From positions 26,522 through 90,521 of IMG/VR virus record IMGVR_UViG_2724679557_000005: 64,000 nucleotides of DNA; one strand, 5' to 3'. The notes under the pieces were generated by a model that ran no database searches, was not told where the DNA came from, and saw nothing but the letters and a program-made list of their open reading frames with translations. Positions 1 through 64,000 of this stretch are shown piece after piece; positions within the stretch are counted from its first letter, which is position 1, and every line of letters starts with the position of its first letter. Position numbers and translations under genes: made by a program. The DNA is from a virus (taxonomy: Duplodnaviria > Caudoviricetes).

Positions 1-1
1 A

Positions 2-802
2 GTTTCTAATATTTTAAAAAATGCTACAAGTAATAGTTTAGTTTTACTTGATGAAGTTGGAAGAGGAACTTCAACTTATGATGGACTTTCAATTGCTTGG
101 TCTGTTATTGAATATATAACTAAAAATAAAAATTTAAGATGCAAAACTTTATTTGCAACTCATTATCACGAACTTGTTAAACTTGAAGGGATTTTACCTG
201 GAGTTAAAAATTACTCTGTAGCAGTTAAAAAGTTAAAAGATAGTGTAGTATTTTTAAGAAAAATAGTAGAGGGCGGTGCAGATGAATCTTACGGTATAGA
301 AGTTGCAAAGCTTGCAGGACTTCCTGAGAATGTTATTAATCGTGCCAGAGAAATTCTTGAGGATTTAGAAAGTAAAAATACCTTTGATATAAATAAATTA
401 TCATCATGTTCAATGGTTTCAAATAACACAAAAGAAATTGCTGCTGATTCTATTAAAAATGAAGAGGATAAAGTTATTTCTAATGCACAAAATATAGATG
501 TAAATGAAACTAATTGTAACTATAATGAAGAGAAAATATTAAAAATTGAAACTCAAAATTCAGAATATGAAGAAACTATAAAATTTTTGAAATCTGAAAT
601 AAAAGAGTTACAAGAATCAAATAAAAAACACAATAAAAAGCATAAAGATGCTTCTAATGACAATATGCAAATTAACTTTGAAGTTATGGAAAAAGAAAAT
701 TTTATAAAAGAGATTAGTGATGTAGACATATTAAATCTTAACCCTATGGAAGCTATGAACACTTTATATAAAGTAGTTACAGATGCAAAAAAACTTCAAT
801 AA
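2..802 (+). CDS. mutS: DNA mismatch repair protein MutS, 3' part (starts before window)
   Basis: Frame from base 2 reads [29 protein letters not shown]...LFATHYHEL...[14 protein letters not shown] (MutS ATPase domain) and is continuous with the 413..802 ORF ending [10 protein letters not shown]. Confidence 0.97.
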
Positions 803-826
803 AAATGATAAATAGGAGATAACTTT

Positions 827-994
827 ATGAATTGTGGTTGTGGTATTCCTTTAGAATGTCCAAAATGCAAAGAAAAGCTACTTAGAAAGCGTAAAATAGA
901 TGGAGCATATATAATAATAGAGAGGTTTTGTCCAAATTCCAAATGTGACTATATAATTAGAGAAGCTAAAATTTTTAATGATGATGTAAATTAA
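827..994 (+). CDS. Small Cys-rich zinc-ribbon-like protein (55 aa), not in ORF track
   Basis: AGGAG RBS; translates MNCGCGIPLECPKCKEK...RFCPNSKCDY... with CxxC and CxxxxC pairs. Confidence 0.6.
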   Translation: MNCGCGIPLECPKCKEKLLRKRKIDGAYIIIERFCPNSKCDYIIREAKIFNDDVN

Positions 995-1203
995 AATATA
1001 ATAGTTTATTATAAGAGTACTTAAATTCTTCTGATATAATCAGTTGATTTTAAGTACTCTTTTTTATAAAAATTAATACTTTATGGAATTATATATTTGC
1101 ATGTGTTTGATTTTTATAATAAAACACAAAATATATGTATTCACATTTTATATAATAGTAATTTGCAATTTAACTTATAATTTAAAAATAAAAAAACTTT
1201 CAA

Positions 1204-1266
1204 TGTAAACATTGACAATACATATACGTATAAGTTATTATTTAAATACAACATGTACGTATATGT
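1204..1266 (+). promoter_or_regulatory. tre operon promoter with cre-like site and two TreR-like operators
   Basis: TTGACA at 1212 and TATTAT at 1236; TGTAAACATTGACA (1204-1217) resembles the CcpA cre; near-palindromes CATATACGTATAAG (1221-1234) and ACATGTACGTATATGT (1251-1266). Confidence 0.65.
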
Positions 1267-1287
1267 ATTAAGAGGGAGGGAAAAATA

Positions 1288-2694
1288 ATGTCTAAATATA
1301 ATAAGGAAGTTAAAGAATTATTAAAATACATTGGTGGAAAAGAAAATGTAAGTGCTGTATCACATTGTGCAACAAGAATGAGATTTGTTTTAAATGATAC
1401 ATCTATTGCAGACGAAGAAAAAATTAAAAAAATTAAATTTGTTAAGGGTACATTTACTCAAGCAGGGCAATTTCAGGTTATTGTTGGAAACGATGTAGCA
1501 GAATTTTATAATGAGTTCACTGCATTAGCTGGAATTGATGGTGTAAGCAAAGACAACTTAAAAAGTTCAGCTAAATCAAATATGAATATTGTTCAAAGAA
1601 TGATGGCTAATATAGCAGAAATATTTTCACCTTTAATCCCTGCAATTATAGTAGGAGGACTTATATTAGGTTTTAGAAATATCATAGGTGATATTAAGAT
1701 GTTTGAAAACGGTACAAAGACTCTTATTGAAATATCACAATTCTGGGCAGGAACACATGGCTTTTTATGGTTAATAGGCGAAGCAATATTCCACTTCTTG
1801 CCTGTTGGAATCACATGGGCTGTAACTAAGAAAATGGGAACAACTCAAATACTTGGTATAGTACTAGGTATTACATTAATGTCACCGCAACTTTTAAATG
1901 CTTATGCTGTTGCAGGGGCTGATTCAATTCCATTTTGGGATTTTGGTTTTGCAAAAATAGATATGATTGGTTATCAAGCACAAGTTATACCTGCTATTTT
2001 AGCTGGATTTGTACTAGCATATCTTGAAAAAGGAGTTAGAAAAATAGTTCCTTCTTCAATATCAATGATATTTGTACCATTTTTTGCTTTAGTACCAACT
2101 GTTTTAATAGCACATACTGTTCTTGGACCTATAGGTTGGGCGATTGGTTCTTGGGTTTCAGCAGTAGTTTATGGTGGATTAACATCAGCATTTGGAAGTA
2201 TATTTGCTGCAATATTTGGATTCCTTTATGCACCACTTGTTATAACTGGATTACATCATATGACTAATGCAATAGACTTACAATTAATGGCTGAATTTGG
2301 TGGTACAGCTTTATGGCCAATGATAGCTTTATCAAATATAGCTCAAGGATCAGCTGTTTTAGCCATGATTTATCTTCAAAGAAAAAATGAAGAGGAAAAA
2401 CAAATAGCAATTCCAGCATGTATATCAGCTTACTTAGGTGTAACTGAACCAGCATTATTTGGTATTAATATAAAATATAGATTCCCATTCATATGTGGAA
2501 TGATAGGTTCAGCTATAGCTGCTGTAATATCTGTATCAACTGGAGTAATGGCAAACTCTGTAGGAATTGGTGGATTACCTGGTATTTTATCAATTAAACC
2601 ACAACATATGCTTATGTTTGCAGTAGCAATGATAATAGCTATAGTAGTACCTTTTATGTTAACTTTAATAATTGGAAAGAAAAAATTAAGCTAA
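1288..2694 (+). CDS. treB: PTS trehalose-specific EIIBC
   Basis: HCATRMRF EIIB motif, GQFQVIVG, multi-TM EIIC with GLHH and GVTEPALFG; adjacent to treC and treR. Confidence 0.93.
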   Translation: MSKYNKEVKELLKYIGGKENVSAVSHCATRMRFVLNDTSIADEEKIKKIKFVKGTFTQAGQFQVIVGNDVAEFYNEFTALAGIDGVSKDNLKSSAKSNMNIVQRMMANIAEIFSPLIPAIIVGGLILGFRNIIGDIKMFENGTKTLIEISQFWAGTHGFLWLIGEAIFHFLPVGITWAVTKKMGTTQILGIVLGITLMSPQLLNAYAVAGADSIPFWDFGFAKIDMIGYQAQVIPAILAGFVLAYLEKGVRKIVPSSISMIFVPFFALVPTVLIAHTVLGPIGWAIGSWVSAVVYGGLTSAFGSIFAAIFGFLYAPLVITGLHHMTNAIDLQLMAEFGGTALWPMIALSNIAQGSAVLAMIYLQRKNEEEKQIAIPACISAYLGVTEPALFGINIKYRFPFICGMIGSAIAAVISVSTGVMANSVGIGGLPGILSIKPQHMLMFAVAMIIAIVVPFMLTLIIGKKKLS

Positions 2695-2728
2695 TAAATA
2701 ATAATTTTAAATTGGAGGAATTAGCAGT

Positions 2729-4387
2729 ATGAAAGACTTTAAAAAAAGTACTGTTTATCAAATATATCCTAAATCATTTAATGATTCAAATGGAGATGGA
2801 ATAGGCGATTTAATTGGAGTAATAAATAAACTAGATTATTTAGAGGAATTAGGGATTGATTATATTTGGCTTACTCCTTTTTATGTATCACCACAAAAAG
2901 ATAATGGCTATGATGTAGCTGATTATTACAATATAGATCCTTTGTTTGGAAGTAATGAAGACTTTGATAGACTTGTTAAGGAAGCTAAAAAAAGAAATAT
3001 TAATATAATGCTTGATATGGTGTTTAATCATACTTCAACAGAGCACAAATGGTTTAAGAATGCCCTAAATGGAGAGAAAAAATTTAAAGACTTCTATATA
3101 TTTAAAAAAAGCAAAGATGGAAATCCACCAACTAATTGGCAATCAAAATTCGGAGGAAATGCTTGGGAATATATAGATAAATTTGATGAATACTATTTGC
3201 ATTTATTTGATAAAACACAAGGAGATTTAGATTGGACTAATTCAGAAGTTAAAAACGAGATATACAAAATAGTAAACCATTGGATAAATAAAGGTGTTAA
3301 AGGATTTAGATTCGATGTTATAAACTTAATTTCAAAACCTGAAAAATTTGAAGATGATACTATAGGTGATGGAAGAAGATTTTATACAGATGGACCTAAT
3401 ATACATAAATATTTAAAGGAATTAAATAACAATACTTTCGGTAAATATAACGATATAATAACAGTTGGAGAAATGTCCTCTACAACTATAGATAATTGTA
3501 TTAAATATTCAAATCCCAATGAAAAAGAATTATCTATGGTATTTAACTTTCATCATTTAAAAGTAGATTATGATAATGGTGATAAATGGACACTTATGAA
3601 TTTTGATTTTAAATTACTAAAATCTATCTTCAAGGAATGGCAAGAAGGTATGGAGCATGGAAATGGTTGGAATGCAGTATTTTGGTGTAACCATGATCAG
3701 CCAAGAATAATTTCTAGATTTGGAAATACCGATAAGTATCATAAAGAAAGTGGAAAGATGCTTGGAACTTGTATTCATATGATGAGAGGAACACCATATA
3801 TTTATCAAGGTGAAGAATTTGGAATGACAAATCCTAATTTTAATTCAATAGATGAATATAGAGATGTTGAATCTAAAAATTATTATAATATTTTAAAAGA
3901 AAATAATGTTGATGAAGAAGAAATATATAAGATATTAGCATGCAAATCAAGAGATAATTCAAGAACACCTATGCAGTGGAATGATAAAGACAATAGTGGA
4001 TTTTCAACAGTCGATCCTTGGATACCAGTTGGAAAGTCTTATAAAGAAATAAATGCAGAAAATGCACTAAAGGATAAGGGATCTATATTCTATCATTATA
4101 AAAAACTTATAGACTTAAGAAAAAAATATGATGTTGTTTCAAATGGAACATTTAAAATGATACTTGAAGAACATGACAAAGTATTAGCTTATACAAGGCA
4201 ATATAAAAATACAAAATTAATAGTTTTAAATAATTTTTATAATGAAGATACACAAGTATTATTACCTCAAGATCTTTTAGGTGATGATTGTAGAATACTA
4301 ATTTCAAATTACGAAGATAGTATGGATTTAAATGATAAAATTTTACTTAGACCATATGAATCTATTGTTTATATTGTTGAGAATTAA
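2729..4387 (+). CDS. treC: Trehalose-6-phosphate hydrolase (GH13)
   Basis: YQIYPKSF, DNGYDV, GFRFDVINLI, NHDQPR, SRDNSRTPMQW motifs; operon context. Confidence 0.93.
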   Translation: MKDFKKSTVYQIYPKSFNDSNGDGIGDLIGVINKLDYLEELGIDYIWLTPFYVSPQKDNGYDVADYYNIDPLFGSNEDFDRLVKEAKKRNINIMLDMVFNHTSTEHKWFKNALNGEKKFKDFYIFKKSKDGNPPTNWQSKFGGNAWEYIDKFDEYYLHLFDKTQGDLDWTNSEVKNEIYKIVNHWINKGVKGFRFDVINLISKPEKFEDDTIGDGRRFYTDGPNIHKYLKELNNNTFGKYNDIITVGEMSSTTIDNCIKYSNPNEKELSMVFNFHHLKVDYDNGDKWTLMNFDFKLLKSIFKEWQEGMEHGNGWNAVFWCNHDQPRIISRFGNTDKYHKESGKMLGTCIHMMRGTPYIYQGEEFGMTNPNFNSIDEYRDVESKNYYNILKENNVDEEEIYKILACKSRDNSRTPMQWNDKDNSGFSTVDPWIPVGKSYKEINAENALKDKGSIFYHYKKLIDLRKKYDVVSNGTFKMILEEHDKVLAYTRQYKNTKLIVLNNFYNEDTQVLLPQDLLGDDCRILISNYEDSMDLNDKILLRPYESIVYIVEN

Positions 4388-4423
4388 GTATATATTATGT
4401 TAAAATATTTATGGTGATAAATT

Positions 4424-5137
4424 ATGGGTAGCAAATATTTTAATATATATAGTGAAATTGCAAATAAAATAGAATCTGGAATATATAAAGCAAATGATGA
4501 AATTTCTTCAGAAAGTGATCTTATGAAAGAATATAAAGTTTCTAGAGATACTGCAAGAAAAGCACTAACTTTACTTGAGGAAAATGGATATATACAAAAG
4601 ATTAAAGGTAGACGATCTTTTGTATTAGATATAAATAAATTTGACTTTCCTGTATCTGGTGTAGTTAGTTTTAAAGAAATTGCAGATAAACTTGGACCAA
4701 ATTCTAAAACTAAAGTTGAAGTTTTAGAATGTATTCAACCAAATGAAAGTATGAGCAAAAAACTATAATTAAGTTCAAAGGATAAGGTTTGGAAAATAAT
4801 AAGATCTAGAAGTATTGCAGATGAAAAAATAATCTTAGATAAGGATTATTTAGCAAAAAAATATGTTGAAAATATAACTGAAGAAATATGTGAAGAATCT
4901 ATTTATAAGTATATTGAAGATGAACTTGGACTAAAAATAGCTTATGCAAAAAAAGAAATAACAGTTCAATTTGCAACAGAAGAAGACAAAAAATATTTAG
5001 ATATGAAAAATTTTAATATGATTGTTGTTGTAAAAAGTTATACTTACTTAGATGATACCAGTTTATTTCAATATACTGAATCTAGACATAGACCTGATAA
5101 GTTTAAATTTGTAGATTTTGCAAGAAGACGTAAATAA
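4424..5137 (+). pseudogene. treR: GntR/HutC-family trehalose repressor TreR interrupted by in-frame TAA at 4766-4768
   Basis: GntR HTH (SESDLMKEYKVSRDTARKAL); after the stop the same frame continues through the UTRA domain to YTESRHRPDKFKFVDFARRRK* at 5137 (238 codons in total). Confidence 0.9.
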
Positions 5138-5161
5138 AAATTAGAATGATTTATTAAGTGA

Positions 5162-5209
5162 TAAAAACTCTTAGGTATTATTTTCAGAAATATAACCTAA
5201 GAGTTTTTA
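5162..5209 (+). terminator. Intrinsic terminator after tre operon
   Basis: TAAAAACTCTTAGGT / ACCTAAGAGTTTTTA inverted repeat. Confidence 0.75.
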
Positions 5210-5364
5210 ATTTATATTTATAATTTAGATTTGTTATTAGCAATTAAATTGGATATAATACATTTGAAGAAACTTATAAATAGAAATTAAATATCTAAAT
5301 ATACATGCAATATGTTATATTAGATTTACTTATAAATTAGAGACTTACAAAGGGGGTGCACAAT

Positions 5365-7395
5365 ATGAAAAGAATTAATATATTAAATGAAGATACAGCT
5401 AATAAAATTGCAGCAGGTGAGGTAGTAGAAAGACCCGCATCAGTAGTAAAGGAATTAGTGGAAAATGCTATAGATGCAAATTCTAAGAATATATTAATAG
5501 AAATAGAAGAGGGTGGAAGTTCTTTAATAAGAATTATTGATGATGGAGATGGGATTTACAAAGAAGATATAGAGAAAGCCTTTTTACCTCATGCCACAAG
5601 TAAGATAAAAGAGTCTGAAGATATATATAGTATTAACACATTAGGTTTTAGGGGAGAAGCTCTTCCATCTATTGCATCGGTAGCTAGAGTTAATTTGAAA
5701 ACAAAACAAGAAACTGAAGAATGTGGATATGAAATTACAATAGAAGGTGGAAAATTTTCAGAAGTTACAGAGTGTGGAGTTAACAAAGGAACTATAATGG
5801 AAGTAAGGGACTTATTTTTCAATGTTCCAGCAAGAAAAAAGTTTCTTAAAACAACATCTAAAGAGTCATCTTTAATTAATGATATTATAACTAGAATAGC
5901 TTTATCTAACCCTAATATTAGTTTTAAGCTATTTAATAATGGGAAAAAGATTATTCATACATATGGTAATGGCAACATGAAAGATGTTATAAGAACTATA
6001 TATGGCAAAAGTATAGTTGAAAATGTATTATATTTTGAAGATACATCTGATATAGCTACTATTTATGGTTATGTTGGAAAAGAGGATATTGCTAGAGGGT
6101 CTAGAAATAATCAAAGTATTTTTGTAAATAGCAGATATATAAAGAATAGAAGTTTAGGAATTGCAGTAGAGCAAGCATTTAAATCATTTTCTACTGTAAG
6201 TAAATTTCCTTTCTTTATATTATTTATAGAAATATATCCTGAATATATAGATGTGAATATTCATCCAACTAAATCAGAAGTAAAATTCAATGATGAACGT
6301 TTCATTTTTAAAAGAATATTTAGTGCTGTTCATACATCTTTAAAAGAAGAAGTTTTTAATACATTTTCAATACCAGAAGAAGAAAAAGAAGCAACTATTA
6401 AAAATTCTAATTTAAATATTGAGGAAATAACCTTTAAAATTGAAGAAGAACAAGAAAAAGTTAAGCTTAATACTAATCATTTATCACAAAAGAACATATG
6501 TTCTACACTCGGAAATAATAGCATAAATAAGCATATTTATGATGAAAAACACAAAATAGAAACTGATATTCACAATAATATTCCTTTAAATGTTAATATT
6601 CCAGTTGATTTAAAATGTGATCATATTAGATTAGAAGAAGATAATAATAGTAATTCTGATAAACAAATAATTAGTGAGAATAATGAAGCAAAGTATGAAA
6701 CATCTTATACATCTAAATCTAATCAGTATGAAAATAGCTGTAAATGTGAAACTGATAATGAAAGTAAACTAAACGTAATAAAAACATCAGACTTAGCAAA
6801 AGAAAAAATTCCTAAGTTTCCTGCTATAAAAATTATTGGTCAATATAATAAAACATATATATTAGGTGAGTATGCAGGAACTCTTTATATGATAGATCAA
6901 CACGCAGCTCATGAAAAAATAATGTTTGAAAAATATTTAAATGATATAAATTGTGGAGATATAATAATACAGCCACTTATGATACCAACAGTAATTGATT
7001 TAAGTATGGATGATTATTCGTATTTCGAAGAAAATAAAGATGTATTTAAAGAAGCTGGCTTTACTATTGAAGAATTTGGTGGCACATCTATATCATTAAA
7101 AGAAGTACCTTATTTTCTAGGTAAACTAAAACCTAAGAATTTGTTTTTAGAAATATTAGATAATCTTAAAAATTTAGGATCAGGTAAAACTACTGAAGTT
7201 AAATATAATGCTATAGCAACTAAAGCATGTAAATCAGCAGTAAAAGGAAATGATTCTTTAGATGAGCTAGAGATGGTTAAATTAATAGAAGAGTTAAGAT
7301 ATATAGATGATCCCTTCCATTGTCCTCATGGAAGACCAACTATTATTCAATTTACTAGTACAGATATAGATAAAAAGTTTAGGAGGATTGTTTAA
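5365..7395 (+). CDS. mutL: DNA mismatch repair protein MutL
   Basis: NKIAAGEVVERP, GFRGEAL, DQHAAHE and CPHGRP motifs; ATG at 5365 follows AGGGGG. Confidence 0.98.
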   Translation: MKRINILNEDTANKIAAGEVVERPASVVKELVENAIDANSKNILIEIEEGGSSLIRIIDDGDGIYKEDIEKAFLPHATSKIKESEDIYSINTLGFRGEALPSIASVARVNLKTKQETEECGYEITIEGGKFSEVTECGVNKGTIMEVRDLFFNVPARKKFLKTTSKESSLINDIITRIALSNPNISFKLFNNGKKIIHTYGNGNMKDVIRTIYGKSIVENVLYFEDTSDIATIYGYVGKEDIARGSRNNQSIFVNSRYIKNRSLGIAVEQAFKSFSTVSKFPFFILFIEIYPEYIDVNIHPTKSEVKFNDERFIFKRIFSAVHTSLKEEVFNTFSIPEEEKEATIKNSNLNIEEITFKIEEEQEKVKLNTNHLSQKNICSTLGNNSINKHIYDEKHKIETDIHNNIPLNVNIPVDLKCDHIRLEEDNNSNSDKQIISENNEAKYETSYTSKSNQYENSCKCETDNESKLNVIKTSDLAKEKIPKFPAIKIIGQYNKTYILGEYAGTLYMIDQHAAHEKIMFEKYLNDINCGDIIIQPLMIPTVIDLSMDDYSYFEENKDVFKEAGFTIEEFGGTSISLKEVPYFLGKLKPKNLFLEILDNLKNLGSGKTTEVKYNAIATKACKSAVKGNDSLDELEMVKLIEELRYIDDPFHCPHGRPTIIQFTSTDIDKKFRRIV

Positions 7396-7398
7396 ACA

Positions 7399-8328
7399 AT
7401 GAAACAAAAGATTTTAGTTCTTGGAGGTCCTACGGCTGTTGGGAAAACGGAACTTTCAATAAAACTTGCTGAAAAATTAAACGGAGAGATAATATCCGCA
7501 GATTCAATGCAAATATACAAGAATATGGATATAGGTTCAGCTAAAGTTACAAAAGAAGAGATGAGAGATATAAATCATCATATGATAGACATTGTTTCTC
7601 CAGAAGAGGAATTTTCAGTTGCAGATTTTAAAAATATAGGTGAAAAAGCAATAAAAGAAATTATAGCTAAGGAAAAACTTCCTATGATAGTTGGAGGTAC
7701 AGGACTTTATATAAATTCTTTAACTTGTAATGTTACCTTTACAGAATCTGAAAAAGATGATGAGTATAGAACTTATCTAGAATCACTTGCAGAAGCTAAT
7801 GGTAATAACTATGTTCATGAAATGCTTAAAGAAATAGATGAAATAAGTTATAGAGATATACATCCTAACAATAGAAAAAGAGTAATAAGGGCCCTTGAAG
7901 TTTTTAAAATTTCAGGAAAGCCATTTAGTTCATATAATGTAGGCGATGATTTCTATAAAACAGATTATGATGTATTTTATTATGTATTAACTATGGATAG
8001 AGAAAAATTATATAATAGGATTAATGAAAGAGTAGATATTATGATTGAAAATGGGCTTATTGATGAGTGCATAGAACTAAAAAAACTTGGATACACTTCA
8101 AGTATGCAGTCTATGCAAGGAATAGGGTATAAAGAGATACTTTATTATTTAGATAAAAAAATATCATTAGATGAAGCTGTTAATTTGATAAAGCAAGGTT
8201 CAAGAAATTATGCTAAAAGACAATTGACTTGGTTTAGAAGAGATCCTAGATGTACTTTTTTAGATAAGGATGTTTTATCTGATGAGGAAATATTAAGTAA
8301 AATTATTGATGACATAACAAATAACTAG
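7399..8328 (+). CDS. miaA: tRNA dimethylallyltransferase
   Basis: [32 protein letters not shown]; mutL-miaA-hfq synteny. Confidence 0.97.
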
Positions 8329-8377
8329 GTTTATAATAGTATAAAGAGAATTAATAAAATGGAGGTAATATGGTTTT

Positions 8378-8611
8378 ATGAATAAGCAACAAAATAATCT
8401 ACAAGATATATTTTTAAACAGTGCAAGAAAAAATAAAATACCTGTAACAGTATATCTTTCAACTGGTTTTAAATTAAATGGAATTGTAAAGGGCTTTGAC
8501 AGTTTTACTGTTATTTTAGATTCTGAGGGTAAACAAATGCTTATATATAAACATGCAATAACCACTGTAACTCCAGAGAAACCAATTTTATTTGTAGATA
8601 ATGAAAGCTAA
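8378..8611 (+). CDS. hfq: RNA chaperone Hfq
   Basis: NLQDIFLN...YKHAI Sm motifs; follows miaA. Confidence 0.97.
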
Positions 8612-8643
8612 AATAAATAGGCAATTAATTGCCTATTTATTTT
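8611..8643 (+). terminator. Intrinsic terminator after hfq
   Basis: AAAATAAATAGGCAATTAATTGCCTATTTATTTT palindrome with T tail. Confidence 0.75.
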
Positions 8644-8686
8644 TGAGGAAATATATTTATAATACCTAGGAGGAGAATAGACTGAA

Positions 8687-9976
8687 ATGTTAAAGAAAAC
8701 AGAAGAATTTCTTATTAATAATTACAATGTTAGTGAGGAAGCATTTAAATTATACAAACAAGCTCTAAAAGAAACAAAAGATATCTTTGAAGAGTACGAT
8801 GAAATAAGAGAATTTAATCAACTTAAAGTATTAAAGGCTTTTCAAGAAGAGAGAATAAGTGAATCACATTTTACTAATACAACTGGATATGGTCTCGATG
8901 ATTTTGGAAGAGATACTTTAGATAGAGTTTATGCTAGAATATTTAAAGCAGAATTGGGATTAGTTAGACCAAACTTTGTAAGTGGAACCCATGCTATCGG
9001 TGCTGCTATGATGGGAAATGTAAGACCAGGTGATAAAATACTATGCGTTTCAGGAATGCCTTACGATACACTTTTAGGGGTATTAGGACTTGCTGATAAA
9101 AAAACTAAAGGCTCATTAGATGAATATAATATAAAAACAGATGTTATTGAATTAGATGAGAATGGAAAATTTAAATTTGCTAAAATTAAAGAAACATTAA
9201 AAAATGATAAATCTATAAAGCTAATACATATACAAAGAAGCACAGGATATGCTTCTAGAAAATCTTTCTTAGTTTCAGAAATTGAAGAAGTAATAAAATG
9301 CATAAAGGAAGTAAGAGAAGATGTTGTAATATTTGTAGATAACTGTTATGGAGAATTTATAGAAGATATTGAACCAACAGAAGTTGGAGCAGATCTTATG
9401 GCAGGATCTCTTATGAAAAATATAGGTGGAGGTATTGCTCCAGGTGGTGGATACATAGTTGGTAAAAAAGAATATGTTGAACAAGCATCTTATAGATTTA
9501 CTGTTCCTGGAATAGGAGGAGAGTATGGTGCAACTTATGGACTTATGAGAAGTTTATATCAAGGATTATTTTCAGCACCACACGTTTCTATGGAAGCTGT
9601 AAAAACAGCAATATTCTGTGCTAAAGCAATGGAGCTTGCTGGATTTAAGGGATTCCCATCATCTACTGATAAAAGAACTGATATAATACAAGCTATAGAA
9701 TTTGGTGATCCTAAAAAGTTAATTCAATTTTGTAACGGAATTCAAGCAGCTTCACCAATTGATGCATTTGCAGTATGTGAACCATGGGCTATGCCAGGCT
9801 ATGATAGTGAAATAATAATGGCAGCTGGTGCATTTATATCTGGTTCAACAATAGAATTATCTGCAGATGGTCCAATAAGGGAACCTTATATAGCTTATAT
9901 GCAAGGTGGTTTGAATTTTGATCATGGCAAAATCGGAATTTTAATAGGACTAAGTAAAGTACTTGAAGTAAAATAA
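8687..9976 (+). CDS. YnbB-like PLP-dependent methionine gamma-lyase / aluminium-resistance family protein
   Basis: VSGTHAI, IQRSTGY, FVDNCYGEF, GSLMKNIGGG, ELSADGP motifs. Confidence 0.85.
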   Translation: MLKKTEEFLINNYNVSEEAFKLYKQALKETKDIFEEYDEIREFNQLKVLKAFQEERISESHFTNTTGYGLDDFGRDTLDRVYARIFKAELGLVRPNFVSGTHAIGAAMMGNVRPGDKILCVSGMPYDTLLGVLGLADKKTKGSLDEYNIKTDVIELDENGKFKFAKIKETLKNDKSIKLIHIQRSTGYASRKSFLVSEIEEVIKCIKEVREDVVIFVDNCYGEFIEDIEPTEVGADLMAGSLMKNIGGGIAPGGGYIVGKKEYVEQASYRFTVPGIGGEYGATYGLMRSLYQGLFSAPHVSMEAVKTAIFCAKAMELAGFKGFPSSTDKRTDIIQAIEFGDPKKLIQFCNGIQAASPIDAFAVCEPWAMPGYDSEIIMAAGAFISGSTIELSADGPIREPYIAYMQGGLNFDHGKIGILIGLSKVLEVK

Positions 9977-10147
9977 CTAAAAATTTTATTAATTTAATTA
10001 GTACTGAACATAAAAAAGCTGAAATACTAAATTATAACTTAGTATTTCAGCTAATAAACGTTTCACCACTAATTAAAGTATAAGAATTAATTCAATCCAC
10101 TAATTTTAATAAAGACTAAATTAGTGGATTGAATTTAATCGATTAAG

Positions 10148-10753
10148 TTAGTAAGATCTAAATATTCCAACTAATTTGCCTAAAACAGAACAATTATCAA
10201 CAATTATTGGATTCATAGAATCATTTTCAGGTTGTAATCTTATATGATCTTTTTCTTTAAAAAATCGTTTAATTGTTGCTTCTTCATCTATTAATGCAAC
10301 AACAATATCTCCGTTCAATGCAGTTTGACAACTTTCAATAATTGCTAAATCATTATCTCTTATTCCTGCATTAACCATACTTTCACCAGACACTCTTAAC
10401 ATAAATAATTCATTATCGTGTTTTATATAATCAAGAGGTATAGGAAATGAATCTTCTATATTTTCAGTTGCTAATATAGGTAACCCTGCTGTAATTTTAC
10501 CAACTATAGGTATGTTTATCATTTCTTTTTTATCTCTATTATTTTTAACTATTTCTAATGCTCTTGGTTTCGTTGGATCTCTTCTGATTAACCCTTTTTT
10601 CTCCAATCGTTTCAAGTGACCATGTACAGTAGAGGTAGATCTTAATGAAACAGCTTCACATATTTCTCTTACTGAAGGTGGATATCCCTTATTTTCTATA
10701 TATAATTTTAAAAATTCATAAATCTCTGTTTGTCTGTCTTTGCTCTCTATCAT
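10148..10753 (-). CDS. lexA: SOS repressor LexA
   Basis: [17 protein letters not shown] cleavage site, GESM serine and TIKRF lysine. Confidence 0.97.
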
Positions 10754-10808
10754 TGATATTACACCTCTCTATCTTAGTGTTATTATAACATAGCTTTTAT
10801 AATATAAC

Positions 10809-10820
10809 AAACTTATGTTC
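10809..10820. promoter_or_regulatory. SOS box upstream of lexA
   Basis: AAACTTATGTTC, one mismatch to the Firmicute GAAC-N4-GTTC, about 55 bp upstream of the lexA start. Confidence 0.7.
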
Positions 10821-10910
10821 TGTATGTCTAAAATTAAAGTTTAAATTTTAGATTTCATTTGATTTAAATTTATTGTTTTGATATAATATAATGACGATTT
10901 CATAATAGAA

Positions 10911-11360
10911 ATGAAGGTGGTTATAATAATGAAAAATAAATATACTGATGATGATTATTGCGATATATATGAAAATAAAATTTGTGATAATTGTGGTAAA
11001 TGTTTAGAAATAGATGGAGTAGACATTAAAGCTATAAAAATAGAAGAAATTGCAAAAAATAAAGAGGAAAACAAAATGTTGGAAGAAGAATTCCTGAGTA
11101 ATTTAAAATCATCTCTTAACGAAGAGCAAATAGAAGAATTAGAGGAAAATAATTTAAACTTAAAAGATGCGTATTCTAAATTTATTGAATCTAATGGATT
11201 AAATTCTTCTGAATTTTCTATTTCAAAAGAAGAAGAATATGAAGATGCATTTGATCATATTGAATATTTAGATGATAATGAATTGTTTGATGATGAAAAT
11301 ATAGAAGATGTTACTGAAGAAGTATATCCAGGTGTAAGAAAATTCAAAAACAAAGCATAA
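10911..11360 (+). CDS. Acidic hypothetical protein with N-terminal Cys cluster
   Basis: C-x7-CxxCxxC (CDIYENKICDNCGKC), divergent from lexA. Confidence 0.7.
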   Translation: MKVVIIMKNKYTDDDYCDIYENKICDNCGKCLEIDGVDIKAIKIEEIAKNKEENKMLEEEFLSNLKSSLNEEQIEELEENNLNLKDAYSKFIESNGLNSSEFSISKEEEYEDAFDHIEYLDDNELFDDENIEDVTEEVYPGVRKFKNKA

Positions 11361-11429
11361 AAATGTATATATATCCTTTTTTAACACAAACTATTATTGA
11401 AATAGTTGTGGAAAAGAGGTGTAACTTTT

Positions 11430-11921
11430 ATGAAAAAGAAATCAATTTTAGCATTAGCATTAATGACTGTAATGTCTACATCGATTTTTATGATTGGATG
11501 TAGTAGCACAAATACTGGAGCCACAAGCAATAGTATTAACCATGCTTCAAGCAAAATAAATCAAGGAATTAATGAAGTTGGTCAAGAATTTCATTTTGAT
11601 ACAGCTAAATTTGTAGACAATATGAAGGGTTCAGGATATGATATTACTAATTACTCAGTTGAAGAAAATTTACCTGGATCAGCTGTTGCAACTTCATACA
11701 GCCTTGGTAACGATAAAGTATATATTTATCAATACAACACACGTAATGATTTGTATGAAGACATCATGACACTTTCTGAATTGAGTAAACTTGGAATAAG
11801 CGATGAATTTTCTAATGTATCTCATTATTATAAACAAGGAAAATTGCTTATAAGATATGAAGGTAGTAATTCTGAAAATTTAAGTCACTTTGATAAGTCA
11901 TTTGGTAATTTGTTCGTTTAA
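11430..11921 (+). CDS. Putative lipoprotein (paralog of next gene)
   Basis: MKKKSILALAL...MIGC lipobox; C-terminal YIYQY...YYKQGKLLIRYEG resembles the next ORF. Confidence 0.75.
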   Translation: MKKKSILALALMTVMSTSIFMIGCSSTNTGATSNSINHASSKINQGINEVGQEFHFDTAKFVDNMKGSGYDITNYSVEENLPGSAVATSYSLGNDKVYIYQYNTRNDLYEDIMTLSELSKLGISDEFSNVSHYYKQGKLLIRYEGSNSENLSHFDKSFGNLFV

Positions 11922-12103
11922 TTTTTTTCGGATGAAATAGCTTTTTATTATAAGTTATTTCATCTTTTTTATTTACTCATTTTAATTTACATAATGTTGA
12001 TTATGTATTAAAGTCAGTTCTAGTTTTTAAGGAATATGAATATATTGAGTTTTTTTTGGCAAACTAAATTAGAAATATTAATTAGAAATGAGGTGTAAGA
12101 TTT

Positions 12104-12634
12104 ATGAAAAGAAAATCAATTTTAGCCTTACTAATGGCTACGTTGATATCATGTTCAATGTTTATAGGCTGTGGATCTAATACTTCTAATGAAGCTAAAA
12201 CAGATATGAAGCAAGCTGGGGAAAATGTCAAGGAAGATGTTAAGGATTTAGGTAATAATGTTAAAGATGCAACAAAAGACGTTGGAGAAACTATAAAATA
12301 TACAGCGATAAATTTTAAAGATGATGTAGTAAATGCTGGTCATGAACTTAAAGATGCAGTAGATGGAAGCAAAAAGGATTATTTTAAAGGAACAGAGACT
12401 GATTATATGGTTGAAAATGATTATGTTAGAGTTTATGAATATGATGATTCCAATAAACTTAATGAGGATATAAAAAGAATATCTACTGATGGGATGACCG
12501 TAGAAGGAGCGAACGTAGACTATACTGCTAAACCTTATTATTATAAAAAGGGGAATACTTTAATTGTATATGAAGGAAATAATCCTACATATGTTAATCA
12601 ATTTAAAGAAACGTTAGGCGAACCTATAAGATAA
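12104..12634 (+). CDS. Putative lipoprotein
   Basis: MKRKSILALL...FIGC lipobox; VRVYEY...YYKKGNTLIVYEG. Confidence 0.8.
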   Translation: MKRKSILALLMATLISCSMFIGCGSNTSNEAKTDMKQAGENVKEDVKDLGNNVKDATKDVGETIKYTAINFKDDVVNAGHELKDAVDGSKKDYFKGTETDYMVENDYVRVYEYDDSNKLNEDIKRISTDGMTVEGANVDYTAKPYYYKKGNTLIVYEGNNPTYVNQFKETLGEPIR

Positions 12635-12747
12635 TAAATATTGATTACAGTATAAATATTATGTAAAGTAATTTATTGATAATAAAAAATCTCTATTATG
12701 AATGTTAAATTTATAATAGAGATTTTTTATAAATAGGAGAGTATACA

Positions 12748-13737
12748 TTATAATTTTGATAATGGATTTGATTTTACAGCATCTCTTAATGTATCATTAT
12801 CTACATGAGTATAAATTTGAGTTGTAGAAATGTTTTCATGACCTAATATATTTTGTAAGCTTCTTATATCTACATCTCCATACTTGTACATAAGTGTAGC
12901 AGCAGTATGTCTTAATTTATGAGGAGTATATTTCGCATCCGTTAAACCTGCATTTTTCACATGTTTCTTTATCATTATTTCAACTGTCCTTTGATTAATA
13001 GGTTTATTATGAGAAGATAAAAATAGAAATTTTTTATATTCTGGCAAAGCCTTTGAATCATCTCTAATTCTCATATAATTCTCGATTGATTTTAAACAAG
13101 CTTCATTTAAATAAACAGTACGTTCCTTATTACCTTTACCTATGATTGCTAATATATCATTTCTGATTTTCTCGATAGATATACCACATAATTCAGATAA
13201 ACGCATTCCACAGTTCAAAAAAAGTGTTAATATACAATAATCTCTAGCATAATTTTTATTATTTTTATCTAATGAAGATAATAAGTGTATACTCTGATCT
13301 AATGTTAAATATACAGGCTGTCTTTTATTTATTTTAGGGGATTCTAATTCGGTTGTAGGGTTGTCCACAATTATTTTAGCTTTACCTTGCAAAAATTTAA
13401 AATATGATTTTAATGTTGCAACTTTTCTAGCTCTAGCATAAGCGCTATTATTTCTATATTTTTCAATAAAAGACATGAAAGCATAAAGATCTCTTAATTG
13501 TATTGATTTTAAAAATTCATCATCTATATCTGTAATATCGATATCTTCAAACTCTATTTTTTTATCTTTAACAATTCCTCTATATAGTTTCATAAATCTG
13601 AAAAAAATTGTTAAATCCTTTTTGTAAGCAGCAATTGTATTACTAGATTTATTTTTAATTGTTTCTAAGTAATTTAAAAAATCTATTACAGAATCGGGGA
13701 GATCTTTATTTTTAAAAAATTCAATATCATAATTCAT
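12748..13737 (-). CDS. xerC: Xer-family tyrosine recombinase (XerC/XerS-like chromosome dimer resolvase)
   Basis: RDYCIL..GMRLSEL, GKGNKER, HKLRH, LGHENISTTQIY catalytic motifs; dif-like palindrome 85 bp upstream. Confidence 0.85.
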   Translation of the reverse strand: MNYDIEFFKNKDLPDSVIDFLNYLETIKNKSSNTIAAYKKDLTIFFRFMKLYRGIVKDKKIEFEDIDITDIDDEFLKSIQLRDLYAFMSFIEKYRNNSAYARARKVATLKSYFKFLQGKAKIIVDNPTTELESPKINKRQPVYLTLDQSIHLLSSLDKNNKNYARDYCILTLFLNCGMRLSELCGISIEKIRNDILAIIGKGNKERTVYLNEACLKSIENYMRIRDDSKALPEYKKFLFLSSHNKPINQRTVEIMIKKHVKNAGLTDAKYTPHKLRHTAATLMYKYGDVDIRSLQNILGHENISTTQIYTHVDNDTLRDAVKSNPLSKL

Positions 13738-13822
13738 TTATTTATCACCATCATTTACTATAATTTAAATCTATTCTTATAAGATTTAAATATATTATAC
13801 CAATAAATGAATTTTTAATCAA

Positions 13823-13854
13823 TTATTTCGGGAAATGTATATTTCCCGAAATAA
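13823..13854. other. Candidate dif site (difSL-like)
   Basis: Perfect 14-bp inverted repeat TTATTTCGGGAAAT-GTAT-ATTTCCCGAAATAA directly upstream of the xer gene, near where host gene orientation flips. Confidence 0.65.
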
Positions 13855-14257
13855 AATTAAACGATTTTTAGTGTAAATTTTGATTTTTTTCTAAATTTAA
13901 ACCTTGGTTTTAATTTCTCTCTTATTAATTTTAAATTATAATTTATATTTTTTATTTTTAACAACCTGTTTAACTTAAATTATTGCCGATAAACCAAATT
14001 CTAAACATTTAATTTGTTTACAAAATCCAACTTCTTTTAACCTCAAATGATAATTATTATTTACAAACAAACTCATTCCTCTAGTTGTAAAATTATTACT
14101 TTTTTCTAATTATAATTTTAATAAAAACGTAAATTTTACATATATTATAGTAATTAATTTGTATGAAAATTTAAATTTGAATTCCTGTTCAATCTAGCAT
14201 TTCTACTTTTTAATAATTTTCAAATTTAATTTTCAAAATAGATGTTGGATGAAAATT

Positions 14258-14311
14258 TGGACAAAAATTGTAGATAAATATATAATTAATATGTATTTAT
14301 CTACAATTTTT
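14258..14311 (+). promoter_or_regulatory. Probable ybaK promoter overlapped by an 18-bp inverted repeat
   Basis: TGGACA-17-TATAAT (14258-14286); arms AAAAATTGTAGATAAATA / TATTTATCTACAATTTTT. Confidence 0.45.
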
Positions 14312-14407
14312 CACATGAAATTAAAAAGTAGATGAATTTTAAAATCATTACACTTATCTATAGATTTTTTTCAATAATATTTTATTTATATAACAGGAGG
14401 AAAAATT

Positions 14408-14887
14408 ATGGCAAAAGAAAGTAAGACTAATGCTATGAGAATTTTAGACAGCAGCAAAATAGAATATACCACTTATAACTATCAAAATAAAGATGGAAAA
14501 ATAGATGGCGTAGCTGTTGCAAATAAAATAAATAAGAATGAAAATGAAGTTTTTAAAACTTTGATTACTCAGGGACACTCTAAAGAATTTTATGTATATG
14601 TTGTTCCAGTTGCACAAGAATTAGACATGAAAAAAGCTGCAAAAGCTGCATCTGAAAAAAGTATTGAAATGATTCACATTAAAGACATTAATAAAATAAC
14701 AGGATATATAAGAGGTGGATGCTCTCCTATCGGAATGAAGAAAACATTTAAAACTTTTTTTCATAACACTGCTTTGAATTGTGAAACAATAGTATTTAGT
14801 GGCGGTAAAATCGGATCTCAAATCGAAATGAACCCAAGGCAATTAGAAAATATACTAGATTGTATTTTTGTAGATATAATCAAATAG
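14408..14887 (+). CDS. ybaK: Cys-tRNA(Pro) deacylase
   Basis: KTNAMRILD, VFKTL, TGYIRGGCSPIGMK motifs. Confidence 0.92.
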   Translation: MAKESKTNAMRILDSSKIEYTTYNYQNKDGKIDGVAVANKINKNENEVFKTLITQGHSKEFYVYVVPVAQELDMKKAAKAASEKSIEMIHIKDINKITGYIRGGCSPIGMKKTFKTFFHNTALNCETIVFSGGKIGSQIEMNPRQLENILDCIFVDIIK

Positions 14888-14978
14888 ATTATATTAGTAG
14901 ATGATAAATAATTCAATTATATTTTGATAATTATCTATATTTAATGCTATTTATATTTATTTAGTGTAAACAAACTTA

Positions 14979-15038
14979 GAAGGTGCCATTTTTGCGTGTA
15001 TAGAACATATGTTCTGCACGCGAAAAAATGGCACTTTC
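14979..15038. repeat. 60-bp imperfect palindrome centred on a perfect SOS box
   Basis: GAAGGTGCCATTTTT-GCGTG...GAACATATGTTC...CACGC-AAAAATGGCACTTTC; lies between convergent ybaK and miaB. Confidence 0.7.
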
Positions 15039-15209
15039 ATAAAAATATTAATATCAAAATATATTTTTATATCTCTATATTTTAATCTCTTGTAGAAAAC
15101 CCCTACTAAGCATCAAATACTTTGTAGGGGTTTTTATTATATAGTCCAAATAATAAACTGTATTAAGATTATTATTTATTAATCCCAATACAGTTTGTCT
15201 AATAATACC

Positions 15210-16577
15210 CTACTGCTCTACAACTTCTCCTACTAAAGAAAATGATTTAGCTTCAATTATTTTAACTTTAACAAGTTTTCCTATCATTTCTTTACAACCA
15301 TCAAAGTTTACAAGCTTAGCATTTCTTGTTCTACCAGTTAATTTGTTTTCATTATTCTTACTAGTTCCCTCAACTAAAACTTCATATATTTTTCCTTCAG
15401 CAGCTTTATTTCCAACAACAATACCTTCATTAACAGCAGCTACAAGTCTATTAAATCTATCATGTTTAACATCATCTGGAATTTGATCTTCCATTTTATC
15501 TGCGGGTGTGTGATTTCTTCTTGAATATATGAAAGTAAATGCTGCATCATATCTAACTTCTTTTACTAAGTTAATTGTTTCCTCAAAATCTTCTTCAGTT
15601 TCACCTGGGAATCCAACTATTATATCTGTTGAGAATGTTACATCTGGGATTTCTTCTCTTATTTTTTTAGCTAATTCTAAATATTGTTCTTTATTATAAT
15701 GTCTATTCATTTTTTGCAATATTTCATTACTACCACTTTGTACAGGTAAATGTATTTGTTCACAAAGCTTATCGCAATCTCTTATAGCATAAACCACATC
15801 TAAAGTTAAATCTTTAGGATGAGATGTCATAAATCTTAATCTTTCAAGTCCATCTATTTCATTAATTCTTCTTAAAAGTTGTGCAAAAGTAATTTCTTCT
15901 TCAAGACCTTTACCATAAGAATTTACGTTTTGTCCAAGTAAAGTAATTTCTTTATATCCATTAGAAACCAATTCTTTTATTTCATTTTCTATATCTTCTG
16001 GTCTTCTACTTCTTTCTCTCCCTCTAACATAAGGAACTACACAATATGTACAAAAATTATTGCATCCATACATTATAGTAACAAAAGCTTTTACATTGCT
16101 TTTTCTGTCTATTGGAACACCTTCTACAATTTCAGTTTCTTTATCAAAAATCTCTTTAACTTGAACGCCTTCAACTTGAACTCTATGCAAATATTCTGGG
16201 AACTTGTATGCATTATGAGTTCCAAATATTATGTCAACGTAAGGGAATCTACTTAAAATTTCATCTGCCATCCCCTTTTGTTGCATCATACAACCACATA
16301 GAGCTATTATTAAATTAGGATTCTTCTCTTTTTGATTTTTTAATCTTCCAAGATTTCCAAAAACCTTATTTTCAGCATTTTCTCTTACACAACATGTATT
16401 GAAAATTACAATTGAAGCTTCATCTCTATTTTCTGTTTCTTCATAGCCTTGCGACTTAAGCATTCCTGAAAGCTTCTCAGAATCTTCTTCATTCATTTGA
16501 CAACCAAAGGTAGAAATAAAGAAGAATTCTTTTTTATCTATTTTATTTTCTTTTAAAGCGTCTATATCAAAATTCAT
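15210..16577 (-). CDS. miaB: tRNA-2-methylthio-N6-dimethylallyladenosine synthase; first ~25 codons are prophage-derived
   Basis: GCQMN, NTCCVRE, GCMMQ, radical-SAM CNNFCTYC, C-terminal TRAM domain; attachment junction lies at the Gly-Cys codons (16501-16505). Confidence 0.97.
16484..16528. other. Left prophage attachment junction (host miaB arm plus phage arm), core CAACC at 16501-16505
   Basis: Core repeated at 62335-62339; phage arm GTAGAAATAAAGAAGAATT (16510-16528) is the 18/19 inverted copy of 62309-62327. Confidence 0.88.
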
Positions 16578-16584
16578 TAGTATT

Positions 16585-16682
16585 CCTCCAAGTTTTAAAA
16601 ATTATACTTCTATATTATATCATAATTTAAAGTATAAAATAAAGGTTTGCAAAATAGTGACTTGATATCTATCTTACAAACC
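16585..16682 (-). promoter_or_regulatory. Phage-supplied terminator, extended -10 promoter and RBS driving miaB
   Basis: Minus strand: hairpin GGTTTGTAAGATAG/CTATTTTGCAAACC plus T-rich tail (16644-16682), TGATATAAT (16614-16622), GGAGG (16585-16589). Confidence 0.6.
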
Positions 16683-16698
16683 ATAGTATATTTTTATT

Positions 16699-18723
16699 TT
16701 ATTGCAATTGTTCCTTAAGATTGAGTATTTCATTTGTAATTTCATTAACCAACAATCTACCCTCTTCATCACTCATATCTTCAATTTCTTTATTTATTAT
16801 AGTTTTATTAAATTCTAATTTATTTAAAATATATTTATGATTTAGTTCAAAGTTTTTAAAAACATCATCCCATGTCATTGCATAAATTTCAAATTGCTTG
16901 CCACCTCTAACAAGAAATCTCTTTCCTTTATCTTTAAAAGTATCATATAAATCCATAATATCTTCATCAACTCTTTGACTTACCATTATAAATTTCCATT
17001 TTCTACGACTACTATTAAATCTACCTTCTTTAGATATTAATCTCATATAGTCTTCAATTTGTCTATATATTATTGAGTCAAGTACAACACTTGGGGCTTT
17101 TAACTCAACAATAATATTTTCTTCATCCTCTGTAGCATTTTCAGAATATATACTTCTTGATCTGCACATAAATATGTCTGGTCTTCTTAATCTTTGAGGA
17201 TTATCTATTAAATATTTTTCTTCACTTTTATATCCATCCAATATATATGTGTAATTTTCTAATGCTTTTTCAAAATTTTTATCAGCTGATACAATATTAT
17301 ATTGTTCTCCAAATAACCAATAATTTTCTTCTATAATTTTTTGTATATGATCTCTTTCATTTGTAAAATTAGTCATATCATGTACTAAAAACTTAAGTGC
17401 TTCTATAACTTTTAATCTATTTTGAATGAGAGAAACAGTTTTAATTATTCTAGATAATGTAGTTTTCCTTAGTACGTCATTCAATTGATTTCTTTCTTCT
17501 GTAGTTAAACTATTTATACTATCCATAATATTTATAATCCCCTCCCTTTCATCAGTATCCAATAACAAATTAAGAAATCCAACTATTGTTTTTTTGTGTT
17601 CAAAAGGGCCATTAAAAATTTTAGGCTGAATAACATAGATTTCAGTTAAAACTTCTTTTAGATCCTCTTTTTTCATTTCACCATATTTGCCAGTCTTAAA
17701 TTTAGGAAATACGCCTTCCTTCTCTAGTTGTTCTATTTTTTCTGGAGCTTTATCTTTGATATATAATTTTATTTGATCTTTTAATATATATATAAGTTTA
17801 TTGTTTAACTCCTTAAAAGTTTTATCCTTTTGTGTCTTTTCATTTAATAATCCAATTTGATTTTCTAATTTATCTGTAGTTGAATCATCTTCATAAAAAT
17901 CATCAAAATAGTTAGATTTTACATACATACTATGTGGAAACGCTAAACTCTTTTTATTAAAAGAAGTGAATTTTTTATATACTTGAGTATTTTCACTATT
18001 TCTAAAATAGAAATAGTACTTTTCTTTAATTTTTCCATTCCATTTAATAAAATTAACCTTAAAATCATAATTATCAATTGAAAGAGTTAACTCTTTACTA
18101 AGTGATTCATCTATAAACGTCATATAATCTAATGATTTACCATCAATCAATATTTCATACTTATTTTCTCTGTTTAAATATAAAAACCAAGCAAATTGAT
18201 CCTTTAAATATTGAATAAAATTATAATTACTTATATTTTCTTTTGTTAATGAATTTACTCCAGATAAAATTACCGTAGTCCCAATTTCATCTAAACAAAT
18301 ACATTTATCACTTACATCAAATTCAGTTGCATTTGATTTTAATATTTGTATGCTATATTTTTGATTATTATTACTATCATTATAAACAGTATTCCATAAT
18401 GCTATTTCAGCAAATGAAATAAATGAAAATCTTCCTTTTCCTTTTGATCCATGAATATTACTTTGTCTTTTTATTATTGACTTATTAGAATCTAAAACAC
18501 ATTTAAAAGTTTTGTCTAAATCTTCATAAATTATACCTTTACCATTATCTTTTATATATATGCTCTCAATTCCACCTAATTCATTTTCATTAAAAGTAAT
18601 TTCAATTTTATTTGCTCCTGCATCAAATCCATTCCATATATATTCACTTATACATTCATTAAAATCTTGACTTATACCAAGTTTATTTATACTTTTATTT
18701 GTCAATCCTGCTGTGTATTTCAT
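16699..18723 (-). CDS. GHKL (MORC/HATPase_c_3-like) ATPase fused to a C-terminal PD-(D/E)xK nuclease; candidate anti-phage protein
   Basis: ExIWNGFDA, DNGKG, GSKGKGRF, GTTV GHKL motifs; RPDIF...IIVELKAP...QIEDY nuclease motifs; start at 18723 follows a GGGGG RBS (ORF track starts at 18759). Confidence 0.8.
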   Translation of the reverse strand: MKYTAGLTNKSINKLGISQDFNECISEYIWNGFDAGANKIEITFNENELGGIESIYIKDNGKGIIYEDLDKTFKCVLDSNKSIIKRQSNIHGSKGKGRFSFISFAEIALWNTVYNDSNNNQKYSIQILKSNATEFDVSDKCICLDEIGTTVILSGVNSLTKENISNYNFIQYLKDQFAWFLYLNRENKYEILIDGKSLDYMTFIDESLSKELTLSIDNYDFKVNFIKWNGKIKEKYYFYFRNSENTQVYKKFTSFNKKSLAFPHSMYVKSNYFDDFYEDDSTTDKLENQIGLLNEKTQKDKTFKELNNKLIYILKDQIKLYIKDKAPEKIEQLEKEGVFPKFKTGKYGEMKKEDLKEVLTEIYVIQPKIFNGPFEHKKTIVGFLNLLLDTDEREGIINIMDSINSLTTEERNQLNDVLRKTTLSRIIKTVSLIQNRLKVIEALKFLVHDMTNFTNERDHIQKIIEENYWLFGEQYNIVSADKNFEKALENYTYILDGYKSEEKYLIDNPQRLRRPDIFMCRSRSIYSENATEDEENIIVELKAPSVVLDSIIYRQIEDYMRLISKEGRFNSSRRKWKFIMVSQRVDEDIMDLYDTFKDKGKRFLVRGGKQFEIYAMTWDDVFKNFELNHKYILNKLEFNKTIINKEIEDMSDEEGRLLVNEITNEILNLKEQLQ

Positions 18724-18748
18724 TAAGCTACCCCCATTTAATTGTCTA

Positions 18749-18847
18749 TTGTATTTCATTCATAAACCAATTATAATAGAGGTATATTAAATAGAAATAC
18801 ATTTATAGTGAAACCACATTTGCTTTGCACGGCTAGTGGTTTCTTTT
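18749..18847 (+). ncRNA. Putative antisense sRNA unit in the leader of the GHKL-nuclease gene
   Basis: TTGTAT-17-TATAAT (18749-18777) then hairpin GAAACCAC/GTGGTTTC plus TTTT about 65 nt downstream. Confidence 0.5.
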
Positions 18848-19126
18848 ATTTTATAATACTTATAGTAAATGGACAAGCTTTCCATAATTTAAAAGTAAAA
18901 ATGTCTCATATTATTATGTTTATTTTTCATTATGTAATCTTTACATAATGATGAAAAACCGTAGTAAGTATGTTTTTATTTCTCAATCTCTTTAACTTAA
19001 CCATTTTTTAAAATATGTAATATATTAGTCGTGGTATTCCAATAATAATTTTATTATTAAATTAATGTTATTTATAGTTATAAAAATAAGGAAGGTGTTA
19101 ACCTTCCCTAACAAAATTAGTATTTA

Positions 19127-19276
19127 TTAAAATTCAACCTCTTCAAATATTTTATATTCATTACTTTTAATATTCTTACAAACATATCCTGTCACATCAT
19201 CATAATTTATTATATAGCTTTCAATAATCCATTCTTGAAAATTATCATCAGTAATAATATCATTAATGCAAATCAT
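19127..19276 (-). CDS. Small hypothetical protein (49 aa) after the relaxase
   Basis: MICINDIITDDNFQEW...FEEVEF*; starts 1 nt after the relaxase stop and is followed by a GGAAGGT/ACCTTCC hairpin. Confidence 0.45.
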   Translation of the reverse strand: MICINDIITDDNFQEWIIESYIINYDDVTGYVCKNIKSNEYKIFEEVEF

Positions 19277-19277
19277 A

Positions 19278-20489
19278 TTATCGTTCTCTTTCATTATTAT
19301 TTGATTTTTCTTGAATATTATCTATAATCTTAAAAACTTCTTTATGCTCTATTCCAAATTTATCACATATATTATTTATAGTTTCTTTATATATATTTTT
19401 TTCTTTAGTTGTCTTTTCTAATGCATTATACAGCAATCTTTCGTTATATGAATCATCATACTTTTCTAATTGTTTATCTTGCATATTATAATAGCCTTCT
19501 AAATCATCTTCTAATTCTTCAATGTGTTTATCTTTAAGTGTATTTTCTTGTGTAATGGTAAATAACATTTTATCTTGATCATGTATTTTATTATTTAATA
19601 AATTATTTTCATTTTCTAATTTACTAATTTCTTTTATTAAATTAGAAATATAAACCTTGTTATTTCTATCTAATTTATTTATTTTCTCTACTAGATCCTT
19701 TGTATCTTCATTTTTTTCTATTTCCATCAATGTGTATTCCAAAGCTTTAACTCTCTTCTCTAATAAATAACTATGTTTAGCATATGCTAATACTTGCCTA
19801 TCATCTATTAGATCAAGTTTTTTCGTTATTAGAGAGTAATAAGTTTTTATATCCATATGCTTTGCCTTAGAACCTCTTACTCCCCTAATAAGATTATTAA
19901 ATCTTTTATTCATATGCTCTGAGTATTTATCTTGCCAGGTCCTCATTTTTTCAATTCCATCAAAATATTTGTTTGAAGATAATTCATATCTATTTTTTTC
20001 ATTATTATAAAACCTAGGTACTATTAAAGCATGTATATGAGGTGTAGTTTCATCCATGTGTAATGTTGCATATAGACAATTCTCACCAAAATGTTTATTT
20101 AAAAAGTTAATATTTTCATGTATCCATTCTTCTTTTTCTTGTTGTGGTAAACTATTGTAAAATCCATTTCCAGTAGTTAATACAAGGTCTGTTGCTATAT
20201 TAGCATTACTTCTTATCTTAATTCCATAAACATGATTTTTAACATTTTCAACTATATTGTTGTTGCCTATTAATACTCTATTTTTATCTTTTTGTCTTGG
20301 ATCTGCATTAATCACATCCATTTCTCTTTCCATATGCTTTTGGAAGGCTTCAACCTGACCTAAATCTTTTATCTTTTTACCTACTCTAAATACACAAAAA
20401 TATACATTAGCTCTAGCTCCAGTAATTTTCTTATTATATTTTTCTAATAAATTTTTATTATCTTCAATTGAATAATTCTTCTGATACAT
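19278..20489 (-). CDS. MobV/Pre-family relaxase
   Basis: KHMERE motif I, ADPRQKDKNRVL, ATLHMDETTPHIHALIVP motif III, coiled-coil C-terminus. Confidence 0.9.
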   Translation of the reverse strand: MYQKNYSIEDNKNLLEKYNKKITGARANVYFCVFRVGKKIKDLGQVEAFQKHMEREMDVINADPRQKDKNRVLIGNNNIVENVKNHVYGIKIRSNANIATDLVLTTGNGFYNSLPQQEKEEWIHENINFLNKHFGENCLYATLHMDETTPHIHALIVPRFYNNEKNRYELSSNKYFDGIEKMRTWQDKYSEHMNKRFNNLIRGVRGSKAKHMDIKTYYSLITKKLDLIDDRQVLAYAKHSYLLEKRVKALEYTLMEIEKNEDTKDLVEKINKLDRNNKVYISNLIKEISKLENENNLLNNKIHDQDKMLFTITQENTLKDKHIEELEDDLEGYYNMQDKQLEKYDDSYNERLLYNALEKTTKEKNIYKETINNICDKFGIEHKEVFKIIDNIQEKSNNNERER

Positions 20490-22023
20490 CTTTTACAACA
20501 TCATCTTTTATAATTTCTAGCTTTAGCTTCTCAATCTCACTATCAATATCTATTTTTTTAATATTATTATGGTTAACATTAGAAGTAGCTGAATATATAT
20601 TGCTTGTATATAGAGAGTTTGTATAATATCTATCCTGTATACTTAATATTGGTTGTTTATTACTTGTTATAATTAACACTTGGTTATCATCAAGACATCT
20701 TAACTCACTATTTTCAAATAGCTTGATTTTAGTTTTAGAATAACTGTGTGTAATATTTTGCTTATTAACATTTGTATTGCATATAGTTATTTCTTTATTT
20801 CCACAAAGATCACTTAAATAATTTGTAGTATCTGAATCAGATAATCCAGGAAGGATTATTTTAGTCTTAAGATTATTTAGAATTGCTTTCCCATTAGCTA
20901 CTCCATAGGTTTGAAATAGCTGAGTTATAGATTGTAAGCAAATATTCATGCTTATTTTACGACTTCTTATAGTTGCTACATTTACACTCATATTATTTAA
21001 CATACCTATATTACCAAATTCATCAAATAGCATAGTTATAGGAAGATTATTTTCTGTATAACTGTCAATTAGCTTGTTTAATGCTTGGCTGAAGAACGGT
21101 GCTATAAATGGTGCCAAATAAGGTGCTTTATTCTCAGGATAGCAAACATATAATATTGTAGGTTCTTCTCTAAATTTTTCTATATCAAATGTATTTTCAA
21201 CTCCAACTTGATTTATTCTGTTATCTATAAATAATTTCATATTACTTGCTAATGTTATTTTAATACTACCTTCTGTTCTATCAGCTCCAGTAACAGTTTT
21301 AAATATATTCCATTGGTTTATACAATCTATATTATTACTGCTATTAAATAAGGAATCTAATTGTTCTGTATCTAGATTAATAATTAACTTAAATGCAAAC
21401 TCTATATTATTAAATGGATATTCCAAATTCTTAGCATAAAGTAAAGCTGCTGCTAAAAGTGGTTCAGCCATCTGTATCCATTCTACTCCCCCTGTTTTCT
21501 TCCCTGTACTTAGTTCAATTGACAAAGCACCATTAAAAAGAAGAGTTGAAGCTAACTCCACAATTTCGCTATCATCTTTACAACTTGTTAATAGATTATA
21601 TTTTTCACTTGTTCCTGGTGATAGCGGAGAAAATTTCAGTACCTTTCTACCGCAAATCCTTTCCTGGTACTTTGAAGTCAATTTAAACAGTTCTTCTTTA
21701 GGATCTGTTACTATTATACTGCCTTTTATATTATTACTAAGTAAATTAGGAAAGAAAAAAGAACTTGTTTTACCACTTCCAGTAGGTGCTATAGTAACAC
21801 TACCTTCAAAGTCAAACTGTTCTTTTAACTGTATATCTTTACTCAATATTAATCCTGTGTTTCCTAAAATATTTTCTAGTTTATCTTTTGATTCAATATA
21901 TGCTGTTGCAAGTCTTCCTACCCTATTAGCTTTATTTCTAATAAAATAAGACAATATTTCTCCACTAGCAGCTATACCACCAGTAGCTATTGTAAAAATC
22001 TTAAGTTGTTCAATTATATCCAT
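20464..22023 (-). CDS. VirD4/TraG-family type IV coupling protein
   Basis: Walker A APTGSGKT, VTDPKEEL, Walker B LFDEFGN, LQSITQL..YG; overlaps the relaxase start. Confidence 0.9.
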   Translation of the reverse strand: MDIIEQLKIFTIATGGIAASGEILSYFIRNKANRVGRLATAYIESKDKLENILGNTGLILSKDIQLKEQFDFEGSVTIAPTGSGKTSSFFFPNLLSNNIKGSIIVTDPKEELFKLTSKYQERICGRKVLKFSPLSPGTSEKYNLLTSCKDDSEIVELASTLLFNGALSIELSTGKKTGGVEWIQMAEPLLAAALLYAKNLEYPFNNIEFAFKLIINLDTEQLDSLFNSSNNIDCINQWNIFKTVTGADRTEGSIKITLASNMKLFIDNRINQVGVENTFDIEKFREEPTILYVCYPENKAPYLAPFIAPFFSQALNKLIDSYTENNLPITMLFDEFGNIGMLNNMSVNVATIRSRKISMNICLQSITQLFQTYGVANGKAILNNLKTKIILPGLSDSDTTNYLSDLCGNKEITICNTNVNKQNITHSYSKTKIKLFENSELRCLDDNQVLIITSNKQPILSIQDRYYTNSLYTSNIYSATSNVNHNNIKKIDIDSEIEKLKLEIIKDDVVKDVSEELFN

Positions 22024-22035
22024 AAATACCCCCTA

Positions 22036-22107
22036 TTGATTTTAGAGCAACTTTAAGTTATACTAATATTGCTGTATAGGTAGTGGCTTAAAGTTGCTGC
22101 CTTTTTT
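22036..22107 (+). promoter_or_regulatory. Inverted repeat plus antisense promoter/terminator upstream of virD4-mob (oriT or antisense RNA candidate)
   Basis: TTGATT-17-TATACT; 12-bp IR AGCAACTTTAAG (22046) / CTTAAAGTTGCT (22087); hairpin AGGTAGTGGC/GTTGCTGCCT plus T run. Confidence 0.5.
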
Positions 22108-22133
22108 ATTTGATTAAAACTTCAATATCCACA

Positions 22134-22370
22134 CTACATATTCTCCCTATATTTTTTGTATTCTTGAATTATATTTCCCTTTTTAAAATCTTTTTTATCT
22201 TCTTTTTTATAATATAAATCAACTAATTTGTTATAAGTAGATATTAAAATGCTTGCAACCTTCCAACTTGAACTTTCTTTAATATTGAATTTATTACTAC
22301 ATTCATATTCTGCTTCCATAAAACATAAATCTATATCATCACTAATTCTGTCTAACATATGATCATCCAT
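22134..22370 (-). CDS. Hypothetical protein in rep-mob operon
   Basis: ORF track; tightly spaced in operon. Confidence 0.6.
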   Translation of the reverse strand: MDDHMLDRISDDIDLCFMEAEYECSNKFNIKESSSWKVASILISTYNKLVDLYYKKEDKKDFKKGNIIQEYKKYRENM

Positions 22371-22374
22371 ATTA

Positions 22375-22602
22375 TCAATTCCTTTCTAATTCTTTTTCCA
22401 TAGCCAGTTTCAATTTTTGAGTTTTTTGAGAAGCTATTTTTAGATAATGTTCTATTTCTTTGTATTCACCTTGAATATCATGACCAACTATCATAGATTT
22501 ACAATTTACAGACATATAATAAACAATATTTCTTATAATATCTATGTTATCTTCAACATCTTGTAATTTGTTACATTCTTCTTTTTCAACATACAATCTC
22601 AT
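22375..22602 (-). CDS. Hypothetical protein in rep-mob operon
   Basis: ORF track; GGAGG RBS. Confidence 0.65.
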   Translation of the reverse strand: MRLYVEKEECNKLQDVEDNIDIIRNIVYYMSVNCKSMIVGHDIQGEYKEIEHYLKIASQKTQKLKLAMEKELERN

Positions 22603-22627
22603 GTATTATCCCTCCTGACTTATTTAA

Positions 22628-23317
22628 TTAAATCAATGCTAACATTCCTTTTAAATCAAAAGTTGATTCTTCATCTATATATTCAAGATCATTTTCCCAG
22701 CCTAATAATTTATTTTCTAAAGAATCATAATCGTATGATCTTGGCTCAAAGTTATCAAATTTAAGTTTTTTAACAACCTCTTCTTTATTTGTTTTAGTCT
22801 TTGCATAATTACCCTTTAATGCTGCTATAGTATAAGAATATAAATTCTTAGCACCTTTAGATGTAGCATAATTAAATGCATTTAGAACTTTATCTATTTT
22901 CTCATTAGCAATTTTAAATAAACTCTTTGCTTGCTTTGCTGAAAAACCAAGACTTATAATTTCTTTTACTTCTTCAGTTACTTCTGAAAAATCCATTTGA
23001 CCATCTATATGTTTATTACCGTTTGAATCATTGTGTTTATTATCTAAGAATAAATATTTTAGTAATTTATAAGTATTTTTCTTACCAGCTTTAGTAATTG
23101 AGATATAACCTTTTTTAACTAAAGATTTTAATAATTTAGAAACTTTAGCTCTTCTTTTAGTTTTTAAATCAGACATGAGTATTTCATAGCTTGGATAAGC
23201 ATATCCTATAGATACATTATAATAATCAAAGATAAGCTCTAACATATAAGACTCTTCTAAAGATAGGTTTATATCTTTCTTTACTGCATTTCTAAATTTT
23301 AAATAATCTTTAGCCAT
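22628..23317 (-). CDS. Winged-HTH putative replication initiator
   Basis: N-terminal YAYPSYE..L...LKSLVKKGYI (HTH_36-like) and C-terminal KFDNFEPRSYDYDSLENKLLGW, typical of clostridial phage/plasmid Rep proteins. Confidence 0.65.
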   Translation of the reverse strand: MAKDYLKFRNAVKKDINLSLEESYMLELIFDYYNVSIGYAYPSYEILMSDLKTKRRAKVSKLLKSLVKKGYISITKAGKKNTYKLLKYLFLDNKHNDSNGNKHIDGQMDFSEVTEEVKEIISLGFSAKQAKSLFKIANEKIDKVLNAFNYATSKGAKNLYSYTIAALKGNYAKTKTNKEEVVKKLKFDNFEPRSYDYDSLENKLLGWENDLEYIDEESTFDLKGMLALI

Positions 23318-23344
23318 TTTTTAGTTTCACCTCTTCTTTTTTCA

Positions 23345-23402
23345 TTTTGCCGTATAAATAATTTTTCTGTATAAATTTATATTAAATCTTTTTGCCGTAT
23401 AA
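23345..23402. promoter_or_regulatory. Direct-repeat operator between divergent rep and RHH genes
   Basis: TTTTGCCGTATAA at 23345 and 23390, variant TTTTCTGTATAA at 23363, next to a minus-strand TTGACT -35. Confidence 0.55.
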
Positions 23403-23478
23403 GTCAACTACTTTTATTATACTTTTAATTTATTTTATGATATAATTAAATTATAAAATAATACATGGAGTTGAGATT

Positions 23479-23637
23479 GTGGAGAAAAAAGTATCTAAAA
23501 ATGAAAATAGAGAAAAACTAACTGTTCTTATAGATAAAGATATAAAGAAAGACATGAAAAAAGAAATTGTAGATCTTGATTGTTCTATGGGTGAATTTAT
23601 AGAGAGTTTATATGAATCTTATAAAAAGAAAAAATAG
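23479..23637 (+). CDS. CopG/ParG-like ribbon-helix-helix protein (52 aa), not in ORF track
   Basis: GGAG RBS, GTG start, MEKKVSKNENREKLTVLIDKDIKKDMKKEIVDLDCSMGEFIESLYESYKKKK; TGATATAAT upstream and terminator downstream. Confidence 0.65.
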   Translation: MEKKVSKNENREKLTVLIDKDIKKDMKKEIVDLDCSMGEFIESLYESYKKKK

Positions 23638-23741
23638 ATGTATTGGGGGTTAATCCAATACATCTATTTTTTTATTTTCTATAATAAATACAACTATTTA
23701 AAATAAAAAAACTAAGAGATAAAAATATAATCTCCTAGTTT

Positions 23742-24002
23742 TTATTTGATTGCTTTTAATTTCGCTATATCTTGCCAATTCTTAGCTGTTACAGCTTCAA
23801 CTGTATTTATATCACTCTTGATGCTAGTAATATCTTCTGCTGTTCTAGCTACTTGGTTATATGTTATATCAATTTTATTTTCGATTCTTCTTTGACCATC
23901 TTTTAATTCTTTAATATCTTGTGTATTTTCATCAATCTTTAATTCCAATGATCTAATACTGTGTTTTACTTCCCTTAATAGTTCTAAAATCTCATTTTCC
24001 AT
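23742..24002 (-). CDS. Coiled-coil hypothetical protein
   Basis: ORF track; GAGGTG RBS; heptad pattern. Confidence 0.7.
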   Translation of the reverse strand: MENEILELLREVKHSIRSLELKIDENTQDIKELKDGQRRIENKIDITYNQVARTAEDITSIKSDINTVEAVTAKNWQDIAKLKAIK

Positions 24003-24079
24003 AACAACACCTCTTTGTTATTATAGCATAAAACTATTTATTATACAGATCTCTATCAAATTATTTTTATATGCAGTGT

Positions 24080-24223
24080 TAATATATATAATTAATATAA
24101 TTTAATTAATATAAAACTAAGTAATATATGAAATTCCAAAAGTGAAACTCATATGGAATTCTAAAAACGAAACTTATTTAAGGTACACTTTTGGAACTTA
24201 TTTAGGTTTCTATTTTAGAACTA
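24080..24223. repeat. Iteron-like repeats next to an AT-only tract (candidate replication origin)
   Basis: Four 24-25 bp spaced units: TTCCAAAAGTGAAAC and TTCTAAAAACGAAAC, then inverted GTACACTTTTGGAA and GTTTCTATTTTAGAA. Confidence 0.55.
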
Positions 24224-24319
24224 AAAAACAGCAAGCATTTTACTTACTGTTATTTTTATTGTTGTTATGACATTACAACTAAAGTAAATGCCAGGAACAT
24301 CAATATTCTTGGCATTTGT

Positions 24320-24988
24320 TTATTTTAAATTAAATTGTGCTTTTAAATCCATACTATCGTTAGTAAAAGTAAAATTAGCATTTGATCCATCCTTACTAAT
24401 ATATGAATACAATTTAGCAGTAGAATCCATTATTTTAGTTTCTGATGTTAATTCTCCTTCTCCTAATATCCCTTTAACTTGATCATATGTCATTCCATTT
24501 TGTATTTGATTATATAAATCCATTGTAATATTTGCATTAGGTTTTTGTAAGAAAGCTTGAGCTTTTGCTGTAACAGCTCCATTTTGAATTGTTACGTTCA
24601 TATTTCCCATACCAGAACCTTTCCATTCATACAAAGTTGTTTTTATACCTGCTAATTCATTTGATGAACTTTCTTTACCTTCTCCAAGTAATGCAACTAC
24701 TTCTTCATATGATTGTCCCATTTGTATGTTTAGAAAGTTTTCATATGTTATTTTAGTATCTTCTTTCTTGGTTTCTACTTTATTTGAAGATGCTGCTTCT
24801 GTTGAACTATTATTATTACTATTAGCTCCAGAACCTGCTGCTCCAATTAAAACAATCACTACTATAAACCATACCCACCATTTCTTATAGAAAGGTTTCT
24901 TATTTTTTGCACCACAACCTGGGCAAGCTTTTGCACTTGAAGCTATATCAGCTCCACATGTTTTACATTTAATCATTTTTGACATCAT
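24320..24988 (-). CDS. Zinc-ribbon, single-TM membrane protein with two BLIP/DUF3862-like repeats (moron)
   Basis: CKTCG..CPGCG, KKWWVWFIVVIVLIG, duplicated IT....IQxGxxYxxV..LLGEG domain. Confidence 0.75.
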   Translation of the reverse strand: MMSKMIKCKTCGADIASSAKACPGCGAKNKKPFYKKWWVWFIVVIVLIGAAGSGANSNNNSSTEAASSNKVETKKEDTKITYENFLNIQMGQSYEEVVALLGEGKESSSNELAGIKTTLYEWKGSGMGNMNVTIQNGAVTAKAQAFLQKPNANITMDLYNQIQNGMTYDQVKGILGEGELTSETKIMDSTAKLYSYISKDGSNANFTFTNDSMDLKAQFNLK

Positions 24989-25162
24989 TATTTCCCCTTT
25001 TTCTAATTTATAGTATTATTGTACATTATTTGCACTTTATTGTAAAATAATCTAATAGTTGTAATAGTTGTTTTTGAGTAAAAAAATAAAACAGTAAGTA
25101 TTTTTTATAATTCCTTACCGTTTTATTGAAAATTGCAATTAATATCAATATATATAACAATT

Positions 25163-25924
25163 TTAGTTAATTAAAGTTGAAGCTTTAGATGCAGTTTTTA
25201 TTGTTGCATATTCTGAAAAGCTTTCACTTGATTTTAAATATTCATTTCCTTTTATTGAAATTGCTTTTACTATTCCAATAGTATCAATTTTTTCTTTGAC
25301 ATTAAATAGTACTAAAATTTTTGTTCCTTTTATCTTGCCATTTTGATATTCTTTCATGCCATTTTTAATTACTATTTTACTATTTCCACTTTCTAATTCA
25401 AATTTTCCACCTATATCATTCACAATATTGCTAACCATATACAATCCAAATCCAGAATTTTGCCAAACATCATCTCTAAGAGGATCCTTTTTCCAACTTT
25501 TTGTTATACCTGGTCTTACTGCAAATGCTAATGCAGTTTTATTGTCCTTTACAGAATACATAGGATTACTATTCAAACTTTTTTTAATACCTATTCCATT
25601 ATCAATGACTTCAAAACCAAAATCACCAAATTCATTAGAATACAAGGATAAGTTAAAATTTTCAGCTTCACTATGTTCAACTACATTTCTCATTATTTCT
25701 CTCATTAGATATGCACAAAAATTTCTATATTTAATATTAAAATTATAATTTTCTAATAGTACTTTAGCCATTTTTTCTATAGTTTCGCCTACATACTCCA
25801 TATTTTTATATGAGTCTTTTTTTAGATTTTCAACATGGAATTTAAAGTGGTTATCTAAATTTAAAACAATTTTACCTTTAATACCTTTAATACTTTTATT
25901 AATTGATTTATCTGAAATTACCAT
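25163..25924 (-). CDS. Histidine-kinase-like ATPase (HATPase_c) protein
   Basis: EIMRNVVEHS, VIDNGIGI, NSGFGLY, KGTKI boxes; no HisKA or TM region. Confidence 0.8.
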   Translation of the reverse strand: MVISDKSINKSIKGIKGKIVLNLDNHFKFHVENLKKDSYKNMEYVGETIEKMAKVLLENYNFNIKYRNFCAYLMREIMRNVVEHSEAENFNLSLYSNEFGDFGFEVIDNGIGIKKSLNSNPMYSVKDNKTALAFAVRPGITKSWKKDPLRDDVWQNSGFGLYMVSNIVNDIGGKFELESGNSKIVIKNGMKEYQNGKIKGTKILVLFNVKEKIDTIGIVKAISIKGNEYLKSSESFSEYATIKTASKASTLIN

Positions 25925-25964
25925 ATATCCAACCTCCTAATATATATTATATATCAGACTATTA

Positions 25965-26939
25965 TTATAATATTCTGCTAATATCTATTTTATCCATCTT
26001 TTTATATTCTTTAGCTTCTTTAGTTCCCTTTATAGATAATTCTTTCATTATATCAGAAATTTTGCCCATTTTCTCTGAATTTAATCTTATTCTAATTGCT
26101 GTACCTTTAAATGATGTTTCATATTTTATAGTTTCCTTATCATTTATTAATAAACAATTATTCCCAGTACATATAGCAATATCCCCACCTGTTTCACAAA
26201 AATTGCTAATCATATATAATCCAAAACCACCATTATCGTACTGATCTTTTATAGTTTTTCCAATTCCACTCTTGCTAATTCCAGGTTGCATTGCTAATTT
26301 AATTGCATCTTCATCACTATTTATAGTTAGTTTTTTATTTCTTTTAAAACTTTCTTTCATTCCAATTCCTTCATCTAAAACAGCAACTTCTACAATGCCT
26401 TTGCTTGGCCAAAATTGTCCTGCATACCAAAAGCTTTCTGATTCACTATGTTCTAATACATTTCTAATTAATTCACTAGTACTATATTTTAAATATTTTT
26501 TTAAATTTGAATCATTTCTAGCTAATATGTTAGCTATGTCTTCTGAAGTTTTATCTATATATGTATATATGTCTTTATTATCTTTTCTAATGTCATTAAA
26601 ATTCAATTCTGTAAGAGGTATATATGTACTACTTCCCTGTGCTTCACCTGGGTTTTTTCCATAATCCTGATATACACTTTTAAAAAATCCCATATGAGCT
26701 ATATATCCAGTAACATTTTTTTGATTTTTAAAATTTTTATCTTTATGTTCACATTCTGGCGGTGTGTCATCTACAAATCTTCTTATTTTAGAAGACATCA
26801 ATAATAATCCAAAAGGTTCTGCTCTATTTATCTCCTCATAATCATAGATATAACTATCATCATTATGTATAGTATCCATAAAATTGCAAAAATTCAATGT
26901 ACTTTGTAAATCTAGTGTCTTAGGTATTTTAATTTTCAT
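25965..26939 (-). CDS. STAS-like plus HATPase_c protein
   Basis: N-terminal RAEPFGLL...YIAHMGFF; ELIRNVLEHS, VLDEGIGM, NGGFGLY, KGTAI boxes; paralogous to the neighbouring gene. Confidence 0.8.
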   Translation of the reverse strand: MKIKIPKTLDLQSTLNFCNFMDTIHNDDSYIYDYEEINRAEPFGLLLMSSKIRRFVDDTPPECEHKDKNFKNQKNVTGYIAHMGFFKSVYQDYGKNPGEAQGSSTYIPLTELNFNDIRKDNKDIYTYIDKTSEDIANILARNDSNLKKYLKYSTSELIRNVLEHSESESFWYAGQFWPSKGIVEVAVLDEGIGMKESFKRNKKLTINSDEDAIKLAMQPGISKSGIGKTIKDQYDNGGFGLYMISNFCETGGDIAICTGNNCLLINDKETIKYETSFKGTAIRIRLNSEKMGKISDIMKELSIKGTKEAKEYKKMDKIDISRIL

Positions 26940-26961
26940 CTAGTTTCCTCCATTACTAATG

Positions 26962-27066
26962 TTGTATGCGTTTATAAAATTATGCTATAATAGAGGTATA
27001 TTTAACAAATCCTATTACAGCCAAGAACTCATGATGTATTTAGAGTACTTTCATGGGTTTTTGTTT
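26962..27066 (+). ncRNA. Putative antisense sRNA unit in the leader of the HATPase pair
   Basis: TTGTAT-18-TATAAT then hairpin CAAGAACTCATGA/TCATGGGTTTTTG; shares TATAATAGAGGTATATT with 18772-18788. Confidence 0.5.
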
Positions 27067-27114
27067 ATATTTACATAATACTATATTTTGTCCATTTTTT
27101 CCATAAATAAAAAA

Positions 27115-27155
27115 TAGCTGGTAACTAAGAAAAAACTCTCTTAGTTACCAGCTAT
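27115..27155 (-). terminator. Terminator of the late/lysis operon
   Basis: TAGCTGGTAACTAAGA / TCTTAGTTACCAGCTA with minus-strand T tail. Confidence 0.75.
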
Positions 27156-27218
27156 CTTGTTTTCTAACTTTATGTGTAATTCAGTCAGATATTATTATAC
27201 TATATTTTTATCTAAGTG

Positions 27219-29147
27219 TTATACATTTCCTAAATAATCTCCATCAATAAATAAATTAGATTCACTAATTCTTCTTCTATCTAATCCATCTGAATATTCT
27301 TTATTTGCTTTATTCCACATTCTAAAGTATTCTTTTATTTTTGATGAATCTCTTCCACGACTACAAATATAATTATATAATGTAGATCTAAACAATGATT
27401 GTATTCCACAGTTATACGCAAAACTTATTAATGCATCAAATTGGTTACTATTTAAAGATACACCTTTATTATCTAAGTCATTCTTTAATTTATTTGCACA
27501 ATTATTAGCTTCTTGTTTCAACCATTTTAATGCCTGTTCTTTTGTACAAGTAGATTCTAAACCATCTGGAAATGCTTCTGGAATCGAACAATAACAAGTA
27601 CCATGTCCTATTGTCCAATAATCTTTAATACTTTCACCATAATAAGGATCAGCATAAGCTTTTTCATAAAATCCTTCCCAAATTCCAATAAATCTAGCAC
27701 ATTTTTCGCTTACTAAGTTTTCTTCTATTAAGTGACCATTTTTATCAAAAGAATATTGCTTTGCATTAATTGTTGCAGCACAATCCATATAACATTTACC
27801 CATATGACCATTACTTTGTTCTTCTAGGTAATACCATGTTCCATTATCATTTAACCAACCAGTTTTCATTGCTCCACTTGGATCTAAATAAAACCATTCT
27901 TCATTAATTTTAATCCAACCTGTCTGCATTATACAATTTTCATTAAAGTAATAATATTTACCGTGTATAAATACCCACCCAGTATATGCATATCCATTAT
28001 CTATATCTAAATAGAACCATTCTCCCTTCTCATTTTGATACCATTCAGTTATCATTTTCCCATCTTGTGCAAACCTATACCATTTGTTATTCCAGTATAA
28101 CCAATCATTTTTTAACATTTTACAAGAACCTGATTGTAGAAAGTACCAATGTCCATTATCTTTAATCCAATCTCCATTAATAGTAAATGAATTTTTAAAA
28201 TAGTACCATTCATCTTTAATTTCTTTCCATCCGTTTTCTATTAAATGTTCACCATCTTCGGAATAGAGCCACTTATCAATTATTTTATCTTTATTCCAAC
28301 CTATTTTATATTTAGTTATAATAACTTTTTTAGGTATATCAGTAAATCCCCATACTTCATCAATCATTTTTGTGTCTTCTATATTTACATAGCAATAACC
28401 ATTCAAACACCAATATTTTCCCCAACTATTTTGTATTTTTAAATATAATTTATTATCTTTATATTTATAACCTACAATAACCATCGCATGACGACCACAT
28501 TTTTTACCTTCACTTGGATATTCTACAATTCCATCTGTACCTGGATGATTTACTTTATAAAAACTATCATATAATACCGTTGTTATAACTAAAGGTTTCT
28601 TTTCATTGTATAAATATATCGGAACATCTTCTAAATCAACTCTCACATATGATTGACATTTTAAACTTTTTGCTTTTTCTATTAATTCATTTTTGTTATT
28701 TAAAGAATCAAATAACTCACTTATCTTTGGATAATCCTCTAAATTAGGAAAATCTATTTTAGGAATTATTCCACTCTCACAAGCTAATTTCATAATTTCT
28801 CTTGTTACTGCACCTTTTCCTAATTGGCAACCATATTCATCTCTCATAGCATTTAAAAATCCTTCTGATAAATATTCATTTGTATTTTTTATTATTTCTA
28901 TAAGAGCTGTTACTGATTGAAATGCACAAGTAGAAGTATTAGCTTGATTTCTAGGTTCAAATTGATAATTTATTTCAAATTCATTCGGTAAATCCTTATC
29001 ATTATTGCTGCAAAAATCCTTGTAATTATAATCTCTCAAATCTATAGGACTTTCTATAACCCCATCTAAAGGTATTTCTTCATAATTTAATCTATTCACA
29101 AAATCTCTCCTTTTATAATCTCCATTTAAATCATAAAAAGGTAGCAT
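27219..29147 (-). CDS. Modular endolysin: papain-like C1 peptidase, cell-wall/choline-binding repeats, GH24 lysozyme
   Basis: NQANTSTC, HAMVIVGY, QNSWG; WYY/GW repeats; EGF..AYADP..WTIGHG, QFDALISFAYNCG, GLDRRR. Confidence 0.85.
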   Translation of the reverse strand: MLPFYDLNGDYKRRDFVNRLNYEEIPLDGVIESPIDLRDYNYKDFCSNNDKDLPNEFEINYQFEPRNQANTSTCAFQSVTALIEIIKNTNEYLSEGFLNAMRDEYGCQLGKGAVTREIMKLACESGIIPKIDFPNLEDYPKISELFDSLNNKNELIEKAKSLKCQSYVRVDLEDVPIYLYNEKKPLVITTVLYDSFYKVNHPGTDGIVEYPSEGKKCGRHAMVIVGYKYKDNKLYLKIQNSWGKYWCLNGYCYVNIEDTKMIDEVWGFTDIPKKVIITKYKIGWNKDKIIDKWLYSEDGEHLIENGWKEIKDEWYYFKNSFTINGDWIKDNGHWYFLQSGSCKMLKNDWLYWNNKWYRFAQDGKMITEWYQNEKGEWFYLDIDNGYAYTGWVFIHGKYYYFNENCIMQTGWIKINEEWFYLDPSGAMKTGWLNDNGTWYYLEEQSNGHMGKCYMDCAATINAKQYSFDKNGHLIEENLVSEKCARFIGIWEGFYEKAYADPYYGESIKDYWTIGHGTCYCSIPEAFPDGLESTCTKEQALKWLKQEANNCANKLKNDLDNKGVSLNSNQFDALISFAYNCGIQSLFRSTLYNYICSRGRDSSKIKEYFRMWNKANKEYSDGLDRRRISESNLFIDGDYLGNV

Positions 29148-29163
29148 TTATTGCTACCTAAAA

Positions 29164-29454
29164 CTATTCTTGCTTATTTAATTGTTTAGCCGTTTGGTTA
29201 ATACCAACAGCTACTCCCCAGCATAACACACCTTGTAATGTACCATTCACAATAACATCTAATGTAACTCTATATTCTGTGTTAATTATACTTAATAATA
29301 TTGCAAAAGTAATACCAAATAGCATTAATATACTTGTTATATATTTATCTTGTATACTCTCTAACTTTTTAAGAAATATTCCAACTACATATATGCCAGC
29401 AATAACTATAAATAAACTTTCAGGTATAAACTGTACTAAATTTGTATATTCCAT
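29164..29454 (-). CDS. Phage holin
   Basis: 96 aa with three hydrophobic segments and QGVLCWGVAVGINQ; directly upstream of the lysin. Confidence 0.85.
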   Translation of the reverse strand: MEYTNLVQFIPESLFIVIAGIYVVGIFLKKLESIQDKYITSILMLFGITFAILLSIINTEYRVTLDVIVNGTLQGVLCWGVAVGINQTAKQLNKQE

Positions 29455-29455
29455 T

Positions 29456-29680
29456 TTACATTCCTCCTATTTTAGTTAAACTAAATAATATTCCTAATAT
29501 TCCAGTAAGTAGTCCACCTATTGCGGTTCTACTTATCCATTTAATTGTATCTTCTAAATCCTGTATCCTATGATTTGCCACTTTAATTTTTTCATCCCAA
29601 TTTTCAGAGTTTTTCTCTAAAAGGGTTTCTATTCTTACTAACCTTTCTTTAATTTCTAGTACAGTATCCGTTTCATTCAT
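29456..29680 (-). CDS. XhlA-like lysis-cassette protein
   Basis: EIKERLVRIET...RIQDLEDTIKWISR plus C-terminal TM; upstream of the holin. Confidence 0.75.
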   Translation of the reverse strand: MNETDTVLEIKERLVRIETLLEKNSENWDEKIKVANHRIQDLEDTIKWISRTAIGGLLTGILGILFSLTKIGGM

Positions 29681-29792
29681 CTGTCTACCTTCTTTCTTTA
29701 GCAACTAAAAAAGAGACTAGAATTAACTAATCTCTTAAAAATTCATATGCTGCTTGTATTCATATTTTATATTTTCAATTGAATTTTGAGCA

Positions 29793-29823
29793 TATATTTG
29801 TGTTCAAATCGGACACAAATATA
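29793..29823. repeat. parS-like palindrome, copy 1
   Basis: TTGTGTTCAAATCGGACACAA; 19/21 identical to 54518-54538. Confidence 0.6.
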
Positions 29824-29976
29824 AAATAATAATGCATAAATAAAAAAAGACTTATAAAAAGTCTTTTTTTATTATCTTAATATTTATTTTTGTTTTCAAA
29901 TCCTATGATCCTATTGCAAATTAAATTTCTGCAATAAAAAATAGATGCTATTTATATAACATCTATTATTATAGTA

Positions 29977-30306
29977 TTAATCTTTATTATCTGGTGTGAT
30001 TTCTTGTATATATTCATCATATAAATCATTTATATGATTAGTTAAACTTTTATAATCAACAATACTTCTTTTTGTCAATTCAGTTTTTAACTGTAAATTT
30101 ATTTTACCAATTATATAATCATCTATATTGGTTCCATATTGACATTCTGAAAGTGCTTCGTCATATTCTTTTATGTCTAATTCAATTGTAGTCATATGTT
30201 TTATTTTATTTTTTTTATATTCAATAGTAAAGTCTCTTTTCCACATTAATACAACACCCCTAAAATAGAATATTATAAGTATATTACCTATAAGTATCAT
30301 TGTCAA
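29977..30306 (-). CDS. Hypothetical moron protein
   Basis: ORF track; probable start at MWKRDF after AGGGG; own terminator. Confidence 0.55.
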   Translation of the reverse strand: MTMILIGNILIIFYFRGVVLMWKRDFTIEYKKNKIKHMTTIELDIKEYDEALSECQYGTNIDDYIIGKINLQLKTELTKRSIVDYKSLTNHINDLYDEYIQEITPDNKD

Positions 30307-30369
30307 TTGATTGGTAATATAAAATAGGTACTATATAAACATCGTCTATTTTTTAAGCTTTATTATTTT

Positions 30370-30654
30370 TTATTTCATTCCATAGTAAGGTTGCATGATA
30401 TACTCTCTTAAATCTATATCAAAATTATTTAAAAATTTAAAGTCACTTTCTTTTACCATAATTTTCTTAAAACCTTCATTTTCTATACTATTTCCGTAAT
30501 GATATTGACCAAAAGTCTTTACTGTTTTACTTATAGTTGGCTGAGGAATACATAATTTTTTAGAAATACTAACTTCATTCATTTTAATCTGATTATTTAT
30601 TCCTCTATACATATCATATATTTTATTAGCTTTTTTAAATTCTCCATAATACAC
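30370..30654 (-). CDS. Hypothetical protein with HTH-like segment
   Basis: GGAGG RBS; ISKKLCIPQPTISKTVK. Confidence 0.55.
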   Translation of the reverse strand: MYYGEFKKANKIYDMYRGINNQIKMNEVSISKKLCIPQPTISKTVKTFGQYHYGNSIENEGFKKIMVKESDFKFLNNFDIDLREYIMQPYYGMK

Positions 30655-30770
30655 CTCCTATATATTAGTATACAATTAAACTTTATATCTTATCAAATTA
30701 GTTCTATACGTTTTAAAAATTAATTGCTTTTTGTGAAACATAATATCAGATTATTATCCTTCATATTCAT

Positions 30771-30917
30771 TTAAGGTCTTACTTCTGTATATTCTACTTT
30801 AGTTATTTCAGTATATTGTTCTGTTGTTATTTTCTTATAACTTACAAAATCCCAAACGTCTGTATTATTGTAACATCCCCAACAAAAATATCTTTGTACT
30901 TTTTCAAACCAATTCAT
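30771..30917 (-). CDS. XkdX-family small protein (48 aa), not in ORF track
   Basis: MNWFEKVQRYFCWGCY...VWDFV..KKITTEQYTEIT; follows the tail fibre chaperone. Confidence 0.75.
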   Translation of the reverse strand: MNWFEKVQRYFCWGCYNNTDVWDFVSYKKITTEQYTEITKVEYTEVRP

Positions 30918-31231
30918 TATACATTACCTCCTAAAGCTATTTGTTTTGTTAAATCTGCTAAATCTTTTTGTAATTGCTCTATAGCTAAATCTTTCTTAGC
31001 CATTTCTTTTGTATTTTGCGCAAGTTCTTCTTGTAGTAATTCAATTTGGCTTTTTGGTATATCTTCTAAAATAATATTGTGTGGAATTGCAGACGTATCT
31101 ATCTTTTTAAATCTTTTTCCTTCAGGGATCTCTATTTCTAAAAATTGTACTTCATTTTTGGGAATAGGATATCCCTCACTCATTTGTGAATATATTTTTC
31201 CTTCATTATCATAAATTATCAATGTTTTCAT
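30917..31231 (-). CDS. Tail fibre accessory (XkdW-like) protein
   Basis: MKTLIIYDNEGKI start after GGAGG; coiled-coil C-terminus; position between fibre gene and XkdX. Confidence 0.6.
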   Translation of the reverse strand: MKTLIIYDNEGKIYSQMSEGYPIPKNEVQFLEIEIPEGKRFKKIDTSAIPHNIILEDIPKSQIELLQEELAQNTKEMAKKDLAIEQLQKDLADLTKQIALGGNV

Positions 31232-31247
31232 ATTAATTCCTCCTTTT

Positions 31248-32081
31248 TTAGTCCCCAACGACAAGCCATTGAAGTGTATAATTGCCATTATATTCTTTTG
31301 GAAAATAAAATGGCATTACAGCTCTATTATATTCCACATAATTTGATGAACTAGGCACAATAACGCTACCTGTAATAGTTCCTCCTGAATAAGATCCATT
31401 TCTATTAAAAATAAAATAGTTATTATAAAAAATAGACATAGATAACGCTATATTACTATTTGATTCAAAATTTGATATTAAAACTGAAAAAATATGAGTA
31501 GGTATAAAATTAAATCCTGTTATTGTGATATCTGTTCTCCAATAATGATTACCTTCTGAAAAAACAACTGGTGTACTACCAACAACACATTTTTTCCCAC
31601 CCATTCCAGCTATACTTATATTTCCTATTTTAGAAACTAAACTAGCTAAAGCTTCATTTCCACTAGCATCAACATTTTTAGATTTTAATGTAGATGCAGC
31701 ATTATTTTTAATTCCTTGTATACTATTTACAGCTTCGTCTTTATTTTGTGTACCTGTTACAGGATTGCCGACAACTCCTGCTATTCCTTTTTTGTAGTTA
31801 TCGGCTCCTGTAAAAGCCTCGTTCGCTCTATCCATTACTAATTTTACAGCTAATGGGGTAGCTGCTTCTGTTTGACTTATACTATTAGTAGCATTATTTA
31901 ATTTAACTATTCCTTTAGTTGTTGTAGTTCCATCTGCAATTTTAATATTATCTACTTTGTTCGCAATATCTTTCATTTGTTCAGCAACTGTAGTAGATCC
32001 ATTCTTAACTACGGATGCATTAGTATGAGGATAATAGATATTCCCATCACTATCTTGAATTTCTATATTTTTTATTGACAC
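31248..32081 (-). CDS. Tail fibre protein
   Basis: TTTKGIVKL..AT...AATPLAVK tail-fibre repeat. Confidence 0.8.
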   Translation of the reverse strand: MSIKNIEIQDSDGNIYYPHTNASVVKNGSTTVAEQMKDIANKVDNIKIADGTTTTKGIVKLNNATNSISQTEAATPLAVKLVMDRANEAFTGADNYKKGIAGVVGNPVTGTQNKDEAVNSIQGIKNNAASTLKSKNVDASGNEALASLVSKIGNISIAGMGGKKCVVGSTPVVFSEGNHYWRTDITITGFNFIPTHIFSVLISNFESNSNIALSMSIFYNNYFIFNRNGSYSGGTITGSVIVPSSSNYVEYNRAVMPFYFPKEYNGNYTLQWLVVGD

Positions 32082-32094
32082 TTATATCCACCTC

Positions 32095-32691
32095 CTAAAC
32101 AGTTTTAAAAAATAATTTTACTTGTGTACTATTGGCATAAGTTGCACCAACTCTAACATTTTCACCACTATCCCCTTTATCACCTTTGGGTCCTTGTGCT
32201 CCTTGAGGTCCTCTATCTCCCGTGGCTCCCTTAGCTCCAGCATCACCCTTTGGTCCTTGTGCTCCAGTTGCCCCTCTTTCACCTGTTGTTCCTTTACTAG
32301 AAATAAGTTCCCATTTTGATGTATCTGTAACTACAGCATTAGTGTTAGATGCTTTACAAGCATACGTATTTCCTCCAGAAGTAACTAAGTCTACATAGCT
32401 TCCATCATTAACATATGCTGTACTTGAACTCCAAGCTCCTTTAAGTCTCATAGATACGCCTTTAGCACCTTGCGGACCAGTTGCACCTTTATCCCCAGTA
32501 TTTCCTTTATCTCCCTTAGGACCTTGTATACCTTGGTCACCCTTGTCACCTTTTAAACTTCCATTATTTAATTTTTGTTGGAATGTTTGGCCATCCGAAA
32601 ATGTAACGCAATCTGCTGATGTTAATACATCTACTTCCTTTACTACTGCTCCTGTTTTTTCATCTAGTAACTGCACTCTTACTTTTTCCAC
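32095..32691 (-). CDS. Collagen-like tail protein with a central carbohydrate-binding-like module
   Basis: Two Gly-X-Y tracts flanking GAWSSSTAY...DLVT.GG.TY.C...W. Confidence 0.75.
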   Translation of the reverse strand: MEKVRVQLLDEKTGAVVKEVDVLTSADCVTFSDGQTFQQKLNNGSLKGDKGDQGIQGPKGDKGNTGDKGATGPQGAKGVSMRLKGAWSSSTAYVNDGSYVDLVTSGGNTYACKASNTNAVVTDTSKWELISSKGTTGERGATGAQGPKGDAGAKGATGDRGPQGAQGPKGDKGDSGENVRVGATYANSTQVKLFFKTV

Positions 32692-32705
32692 TTTTATCTC
32701 CCTTT

Positions 32706-33362
32706 CTATTCATTAATTATTTTAATTCCCATTTGAGGACTCACCTTCATATTATTACTTATACCCGTATTTACTACATCTGTTATCTTAAAATATAAAG
32801 TTTTATTATCTCTCTCATTTATATCTGGTAGTGTTTCGCTAATAACTAAATTAATCTTATCTTTTATTTGTTTATTAAGCTCATTAACTCTCAAACTTAC
32901 TTCTTCAATTTCTTTTTTCTTAGCAAAAATAATAGTTGGATCTATTTTTAGATTGATGCTAGATGTATTAGATACAGCTAACACCATTTTTATGTTTATT
33001 TCTTTAGTGCTACCATCAGAAGCTGTGGGTTTATAAGTTTCAGCACATTTGGCTATAGCTAACATATTATTATCTTTATCAAAAACACCATATTCTCTAA
33101 TCATAAAGCCACCATCAGTAGGCGGTATTAGTACCTCTATATTAATCCAGTTTGGATTATCATCATCTACTGATACATGTCCTATATTGCATTCCCAAAC
33201 AGTATTTATTAAGTCCAGCTGAGTTTCAATCGGATTATAATACTTTCCCCCTCCATCCCCTACTTTCATTTTCACAAAATCAATTTTTGTTCCTAGACCT
33301 AAACTATTCGCTATTTTAGCTTTTCCAATGCTTGTTAATATTGAATAAAATTTTTCATCCAT
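32706..33362 (-). CDS. Tail-collar fibre protein (DUF3751-like)
   Basis: FYSILTSIGKAKIA, GDGGG, GGFMIREYG, ETYKP motifs. Confidence 0.8.
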   Translation of the reverse strand: MDEKFYSILTSIGKAKIANSLGLGTKIDFVKMKVGDGGGKYYNPIETQLDLINTVWECNIGHVSVDDDNPNWINIEVLIPPTDGGFMIREYGVFDKDNNMLAIAKCAETYKPTASDGSTKEINIKMVLAVSNTSSINLKIDPTIIFAKKKEIEEVSLRVNELNKQIKDKINLVISETLPDINERDNKTLYFKITDVVNTGISNNMKVSPQMGIKIINE

Positions 33363-34021
33363 TAAATCTCCTCCTTGGGATACGTTACTATATTTTCATT
33401 TCCTGCACTCTGTGCTATAGGAATTATTACATTTGTTTTATTACTAATATCATGTGGCACCCAGGGATAAACCACTATATCCTCTCCTGTAATGCCTATA
33501 GCACCAATGTATAAATCCCCTTTTGTTGTAAAAAATATATTTATTAGTTCTATCCATGAACGTGTATTTTTATATGCATTAATTAAAGTATCAAGTTTCT
33601 TTAAATCTTCTGGTGATGCACCTCTTTCCGTAATATCTATATCTAAACTAAAAAAGAATGGTTTGCCATCATATTCAAACCATTCTTTTAATTTAGTTTT
33701 ACCGAAAACAGTGCTAGCTGAATCTATTACAGATTGTGGAGTTCCTTTAATCTTATGAAGTAGTATTGATTTTTTAACTAATTCTCTTTTTTGATCTAAT
33801 GATAATGTATAGTCATAAAAATCTACATGAAATTGCCAGGCTAACGAATCAATAGCTTCTTCATTAAGTTCATCAATTCTTCCATAAATATAAACAAGCC
33901 TTACACTATCACTTAATTTTTGAAAATATGGATTAAGTGCTTTACATAAAGCTTGTACAAATATATCTTTCTGTAGATATGAAGTCTGCAAACTTAATAA
34001 ATCAATTTTACTAAGATTCAT
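33362..34021 (-). CDS. P2 gpI-like baseplate/tail protein
   Basis: LAWQFHVDFYD, HKIKGT, EWFEYDG motifs. Confidence 0.85.
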   Translation of the reverse strand: MNLSKIDLLSLQTSYLQKDIFVQALCKALNPYFQKLSDSVRLVYIYGRIDELNEEAIDSLAWQFHVDFYDYTLSLDQKRELVKKSILLHKIKGTPQSVIDSASTVFGKTKLKEWFEYDGKPFFFSLDIDITERGASPEDLKKLDTLINAYKNTRSWIELINIFFTTKGDLYIGAIGITGEDIVVYPWVPHDISNKTNVIIPIAQSAGNENIVTYPKEEI

Positions 34022-35172
34022 TATTCCATTCCTCCATAATTAATATTTATATTTTTAACTTTAGCTAACTGTTCTTCTGTTAATTCTGAATATTTAGGAG
34101 ATGTTATTAAAATTCTTCTTACTCCTGATATTCTCTTATTTTCAACTTCATAACTTGCAGCATCTTGAATTTTATATCTTAATTCATCTGGATTAATAGA
34201 TTTACCAATAAAATCTTGTTGCCATAAAATAAAATCTCTTATAGCTCCATCTTTAAAATCAAGATTATTTCCTTCTATGGATTTTCTCCATTTTCTTTCA
34301 TATGTAGATAAATTTTTATCTACATAATAAGTTAAATCAATATCATAATTAATTACTTCTGGAACTCCTGTTATAACATTATCTGTTAGTGGTCTAACAT
34401 CTCTAGCAGAACATTTATTTAATATTTTATCTAATATATCTTTACTTGGAATTTCACCATTGTCTACAGTAGCTAATATTTTAACAGTCCCTGGACTAGG
34501 AGATGTAACTTTTATTGATGAAATAGAATTGTCTGAAGAATATGCTAAATATTCATATGCTCCTGTTGGTCCTGCTGTGCTTTCACTTTCTAATTCAAGT
34601 CGTGCTCTTTCCCTAAAAGATGCATTATCCTCTATGTCTGAACCAGAATTTGATATTTCTATATTATAAATTTCAGATACATATGGGATTGGATCAACCA
34701 ATCTATTAATACTTCCAACTTTATATCCGTTATACTTATCACCTGTTGAAGCTGCTATCAGTTTTAAGTATGACTGCATTTCACCAGCTTTAATAATTGC
34801 ATCTTCTTTTACTTTAAACATTGCAATTCCGTCTGGTGTAACCTTAGTTCCACTTGGAATAATTATATCTTGTAACTGTAATTGTGATAACTTAACTATT
34901 CCATTACAAACAGATTCGGTTGGTTTTAATCTTTCAGTATTATGATATTCTTTTGCAATAGTATCTAGTTTTTCATCTCTAGCAAATTCAAGTAAATTTT
35001 GATTGGCAGTATCATTAATATCATTATTTATAGCAACAATAATAGGCATAAGTGATCTTATAAATAGTGTTCTTTCATCACCTTCAGCCAAAGTTTCGCC
35101 AAGCTCTGTTTCAATTATAGATAATACATTATTAAAAATTTCATCAGGATTAGTTTTAACAAAATCAATCAA
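34021..35172 (-). CDS. Baseplate J protein
   Basis: STAGPTGAYEY, SPSPGTV, VRPLTD motifs. Confidence 0.88.
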   Translation of the reverse strand: MIDFVKTNPDEIFNNVLSIIETELGETLAEGDERTLFIRSLMPIIVAINNDINDTANQNLLEFARDEKLDTIAKEYHNTERLKPTESVCNGIVKLSQLQLQDIIIPSGTKVTPDGIAMFKVKEDAIIKAGEMQSYLKLIAASTGDKYNGYKVGSINRLVDPIPYVSEIYNIEISNSGSDIEDNASFRERARLELESESTAGPTGAYEYLAYSSDNSISSIKVTSPSPGTVKILATVDNGEIPSKDILDKILNKCSARDVRPLTDNVITGVPEVINYDIDLTYYVDKNLSTYERKWRKSIEGNNLDFKDGAIRDFILWQQDFIGKSINPDELRYKIQDAASYEVENKRISGVRRILITSPKYSELTEEQLAKVKNININYGGME

Positions 35173-35461
35173 TTGTCACCACCACCTTTATAAATGGATT
35201 AACTTCATCAGTCACAGTAACTTTCTTTACTGTGACTCTAGGTTCATATTTTTGTATTAAATCGTAAGTTTCTTCAATTAATTTATATCTACTTCTTGCA
35301 ATTGTTAAATCTATATTTTCTAAATCTCTGCCCATATTTCTAGCATAAGGAACCTCATTTTTTATTAGATTTAATATGTTATTTACATTTTGTAATATTT
35401 TTTTGTTTCCTTTAGCATTCCAATTAATTAATTGTTCATCAGAACATATTGTATAATTCAT
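35165..35461 (-). CDS. Baseplate gpW/gp25-like protein
   Basis: ILQNV..IL...EVPY.R..G and YEPRV motifs. Confidence 0.75.
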   Translation of the reverse strand: MNYTICSDEQLINWNAKGNKKILQNVNNILNLIKNEVPYARNMGRDLENIDLTIARSRYKLIEETYDLIQKYEPRVTVKKVTVTDEVNPFIKVVVTID

Positions 35462-35476
35462 ATTTTTTCACCCTTA

Positions 35477-35902
35477 TTAACTAGTAGTATTTTCTTTTTT
35501 TACTCCAGCTCGTGGATACTCTTTAAATGTTAATGTTAATGTTAACTTTATTAATTTACCATTAGGATAATATACATAATTAGATGGTGATACTCCTATC
35601 AATAAAAATTTATTATTAGATACAGGGTCATTTCCTAAAAATAACATATGAGGTATTTTAGAATACATTATATCTTTCCATTCCTTAAATTCAGTATCAC
35701 AATCTATTGTGTTAGACTGATTTAATATTAAATCAAAACTTGGATTTTCATTATTTATTCCTTTAATATATATAGAAGGCTTATCTCCATCAACCTCCTG
35801 TTCCTCTATATTTAACCCTAAATCATTTGAAACATTGCTAAATGTATATATTTTATCTTGACTAACTTCAAATATCTTATCTCCAAAGCCACCTAATGAC
35901 AT
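35477..35902 (-). CDS. P2 gpU-like tail protein
   Basis: GGFGDKIFEVS start, LTFKEY end; synteny. Confidence 0.7.
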   Translation of the reverse strand: MSLGGFGDKIFEVSQDKIYTFSNVSNDLGLNIEEQEVDGDKPSIYIKGINNENPSFDLILNQSNTIDCDTEFKEWKDIMYSKIPHMLFLGNDPVSNNKFLLIGVSPSNYVYYPNGKLIKLTLTLTFKEYPRAGVKKENTTS

Positions 35903-36147
35903 TAATTATCCTCCCACTTTCCAATAACACTTAATCCTTTGATACTATTGTTAAATGAAACAATTACAGAATCATTAATACTATATATCGGAGTATATTC
36001 ACAACCTATATGAGTAATATCTCCAATTTTAATTTTACATTTTTGTGGAGAAATATTAATCCAATCAGATACAACATTATCTATATCTTTTATAGTTACT
36101 TTTATTTTATTTTCACTAACATCAGTTACAGTAGCTTTCTTAATCAT
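35902..36147 (-). CDS. Short baseplate spike (gpV N-terminal-like) protein
   Basis: KVTIKDIDNVVSDWI; position after the hub gene. Confidence 0.5.
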   Translation of the reverse strand: MIKKATVTDVSENKIKVTIKDIDNVVSDWINISPQKCKIKIGDITHIGCEYTPIYSINDSVIVSFNNSIKGLSVIGKWEDN

Positions 36148-37061
36148 TTATATTCCTCCAGTATCTTTCTAACTTTTAGCTTAGTCTTTCCATCTATAAT
36201 AGATGTGTTCAACTCTTCAACTATATATTTTCCACTAAATAATGATAATTCTTCTATATTTAAAGTACTTCCTGCTGCAATCTTAGTATTCTTTATTACT
36301 GTAAATGTTCCATAAATCTCATTTTTATTAAATGATTTTAATATATTTTTAGAAAATCTATCAGCTTCTCCAATAGAATAAACTGGTAAGTTATTAATGT
36401 ATAATAAATTATCTATAGAATTATCTACTATATAACTTCCTTCTATATAATCTTCCTCATTTGAACGTATGATGCAACCACCATAAATATAGTTTGATGT
36501 ACATTCAAATTTATGTTTTCCTATAAAATCTTTTGGAGTTAAAGTTAATGCTGCTGTTTGTTTTTCTAAAAATGATGATGATATTATAACAGCCTTATTA
36601 TTGGTTATTTTTAATATATATCCTTCTAAAGTACATCTCTGTTTAAGAAATTCTATATTATTCATTTCTATCTGATCTACTCTTTTATATTTAAAATCTT
36701 TTATTTCATAAGTTTCTAATGTTAATCCTAATGATTGAACTAAATCATTTGCTAAATATTTAAATGTAACATTCTCCCAAGTTCTTGTATGTTTTGTTTT
36801 AAAATTCTTCTTTATTGATAAAGCTCTAACAGTATATGTTCCATTACTTAATCCAAAACAATCAACATACATTGTTCCAGTTGAATATCCTTCTTCAACA
36901 ATTTCAATTGTATGACCTTTCTTAAAGTGCCATGCTCTACACTCATTATTAATATCAGCAAAAGTAATGTCTATAGTGTCAGCTTTTGTTTTTATATTAT
37001 CTGTAATATTACAACTAGTTACATTTAAATCAATCTCTTTTCCTTCATATATAACTTTCAT
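36144..37061 (-). CDS. Baseplate hub / late control D-like protein
   Basis: ITDN...ADTIDITF, RTWENVT, RVDQ motifs; synteny. Confidence 0.75.
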   Translation of the reverse strand: MKVIYEGKEIDLNVTSCNITDNIKTKADTIDITFADINNECRAWHFKKGHTIEIVEEGYSTGTMYVDCFGLSNGTYTVRALSIKKNFKTKHTRTWENVTFKYLANDLVQSLGLTLETYEIKDFKYKRVDQIEMNNIEFLKQRCTLEGYILKITNNKAVIISSSFLEKQTAALTLTPKDFIGKHKFECTSNYIYGGCIIRSNEEDYIEGSYIVDNSIDNLLYINNLPVYSIGEADRFSKNILKSFNKNEIYGTFTVIKNTKIAAGSTLNIEELSLFSGKYIVEELNTSIIDGKTKLKVRKILEEYK

Positions 37062-37065
37062 AAAA

Positions 37066-37263
37066 TCACTTCCATGGTGGTAATGTAGACTCTTCTTTTA
37101 TATCTATTTTAGGTATTTTAACTATAACTCCACTTTCAAAAATTATAGTTCTTATTAAGTATGGATTAACTTTCATTATCTCAACAGAATATTTTTCATT
37201 TCCTAATAAATTAAAGGAGATACTATCAAAAGTATCTCCTGTTTTAGTTATATAGCTATTCAT
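37066..37263 (-). CDS. Tail protein X
   Basis: YITKTGDTFDSIS...NP...LPPWK. Confidence 0.8.
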   Translation of the reverse strand: MNSYITKTGDTFDSISFNLLGNEKYSVEIMKVNPYLIRTIIFESGVIVKIPKIDIKEESTLPPWK

Positions 37264-39517
37264 AAGCAACCCTCTCTTCTTCTTCAAAAGTTTGGATAAC
37301 CCACTCTTTAAAATCTTCAAAATTTTGTTTTAAAAGTGCTACAGTGTCATTATCAACTTTTCCTGTTATTTGTGGTGAATATACAAATGTATTTCCTGTT
37401 CTCTTTTCTTTATTAGCTCCTATAGCTCCAGCTGTTTTTTCTAATAAACTTAAACTACGAGGATTATTTCTTTTCAAAGGTATTACAGCTTCTGGTCCTT
37501 CTTCTCCAGCGATACTTACTCCATTTGTAATTCCGCCCTTTGCAAGAAGCGGTATTTCAGGTATACTTGATCCAAAATGTTTTCCACCACCTGCCCAATC
37601 AGGAACCCAATCAGGTATATCTATGCTTATAGAATTTATTCCAGCAATAGCTCCATTTATCAATCCAATTACAGCATTAATAGGTGCCTTTGCTACATCT
37701 TTTATTCCATTAAATATTCCTGAGAATGTTTCTACTATTCCCTGCCAAGCAAGCGACCAATTTCCACTAAATACTCCAGTTATAAAATCTATAACACCTT
37801 GAAAAATAGCAAATGAATTAGTTATTATATTTCCTATAAATTGAAAAGCATTTACTACTATATTTTTAATAGATGAAAATGCTGCTATAAAAAGAGGTGC
37901 TAATACACTTGCTATCCATTGAATAAATGGCCATAAAACACTATTCCAAAAATTTAATACACTATTTACAAGTGATTGTATTGCTGGTAAAAGTGAACTT
38001 TGAAACCATGATACAATACTAGATATTGATGAATTAATAAAATTTCTAAATGATTCACATTTCATGTAAAGTAATGTTCCTATCGCTATTATAGCTCCTA
38101 TTGCTAAAGCAATCCATCCTATGGGACCCATTATAAATGCCATAGCTTCACCAAGCGTAGCTGCTCCCCCTGATACTGAAGAAAAAGCAAATACTATATT
38201 AGAAACTACACCAGATAATTTACCAACTTTTTCAGTTATTGTAGCTATTTTGTTAGCTATTGATAATGTTGAAATAGCTGCCCCTATACCTAATATAATA
38301 GGAATAAAATTACTAATTATTTCAAATGCTTTTGGTGCATTATCAATAATAAAACTAAATACTTTCGCAAAATTACCAATAAACTTTTCTGCAAATTCTT
38401 CTATTTTAGGTCTTAACTCTTTTAATTTTGTTTGCATATTTTCTAATGCAGCATTTATATTAGGTGCAAATTTATCTATTATTTCTATTGCTGTATTTGA
38501 AATTATGTTAATTAATTTTTTAAAGTTACCAATTAAAGTCTTATCTATAGTTTTTGCAGCTTCATCTAGTGATCCATCAGTATCTTTTAAATCCTCTGTT
38601 AATGCAATTAAATTTTCATCTGTTGCATTCATTAATTTATTAAAAGCATCTAATTGATTCTTACCAGCTATCATAGAAATATAAGTATTTCTTTGTTCCT
38701 CAGTCATTCCCGAGAGTTTTCCTTTTAAATCAAATAAAAATTCACTCATATTTCTTACATTTCCACTACTATCAAATAGGCTTATATTAAGTTTATCCAT
38801 AGCTTCTTTAGCTTGACCTGTTTTACCCATAAGATTTACAAATATTGCAGATAGTGAATTCCCAGCTTCAGAACCTTTTAAACCCTGGTCTGCTAATTTA
38901 TCCAATATTGCAGTACTTTCATTAAGTGGAATATTATAGTTTTTTATTGTTCCACCTACTGTAAGATATGAATCTAACAGATTTTCCATAGTAGCATTTC
39001 CTTTTGTTTGAGCTAATGCTAATGTATTAGTATACTTAGTTGTATCTTGAGCTTTAAGTCCTAATGCACTTAAAGAATCTGTTATTTTATCAGAACAAAC
39101 AGCTAGATCCATTTGTCCAACTATACTTGATTGTACTATTTCATTAATATGTTCTAAAGAATCAGATGAATTCCATCCTGCTAGTGCTAAATAATTAAAT
39201 CCATCCATTATTTCTTTAGAATTCTTGCTCATAACATCAGATAATTCCATAGATTTTTTCTTATATGATTCCATTATTTCTGGTGTTGAATTTTTACCAA
39301 GAGTAGCATTTACATTAGCAGCTGATTGTTCAAAATTTGCAAATGATTTTACACCTACAACCGACATAGCTGTTACAGCACCAGCAGTAACTTTAGCTAG
39401 TTTTGTAAACTTGTCCATTGCTCCTGAAGCAAGACTATTAATTTTAGCAAAAGAACTTTGAACACTGGGTTCTAATATTCCGCCTATATTTATAGTAGTT
39501 TTAATACTACTTGCCAT
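37256..39517 (-). CDS. Tape measure protein (TP901 type)
   Basis: YLALAGW, GLKGSEAG, W/F-periodic repeats, IPLLAKGG..AGEEGPEAVIPL. Confidence 0.92.
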   Translation of the reverse strand: MASSIKTTINIGGILEPSVQSSFAKINSLASGAMDKFTKLAKVTAGAVTAMSVVGVKSFANFEQSAANVNATLGKNSTPEIMESYKKKSMELSDVMSKNSKEIMDGFNYLALAGWNSSDSLEHINEIVQSSIVGQMDLAVCSDKITDSLSALGLKAQDTTKYTNTLALAQTKGNATMENLLDSYLTVGGTIKNYNIPLNESTAILDKLADQGLKGSEAGNSLSAIFVNLMGKTGQAKEAMDKLNISLFDSSGNVRNMSEFLFDLKGKLSGMTEEQRNTYISMIAGKNQLDAFNKLMNATDENLIALTEDLKDTDGSLDEAAKTIDKTLIGNFKKLINIISNTAIEIIDKFAPNINAALENMQTKLKELRPKIEEFAEKFIGNFAKVFSFIIDNAPKAFEIISNFIPIILGIGAAISTLSIANKIATITEKVGKLSGVVSNIVFAFSSVSGGAATLGEAMAFIMGPIGWIALAIGAIIAIGTLLYMKCESFRNFINSSISSIVSWFQSSLLPAIQSLVNSVLNFWNSVLWPFIQWIASVLAPLFIAAFSSIKNIVVNAFQFIGNIITNSFAIFQGVIDFITGVFSGNWSLAWQGIVETFSGIFNGIKDVAKAPINAVIGLINGAIAGINSISIDIPDWVPDWAGGGKHFGSSIPEIPLLAKGGITNGVSIAGEEGPEAVIPLKRNNPRSLSLLEKTAGAIGANKEKRTGNTFVYSPQITGKVDNDTVALLKQNFEDFKEWVIQTFEEEERVAYE

Positions 39518-39521
39518 GGCA

Positions 39522-40069
39522 TCACCTCTTCATCTTATTTCTTTTTGCATATTCTTTATTTCTTCTCTCTACTTCATCAGCTAGAGAATCATAATATTCA
39601 AAAAGCTCTATTAAAGTCATGTCATAACAATCTTTTCTTGAATTAGATGTTTCTATAGTAATTTGTGCTATGATGTTTTTTAAATATCTTTTACTTGGTC
39701 TCCACCCAAGTCTGATATAAAAAAATCTCTACCAATTGATCCTGCCCTCTTATAATCTACCGCTGAAAATCTTTCAACATCTAAGTAATCTATTCCTGCA
39801 GCTTGGGCAAACATATAACATCCTAATATAGGGTCCATTTCATAAGCTCCTGTTATCATATATCCATTTTTTCTAGCTGCCGCAAAGGCTGCATTAACAT
39901 TTTTACCAGTTAAAGATTCAAAATCATATTTTATTTTAGTTATCATTTCACCATCAATTAGTACTGGCTTTTTTAATTCCAAATAATTATCATTTAATGA
40001 TTTTTCAATAACCTCTACTCCATTTTTTTCTACAACTGCAATTTCATTTTTTTCTTTTAAATTTTCCAT
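39522..40069 (-). CDS. Tail assembly chaperone (39680-40069) with a predicted -1 frameshift extension to 39522
   Basis: Slippery T TTT TTT at 39719-39725; the -1 frame stays open (...CYDMTLIELFEYY...) to TGA 4 nt before the TMP start. Confidence 0.75.
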
Positions 40070-40142
40070 ATTATCAATTCCTCCTAAAGTAAAAACACCA
40101 AGATTAAATTTAATCCTGGTGTTTTTCTATATATTTATTAAA

Positions 40143-40652
40143 TTAAAGATTTTTTGTTATATCACTTATTTGATCTATTCCATTTATTTTATAAACATTA
40201 TTTAACTTATCTATATTCAGCATTTCTGCTCCATCAACTATTCTTCTATATGCTAATACTTCATATTCATAGCTTCCATCTTGAGCAGCTCCTCCAGCAA
40301 TTTTACCTTCAGCAAACTTTTTAAGTTTAACTTTCATAAATGCTTTATTAGCAACAGTAGATGTATTTCCAGTAGATGTATCTATACAATCACTTACCCA
40401 CCTTATTTCCAAATCACTATTTTTAAGCATTTCAACAGTTTTACTATTACTCGATCTAAATGCTACAGTAGTAGTCATAGAACCTATTTGACTTAATGTC
40501 GGTAAATCTATTTCGCCTAATATTCCTGCTCCTGATATAGTATCTGTTAAATACTCTATTTCTGGCAATTCCACCTCTGTTGTATCAGGAACTAACAATT
40601 TATTACTATACACATTATATGCTATAGTCTTATTTTGTAACTTATCACTCAT
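40143..40652 (-). CDS. Major tail tube protein
   Basis: VELPEI...ISGAGILGEID..P, IDKLN...ING.D motifs. Confidence 0.88.
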   Translation of the reverse strand: MSDKLQNKTIAYNVYSNKLLVPDTTEVELPEIEYLTDTISGAGILGEIDLPTLSQIGSMTTTVAFRSSNSKTVEMLKNSDLEIRWVSDCIDTSTGNTSTVANKAFMKVKLKKFAEGKIAGGAAQDGSYEYEVLAYRRIVDGAEMLNIDKLNNVYKINGIDQISDITKNL

Positions 40653-40655
40653 ATA

Positions 40656-42101
40656 CTACTCCTCCTTATCTTGATCTGAATAGGCTTCTGTTATTCCTTT
40701 AGATGTGTACTGTACTTTTTGAGTTATAGATTTACCTATAGGAGTATTTGTAACTAATGTATTAAAAGTAAAATCACCATTAATCATATCTGATACTGGA
40801 TTATTTTCTGATTTAAATTCTATTTTTCCATAAAGTAAGCGACCTGAGCTAACATGAGAATCTAAAATCATTTGTTCACTATTAATTAAAGAATCTACAT
40901 CATGTCTTGTCATTGCATTATCCACAATTCCAGTATTTCTTAATTGAAAGTCATTTAATAAATATTTATTCATAAACACATTAGTATCAAAAATCTCATC
41001 TGGCTTAGATGTTACTCCATCCTCATAATTTGCCATATGTGGACCCCATAAAACATATCTGCCACCATTATATATAGCTGTAGTTATTCCTGATGCATTG
41101 AGTTCATTTGCTCTATTTTGACTAAACTTAATAATAGATTCCTTTGCAATTATTCCCGTTATATCAATTTGTTTATTACTAGGAGTCTGATAAGGTATAT
41201 TATTATATTTAACATCTGTTTGCATTTTAGCTACAATTGCTAAAATAGATAAATATATCTCTTTGCCACCCATAACACCCTTTGGCCAAAATAATTTTTC
41301 TTCATTTGAATTATAACCATTAGTTTTTTTCCACTTTATAGCTTCATCTATATTAGATATTGATTTTGAATCAATATCAGTAAAAGCTGTTGCTTCCCAT
41401 TTATCAGATATTTGTTTAGTAGATGAAACTAAAGCTTGTCTTACTTTCGAATTTTCATTGAAACCAGGTGCAGTAATTATAGTAGGAACTACATTTAAAT
41501 CTTCATAAACATCTTCAATAGCCATAATTCCTGTCCTTGACTCTGTTTTTTCATCATACGTTCCTATTATGTCACTTTCTACAATGGCACTTGTATCTAT
41601 TACCTTATAAGTTATAGAAAGTATATCAGGAACCTCTTTCTCACTTAAAAATATTATCTTCAAATATCCTTCATGAGTGTATTCTAGTTCATAATCTATA
41701 CCTAATTCATAATCAGAAATGGATATTGATTCAAATAATACATGTTCTTTTATTATTCCAACTTTATTAATAATATTTATTTCTTCAGTTTTACTACTAG
41801 CCTTAGATGTATCTAATACGTTGATAATAACAATAGGTCCTATTGGTTGTATAGAATTTTGAAAATGTGCATATATTGCAGCACTTAGTGTAAATTCTCC
41901 AAAATTATCACTTGAAGAATAGCCTGTTTTTCTAATAGCCTCTAGTAATGTTTTAATTAAAATAGGTTTATTTATATTTCTATTATTTTTTTCAATTCTA
42001 TGCATAGGAACTGTACCTATATATACAGGTATATTTTTAGCACTTGTTATATCTTCTGTACTTGATACTCTTGCACCATACAAACCATGTTTATATGACA
42101 T
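40656..42101 (-). CDS. Tail sheath protein
   Basis: YKHG start, YIGT.P, APGF, PSNK, ANELNASGITT, LWG motifs. Confidence 0.9.
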   Translation of the reverse strand: MSYKHGLYGARVSSTEDITSAKNIPVYIGTVPMHRIEKNNRNINKPILIKTLLEAIRKTGYSSSDNFGEFTLSAAIYAHFQNSIQPIGPIVIINVLDTSKASSKTEEINIINKVGIIKEHVLFESISISDYELGIDYELEYTHEGYLKIIFLSEKEVPDILSITYKVIDTSAIVESDIIGTYDEKTESRTGIMAIEDVYEDLNVVPTIITAPGFNENSKVRQALVSSTKQISDKWEATAFTDIDSKSISNIDEAIKWKKTNGYNSNEEKLFWPKGVMGGKEIYLSILAIVAKMQTDVKYNNIPYQTPSNKQIDITGIIAKESIIKFSQNRANELNASGITTAIYNGGRYVLWGPHMANYEDGVTSKPDEIFDTNVFMNKYLLNDFQLRNTGIVDNAMTRHDVDSLINSEQMILDSHVSSGRLLYGKIEFKSENNPVSDMINGDFTFNTLVTNTPIGKSITQKVQYTSKGITEAYSDQDKEE

Positions 42102-42115
42102 TTAAACACCACCTT

Positions 42116-42655
42116 TTATAAATATCTTTCGTATCCATTTTTAATTTCAAAGTCAAATGGAGCAATAGACACATTAAAGCTAACATCTGCACTCCAGTAA
42201 GGATAGCTTTGCTCTTTGTCCATGCTCCATCGAATTGGTTTGTTTACATTAACCTTTTTTAATATAATTGGATTTTTAGATAATTCCATTCTTATTCTAG
42301 TAATAACATTAAGTAAATCAACATATCCTTCTACATTAGGAGATAATGTTTTATCTTCCTTAACTTTGCCAGGATCATATGTTATTACTTTTAATCTTAT
42401 TGCTATTTCAGCATTTTCACTATCATCAATTCCCTCATCTAACATAACTATAATTCCTGGAATATCATATCCATATTCCTCTAAGTAATTTTTAGGAGGA
42501 ACCCACCCTTTATATATAGCTAGATTAACTAGTTCATAATCCCCTAATATTTTATTATTTACTGGAGGCTTTTTTAATTGAAAATGCTTTGATATATTTT
42601 CTTTTAAAAATTCTACTAAAGCATTTAATATTTCTACATCATTAATAATAATCAC
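42116..42655 (-). CDS. Tail completion/terminator-like protein
   Basis: Position between gpZ-like gene and sheath; EQSYPYW motif. Confidence 0.55.
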   Translation of the reverse strand: MIIINDVEILNALVEFLKENISKHFQLKKPPVNNKILGDYELVNLAIYKGWVPPKNYLEEYGYDIPGIIVMLDEGIDDSENAEIAIRLKVITYDPGKVKEDKTLSPNVEGYVDLLNVITRIRMELSKNPIILKKVNVNKPIRWSMDKEQSYPYWSADVSFNVSIAPFDFEIKNGYERYL

Positions 42656-43224
42656 CCTTTCATTTTTTTTAGAAGTCTATACTCAACCTCATGCTCTAAT
42701 CTCTTCTGTAATTGTTTATTAGCTTCATCGATTATTACATCACTAACTTTAGTATTACTAATCATTTGAGGGATAGATAATGTTTTAAGTACCTTTATTG
42801 GATACCTAGATTTCCCTTCTCTTTTTACAATATGATTATTTCCATTTAAGTTAGCTATAAAAGCTTTTGGAGCTGTGTTAATAGGTTCTGTTCCTGCTTT
42901 TTTAACCTTTACTTTAATTTTCTTTCCTTTTTTCCAACTACCAGCACTTCTTGAAAATCTACCTAATGTTAATCTATTTCCATCACTTATTATTTCGCCA
43001 GAAAGTTTACAGGGATTTGATTTTTTTATTTTAATAGTACTTTGTATTTCACCAGCTTTAATATTATAGGTTTTTCTGACTTCTTGCTTTAATTTCTTAT
43101 TAGAAAAAGTCAATGTTCTATTAATAGCTGCACTTGATGCTTTATTTATTTCTTTTGGAAATGTACTTAATTTATTTAAAGTTTTTTTCATTTTTTTACT
43201 GTCAATCTTAATGCTTACAGCCAT
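42652..43224 (-). CDS. Minor tail protein Z-like
   Basis: AINRT, RYPIKVL..LSIPQM motifs; basic composition. Confidence 0.75.
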   Translation of the reverse strand: MAVSIKIDSKKMKKTLNKLSTFPKEINKASSAAINRTLTFSNKKLKQEVRKTYNIKAGEIQSTIKIKKSNPCKLSGEIISDGNRLTLGRFSRSAGSWKKGKKIKVKVKKAGTEPINTAPKAFIANLNGNNHIVKREGKSRYPIKVLKTLSIPQMISNTKVSDVIIDEANKQLQKRLEHEVEYRLLKKMKG

Positions 43225-43535
43225 TAGTTAATATTCGATTGAAGTATTACTTCATACACTCCATTATCCAATTTAACATCAAATACATTGTAGGCTACTC
43301 CATCAAAATACTGTAATTCATTTGTTTTAAGTTCTCCAATATCGTCTGCTTTAACATAATATAATAAATCAGCTTGTAGTATACCATCATACTCTTTCTT
43401 ATTTCTGTCCTTAAGAGTCTCATTATCTATAACAACATTAAAAACCTTTCTATCTATAATGTGCTCTTCTCCAAATTCATCAATATTAAAGAAAATATTA
43501 TTTAAGTCTTCTTGTATTTGCTCTTTAAAATTCAT
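43224..43535 (-). CDS. Head-tail joining protein
   Basis: FKEQIQEDL..IFFN.DEF.E.H; follows the capsid gene. Confidence 0.65.
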   Translation of the reverse strand: MNFKEQIQEDLNNIFFNIDEFGEEHIIDRKVFNVVIDNETLKDRNKKEYDGILQADLLYYVKADDIGELKTNELQYFDGVAYNVFDVKLDNGVYEVILQSNIN

Positions 43536-43577
43536 AATTTCACCTCAAAAAACTAAGAATAATAATCTATTCTTAGT

Positions 43578-44618
43578 TTATAATACTGTTGCAACCAACC
43601 AGCTATCTGCATCTTTTGGTGCTGGCAAAGGTCTAGATGTTAATCTTAATTTATCAATTTCATTTTTATCATCAGACATATACTTTGGTACTCTTATTCC
43701 TTCATAGGTAGACCATGCACCATTTTCTTTTTGTGTAACAGCTCCATAATATCTTTTTCCCATTCCAGTAGAGCCCATTAATACTTTTCCTGATGGAATT
43801 ATAGGAGTGTCCTTCTCTTTTTCATCTAAATAGTACTCTGTATAAGAATATAATTCTAATCCTAATCCAGGAAGTTTACCTATAAATGTAACCCCTTGAC
43901 CTTTATAACTAGGCTCTATTGCTCCTATATTTAATCTTTGTATATCTAGCATTTTTTGAATATCTGGAGATTCAATAAATGCATCAACTACATCATCTGC
44001 TAAAATACATATATTAGGTGTCATTCCTGATGATTTAATAATTGATTTTCTCCATTTTTCTAAGTCTTTATATGGATTTACTTTTGTATTATCTGCTTTT
44101 AAATAATTTTCCATAGTCCATTTTTCAGCTGATTTTAATGTTATTAAATTAGTAAAGTTATAGTCAACTTTATATTCTGCCCCATCAACTTCAATATCAA
44201 GAGATCCTTCTGTTAATATTTTAGAACACATCCACTCTTCTCGTCTTGTGATAGCTTCATCTAATTCAACTAAATCATTAGCAAGCATTATCCTAGCTCT
44301 TTCATCTGGAGTTCTAGTACTATAAACATTTTCCCCCATAGTTCTTTTATTAATATCATCAATTGTTATTACTCTCTCAGGCGCTATTTTGGGAGTAGTA
44401 ATTGTATCAGTATTAAATCCATCTCTATCTAATATTATTCCACCAACTCTTGGTGCAACAAATGGAGCTAATTTTCTTTTACCTTTTTTAACATCTACTT
44501 CTGCCTTTTCAGTTAATAATGTTTCTATTTCAGAGAAAAAGGTATCTCTTAAAAAAGTAAATACTGGTTTCTTTTGTTCTATTGCTTGTAACATTGTTTT
44601 AGTATCATAAAGTCCCAT
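43578..44618 (-). CDS. Major capsid protein (lambda gpE family)
   Basis: FLRDTFF, LAPFV.P, ITRREEWM, SRPLP motifs. Confidence 0.9.
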   Translation of the reverse strand: MGLYDTKTMLQAIEQKKPVFTFLRDTFFSEIETLLTEKAEVDVKKGKRKLAPFVAPRVGGIILDRDGFNTDTITTPKIAPERVITIDDINKRTMGENVYSTRTPDERARIMLANDLVELDEAITRREEWMCSKILTEGSLDIEVDGAEYKVDYNFTNLITLKSAEKWTMENYLKADNTKVNPYKDLEKWRKSIIKSSGMTPNICILADDVVDAFIESPDIQKMLDIQRLNIGAIEPSYKGQGVTFIGKLPGLGLELYSYTEYYLDEKEKDTPIIPSGKVLMGSTGMGKRYYGAVTQKENGAWSTYEGIRVPKYMSDDKNEIDKLRLTSRPLPAPKDADSWLVATVL

Positions 44619-44630
44619 TAATAAATCCTC

Positions 44631-44987
44631 CTATTTAACAAATATTCCTAATATTCTTAATTTATTTTTATAAGTTTCTATATTATCTGAATCTCCAACA
44701 ATAAGTGATGATCCATTAAAATATCCGCTTATATATCCTGTTGCTTTAACATTAGCATTAGTTGCATCAACATCATCTGTTAAAATACATTCTGGATTTT
44801 CACTACCATCAGACACACTAGAATCAACTTTCTTAGCTAATTTACTTTCAGTAACTACACCAATAACTGTTCCTCTCTTAAGTTTTTGACCAGATGCTAT
44901 TGTAATGCCCTCTACCAAAACAGGTATATCATTTCCAGCAAACAAATTATCAGGAATAAACTCACCTTCTTTTTTAAACAAATCCAT
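44631..44987 (-). CDS. Head decoration protein (lambda gpD-like)
   Basis: LKRGTVIG...DGSE.P.CIL; upstream of the capsid gene. Confidence 0.8.
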   Translation of the reverse strand: MDLFKKEGEFIPDNLFAGNDIPVLVEGITIASGQKLKRGTVIGVVTESKLAKKVDSSVSDGSENPECILTDDVDATNANVKATGYISGYFNGSSLIVGDSDNIETYKNKLRILGIFVK

Positions 44988-46096
44988 TAATCTCTACCTC
45001 CATTCATATATTTTGCCATAAATTCTGCAGCTTCTTTATCTTTAGATTGTGAAGTTTTATTTTCAGGGTCCTTAACTGCAGGGATATTATTAACATTTGA
45101 ATTATCTGCATCATCTTTTAATGATTGCAAATAGTCATTCCCCTTATTTTTTTGAGATTGAATAATTGCTAAAGCAACCTTTTCTGCAGAATCTCCAGTT
45201 TCAAATTTAGCTTTATTTATAATATCTTCATTGCCTGGAATAGCTAAATCTTCTATTGACTTAATCCTTTCTCTTTCATTTTTAATAGCTTCATTTACAA
45301 TTTGATCATAAACATCTTTATGTTCATTTTTTATAGTGTTTATATCCATTTTATTTGCCTCCTGTTTCATATTATTTTTATTATCATCTATAGTTGAATC
45401 ACTATTTACAACTATAGGTTGATTCATGGTAGATTCTTTAAATATATTTTCTACATTTTCTATAAGCTTTTTCTTAAGTTCATCCACATTAGTACATTTT
45501 TCTAATTCATCTAATAGTGCATCATCTGAAATAGCATTATATATCATTGGTGTTGGATTTAAATTAACTTTATTTTCTTCAAACATTATCCCATCTATAA
45601 GACCAAGCTCTTTACATTGTTCTGATGATAACCAGGTTTCATTTTCCATAAGATCTCTTATTTCTTTTTCACTTTTTCCAGATTTAAGTGTATAAGCTTT
45701 AGCTATTGTGGAATCAGTTATTTGAAGCATATTGCTTGTACTATCCATATTTTGATGTGGTCCTTCAGCATATGTTGATGCATTATGAATCATCATTTCA
45801 GCTAAAGGAGACATAAGACATTTGCCTGCCATGCATATAAATGATGCTGCACTTGCTGCTAATCCAATTACCTTAAATGTGACATTTCCCTTATATTCTC
45901 TTATCAAATTGTATATTTCATAACCATCATATACACTTCCACCACCGCTATTTACATAAATTTCAACATCATCTCCATTGGCATTTTCTAATGATGATGA
46001 TATATCTTTTGCAGATGTAGCTGGAATGCCTAAAAAGTTATAAATCCACTTATTGCTTTGTGGTATTATTCTTCCCTTAATATCAATCTTCTTCAT
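44987..46096 (-). CDS. ClpP-type prohead protease / scaffold
   Basis: VNSGGGSV, AASAAS, MMIHN, ETWL motifs; scaffold-like C-terminus. Confidence 0.88.
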   Translation of the reverse strand: MKKIDIKGRIIPQSNKWIYNFLGIPATSAKDISSSLENANGDDVEIYVNSGGGSVYDGYEIYNLIREYKGNVTFKVIGLAASAASFICMAGKCLMSPLAEMMIHNASTYAEGPHQNMDSTSNMLQITDSTIAKAYTLKSGKSEKEIRDLMENETWLSSEQCKELGLIDGIMFEENKVNLNPTPMIYNAISDDALLDELEKCTNVDELKKKLIENVENIFKESTMNQPIVVNSDSTIDDNKNNMKQEANKMDINTIKNEHKDVYDQIVNEAIKNERERIKSIEDLAIPGNEDIINKAKFETGDSAEKVALAIIQSQKNKGNDYLQSLKDDADNSNVNNIPAVKDPENKTSQSKDKEAAEFMAKYMNGGRD

Positions 46097-47648
46097 CTTT
46101 TTCCTTCTCCTTTCCAACATTCACTATACTATTACTATTTTGGAGTATCTCCTGTCTCATTTTTTCTTCCTTTACTCTTTGTCTATGATATTCATTAAAA
46201 TTACCACCAGTTAATTCAGCAGTTTCTTTTGCTCGTGTTGAAAATCCATTTTCCACTCTTATTACAGCAGCATTTGCTTCTTTAACTGGATCTAGTTGAC
46301 CTTGACTTGGGCCATTCCATTCAGCTTTACAATAAGCTTTTCTTACTATTTGAGAATCAAAAAAACCAGGGGCATATATTCTTCCCTTGGCTACAGCTTC
46401 GCACATCCATTCCTCATATATAGGTTGACAAAAATCATTTGCTAACCATTGTCTTCTCATTTTAAACATTTTCCAAGCCTCTAATAACGCTGCTCTACTA
46501 GCTGAATATGATGCATTAAATTGCTTTAGCAATAAATCATGTGGTATTTCTAATGCAGTTCCAATTTGTTTACAAATTGCTGATACAAACCCCTCAAATG
46601 CTGTGTTGGGTCTTCCTGGATTTACTTCTTTTACAGATTGACCTTCACCCAATTCTAATATAGATCCATTACCTAATTCATATGTTGAATCATCAGTTTC
46701 ATCTATTTGATCTTCTATAGGAATAGACTCTCCAAATGCTGGAGCATCATTGGTATTTTTATTTTCTATAAATACTGTAAACATTCCAGATACAACTGCA
46801 GCCATAAGTTCTGCATCTGTATATCTCCCTAATTGCTTAAGACTTTCAATAACAGGAGCTAAAATTGGTACACCTCTTCTTTGTCCTATTCTTTCACTTT
46901 CCATGATATGCAATACATTTCTTCTTCCAGTTGTAGCTCCAAAAGCCTCAACTCTTTCCCATTCTCTATTTTTATAATTTTTTAAAGAGAGAGGATGAAA
47001 TTTTGCTATATGATATGCAACTACTTCTCCAGAATCATCGCATTCAACTCCACCACTAATGTTTTTACTTAATTTATAGTATGGATCACATACTCTATCA
47101 GCTTCAATTAACTGAATTCTTAAATCATATACTGAACCAACTCTCTCTTTATATGGTAATAAAGCAATTGTATCACCACACATAAGGCTACTTAAAAATG
47201 CAAGTTGCTGTAATTCATAAAAATCATTTAATCTAAACATATCGCAATTAACGCTTTCGGCCCATAATGAGAATTCTCTCTCTATTGTCGCTTCTAATTT
47301 ATCAGCATCATCTTCATCTAGTCCTAAAAATAAATAATCTATATTAGATTTTAATTTTAATCCTGGACCAACAACATTAGTTCTTAATGTTTTTAATGCT
47401 CCTGTTGCAATTGGAGCACCCATATATAAATCTCTTGATCTTTCTCTTAGTACTTGAACATTTTCTTCTATGTCATCTTCAGGACTACCACCATTATAAT
47501 TCCAACCTTTTAAACTTTTTTTATATCTACTTCCTCCATAATGTGAATATCCACTATTGCTTATTAATCCAAGTTGTCTTCTAGCTATTTCTCTTTTTAA
47601 AGCTCTTTGTGGTGATATTATGTTTATTGCTTTATCAAATATATTCAA
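46083..47648 (-). CDS. Portal protein, lambda family
   Basis: LRERSRDL, GQRRGVP, SYSASRAAL, DPVKE motifs. Confidence 0.92.
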   Translation of the reverse strand: MNIFDKAINIISPQRALKREIARRQLGLISNSGYSHYGGSRYKKSLKGWNYNGGSPEDDIEENVQVLRERSRDLYMGAPIATGALKTLRTNVVGPGLKLKSNIDYLFLGLDEDDADKLEATIEREFSLWAESVNCDMFRLNDFYELQQLAFLSSLMCGDTIALLPYKERVGSVYDLRIQLIEADRVCDPYYKLSKNISGGVECDDSGEVVAYHIAKFHPLSLKNYKNREWERVEAFGATTGRRNVLHIMESERIGQRRGVPILAPVIESLKQLGRYTDAELMAAVVSGMFTVFIENKNTNDAPAFGESIPIEDQIDETDDSTYELGNGSILELGEGQSVKEVNPGRPNTAFEGFVSAICKQIGTALEIPHDLLLKQFNASYSASRAALLEAWKMFKMRRQWLANDFCQPIYEEWMCEAVAKGRIYAPGFFDSQIVRKAYCKAEWNGPSQGQLDPVKEANAAVIRVENGFSTRAKETAELTGGNFNEYHRQRVKEEKMRQEILQNSNSIVNVGKEKEKDEED

Positions 47649-47663
47649 ATATACTCACATCCT

Positions 47664-47897
47664 TTAAAGATCTCTTGGTATTACTCTTCTCACCCTAGCT
47701 ATTCCTTTATTATTTTCAATGTTTTTTGCTTCTGATAACTTTTTATTCCAATAATCTATAGTATTTCTTATTTCTGATAAACTAGCTCTTGTAAGAGTTC
47801 TAGTTCCCATACTATAGCTTTGACCATTTATCACTGCTAATTCGGCTTCAAGCCATAAATCTAAATGTCTTTCACATATTTCTATTGGTAATGCCAT
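47664..47897 (-). CDS. gpW-like head completion protein
   Basis: WLEAE..V..GQSY..G.R.LTRA; between terminase and portal. Confidence 0.7.
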   Translation of the reverse strand: MALPIEICERHLDLWLEAELAVINGQSYSMGTRTLTRASLSEIRNTIDYWNKKLSEAKNIENNKGIARVRRVIPRDL

Positions 47898-47909
47898 TTT
47901 AACGCTCCT

Positions 47910-49742
47910 TTATAATCCTTTTGATATTACTTTACCTTTTTTTCTTTTATTTATTGGTGATTGTTGAATGAATATATTTCCATTAATATTACGTTTTTTC
48001 ATTTCCTCTAAATTGGGGTTTAATATTTCAAAAGCAGCATTTGCATAATTTCTTAAGTCAAGAGGTTCATTTCTAATTCCACTTTTTTTCTTAACCCACT
48101 CATAAGTTTTAATACCTTTTTTTATTCTTAAAACTCTTTTTTCTGAAGTTAAACCTTCAAAGTATTCATCATTATATCCAGCTTCATCATCCAATGGGAA
48201 ATGACAATAGCCTGGACAATTCTCTAAATTCTCACTATTTTTTATTTTAAGTCTTGATAATATATTTTCCTTTCCAGTATCTACTCCTATAGGAAATAAC
48301 GCAGCTCTAACTCTATTATTTCTACTTGGTTTACCTATAAATGGTTTTCCATAACCTCCAATTCCCTTTATCGCAAATATACGTCTATGTTCTCTTTCTT
48401 TACAAAAGTAATATACATCATCCGTATGATGTCCCCCTGAGTCTATACATACTGCTGATATAACTATACCTTCACCATCTGCATACCAAAAAGTTTGTTG
48501 TAAATATTGATCTAATTGATTCCATACAGCCTTTTGACCTGGATCTCCATAAAATACTTTATATTCTATTCCCCAGCTTTCTTTACCAATCCCCCATCCT
48601 TCTACTTCAATTTCTAATCTATCATCCTGAACATCAACTCCAGCTGTAAGAACTATAACATTACTAGGAACTTGAGATATATAATATTCTCTCCTATTTT
48701 TTACTTCATCTTCTTCAGCTCCATCACCTTCATCATCTTCCCATGTTTCTCCTAAAGTTGTATTTACCCAAGTTTTTAATGTTTCAGGATTACCTTTTGC
48801 TTTTTTAAAATCCTCTATTATATCTTCCCAACGTTCCCATGGTGATGCTAACGCATTTAAATGAAAACCTCTCTTTTTAATTTTTTCAGGATATTCAGCA
48901 ATCCATTTTCCATTTCCAGCCTTCCATTCAAATTCATTACTTCTAGCTTTACAGTATTTACACTCATGAGTTATGTCTTCAAATTTTATTTGTGACCATG
49001 ATAGTGGCTGAAGTTTTCCACATTTAGGACATGGTAAGCACCATTCTTCTTTTGAACTATCCTCGTATTCACTATCAATCTTTGAAATACCTTTTTCAGT
49101 TGGAGTAGAAACATAACATTTCTTTTTATTCCAAAATGTTTTTGTTCTTTTTTCTGCTAATGAAAGAGGATCTCCTTCTATTCCAGCAGTTTTGGGAAAT
49201 CTATCTACTTCATCTGCTAACAATATTCTTATTGGTCTTGAAGATAATCCAGTAGGACTATTAGCACCAGTCATTGCTATATATCCTCCAGGGAAACCTT
49301 TTTCTAATAAAGTGTTATCAGAATCTCTTGATTTTGCATCTTTGACCTTTTCTCTAAGTGTAGGTGTATCTCTTATCATAGGTGCAAGTCTTTTTTTTGA
49401 ATAAGATTGTGATAAATCTAGTGTTGGCATTAACAGCATAATTGGAGAGGGATCATAGTCTATAAAATATCCTATTATGTTATTTATTAATTCAGTTTTT
49501 CCTACTTGTGCACTACTTTTAACAACAATAGTTTCAGTTTCTTTATTACTTAATGAGTCCATTATTTCTTTTTGATATGGTGCTCTTGAAGTTTTCCACT
49601 GTCCTGCTTCTGATGAACTCTCTTTTGATAATTTTCTATATTTATCTGCCCATTCAGATACAGTTAACTTAGGCGGTGGTTCTAGTATTTTTACAATATT
49701 CTTAAATAAATCTATTGTTTTTTTAGTTATTTTCTTTTTCAT
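47910..49742 (-). CDS. Terminase large subunit (lambda GpA family)
   Basis: VSEWAD, SAQVGKTE, DEVD, STPT, GVDVQ, DSGG, RNEPLD motifs. Confidence 0.95.
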   Translation of the reverse strand: MKKKITKKTIDLFKNIVKILEPPPKLTVSEWADKYRKLSKESSSEAGQWKTSRAPYQKEIMDSLSNKETETIVVKSSAQVGKTELINNIIGYFIDYDPSPIMLLMPTLDLSQSYSKKRLAPMIRDTPTLREKVKDAKSRDSDNTLLEKGFPGGYIAMTGANSPTGLSSRPIRILLADEVDRFPKTAGIEGDPLSLAEKRTKTFWNKKKCYVSTPTEKGISKIDSEYEDSSKEEWCLPCPKCGKLQPLSWSQIKFEDITHECKYCKARSNEFEWKAGNGKWIAEYPEKIKKRGFHLNALASPWERWEDIIEDFKKAKGNPETLKTWVNTTLGETWEDDEGDGAEEDEVKNRREYYISQVPSNVIVLTAGVDVQDDRLEIEVEGWGIGKESWGIEYKVFYGDPGQKAVWNQLDQYLQQTFWYADGEGIVISAVCIDSGGHHTDDVYYFCKEREHRRIFAIKGIGGYGKPFIGKPSRNNRVRAALFPIGVDTGKENILSRLKIKNSENLENCPGYCHFPLDDEAGYNDEYFEGLTSEKRVLRIKKGIKTYEWVKKKSGIRNEPLDLRNYANAAFEILNPNLEEMKKRNINGNIFIQQSPINKRKKGKVISKGL

Positions 49743-50283
49743 CTATATCATCAATTTCAACATAGTCCTCATTATAAAATTCTTTGGGATTATAATTGCT
49801 TAATTCATGTAATAATTCTAAAACCTCTGTCTGTAGCACATCTTGTATATCTGCTATGGACTTCATTGTTAAACTTGGTGCAGCTCTTGAAGGTAACGCT
49901 AATACTTTAGACTTAAAATTTGAAAGCATATCATTCATTACTCTTTCAACATCATTCGAAAAATGCATGGTTCCACGCATAGCAGCTAATTCAAGTTCTG
50001 TTTTCTCTCTTTTAGCTTTTTCTAATAAAGCGTGTTCTTGATCATAATCAACTTTATTTCCTTCAACTTTATTTTCTTTTAAATCTACTGTTGTTTTTAA
50101 AAAAGTAATATAACTCTTTATATTTTCTTGTAATGAATACTTTCCTCTGGCAATCTTTTTTATGACTCCTTCATTTTCAAGTTGTCTTATTCTTCTAGGA
50201 GTTAATCCAAACAGTTTAGCTAAAACTGTACTTGAAACTGTTACTTGATCAACAGAATCAATTTTTTTTAGTTCATTGCTCAT
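49723..50283 (-). CDS. Terminase small subunit (Nu1-like)
   Basis: HTH LAKLFGLTPRRIRQL; directly upstream of terL. Confidence 0.85.
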   Translation of the reverse strand: MSNELKKIDSVDQVTVSSTVLAKLFGLTPRRIRQLENEGVIKKIARGKYSLQENIKSYITFLKTTVDLKENKVEGNKVDYDQEHALLEKAKREKTELELAAMRGTMHFSNDVERVMNDMLSNFKSKVLALPSRAAPSLTMKSIADIQDVLQTEVLELLHELSNYNPKEFYNEDYVEIDDIDEKENN

Positions 50284-50424
50284 AATAAACCTCCTTTCCT
50301 ATCTAAAATTTCCGCTTTTTTATGTTAATTTATTATGATTTTTTAACAATACTAATATTAGTAATTTTTTTATTGCATCTATAAAATTTTCGGAAACGGA
50401 AACACTCAAAAAATTTTATTTATA

Positions 50425-50485
50425 ACTAGACGAGTTTTGGGCATCGCTAGACCCTCTAAACATTAAATATTCCCACAGTACCTTT
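50425..50485 (-). other. Candidate cos region
   Basis: GC-rich island upstream of terS; minus strand AGGTACT (cosQ-like) then GGGTCTAGCGATGCCC. Confidence 0.45.
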
Positions 50486-50524
50486 TTATAAAAGTAAGTT
50501 TTTGTATATAATATTTTTTATAAA

Positions 50525-50734
50525 TTATTTTCTTTGTTTAAGTGCTCCACGTTCCCTCTTGTAGCTATCATGCTTCATGCATTCTTTAATATCATCATAT
50601 GGATAATAATACATGTCTAATAGTTCACACTTGTTAAGTTCTTTACACTTACCACATACCCCAGGAGACTTAGCACAACATATTTTATCTCCACTAAACT
50701 TTACATTTAATCTTACTCTTTTTCTTTTCATCAC
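50525..50734 (-). CDS. Small Cys-rich phage protein
   Basis: ORF track; CGKC..C and HDSY.R..GA..Q. Confidence 0.6.
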   Translation of the reverse strand: MMKRKRVRLNVKFSGDKICCAKSPGVCGKCKELNKCELLDMYYYPYDDIKECMKHDSYKRERGALKQRK

Positions 50735-50930
50735 TAAGCCTCCTTCTTAAATAAGCAAAGCTCCATGTAATCTAAATAACTAGATTGCATAGAGCTTTAT
50801 GATCATTAGGTGGTAATTATTATATTGTATATTATTATTTAATATCCTTAATTTATAATATCTGCTAATATCATCTTACTATATATAATTGATACCCACA
50901 ATAGCACGAAATGTGCATGAAATGTGCAAA

Positions 50931-51497
50931 TTAGATTATATCCCTTACACTTTCAGGAAAAAGTATAGTTATAAGCTTATTAATCAACCTCTTCCTATTT
51001 CTAGATATAGTTGTCCTATCTTTTCTTAATCGTTCTGCTAACTTCTCATCAGTATCTAATTTTTCCTCTTCTGTATTTAAATATTTTAATTGTATTATAT
51101 TAAAGTATTTATCATCTCTTATTTTATTTAATGCATTATCTATTTTATTTAAATCCCTTTGAGTCTCTATCTTTTCAGTTTTATATTTTTCTATAAGCTG
51201 TAAGTATCTATCTTCAGCAGTAATACTTCCACCAGCACTAGAATAAACAACTATTGATTTACTTGCTTGAGGTAATCCATTTAGCTTGATATCTTCTATA
51301 TCTTCTTCTTTTTGTTTTATAGCTTCTTTTAAGTTCTCATAATTATAAAGTAATATTTCTACTCTCTTATAAAAAGGGAACTCTCTCTTAATCATATTCT
51401 TGTTTCTAAATTCTTCAATAATTTCTTTAGCAGTTTCTTTAGCAGTTTTCCTTATAGTTTTGTTTATTAATTTATCTTCTAATGTAGATTTATTCAT
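50931..51497 (-). CDS. ArpU/RinA-family late transcription activator
   Basis: EILLYNY, IDNAL..I...YF.II..KY, C-terminal HTH; last early gene before packaging. Confidence 0.75.
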   Translation of the reverse strand: MNKSTLEDKLINKTIRKTAKETAKEIIEEFRNKNMIKREFPFYKRVEILLYNYENLKEAIKQKEEDIEDIKLNGLPQASKSIVVYSSAGGSITAEDRYLQLIEKYKTEKIETQRDLNKIDNALNKIRDDKYFNIIQLKYLNTEEEKLDTDEKLAERLRKDRTTISRNRKRLINKLITILFPESVRDII

Positions 51498-51508
51498 ACT
51501 AAGCCTCC

Positions 51509-51847
51509 TTATCCTCTTGGTGGTTTTACAAACATAATACTTAAATCTTTTCCTTTTGGAACTTCTTCTAATAATTCATTTTCTGGTATATCAAAAGTCT
51601 TGCAGTACTTCTTCATACATTTATATATATAATATTGTTTTTCATTAGATCCTGTTTGATTACTTGCCTTTTCAAATAAATTAAACATATAATCTAATGC
51701 CTTTTTAAACGGATCTAACTCAAATTCTTCTTCTGTCATTGTTTTTATATTTTTAATATCTTCTAATTTTTGTTTATATTCTTGATTTTTATCAATTAAT
51801 TCTTTAAGTTCTATATAAGGCATTGTTACCGTTGCTTTTTCTAACAT
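51509..51847 (-). CDS. Hypothetical phage protein
   Basis: ORF track, co-oriented with the early operon. Confidence 0.55.
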   Translation of the reverse strand: MLEKATVTMPYIELKELIDKNQEYKQKLEDIKNIKTMTEEEFELDPFKKALDYMFNLFEKASNQTGSNEKQYYIYKCMKKYCKTFDIPENELLEEVPKGKDLSIMFVKPPRG

Positions 51848-51957
51848 TGCTTTTTTCTCACTTTCTTTTAAAATATTTTATATTGTTTAGTTAGTATATT
51901 TAATAAAATCTTGGATAAACTTATAATAATAAACTTACATAGAATTGAGGTGAGTTT

Positions 51958-52053
51958 ATGAAAAAGAATTTTAAAATATATGTAGCTTTTATTCTTGCAA
52001 CAATAATTGCAAGCGAAATAATAACTTTCTTATTTCTTTTCTTATTTATATAA
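51958..52053 (+). CDS. Small hydrophobic peptide (31 aa)
   Basis: GAGGTG RBS; MKKNFKIYVAFILATIIASEIITFLFLFLFI*. Confidence 0.45.
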   Translation: MKKNFKIYVAFILATIIASEIITFLFLFLFI

Positions 52054-52207
52054 GAATTTATAATAAAAGCACATAACAAATTCTTTATCTAAAGAGATAA
52101 AGGCATTTAGTTGATATTTTTATTAACTATCTGCTGAGTTGTTATAAATAAATTAAAAAATAATAATGACTAATATCTTTAATATTTAGATACTCATAAG
52201 CTCACTT

Positions 52208-52414
52208 TTAAATCTTCACTTCACACCAAGTTTTATAAATTGGATATAAACAAAACAGTTGACCATCAACTGTATATTCTTTTATTTCCTCAAATTCTCC
52301 ATAAAATTCAACTTCCATTCCATTAACAATATCTAAATGCTTTGATAAACGTTTCTTGATTTCTCTTTCAGCATTTTTAAGGAATTTCTCCTTACTGAAT
52401 TTCACTAATCTCAC
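52208..52414 (-). CDS. Hypothetical phage protein
   Basis: ORF track. Confidence 0.5.
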   Translation of the reverse strand: MRLVKFSKEKFLKNAEREIKKRLSKHLDIVNGMEVEFYGEFEEIKEYTVDGQLFCLYPIYKTWCEVKI

Positions 52415-52597
52415 CCACTCTACATTTTGTATATTATCTACTTATATAAACAAATAAATTAAATTAATAATATTATAAAAAGGAGATTCTAATCATTATT
52501 TATAAATAAAGTTAATATAGTGCTCATTTTTAGTGCTTATTTTGAATAATATAGATATATATGTCTATAGGAATTTATGATAAGGAGGTGATCTCCT

Positions 52598-52690
52598 ATG
52601 TTAAAAAATAAATTCTTACAAATTTTCGCTTTAATAGCAGCTATTTTCTTCGCAGTAATCAGTACAATACCTATGTTTTTATTACAATAG
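52598..52690 (+). CDS. Small hydrophobic peptide (30 aa), type I toxin candidate
   Basis: TAAGGAGGTGATCTCCTATG: perfect SD paired with an adjacent CTCCT; MLKNKFLQIFALIAAIFFAVISTIPMFLLQ*. Confidence 0.5.
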   Translation: MLKNKFLQIFALIAAIFFAVISTIPMFLLQ

Positions 52691-53061
52691 TTGTATTAAT
52701 AGCAAGTAAATCTTTTTAACAGGAGGCAAAGTAAAGTTATTTTTAATAACTTTGCTCTTAGAGAAAATAACCAAATTAAATTATTAAAATTTCTAAGATG
52801 CTAAAACAGCCTCATTATGATTAAAAATATAATAAATAATAATGATTTATTGCATCATATATATAATCTAAAACCACTATCTATTGAAATAGCGTATCTA
52901 CATAATTTTTTCTACAACATCTTTTATATACATATTCACCTAATAATAAGAATCTCAGGTCATTTTATTAAATGTTAATTTCCACATTAACTATAATTTA
53001 AAATCAAATGAACAAATTATTAAAATAATTATTAGTTTTATACATTTTGTAGACTATCAAC

Positions 53062-53265
53062 TCATATTATTATCTGCATTAATAATAAAAAATTGCTAAC
53101 TAAAATAAATAATACAACTGAACCTATAATCTTTAGCTGTTCTTTCATCTCTAACTTTTTAGTTAAACAAAATAAATAATAAATTAATGCAACTGTAAGT
53201 ATATTTAATAAAACTTTAGTTACATATCCAATATCATTACTTACAGTAAAGTAATCTCCATGCAT
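53062..53265 (-). CDS. Small two-TM membrane protein
   Basis: ORF track; GAGGGG RBS. Confidence 0.55.
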   Translation of the reverse strand: MHGDYFTVSNDIGYVTKVLLNILTVALIYYLFCLTKKLEMKEQLKIIGSVVLFILVSNFLLLMQIII

Positions 53266-53290
53266 AGCTTTACCCCTCTTTCCCCATCTA

Positions 53291-53413
53291 TCATATTTTC
53301 TTTTGTTCTTTAACTATATATGGATCTAGTTTTTTACTTAATTCCAATACTCTTTTATCTCCAGTACCATATTGTAAAATCCTTTTATATAACTCTTCTC
53401 TTAAATTTTCCAT
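53291..53413 (-). CDS. Spo0E-like aspartyl-phosphate phosphatase (40 aa), not in ORF track
   Basis: MENLREELYKRILQYGTGDKRVLELSKKLDPYIVKEQKKI; matches the Spo0E two-helix pattern with SxxLD. Confidence 0.6.
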   Translation of the reverse strand: MENLREELYKRILQYGTGDKRVLELSKKLDPYIVKEQKKI

Positions 53414-53536
53414 TTATCATACCCCATTATTTATATATTTTAGAGGGGATTTTCTCCCCTCTTATTTAAATTGCAGTAACTTAACATTAGCTTGAATCCC
53501 TACTGTGCTAACAGTTATTAGTCATGCAAATTTTAG

Positions 53537-54502
53537 CTAATTATTCTGTGCTTGAGTTCTAAGCCACTTTTTACATATTTCATATTTGTTATTTCCCTTA
53601 CATTCAATTGCCAGGTCACAAAATCCAGCATATCCATTTCCACCGCTACACCTACTACATATAAAAATAGCAAGTTCATCTATTGTTAAATCTTTTACTA
53701 TTTCAAAATTAGTTTTAAACCTAGGTAAATTAACTACCTCTTCTTTTGATTTTTCTATATGTTTATCATTAGTTCTTACACTTTCTCTTTTTAACTCTTC
53801 TTTCTTGGCCCTAACATCTTTTATTGATAGTTGACCTTTATCTTTAAATTCTTCAAAAACTACTTGCTGAGTTTCTTCTGGTAGTGTAGATAATTCATGT
53901 GCTGCTGATATATTAACTTTTGCTTCTTTAAACTCTTCCTTAAATTCTGGAATAAGATTATTTGTTATTCCTTCCATTCTAGCTATTTGTGATGAAGAGG
54001 TATTTAATATATCTGCAACTATCTCTCTTACTCTTCCTTGTATCTTTTCTTGTTTCTTATATTCAGTTAACAATTCTTTTAATTTTTCAGCTTGTACTGT
54101 CTTTTCATAATCAGTAAGTTCTCTAGCTGTTGAATTAGTTATTATAAGTAGTAGCTTATCTTTTAAAGCATCTTTTTCATTTTCAACTTTACAAGGTACA
54201 TATTCAAAATCCTGCTTTCCTTCTTCAAAAAGCATTTTTAAGGCTTTATATCTCCTGTGCCCTGCTATTATTTCATAACCTTCATCTATTTTCTTTACAA
54301 CTAGATTTTGTTGTAAACCTAGTAACTCTATTGAATTTTTAAGTTCAACTACATTCTCTGTTGAATAAAAATTTTCATCTGATGGTTTTAACTCATTTAT
54401 ATTAATTGGTACTGTTTTAAACTTCTTTTGACTCTTCTTTTCAACATTAATATTTTCCTTAGAATTATTATTAAGTAATTCCATCATATTAAACTTAGCC
54501 AT
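53537..54502 (-). CDS. parB: ParB/Spo0J-family partition protein
   Basis: ELKNSI...GLQQNLVV, IIAGHRRYKA; start at MAKFNM after AGGAG. Confidence 0.88.
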   Translation of the reverse strand: MAKFNMMELLNNNSKENINVEKKSQKKFKTVPININELKPSDENFYSTENVVELKNSIELLGLQQNLVVKKIDEGYEIIAGHRRYKALKMLFEEGKQDFEYVPCKVENEKDALKDKLLLIITNSTARELTDYEKTVQAEKLKELLTEYKKQEKIQGRVREIVADILNTSSSQIARMEGITNNLIPEFKEEFKEAKVNISAAHELSTLPEETQQVVFEEFKDKGQLSIKDVRAKKEELKRESVRTNDKHIEKSKEEVVNLPRFKTNFEIVKDLTIDELAIFICSRCSGGNGYAGFCDLAIECKGNNKYEICKKWLRTQAQNN

Positions 54503-54517
54503 ATTAACTCCTTTATT

Positions 54518-54538
54518 TTGTGTTCGATTCGGACACAA
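54518..54538. repeat. parS-like palindrome, copy 2, immediately upstream of parB
   Basis: TTGTGTTCGATTCGGACACAA. Confidence 0.6.
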
Positions 54539-54543
54539 TAAAA

Positions 54544-55143
54544 TTATTTTCTAAATTGATTATTACTTTTGAGATTCTCTTTAAATTTTTCAATTCTCTT
54601 TACCTCTTCTGGCTTACATTTTGATAAATCTACAGCATATGGACAATTACTCTCTTCATCCACTCTTTCTAGATTTATATCATCAAAAGCTTTAAATATT
54701 ATGCAATTCTTATAATCTTTTGTACATCCAACACAATTTACTTCTGCTACCTCTTCTATTATTGGGATAAACTTTTCTCTTTCCATGACAACATATTTAT
54801 ACCTATCTTCAAGATCCCTAAATAACTTTTTTAATGTATAATCATCAATCAACCTATAATCAAACTTTATTAACTGTTTTTCTAATTTTTCTCTTTCTTT
54901 TTGATCTAAATTTTCTTCAAGTTCATCGCAGAATTTATTCAGATAGCTTCTTACTAACTTTATATTCTTTTGCATAGAAGATGTAATCATGCCTTTTCTT
55001 TTCCATTCTATCCACATTTCATTTGTTATCTTATTATTTAAATTTCTCTCACCATTTATCATTTGAATAAAAGACTTACAAATCATATAAAAGTTTTTCT
55101 CTTCTGAATTTAAATACGGTCTTTTAAAATTACTCAACCCCAT
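54544..55143 (-). CDS. Conserved clostridial phage protein with a C-terminal Cys cluster
   Basis: YLNSEEK start; CVGC...C...CPY. Confidence 0.65.
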   Translation of the reverse strand: MGLSNFKRPYLNSEEKNFYMICKSFIQMINGERNLNNKITNEMWIEWKRKGMITSSMQKNIKLVRSYLNKFCDELEENLDQKEREKLEKQLIKFDYRLIDDYTLKKLFRDLEDRYKYVVMEREKFIPIIEEVAEVNCVGCTKDYKNCIIFKAFDDINLERVDEESNCPYAVDLSKCKPEEVKRIEKFKENLKSNNQFRK

Positions 55144-55390
55144 GTACCTTCTTTCTCAATATAAGTTCAATATCATCACTAATTCTCTTCATTTGAGAAT
55201 TAGTGAGTCCATTCCTCTTCATTGCTTCTACTACAGAATCAACAATCATTCCTTGAAATACCTTACACTTTCTATCTATTTCAGAATTAATTAATTCTTG
55301 GTCTATTCCATTAACTATATTATTAACTTTTTGCTTTCCAATTTTTTTATTAACTTTTCTTTGAATCCTTCTATTCTCTGCTCTTCCCAT
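55130..55390 (-). CDS. Hypothetical phage protein
   Basis: ORF track; between parA and parB. Confidence 0.6.
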   Translation of the reverse strand: MGRAENRRIQRKVNKKIGKQKVNNIVNGIDQELINSEIDRKCKVFQGMIVDSVVEAMKRNGLTNSQMKRISDDIELILRKKVHGVE

Positions 55391-55393
55391 AAG

Positions 55394-56158
55394 TTACACC
55401 TCTTTATCTAGATATTCTTCTACAAGTTGTAAATAATCTTTAGAAGCTGCACATCTTTTTGAATAATCACATACTGGTAAACTTGCAAATGTACTTTCAT
55501 CAACTTTAGGCGTTCTTCTTATATGAGTTTTAAAGATAGGATATTTGCTAGTTTTAATCAAGATCTCTTCTCCTTGATTATTAACATCATTATTTTGATA
55601 TTGAGTTATAAAACATCCTTTAAGCTTTATTTTAGGATTTATTTGTTTTGCATTTTCTATTTGTTCATTTAATTCCTCTAATCCATCGAAAGCAAATTTA
55701 TCAATTTTAATTGGTATTAAAACATCTTCACATGCTACCAAAGAGTTAATCACCGATATATTTATATCTGGTGGGTTGTCTATTATACAATAATCGTAAT
55801 TATCACAAACTTGACTTAATGCCTTTTTTAATATTGTTTGCTGCTCTTTATCATCATCTTTTATCACATCTAAATTCGCTTTTAATAATCTCATGTTTGC
55901 TGGAATTAGATCTAAATTTTTATATTGAGTTGGAATTATAACATCCTCAACATCTATTTCAGGATTGCACATTATATCAGCTATACTTAATTCCTCTTCA
56001 TCATGTAAGCTAAACATTTTAGTAGCATTACCTTGTTTGTCATTATCTATCAATAAGACCTTTTTACCATAAGTAGTTGCTAAAATATGACTTATGTTAA
56101 CTGATGATACAGTTTTAGCAACTCCACCTTTTAAATTTATAATAGAGATTGTCCTCAT
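55394..56158 (-). CDS. parA: ParA/Soj-family ATPase
   Basis: Deviant Walker A KGGVAKT, IDNDKQGN, IIDNPP. Confidence 0.92.
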   Translation of the reverse strand: MRTISIINLKGGVAKTVSSVNISHILATTYGKKVLLIDNDKQGNATKMFSLHDEEELSIADIMCNPEIDVEDVIIPTQYKNLDLIPANMRLLKANLDVIKDDDKEQQTILKKALSQVCDNYDYCIIDNPPDINISVINSLVACEDVLIPIKIDKFAFDGLEELNEQIENAKQINPKIKLKGCFITQYQNNDVNNQGEEILIKTSKYPIFKTHIRRTPKVDESTFASLPVCDYSKRCAASKDYLQLVEEYLDKEV

Positions 56159-56201
56159 TTTTTATATTCCCCCTAATTTTGTTAATAAAATTGTATAGAT
56201 G

Positions 56202-56390
56202 TTAACTATTCTCTTCCTCTATCTCAATTAACTCTCTTCGTGCATTTCCAAGTATTCTAGTGTAACTTTCTAAGTTAAAATCCTCTTCACATGTATAATT
56301 AGTTGCATTCTTCATTCCCATTGAATAAAGCATTAGCTTTTTACTCTCTCTTAACAATTCTTTTAAAGAATCTATTTTCAATAAAATCAC
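56202..56390 (-). CDS. Hypothetical phage protein
   Basis: ORF track; overlaps the rep stop. Confidence 0.5.
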   Translation of the reverse strand: MILLKIDSLKELLRESKKLMLYSMGMKNATNYTCEEDFNLESYTRILGNARRELIEIEEENS

Positions 56391-57238
56391 TCCCGTTTTT
56401 TCATTCTTGCATATAAATAAAACCCATTAGCTCTATCACTATATAAAGTTTCACAATCCTTATATTCATATTTTCCCTTGTATACACTTTCAAAAAATTC
56501 TTGATATTCATCAGGTCTTTTAGCTATTTTTTCTACTCTTCTTTTAGTTAAAGTAGTCCTATTTTTAGTTATTATTGGTTTTTTAAGATTCTTACTATAA
56601 CTCCATCTTCTACCTTGAAGTAATCCTTTTGCTACATATTTTGCTATACCTGTTAATCCAAAATCATCAGGTTGAAGTCTCATACTATCAGTTCTACCCT
56701 TTTTCCAAACACTTTCAGCAATATCTCTGTCCATTTTATTGATTATTATATGATGATGTACTCTTATCTTTTTACTTACACTTGGATCATTAACATATTC
56801 AATCACATACAAATATTTAAGTTCTGGAAGACCTTCTTTTTTTCTACGCCTTTTTAGTCTCCTTATATAATTTTCAATGTCTCTTTTAGCTTCATCTTCT
56901 TTTGGTAAATGATTATCTGCATATGTTAGAGTTACCATTAAATCATCTTTATTAAAATTTGTATTTACTAATCTAACTATCTTTTTCTTTGCATTCTTAT
57001 CATTTAATCTTCTTTGAGATTCGCTACTTTCTCCAATAGGCAATCTTGGGATATCATTTCTACATTTCCATACTGGATAAAGTTCACTTTCAACTACATT
57101 TCCACTTATTATAGTTTTTTTCATGTAAGTATATCTTAGCTTATTGCTATCTCTTATATTTTCTACTTCATCTTCTCTTGTCTCTTTTATCTTCTTCGTA
57201 TATACATTTCTATAATTGTAATCATCATATACTTTCAT
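56387..57238 (-). CDS. HUH-endonuclease rolling-circle replication initiator
   Basis: Motif I VTLTY, motif II RVHHHIII, motif III IAKYVAK. Confidence 0.8.
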   Translation of the reverse strand: MKVYDDYNYRNVYTKKIKETREDEVENIRDSNKLRYTYMKKTIISGNVVESELYPVWKCRNDIPRLPIGESSESQRRLNDKNAKKKIVRLVNTNFNKDDLMVTLTYADNHLPKEDEAKRDIENYIRRLKRRRKKEGLPELKYLYVIEYVNDPSVSKKIRVHHHIIINKMDRDIAESVWKKGRTDSMRLQPDDFGLTGIAKYVAKGLLQGRRWSYSKNLKKPIITKNRTTLTKRRVEKIAKRPDEYQEFFESVYKGKYEYKDCETLYSDRANGFYLYARMKKRE

Positions 57239-57324
57239 TAGTTTTCCCCTTTATTCTAAAATGGTCGACTTAATAATACCTATTACGAGGCCGTATAAAT
57301 GCAACAATTGGCATTCATAAAACC

Positions 57325-57440
57325 TTGAAATATCACACATGATGATTTATAATTATTAATGTAAGTTTTTTATAAATATCATGTTTTATACGAGATATTT
57401 GCTGAATGTGTTTTGCTCTAACAAAATACATTCTTTTTTT
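57325..57440 (+). ncRNA. Putative counter-transcribed RNA in the rep leader
   Basis: TTGAAA-17-TATAAT (57325-57353); hairpin GAATGTGTTTTG/CAAAATACATTC plus T7. Confidence 0.55.
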
Positions 57441-57512
57441 ATTTATTTTTAAATATAAATTATTTCCCATAGTTTACGTTTTACTTCAATATAAAGGTAG
57501 TGGTATTTAAAA

Positions 57513-57635
57513 TTATTTCTTATTAATATTAATTATTTTAGAACTACATGGTGGACAAATATATCCTTTGGTATCTATCTTTTGTTTAATACTTACGTTC
57601 CAATATCTATTACATTTAATACATTTACATTGCAT
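57513..57635 (-). CDS. Small zinc-finger protein (40 aa)
   Basis: MQCKCIKCNRYWNVSIK...YICPPC; follows the abrB-like gene by 2 nt. Confidence 0.55.
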   Translation of the reverse strand: MQCKCIKCNRYWNVSIKQKIDTKGYICPPCSSKIININKK

Positions 57636-57637
57636 AT

Positions 57638-57883
57638 CTACTTTAAATGCTTAATATCATTTAAGCAGCTCTTACAAAGATTCTTTCCTTTATAATTAAT
57701 AACATCCTTTGCTTGTCCACAAAATGTGCAACTTGGTTCATACTTCTTAAGAATTATTTGTCCTCCATCTATAAAAATTTCTAATGAATCTTTAATTTCT
57801 ATATCTAATGTTCTTCTAAGCTCTATAGGAATTACTATTCTTCCTAGTTCATCAATTTTTCTTACTATACCAGTACTTTTCAT
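57638..57883 (-). CDS. AbrB/SpoVT-family transcription regulator
   Basis: MKSTGIVRKIDELGRIVIPIELRRTL, C-terminal CxxC..CxxC. Confidence 0.92.
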   Translation of the reverse strand: MKSTGIVRKIDELGRIVIPIELRRTLDIEIKDSLEIFIDGGQIILKKYEPSCTFCGQAKDVINYKGKNLCKSCLNDIKHLK

Positions 57884-57905
57884 TTCCTCTCCCCCTAATT
57901 TATAA

Positions 57906-58052
57906 TTAAGATTTCTTATTTTCTATTTTTTGAAATGGCATTGTAAACATACCTATATTTAAAGCATTTTCTTTAAGTGCTTTAGGTAGATCTTCTCTTG
58001 TTATTCCATTTCTTTTTAATATTTCTTCGGCTTTTTCAACTGTCATTTCCAT
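57906..58052 (-). CDS. Small hypothetical protein (48 aa)
   Basis: AGGAG RBS; MEMTVEKAEEILKRNG... Confidence 0.5.
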   Translation of the reverse strand: MEMTVEKAEEILKRNGITREDLPKALKENALNIGMFTMPFQKIENKKS

Positions 58053-58186
58053 TGAAATCTACTCCTTTTAAAAATTTTCCTAAATTATATATAGCAATAT
58101 ATTAGCTTTTATACTAATTGATTCTTACTTTTGTTTAGTAGTAATCTTTACATTTATTTGTTCTTTCAACATAATATGGTAAAATA

Positions 58187-58771
58187 ATGTTGAAAGGAGG
58201 TATTGATAAATTGTTTTCTATTTTTAACTCATTAAGTACTACAGACAAAATTCAAATTTTATCTATAATTTTTAGTAGTTTATTGTCATTAATATCTGTT
58301 TGCATTGCTTTAGGTACATTGAAACAAACAAATAAAATATCATTAGATTCTAACAGAGCATATATAATATTTTATATTGATAAAAATAGAGCTGAGTCTT
58401 CCAGTAACTTAGTTATAAAAAACTTTGGAAAAACTGGTGGTAAATTAATAAGTTTAACTTTAGATCCTACTTTAGATTATGAAAAATCAAAAATAGGAGT
58501 ATTGGTAAAACCTATCACGAATTATTCCAATATTTTTTTAGCACCTGGACAATCTATAAAAAGTGCTTTCTTTTTTGAATCATATCCTGATACCAAATTT
58601 AATATATCAATTAGTTACGAAACATGTGGTAAATTGTATAATGAATCATATACTATTGATTTAGATTATTATGAAAGCATTTTAGAAGCTTCTCCAACTG
58701 CTAAAGATACAAACTCTATTCTTAAACAGATTAGTCAAAATATTGGACAAGTTTCTGACAAGCTATCTTAA
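58187..58771 (+). CDS. Membrane-anchored hypothetical moron, antisense to the early operon
   Basis: N-terminal TM, LVIKNFGKTG Ig-like motif; AGGAGG precedes TTG at 58211. Confidence 0.65.
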   Translation: MLKGGIDKLFSIFNSLSTTDKIQILSIIFSSLLSLISVCIALGTLKQTNKISLDSNRAYIIFYIDKNRAESSSNLVIKNFGKTGGKLISLTLDPTLDYEKSKIGVLVKPITNYSNIFLAPGQSIKSAFFFESYPDTKFNISISYETCGKLYNESYTIDLDYYESILEASPTAKDTNSILKQISQNIGQVSDKLS

Positions 58772-58985
58772 TTGATTCTCTTACTTGTTTTTTGTCATAT
58801 CTACTATCATTTATTTGTATTTCAATTTCTATAGCTTCTGATGAATCAACTATTATATGATCATTAATAATAGTCCTTCCATTATTAATTTTATTTATAA
58901 TTTTTAACCTAGTTGGATAAATATCCTTGAACTGCTCTTGAACTGGTACTTCAAGAGCAGTTTTCTTTTCATCCCCCTTTTCCAT
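58731..58985 (-). CDS. Hypothetical early protein
   Basis: ORF track. Confidence 0.45.
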   Translation of the reverse strand: MEKGDEKKTALEVPVQEQFKDIYPTRLKIINKINNGRTIINDHIIVDSSEAIEIEIQINDSRYDKKQVRESIKIACQKLVQYFD

Positions 58986-59141
58986 CTAATTCACCCTCTT
59001 ACTTTTCTCCATTTGTTTTGCAAATCTATATCCATCTATAAAGCTTTTAAAATCTTTTTGTTCTTCCATATTAAGTGACTTTATAAAGTCAAATATTTCA
59101 TCTGCTTGTTGTTTTTCTTCCTTTTTTAAAATAACTTGCAT
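58986..59141 (-). CDS. Small early protein (51 aa)
   Basis: AAGGAGG RBS; MQVILKKEEKQQADEIFDFIKSL...FIDGYRFAK. Confidence 0.6.
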   Translation of the reverse strand: MQVILKKEEKQQADEIFDFIKSLNMEEQKDFKSFIDGYRFAKQMEKSKRVN

Positions 59142-59238
59142 TATTTTTCCTCCTTATGTTGTTATTTAGAACCTTATTTTCTATAATTTAAATATCAGCT
59201 TGGCAGAGCTGAAATAAATTATAAAAGGTGGTGGATTT

Positions 59239-59475
59239 ATGAATTCTAAAAATTTACTAAATATATTAATCTCTCTTCCTTACACTAATTATGAAGAATA
59301 TGGTTTAATAATTAGTTATGCAGATATCTTTAATAAATTAAAATATGAATATAATTTTGATAATTCAGATTTATTAATTTATATGCTCAACGATTTAGAA
59401 CACTCTAATTTAATAAAAAACATAAAACAAACTGATTTTGATGAAAATCTAATTATTGGTGTCAAAATCAAATAA
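59239..59475 (+). CDS. Hypothetical protein
   Basis: AAGGTGG RBS, upstream TATAAT. Confidence 0.55.
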   Translation: MNSKNLLNILISLPYTNYEEYGLIISYADIFNKLKYEYNFDNSDLLIYMLNDLEHSNLIKNIKQTDFDENLIIGVKIK

Positions 59476-59787
59476 TTTTGTTTGAATAATAATAGCAATT
59501 GAGGTACTGAAAATTTCTTTAGCCTTTTTTGCTGTTATTTGTTTTCTTTTAAATCCTTCTAAGAGTTCTAATATTGCTGTGGTAAAAAATTCTCCTACAT
59601 CTAAAATTTCTTTAATACTCTTATTTATATCTTTTAAATCTGCTATTTCAATACGCTTCTTTTCAATAGTATGAAAAAATTCTAACATTAACTTAGATAT
59701 ATATAATATTTCATCCTGTGTGTACTTAGATAAAACAAGTATTACATTATATATGTCTTTATATTTAGGTTCTTTTAATTTGCTCAT
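59449..59787 (-). CDS. Hypothetical early protein
   Basis: ORF track. Confidence 0.45.
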   Translation of the reverse strand: MSKLKEPKYKDIYNVILVLSKYTQDEILYISKLMLEFFHTIEKKRIEIADLKDINKSIKEILDVGEFFTTAILELLEGFKRKQITAKKAKEIFSTSIAIIIQTKLFDFDTNN

Positions 59788-59934
59788 ATAATAATCTTTA
59801 TTTTTTATCTAATTCACCCTCTTCCACTTTTATCTACAATTTTTACTTCTACCAACTTACATACTATAACTGAAAACTACTGGAAGTAGCTGTTATTGTG
59901 TTTTTAGATGTGATTTTGTTGAATTTATTTTCTT

Positions 59935-60022
59935 CTATGTGTATATTATATTCTTCTTCGTGTAATTATGTCAACATATTTTTTATATTTTTGTTGACTA
60001 CGTGTAATTTTAATTCTATAAT
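59935..60022. promoter_or_regulatory. Divergent lysis/lysogeny promoters with repeated operators
   Basis: Plus strand TTGACT-17-TATAAT toward the repressor; minus strand TTGACA-18-TATAAT; CGTGTAATT repeated in both spacers plus a TGTGTATA variant. Confidence 0.7.
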
Positions 60023-60044
60023 CGTAATAGGGAGGTGAAAAAAC

Positions 60045-60548
60045 ATGAAAATTGGAGAACGTATTACTATACTTAGGAAACATTTAAACTTAAATCAAGA
60101 TGATTTTGGAAGTAAAATAAATGTAACAAGATCCGCTGTATCTAACTATGAAAAAGGAACTCGTAATATAATGGATAGAGTTATATCAGATATTTGTAGA
60201 GAATTTAATGTTAATGAAGATTGGCTTCGTAATGGTACAAAACCTATGTTTATTGAGCCTGATACATTTTCATTAGATGAGTATGTAAAACAAAAAGGTG
60301 CTACTGATTTTGAATTAGAAATAATAAAATCTTTTTTTGAAATGGATCCAGAAATAAGAAAAGCTGCTACTGAACAATTTAAAGCTAGCTTATTATCTAA
60401 ATTAGCTAATAATAATGAACTTGCAGCTACCAAAGAAGAAAGTTTTGAAGATTACAAGAAAAAAGAACTTGAAGCATATGCTTTAGAGCTTGAAGCTGAA
60501 TCAAAAGGGGAAATATCATCAGCTTCAGAAAAGCTAAAAGACGCTTAA
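60045..60548 (+). CDS. XRE-family HTH phage repressor
   Basis: RK.LNLNQDDFG..I.V.RSAVSNYEKG, VNEDWLRNG; divergent from early genes, upstream of the integrase. Confidence 0.88.
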   Translation: MKIGERITILRKHLNLNQDDFGSKINVTRSAVSNYEKGTRNIMDRVISDICREFNVNEDWLRNGTKPMFIEPDTFSLDEYVKQKGATDFELEIIKSFFEMDPEIRKAATEQFKASLLSKLANNNELAATKEESFEDYKKKELEAYALELEAESKGEISSASEKLKDA

Positions 60549-60623
60549 AATTAACAAATTAATATTCTAGTTTAAAGGGTTATGAAATATCATAACTCTT
60601 TAAAAATATACGGGGGATTTAAT

Positions 60624-62285
60624 ATGAAAAAATCTGCAATTTATGTAAGAGTATCTACTAATCATCAAATAGATAAAGATTCTCTTCCACTACAAAAGCA
60701 AGATATGATTAATTATTCAAAGTATGTACTTGGTATAGATAATTATGAAATATTCCAAGATGCTGGATATTCTGGTAAAAATACAGATAGGCCTGATTTT
60801 CAAGAAATGTTTAAAAGGATTAAGGAAGGTGAATTTTCACACTTATTAGTATGGAAAATAGATAGAATATCTAGAAATCTTTTAGATTTTTGTTCTATGT
60901 ATGATGACTTAAAGAAATATGGTTGTACTTTTATAAGTAAAAACGAACAGTTTGATACAAGTTCGGCTATGGGTGAAGCTATGCTTAAAATAATATTAGT
61001 ATTTGCAGAGCTTGAAAGAAAACTTACTGGAGAAAGAGTTACTTCTGTTATGTTAGATAGAGCCAGTAAGGGTTTATGGAATGGTGCTCCTATTCCACTA
61101 GGTTACAAATGGGATAAAGAAATTAAGTTTCCTGTAATTGATGATGAAGAAAAGAATACTATAGAACTAATATTTAGTGAATATAAAGAAAATAAGTCTA
61201 CTTCATACATTAGAAACTTGTTAAATTCTAATAATATAAAAACAAAACGCAAGGGTTCCTGGACCACAAAAACAATTAGTGATATAATACGAAATCCTTT
61301 TTATAAAGGAACTTATAGATATAACTATCGAGAACCTGCAAGAGGTAAAAAGAAAAAAGAAAATGAATGGATAGTTTTAGAAAGTAATCATCCTTATATT
61401 ATTCCAACAGATCTATGGGAAGAATGTAATAAAATAATGGATGAAAATGCGAAAAGAAATAATGCTAAATTTAGGGATAATTCAAAAGTTCACATATTTT
61501 CAGGTCTTGTTAAATGTGGTGAATGTAATAATAACCTTTATGCAAAACAGGATAAAGCTAATCAAGATGGTTTTCGACCTAGTTTATATGTATGTAAATC
61601 TAGATATAATGGACTTGGTTGTACACAAAAGACCATTAGTGAAAATATAGTTGGAACTTTTGTACTTACACTTATATCTAATATGATTAATTTATCTAAT
61701 ATTAATAAAAAGAAATTAAGCTTAGATTTACTTGAGAATGAGCTTTTAAAAGGAAAATGCTTTGATAATGTAATAGGAATTAAAGAAATTGAAGATATAT
61801 TAGCTTCACTTCTATATGCTCCAAAGAATCTATTTACTCCTCAAAACAAAAATGAAAAATCAAATAATGGAGCAATTGGCTTAAATAGTTTAAGTTCAAA
61901 TTTAAAAAAATATGAGAGAGCATTAGAAAAACTTGATGATCTATATCTTTTTGATGAAGCAGATATGTCAAAAAAAGATTATTTTTTAAAAAAGCAAAAA
62001 ATCGAGAACAATATAACTGAAATAAGAAAAAAAATAGATGAAACTGCTATAACAGATTCATCATCTCATAATTATAATTTTATTTTAAATGCAGCTACTC
62101 TTGAATTTTCTAGAAAATTAATTAGTGAAAAAATCAATATGAAATCACTAATACAAGATGTTGGCAGAGACCTTATAAAAGAATTCGTAAATATATTAAT
62201 TAATAAAATTATTGTAAAAGATAGGCAGATAATAAGCCTTGAATTTAAAAATGGTCTAGTTACCACATTTATATACAACTCTTAA
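60624..62285 (+). CDS. Large serine integrase
   Basis: AIYVRVST catalytic Ser, DAGYSG..DRP, KIDRISRN, recombinase domain, zinc ribbon CGEC...C..C, coiled coil. Confidence 0.95.
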   Translation: MKKSAIYVRVSTNHQIDKDSLPLQKQDMINYSKYVLGIDNYEIFQDAGYSGKNTDRPDFQEMFKRIKEGEFSHLLVWKIDRISRNLLDFCSMYDDLKKYGCTFISKNEQFDTSSAMGEAMLKIILVFAELERKLTGERVTSVMLDRASKGLWNGAPIPLGYKWDKEIKFPVIDDEEKNTIELIFSEYKENKSTSYIRNLLNSNNIKTKRKGSWTTKTISDIIRNPFYKGTYRYNYREPARGKKKKENEWIVLESNHPYIIPTDLWEECNKIMDENAKRNNAKFRDNSKVHIFSGLVKCGECNNNLYAKQDKANQDGFRPSLYVCKSRYNGLGCTQKTISENIVGTFVLTLISNMINLSNINKKKLSLDLLENELLKGKCFDNVIGIKEIEDILASLLYAPKNLFTPQNKNEKSNNGAIGLNSLSSNLKKYERALEKLDDLYLFDEADMSKKDYFLKKQKIENNITEIRKKIDETAITDSSSHNYNFILNAATLEFSRKLISEKINMKSLIQDVGRDLIKEFVNILINKIIVKDRQIISLEFKNGLVTTFIYNS

Positions 62286-62308
62286 CATAGCACATCTACA
62301 CGTCTTTT

Positions 62309-62358
62309 AATTCTTCTTTACTTCTACTAACGGTCAACCCCATGTTTCAATAAAGAAG
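62309..62358. other. Right prophage attachment junction, core CAACC at 62335-62339
   Basis: Phage arm AATTCTTCTTTACTTCTAC starts 24 bp after the integrase stop and is joined to the native miaB 5' fragment. Confidence 0.88.
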
Positions 62359-62417
62359 TGTTTATCTCCATCTTGCTCAACTACATTGTTAAGCTGTTTA
62401 TCATCAAATTTTATCAT
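62334..62417 (-). pseudogene. miaB: Stranded native 5' end of miaB (27 codons)
   Basis: GGAGG RBS, MIKFDDKQLNNVVEQDGDKHFFIETWG then TGA created at the junction; rejoining at the core gives [18 protein letters not shown]. Confidence 0.9.
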
Positions 62418-62830
62418 TAATATTAAACCTCCACTTTAAGTAAATTCATTTAATAATATTAAATAATCCTATATATTGATTATTAACATTAAAATCTATT
62501 AGTAAATATTATTACCTTATAATATTATATCAATCATAATAATGTATAAGCAACATGAAAATTGAGTTTTCTCCTATCTATTAATATTACCATGTTAAAA
62601 AAGATCTAGAATACTCTAGATCTCTATTATACACTGTTTATTATTTTTTAGTTTCTAAAGGATCTTCTATTATTAATTCAATTAACAAATTTTGAAGCTA
62701 TAAAGTTAAATTTTAATTCTAGTTTAATCTGCAATAGTACTATATTTATTAATATCTTATTAGCAGAGAGGTATTTTTAATTAAATGTTTGAATTATTGA
62801 TAAAAGTAAACTTTCATAAGCAACAATCCA

Positions 62831-63112
62831 TTAAAAATTCCCACTTAATCCTTCAGTAGTGTAAAAATTTCCGCAATACATCGTTGATATGTCTATATCC
62901 GTATTAGAAATTGGAACAAAAGTATTTTTTTCTAACCCTTCTTCAGTGATAATATAAACTTTTAATGTTATATTATCTATATAGCAATCATATTTCGTTA
63001 TTTGCTTATGTTCATATTTAACTGCATTAATAAAATCTATTTTACTCTTAAAATCACTTTTTCTTCCATAGACTATTTTCTTATCATGATTCCAATTTAA
63101 TTTATTGCCCAT
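62831..63112 (-). CDS. Hypothetical protein
   Basis: ORF track; AGGAG RBS. Confidence 0.6.
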   Translation of the reverse strand: MGNKLNWNHDKKIVYGRKSDFKSKIDFINAVKYEHKQITKYDCYIDNITLKVYIITEEGLEKNTFVPISNTDIDISTMYCGNFYTTEGLSGNF

Positions 63113-63139
63113 TTAAATCATCTCCTATAAATTCTAAAA

Positions 63140-64000
63140 CTATTTTAACTTATTGCTCCAAGTACTTATTTTTCCATATTCATTAAAACCAATTTTTTTA
63201 TATAAATTCAAAGCTTTATAATTATTCACGTCAACATTTATTGTAATTTGTGAAATGTGTTTTTTATAGCATATATATATTAAATATTGTATAAGCATTT
63301 TTCCATAACCATTTTTTCTATACTCCTCTAATATACCTACATTAACAATTGTATAAATATCCTTATTCGAAATAACTTGTCCATACCCTATTGCAATATT
63401 TCCAATCATTATAAAAACACATAAATCATTTATATAGTAGTCTTCCTCTTCTTCTAACTTTATATCATAAGGAACTAAGGGAATTCTATCATTATCTTTA
63501 AATACAGAATTTTGAATAAAACATCTTAGATTCTCATCTTCTTTTTTAGTGAAAACCTTGAAATTAACATCCTTATTGAAATTAAAGCTACAATTAGATG
63601 TTCTCATTTTCATTAGCGATGTTGACCTAATTCGAGTAAAATTCAATTTAGTCATTATATCATAAGTTATGTTACTATCTACTACATCAAAATTTAAAGT
63701 CTTGTTTTTAAAAACATTAGTTAATTCCTTTGACATAAAATTAATATAATAATCACTTACATATAAAGATAAAATTTTTATAACATCTGATAATGGATAT
63801 TGCATCCATAAGTAACCTATATACTTGTTGTTATATTTAAACAACTTGATCTCTCTTCTTTTTATATACTTAGTAATGAATGATTTATCATTATATAATT
63901 CAAAAAAATCTTTGTTATTAATATACTTATCATTAGCTTCTTCTTGTAGTGTTTTAAAATAATTTAAATTTTTTAATGATAGCTTCTCTATTATAAACAT
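63140..64000 (-). CDS. GNAT-family N-acetyltransferase
   Basis: VGILEEYRKNGYGK acetyl-CoA motif and N.KALNLYKKIGF. Confidence 0.85.
   Translation of the reverse strand: MFIIEKLSLKNLNYFKTLQEEANDKYINNKDFFELYNDKSFITKYIKRREIKLFKYNNKYIGYLWMQYPLSDVIKILSLYVSDYYINFMSKELTNVFKNKTLNFDVVDSNITYDIMTKLNFTRIRSTSLMKMRTSNCSFNFNKDVNFKVFTKKEDENLRCFIQNSVFKDNDRIPLVPYDIKLEEEEDYYINDLCVFIMIGNIAIGYGQVISNKDIYTIVNVGILEEYRKNGYGKMLIQYLIYICYKKHISQITINVDVNNYKALNLYKKIGFNEYGKISTWSNKLK

Follow-up and report, generated by a model that had tools for sequence, protein, structure and literature searches.

Mobility of elements that encode a relaxase and a coupling protein and lack a type IV secretion system (T4SS) of their own is attributed to mobilization by a helper conjugative system, and the initial annotation of the locus described here invoked this signature. 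The anatomy of the locus and the logic of that assignment hold. A described transfer origin with which it can be compared is that of pMV158, for which the passages of PMC5863519 that deal with it give a footprint and nick region containing AAGtaTAGTGTG and TGTG/TTATAC, with a G/T nick. Our literature search found no paper on prophages that encode their own relaxase and type IV coupling protein (T4CP). The window (the whole stretch of DNA that was analyzed, 64,000 nucleotides of a 90.5 kb viral record) contains a prophage that, as judged from sequence, carries a complete mobilization module at its lysis-gene end, made up of a MobV relaxase, a VirD4-type T4CP of its own and a candidate oriT. What is new is the candidate oriT, the recurrence of the T4CP-MobV pair in Clostridium phages, and the dN/dS of both genes.

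Integration site and gene content of the prophage

The prophage is a single att-bounded element of ~45.8 kb (~16503..62336, ends good to a few bases), a temperate myovirus-type phage integrated into a Clostridium chromosome at the 5' end of miaB. The N-terminus of miaB is encoded at both ends of the element, once intact and once displaced. Comparison of the copies distinguishes a phage-borne replacement 5' end (16503..16577, minus strand), an arrangement also found in genome G026, from the displaced native 5' end (62337..62417, minus strand), which reads MIKFDDKQLNNVVEQDGDKHFFIETWG and then a stop. The crossover corresponds to miaB codons ~24-26 (~16501-16506 and ~62335-62340), with a core of approximately GGTTG at 16501-16506; a GNAT gene lies directly upstream of miaB in ~15 Clostridium relatives. 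Only these two flanking copies of the miaB 5' end are present, with no third att-derived copy inside 16503-62336, and therefore an oriT located anywhere on the excised circle would mobilize the whole phage.

The integrase of the whole element is a large serine recombinase (60582..62285, plus strand), 67% identical to the recombinase that G026 has at the identical site; it is the phage's own and the sole recombinase of the element. Virion and lysis genes encode TerS, TerL, portal, protease, capsid, sheath, tape measure, baseplate, fibre, holin and endolysin, with the lysis cassette (27219..29454, minus strand) made up of holin (29164-29454) and endolysin (27219-29147). The early region (53537..57238, minus strand) encodes ParB-like (53537-54538), ParA-like (55394-56158) and replication-initiation (56387-57238) proteins. 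With a full myovirus gene set and these ParA, ParB and Rep-like genes the prophage looks complete, so that the module was rightly placed inside a complete prophage and within its att sites: the full virion and lysis set, the serine recombinase and the miaB crossovers at both ends are all in place.

Relaxase and coupling protein

The relaxase gene (19278..20489, minus strand) is intact and encodes 403 amino acids that match Pfam Mob_Pre (5.9e-30), the NCBIfam MobV equivalog (112.4 bits, cut-off 100) and the solved MobM relaxase domain 4lvi (5.6e-12, in an alignment that includes HxDExxPHxH). Motifs H52xxR55 and H144xDExxPHxH153 are invariant in six homologues. There is an 86-aa coiled-coil insertion near the C-terminus, and the C-terminal part differs from strain to strain. 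The coupling protein of VirD4/TraG type (20464..22023, minus strand, 519 aa) is likewise intact, with Pfam matches to T4SS-DNA_transf (1.7e-59), TraG-D_C (1.7e-22) and TrwB_AAD_bind (6.6e-21); its score lies under the CD1115 equivalog cut-off, and its Walker A (P80-T86) and Walker B (D334-E335) motifs are invariant. Hydrophobicity at the N-terminus is weak, peaking at 1.25 over 19 residues, which makes a membrane anchor uncertain. The two genes share 26 nt (20464-20489), and the earlier call of a VirD4 coupling protein overlapping a MobV relaxase is thus borne out by matches over the family cut-offs and by the overlap itself.

Purifying selection acts on both genes, with dN/dS of 0.09-0.17 for mob and T4CP in all six pairs tested (12/12 comparisons). 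These values bear on whether the module is an inactive relic, left by an earlier recombination with a plasmid and not eroded so far. One homologue, in G162, has two in-frame stops, and the cassette is rare (3/129 genomes of the genus and 7/381 of the family), as a relic would be; however, both genes retain intact frames and every catalytic motif, selection is seen in every comparison, and a non-coding core is kept over 11 loci. We regard a relic as highly improbable.

Candidate transfer origin

The candidate oriT (18923..18975, plus strand) falls outside the interval 19088-24223 delimited in the initial annotation. It consists of an inverted repeat (~18927-18951 in the fold) followed by GAAAAACCGTAGTAAGTA at 18953-18970, with a predicted nick at G18968/T18969. 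The 18-mer has a single match in the window, beside mob, versus 0.02 expected, and the hairpin has a fold z of -5.2. Its core, AAACCGTAGTAAGT, adjoins T4CP-MobV pairs in nine lineages and is invariant over 11 aligned loci while the flanks diverge; the 14-mer is present in 10 of 121 fetched loci, all ten of them T4CP-Mob loci. Near-variants accompany the pair in L113-115, G282, G246 and G257, and no motif was found in G247 at up to one mismatch. Where the motif lies with respect to mob, and in which orientation, varies among lineages. The core resembles the pMV158 nick region as excerpted above, and in the phage-plasmid family AAACCGTA-GTAAGT-TACGGTTT, which immediately precedes mob and lies on its coding strand, matches the footprint and nick region in the passages of PMC5863519 on that plasmid. 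The predicted nick strand would point transfer rightwards, through the prophage and then to the GNAT side, away from miaB; the suggestion that terminus DNA might be dragged along from the integrated state is speculative.

Other genes of the module and neighboring cargo

The operon that runs from the Rep-like gene through T4CP to mob is predicted to end at a terminator-like hairpin (19087..19110, minus strand), and a 55-aa ORF without a family match overlaps the end of mob (19127..19294, minus strand). Just upstream of the T4CP start lies a hairpin, AGCAACTTTAAG ... CTTAAAGTTGCT (22048..22096, minus strand, fold z -2.8), which is kept in G026 and L094 with a diverged loop. The two small ORFs reported earlier are present: one of 78 aa (22134..22370, minus strand), without a family and dispensable, being skipped in the X1 and X7 contigs, and one of 75 aa (22375..22602, minus strand), also without a family and 99% identical in L094. 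Upstream of them is a winged-helix protein of 229 aa (22628..23317, minus strand), for which only HTH_36 passes its threshold (27.2 bits, cut-off 25), DnaD_N remaining under its own. It matches phrog_270, "replication initiation protein", at 3e-11 and has 158 homologues, mostly in Clostridium. The AF2 model (pLDDT 65.8) has an N-terminal wHTH, and a Foldseek search with it had no match at E<=0.001; TubR and DnaD head its weaker rows. The label "Rep-like" is therefore plausible.

The divergent promoter region contains three operator-like copies of TTTT(G/T)C(C/T)GTATAA(A/G)T (23344..23405, by sequence reading), of which Tandem Repeats Finder reports 23344-23376. A putative small regulator of 52 aa is transcribed divergently (23479..23637, plus strand). 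Its VapB-type match is weak (E 0.005) and no family exceeds any cut-off, so that of the previously annotated RHH regulator and HTH Rep-like gene the HTH stands and the RHH fold is unconfirmed. This ORF is replaced in L094 by two small HTH proteins, and G026 has a 70-aa homologue of those. Next come a coiled-coil protein of 86 aa (23742..24002, minus strand; phrog_5553, 4.2e-13) and a repeat region (24079..24222, fold z -3.8), in which an AT-rich array (24079-24128) precedes four iteron-like units of ~24-25 nt. Tandem Repeats Finder resolves these at 24126-24174 (period 25, 2.0 copies, 83%) and 24171-24222 (period 24, 2.2 copies, 78%), confirming that the annotated repeats are real. The array is 97% identical in L094, and G026 has a similar one at the equivalent relative position; it is a candidate replication origin or operator array. 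A DUF3862/zinc-ribbon membrane-associated protein (24320..24988, minus strand, Pfam) accompanies the module in L094, L093 and X3. As first described, the module has no recombinase or transposase of its own (none among the ORFs and Pfam matches of 19088-24223) and no flanking repeats were found around it.

Relaxases can prime replication of some integrative elements. The module could accordingly be a replication or maintenance device, in which the relaxase acts at oriT to replicate the excised phage DNA by the rolling-circle mode, the T4CP-like ATPase moves DNA for some other purpose, and no DNA passes between cells. The module does sit with a Rep-like gene and iterons, the T4CP membrane anchor is weak, and helpers are rarely seen in carrier genomes. 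We nevertheless find this quite unlikely: no domain of the VirD4/TraG set is missing from the T4CP, the relaxosome-recognition domain TraG-D_C included, its nearest homologue is on a conjugative plasmid, and an initiator and ParAB-like genes are already encoded elsewhere in the phage.

The stretch that separates the att site from the candidate oriT holds variable cargo, here a 686-aa HATPase_c_3 protein (16699..18759, minus strand; Pfam 9e-18, phrog_6203 6.8e-64, no PADLOC match). Contigs from three sequencing runs place the module beside the miaB end with this gene present (X1), absent (X3) or replaced (X7), and it is absent in G026 as well. A post-lysis cargo zone with variable HATPase-type genes, of a kind that typically holds conflict genes, would suit a lysogenic-conversion function in which the lysogen's relaxase and T4CP occupy or jam the pores of resident or incoming conjugative elements, or compete with those elements; hitchers can indeed lower helper transfer, according to the portions of PMC11389934 that bear on this. 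Jamming, however, needs no conserved cognate oriT next to mob, and PADLOC matched none of the eight neighboring proteins tested. Interference as the module's role thus seems very unlikely.

Recurrence in Clostridium phages and plasmids

The T4CP-Mob-oriT unit recurs across several unrelated Clostridium phages. The T4CP-MobV pair follows the lysis genes in at least five backbones of prophages or phage-plasmids whose structural genes show little or no similarity to one another, and it is found once on a conjugative plasmid. G026 has the pair at the same miaB site with unrelated structural genes, and G061 has it after the lysis genes at a different integration site. It also follows the lysis genes in C. 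botulinum Su0604-type phage-plasmids (two PLSDB and five IMG/VR records), in IMG/VR L113-115 and in G257, G247 and G282; phage tail or lysis genes are upstream in 5/7 family-level genome matches. The search of related prophages proposed at the outset thus shows that several Clostridium phages and phage-plasmids carry the cassette at their lysis end. Neither G061 nor the phage-plasmids have the Rep-like gene beside the pair, which indicates that what phages conserve is a core of T4CP, Mob and oriT. In a phage ~97% identical over 26980-51896, similarity breaks off immediately past the endolysin, where different cargo begins, and hence the module may be accessory to the phage; that record ends before the point where the module could show.

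The initial annotation offered, as an alternative, a captured small plasmid hitch-hiking in capsids. In such a scenario a small mobilizable plasmid recombined into the cargo region and is mainly a capsid passenger, its conjugative activity serving the cassette or being incidental rather than a phage strategy. As an origin of the module this is reasonable: the block, with iterons, Rep-like gene, regulator, T4CP, Mob and oriT, has all parts of a small mobilizable replicon, the phage's own initiator lies elsewhere, and the neighborhood is one of variable cargo. The closest pair (67.5% and 49.7% identical) is that of pGA0702E1CS, where it adjoins a replication gene; this plasmid is conjugative and already encodes a further T4CP and a MobP2 relaxase of its own. 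A recent passive passenger fits less well, because prophages have the block at an equivalent position even where the proteins of their copies share only 65-71% identity. The module also has no recombinase, no flanking repeats were found, the Rep-like gene is missing beside several pairs, and megablast against PLSDB found no free small plasmid with this block. Whatever its origin, an oriT on the circle would mobilize the whole phage, and we consider a selfish cassette unlikely.

Helper systems and a model for transfer

The 90.5 kb record has neither a VirB4 (AAA_10) match nor a mating-pore gene, in agreement with the absence of mating-pair genes noted earlier. An AAA_10 match over cut-off was found in one of eight carrier genomes, G246, in a screen that is incomplete (draft genomes, G039 partly scored, and a profile that misses the pGA0702E1CS ATPase). 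That VirB4-like ATPase, used as a query, found nothing in three genomes, of which G026 and G061 carry the cassette and G001 does not. In G026, G061 and G039 there is no T4CP other than the phage-linked one.

Our preferred reading, to which we give about even weight, is that the phage can be mobilized by a helper T4SS. The recombinase would excise the phage circle, and MobV would nick the plus strand at the predicted G18968/T18969 and remain on the 5' end. The phage-encoded T4CP would then dock the relaxosome on the T4SS pore of a co-resident or newly arrived conjugative element, a helper pore being the presumed route. The recipient would receive the whole phage genome in single-stranded form, led by mob and the T4CP gene. 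This DNA would be recircularized and made double-stranded, possibly with help from the Rep-like/iteron unit, and would integrate at miaB or go lytic. The earlier proposal that the whole excised circle is transferable by conjugation gains from the oriT candidate, the recurrence, the purifying selection and the single att pair, and is weakened by the rarity of helpers in carriers.

If this is true, the phage would have two routes of spread, by virions and by conjugative mobilization independent of the phage receptor. The recurring kit in unrelated Clostridium phages suggests that such viruses can also spread by hitching on conjugation.

Relaxase and coupling protein genes

The initial annotation described, at 19088-24223, a mobilisation module in which a VirD4 gene overlaps a MobV relaxase gene, and this is borne out by profile matches and by a gene overlap of 26 nt. 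The G+C content of the window is low (about 0.23-0.32), and eight small to medium ORFs were called on the minus strand between 24002 and 19127. The relaxase gene, mob (19278-20489, minus strand), encodes a 403-aa protein that matches the Pfam family Mob_Pre (PF01076) at 5.9e-30 and 105 bits (cut-off 25.5), scores 112.4 bits against the NCBIfam MobV equivalog NF041497 (cut-off 100), and aligns with the solved MobM relaxase domain, 4lvi (5.6e-12). Its metal-binding motif, H144-M-D-E-T-T-P-H-I-H153, is aligned on HLDESTPHMH of MobM, and HxDExxPHxH is invariant in six homologues. The HxxR motif, H52-M-E-R55, is likewise invariant in six homologues; the alignment to the MobM structure begins at residue 66, and H52 may be the counterpart of the MobM catalytic histidine. 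The window Mob also carries an extra 86-aa coiled-coil insertion.

The gene at 20464-22023 (minus strand) encodes a VirD4/TraG-type coupling protein (T4CP) of 519 aa, with matches to T4SS-DNA_transf (1.7e-59, 202.4 bits), TraG-D_C (1.7e-22, 80.1 bits) and TrwB_AAD_bind (6.6e-21, 75.1 bits), all above their cut-offs. Walker A (PTGSGKT, residues 80-86) and Walker B (LFDEF, with D334 and E335) are invariant in six homologues. The N-terminus has a single, moderately hydrophobic stretch (residues 10-28, mean hydropathy 1.25), a weak candidate for a membrane anchor. Against the NCBIfam equivalog for CD1115 VirD4-like proteins the T4CP scores 193 bits, below the cut-off of 250, and it represents a subfamily related to, but separate from, the CD1115 family.

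Purifying selection acts on the cassette. The dN/dS values (Nei-Gojobori) are 0.09-0.17 for both genes in all six pairs compared, five within a family of phage-plasmids and the sixth between the window and the related genome G026. These values, together with the intact reading frames of mob and the T4CP gene and the catalytic motifs invariant in six homologues, argue against the pair being a relic, which is the least probable of the explanations weighed here.

Candidate origin of transfer

We searched for an oriT by comparing the non-coding DNA around all fetched T4CP-Mob pairs. The candidate is the 18-mer GAAAAACCGTAGTAAGTA at 18953-18970 on the plus strand, 157 nt past the 55-aa ORF that follows mob and outside the interval initially annotated; it has one match in the window, against 0.02 expected. 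Of the 121 loci fetched, 10 contain its 14-mer core, every one of them a T4CP-Mob locus. Versions that differ by one or two changes accompany the pair in two further phage-plasmid records, in the IMG/VR proviruses L113 and L114, and in three compared genomes (G282, G246 and G257); no copy was found in G247, and those of G162 and G039 are doubtful. Alignment of 11 loci shows an invariant core, AAA.CGTA.T.AGT, between diverging flanks. An inverted repeat with an 11-bp stem (z -5.2 against shuffles) precedes the motif in the window, and in the phage-plasmids the motif forms a hairpin, AAACCGTA-GTAAGT-TACGGTTT, between the T4CP gene and mob.

In pMV158, as described in an excerpt of PMC5863519, MobM protects AAGtaTAGTGTG and cuts G/T in TGTG/TTATAC; this nick is on the coding strand upstream of mobM, 8 nt beyond an inverted repeat. 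Judged by sequence likeness, the candidate oriT appears to have the architecture of the pMV158 oriT, an inverted repeat followed about 10 nt on by a ...TAGT(A/G)AG/T... core, and nearly its sequence. As in pMV158, the motif of the phage-plasmid relatives lies just upstream of mob on the coding strand, whereas the window motif lies downstream of mob on the opposite strand. From the likeness to the pMV158 oriT we predict a nick between G18968 and T18969 on the plus strand; transfer from this site would proceed to the right and deliver mob and the T4CP gene ahead of the rest.

Rep-like gene, small ORFs and repeats

An HTH Rep-like gene had also been annotated; it lies upstream of the T4CP gene, on the minus strand. 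The helix-turn-helix part of this assignment holds, HTH_36 being the sole family above cut-off for the 229-aa product, and a match to the PHROG family phrog_270 'replication initiation protein' (3e-11) agrees with the Rep part; no recognised Rep family is matched above cut-off, and a DnaD_N match falls below it. No PDB entry matches the protein by sequence. An AlphaFold model built from 25 sequences, of moderate confidence (pLDDT 65.8), has an N-terminal winged helix and a helical middle domain, and a Foldseek search with it returned nothing at E<=0.001 in the PDB, the best weak rows being TubR and DnaD. The family has 158 members at E<=1e-5 out of 503 candidates, most of them Clostridium proteins titled 'helix-turn-helix domain protein', and the nearest homologues (90-93% identical) come from records named Clostridium botulinum.

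The annotated iteron-like repeats were recovered by repeat detection as an AT-rich array followed by four units of 24-25 nt, at 24079-24222. This arrangement, tandem iterons beside an AT-rich stretch near a putative initiator gene, is kept in G026. The Rep-like gene and the array may form a small replicon, which they resemble, and IMEs are described in part of PMC5704250 as carrying replisome-organiser-type genes. That the module serves as a replication or maintenance device is distinctly improbable in our estimation.

The 78- and 75-aa ORFs upstream of the T4CP gene match no family. The 52-aa ORF, transcribed divergently from the rest of the module, had been called an RHH regulator, and profile searches did not confirm its RHH nature. 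Terminator-like hairpins bound the transcription units at 19110-19087 (minus strand), 23628-23673 (both strands) and 24251-24227 (minus strand), and a further hairpin, at 22048-22096 just before the T4CP start, is conserved in G026 and in a related fetched locus, L094. In agreement with the claim that the module has neither a recombinase nor mating-pair genes of its own, ORF calls and a profile search gave no recombinase ORF in the interval, and there is no VirB4-like gene in the whole 90.5 kb record.

Boundaries and gene content of the prophage

The record is an IMG/VR 'provirus' of 90.5 kb, of which the window is the final 64 kb, with a CheckV completeness estimate of 80. It is much wider than the prophage: 1-16500 and 62340-64000 of the window hold host genes. 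Those to the left encode LexA, a Xer-type recombinase, a YbaK-like protein and a MiaB-type methylthiotransferase; to the right is a gene for a GNAT acetyltransferase. The miaB gene is 84% identical to that of a Clostridium MAG and 66-78% identical to those of named Clostridium species, which identifies the host as a Clostridium.

A direct-repeat search for att sites produced chance-level repeat families only, and the ends were found instead through synteny and a duplicated miaB 5' end. About 15 Clostridium relatives have the GNAT gene immediately 5' of miaB; therefore, everything between the two genes in the window is an insertion. A large serine recombinase gene (60582-62285) has its stop adjoining the displaced native miaB start, MIKFDDKQLNNVVEQDGDKHFFIETWG, which is stranded beside it as 27 codons followed by a stop (62337-62417). 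At the other end, a phage-borne miaB N-terminus and upstream region (16503-16577) replaces the native one and differs from the displaced copy, as is also the case in G026. The crossover is approximately GGTTG, at about 16501-16506 and 62335-62340. The element is thus about 45.8 kb long, integrating into the 5' end of miaB and restoring the gene. A tandem of a phage and an IME or island was also considered and was rejected, as there is no internal miaB-5'-like copy; the window contains the two flanking copies and no third. Prophage and module form one att-bounded element, and independent excision of the module is unlikely given the integration into miaB and the lack of an internal att site.

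The virion, packaging and lysis genes encode TerS, TerL (phrog_15, 1.4e-251), portal, protease, major head protein, sheath, tape measure, baseplate, fibre, holin and endolysin, so that the phage gene set looks complete from its annotation. The placement of the module inside a complete prophage, within att sites, is accordingly upheld by two miaB-5' copies flanking about 45.8 kb and a full virion gene set.

The early region, with ParB-like, ParA-like and replication-initiation genes at 53537-57238 (phrog_3584, 1.4e-70, for the replication-initiation protein), also encodes a repressor-like regulator. It is an early region of the phage-plasmid type in a chromosomal lysogen, and the prophage may be able to live both integrated and extrachromosomally. 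Several other features of the window were recorded. The endolysin (27219-29147) has an unusual three-part composition, with a papain-like Peptidase_C1 region, choline-binding repeats and a phage lysozyme domain. Repeats with a 9-nt period at 32170-32518, inside 32095-32691, resemble a collagen-like Gly-X-Y tract, and the adjoining ORF (31248-32081) matches tail-fibre PHROGs. In the host flank, the cumulative GC skew peaks and gene orientation flips at about 12000-14000, where a Xer-type tyrosine recombinase is encoded (12748-13737); the replication terminus probably lies in this region, some 3 kb from the prophage.

Distribution of the cassette

The initial annotation proposed a search for the module in related prophages and free plasmids. 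It recurs in prophages, in phage-plasmids and in one conjugative plasmid; megablast with 19000-24300 as query returned nothing from either the phage or the plasmid collection. Scans with single proteins found no Mob in genome contigs and neither T4CP nor a 324-aa protein in viral contigs, where an alignment-based scan was needed to recover the relatives. In the public phage collection, Mob matched six records at 26-38% identity over partial stretches only, and the T4CP matched 24 records at no more than 27% identity. At genus level, 3 of the 129 genomes scored contain the T4CP subfamily; at family level 7 of the 381 scored do (401 were searched, 20 of them without a score).

The closest pair in the plasmid collection belongs to C. 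botulinum pGA0702E1CS (NZ_KT901798), with a T4CP 67.5% and a Mob 49.7% identical, overlapping genes and the motif 93 nt after mob. This plasmid (loci L002 and L084) encodes two coupling proteins and two relaxases, the T4CP-MobV pair and a CD1115-type VirD4 with a MobP2, as though a conjugative plasmid had taken up the cassette seen in the window. Next in similarity are two 'plasmids' from C. botulinum, about 49 kb in size, that are true circular phage-plasmids, having terminase, portal-type, tail, baseplate, holin, lysin, ParM and DnaB genes; T4CP-Mob directly follows their lysis genes, and five IMG/VR records fall in the same family. A match to a T4CP of a Priestia megaterium megaplasmid (43% identical) was set aside as uninformative, there being no Mob homologue or motif nearby.

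Among genomes, the order in G026 is miaB, motif, a 170-aa ORF, Mob (65%), T4CP (71%), a 114-aa ORF and Rep-like (66%), then the regulator, an iteron-like array, a DUF3862 fragment, a lysin-like gene and tail genes, and another contig carries early genes, a recombinase 67% identical to that of the window, a miaB remnant and GNAT. G026 thus shares the site and the module with the window, but its structural genes match weakly (27-34% in local matches). G061 has another integration site and a distant recombinase, with the order holin, amidase, about 3 kb of small genes, T4CP-Mob and motif. Tape-measure, tail/fibre or holin/endolysin genes lie upstream of the pair in G257, G247 and G282, three further IMG/VR proviruses (L113-115) have it behind tape-measure and virion genes, and the copy in G246 is on a 6.4 kb contig. 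The T4CP copy of G162 (contig C194; L127/L131), with a primase-helicase gene nearby, contains two in-frame TAA stops and appears to be decaying. In the IMG/VR record L091 the last approximately 190 bases (14077-14267) are G+C-rich, unlike the rest, and are probably an assembly or trimming artefact.

Comparison of these loci indicates that the cassette occupies the post-lysis end of at least five phage backbones whose structural genes show little or no similarity. It could be a plasmid-derived selfish cassette spread mainly in capsids, an explanation that we regard as unlikely.

Stable core and cargo turnover

The locus L094 is a mosaic relative, with tail genes 51-59% and an endolysin 96% identical. 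It shares 22024-25130 at about 95% nucleotide identity, including DUF3862, the Rep-like gene, both small ORFs and the hairpin, and the positions of the regulator, the 86-aa ORF and the HATPase pair are taken by other genes; the record breaks off precisely where the T4CP gene begins. In a phage about 97% identical to the window over 26980-51896, different cargo begins immediately beyond the endolysin, after which the record stops. Evidence from sequencing runs comes from assembled contigs only (Logan), in which uncovered parts of the window carry no weight. The module lies beside the miaB end in contigs of the runs X1, X3 and X7. X1 has the 686-aa HATPase gene, X3 lacks it, a 31.6 kb contig there joining 16667 to 18959, and X7 has a replacement for it. 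The contigs of X1 and X7 pass over the 78-aa ORF, and in X7 another sequence stands in for the C-terminal coiled coil of Mob. What stays constant is oriT-Mob-T4CP, joined in the window's lineage by the Rep-like unit, and the surrounding cargo turns over.

Three HATPase-type proteins are encoded in the post-lysis cargo zone, at 16699-18759, 25163-25924 and 25965-26939, the 686-aa protein belonging to phrog_6203 and the other two being paralogous members of phrog_3364. PADLOC recognised no system among eight neighbouring proteins, and the three HATPase-type proteins had no match.

Screen for a helper pore

A VirB4-like AAA_10 match above cut-off was found in one of eight carrier genomes, and the VirB4-like ATPase of pGA0702E1CS, used as a query, retrieved nothing in three scored genomes (the carriers G026 and G061 and the non-carrier G001). 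This screen is incomplete, being based on draft genomes and on AAA_10, which misses the pGA0702E1CS ATPase, a protein that matches P-loop_TraG. In G026, G061 and G039 the phage-linked T4CP is the sole T4CP. We count these results, like the weak N-terminal stretch of the T4CP, against activity of the module. Interference with conjugative elements is another function that such a pair might have, and we hold it to be very improbable.

Comparison with known mobile elements

The window Mob shares with pMV158 the Mob_Pre/MobV type with HxxR and HxDExxPHxH, and is about 27-31% identical to MobV proteins of streptococci, staphylococci and enterococci. The carrier differs, being a 45.8 kb prophage and not a 5.5 kb plasmid. 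To our knowledge pMV158 has no T4CP gene of its own, whereas the window mob is translationally coupled to one.

The element also resembles Firmicutes IMEs that have a relaxase and their own coupling protein, in its relaxase, T4CP and oriT, its lack of a mating pore, and its serine-recombinase integration into a housekeeping gene; an optional replisome-organiser-type maintenance gene is mentioned for such IMEs in excerpts of PMC5704250 and PMC11389934. The 5 kb module alone lacks integration and excision genes, and it is the whole 45.8 kb element that has the phage serine recombinase. By analogy, the element would work like an IME or a MOBV plasmid with its own coupling protein. Unlike IMEs, which encode no virions, it has full head, tail, packaging and lysis sets, and its integrase belongs to the phage portion, at the opposite end to the mobilisation genes. 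Encoding a virion disqualifies the element as an IME, and its integration disqualifies it as a phage-plasmid in the present host.

With phage-plasmids it has in common a phage core with ParA/ParB/Rep-type genes, and the cassette is found also in the circular C. botulinum phage-plasmids with ParM; in contrast to these, the window phage is integrated in miaB with both junctions present. In the P1-like group, according to an excerpt of PMC10879196, only two phage-plasmids have mob/oriT, which marks derivatives without their former phage functions, whereas the window phage gene set looks complete. The plasmid pGA0702E1CS has the same pair and motif, but it is a pLS20-type conjugative plasmid without phage genes.

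Streptococcal SMphage or prophage DNA is reported or proposed to move by conjugation, in passages of PMC12282955 (citing Huang et al. 2023) and PMC13651849. In the phage-ICE tandems treated in the latter, relaxase, VirD4 and VirB4 belong to the adjacent ICE, joined by site-specific accretion, whereas the window prophage itself encodes a relaxase, a T4CP and a candidate oriT, and no pore genes. The review PMC12282955, in the portion available, states that conjugation is not known for any phage-plasmid or integrated prophage and cites prophage mobilisation solely via ICEs in streptococci. Our literature search found no description of prophages with their own relaxase and T4CP; Pfeifer et al. 2021, where an excerpt describes phages screened with CONJscan, may list some in its supplementary tables.

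Proposed function and implications

We consider the best explanation to be a prophage mobilisable by a foreign type IV pore, to which we give an even chance. The prophage would excise as a circle, MobV would then nick the oriT, and the phage's own T4CP would couple the relaxosome to the foreign pore; the whole phage circle would be transferred and re-established in the recipient. The phage/plasmid/mobilisable hybrid initially proposed is thus partly supported, and it is extended by the candidate oriT and by the recurrence of the cassette. More tentatively, with a probability that we put slightly short of even, a set of temperate Clostridium phages and phage-plasmids whose structural genes show little or no similarity may each keep, at the end of the genome, a self-encoded relaxosome of oriT, MobV relaxase and dedicated coupling protein and be true dual-route elements, travelling in virions and as single-stranded DNA through the conjugative pores of others. 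They would then be the first prophages known to have their own conjugative DNA-processing machinery, as opposed to riding an adjoining ICE. With a specific nick predicted and few parts involved, the idea lends itself to direct testing.

Phages and conjugative elements are treated as separate vehicles, and here intact-looking phages of several backbones hold a relaxase, a coupling protein and a matching candidate oriT together. If the proposal is true, the receptor alone would no longer set host range and cells without the phage receptor would be reachable, and single-stranded entry could bypass defences against injected double-stranded DNA. In Clostridium, where many accessory traits are carried by phages and plasmids, phage cargo could pass between lineages that have only a conjugative partner in common.
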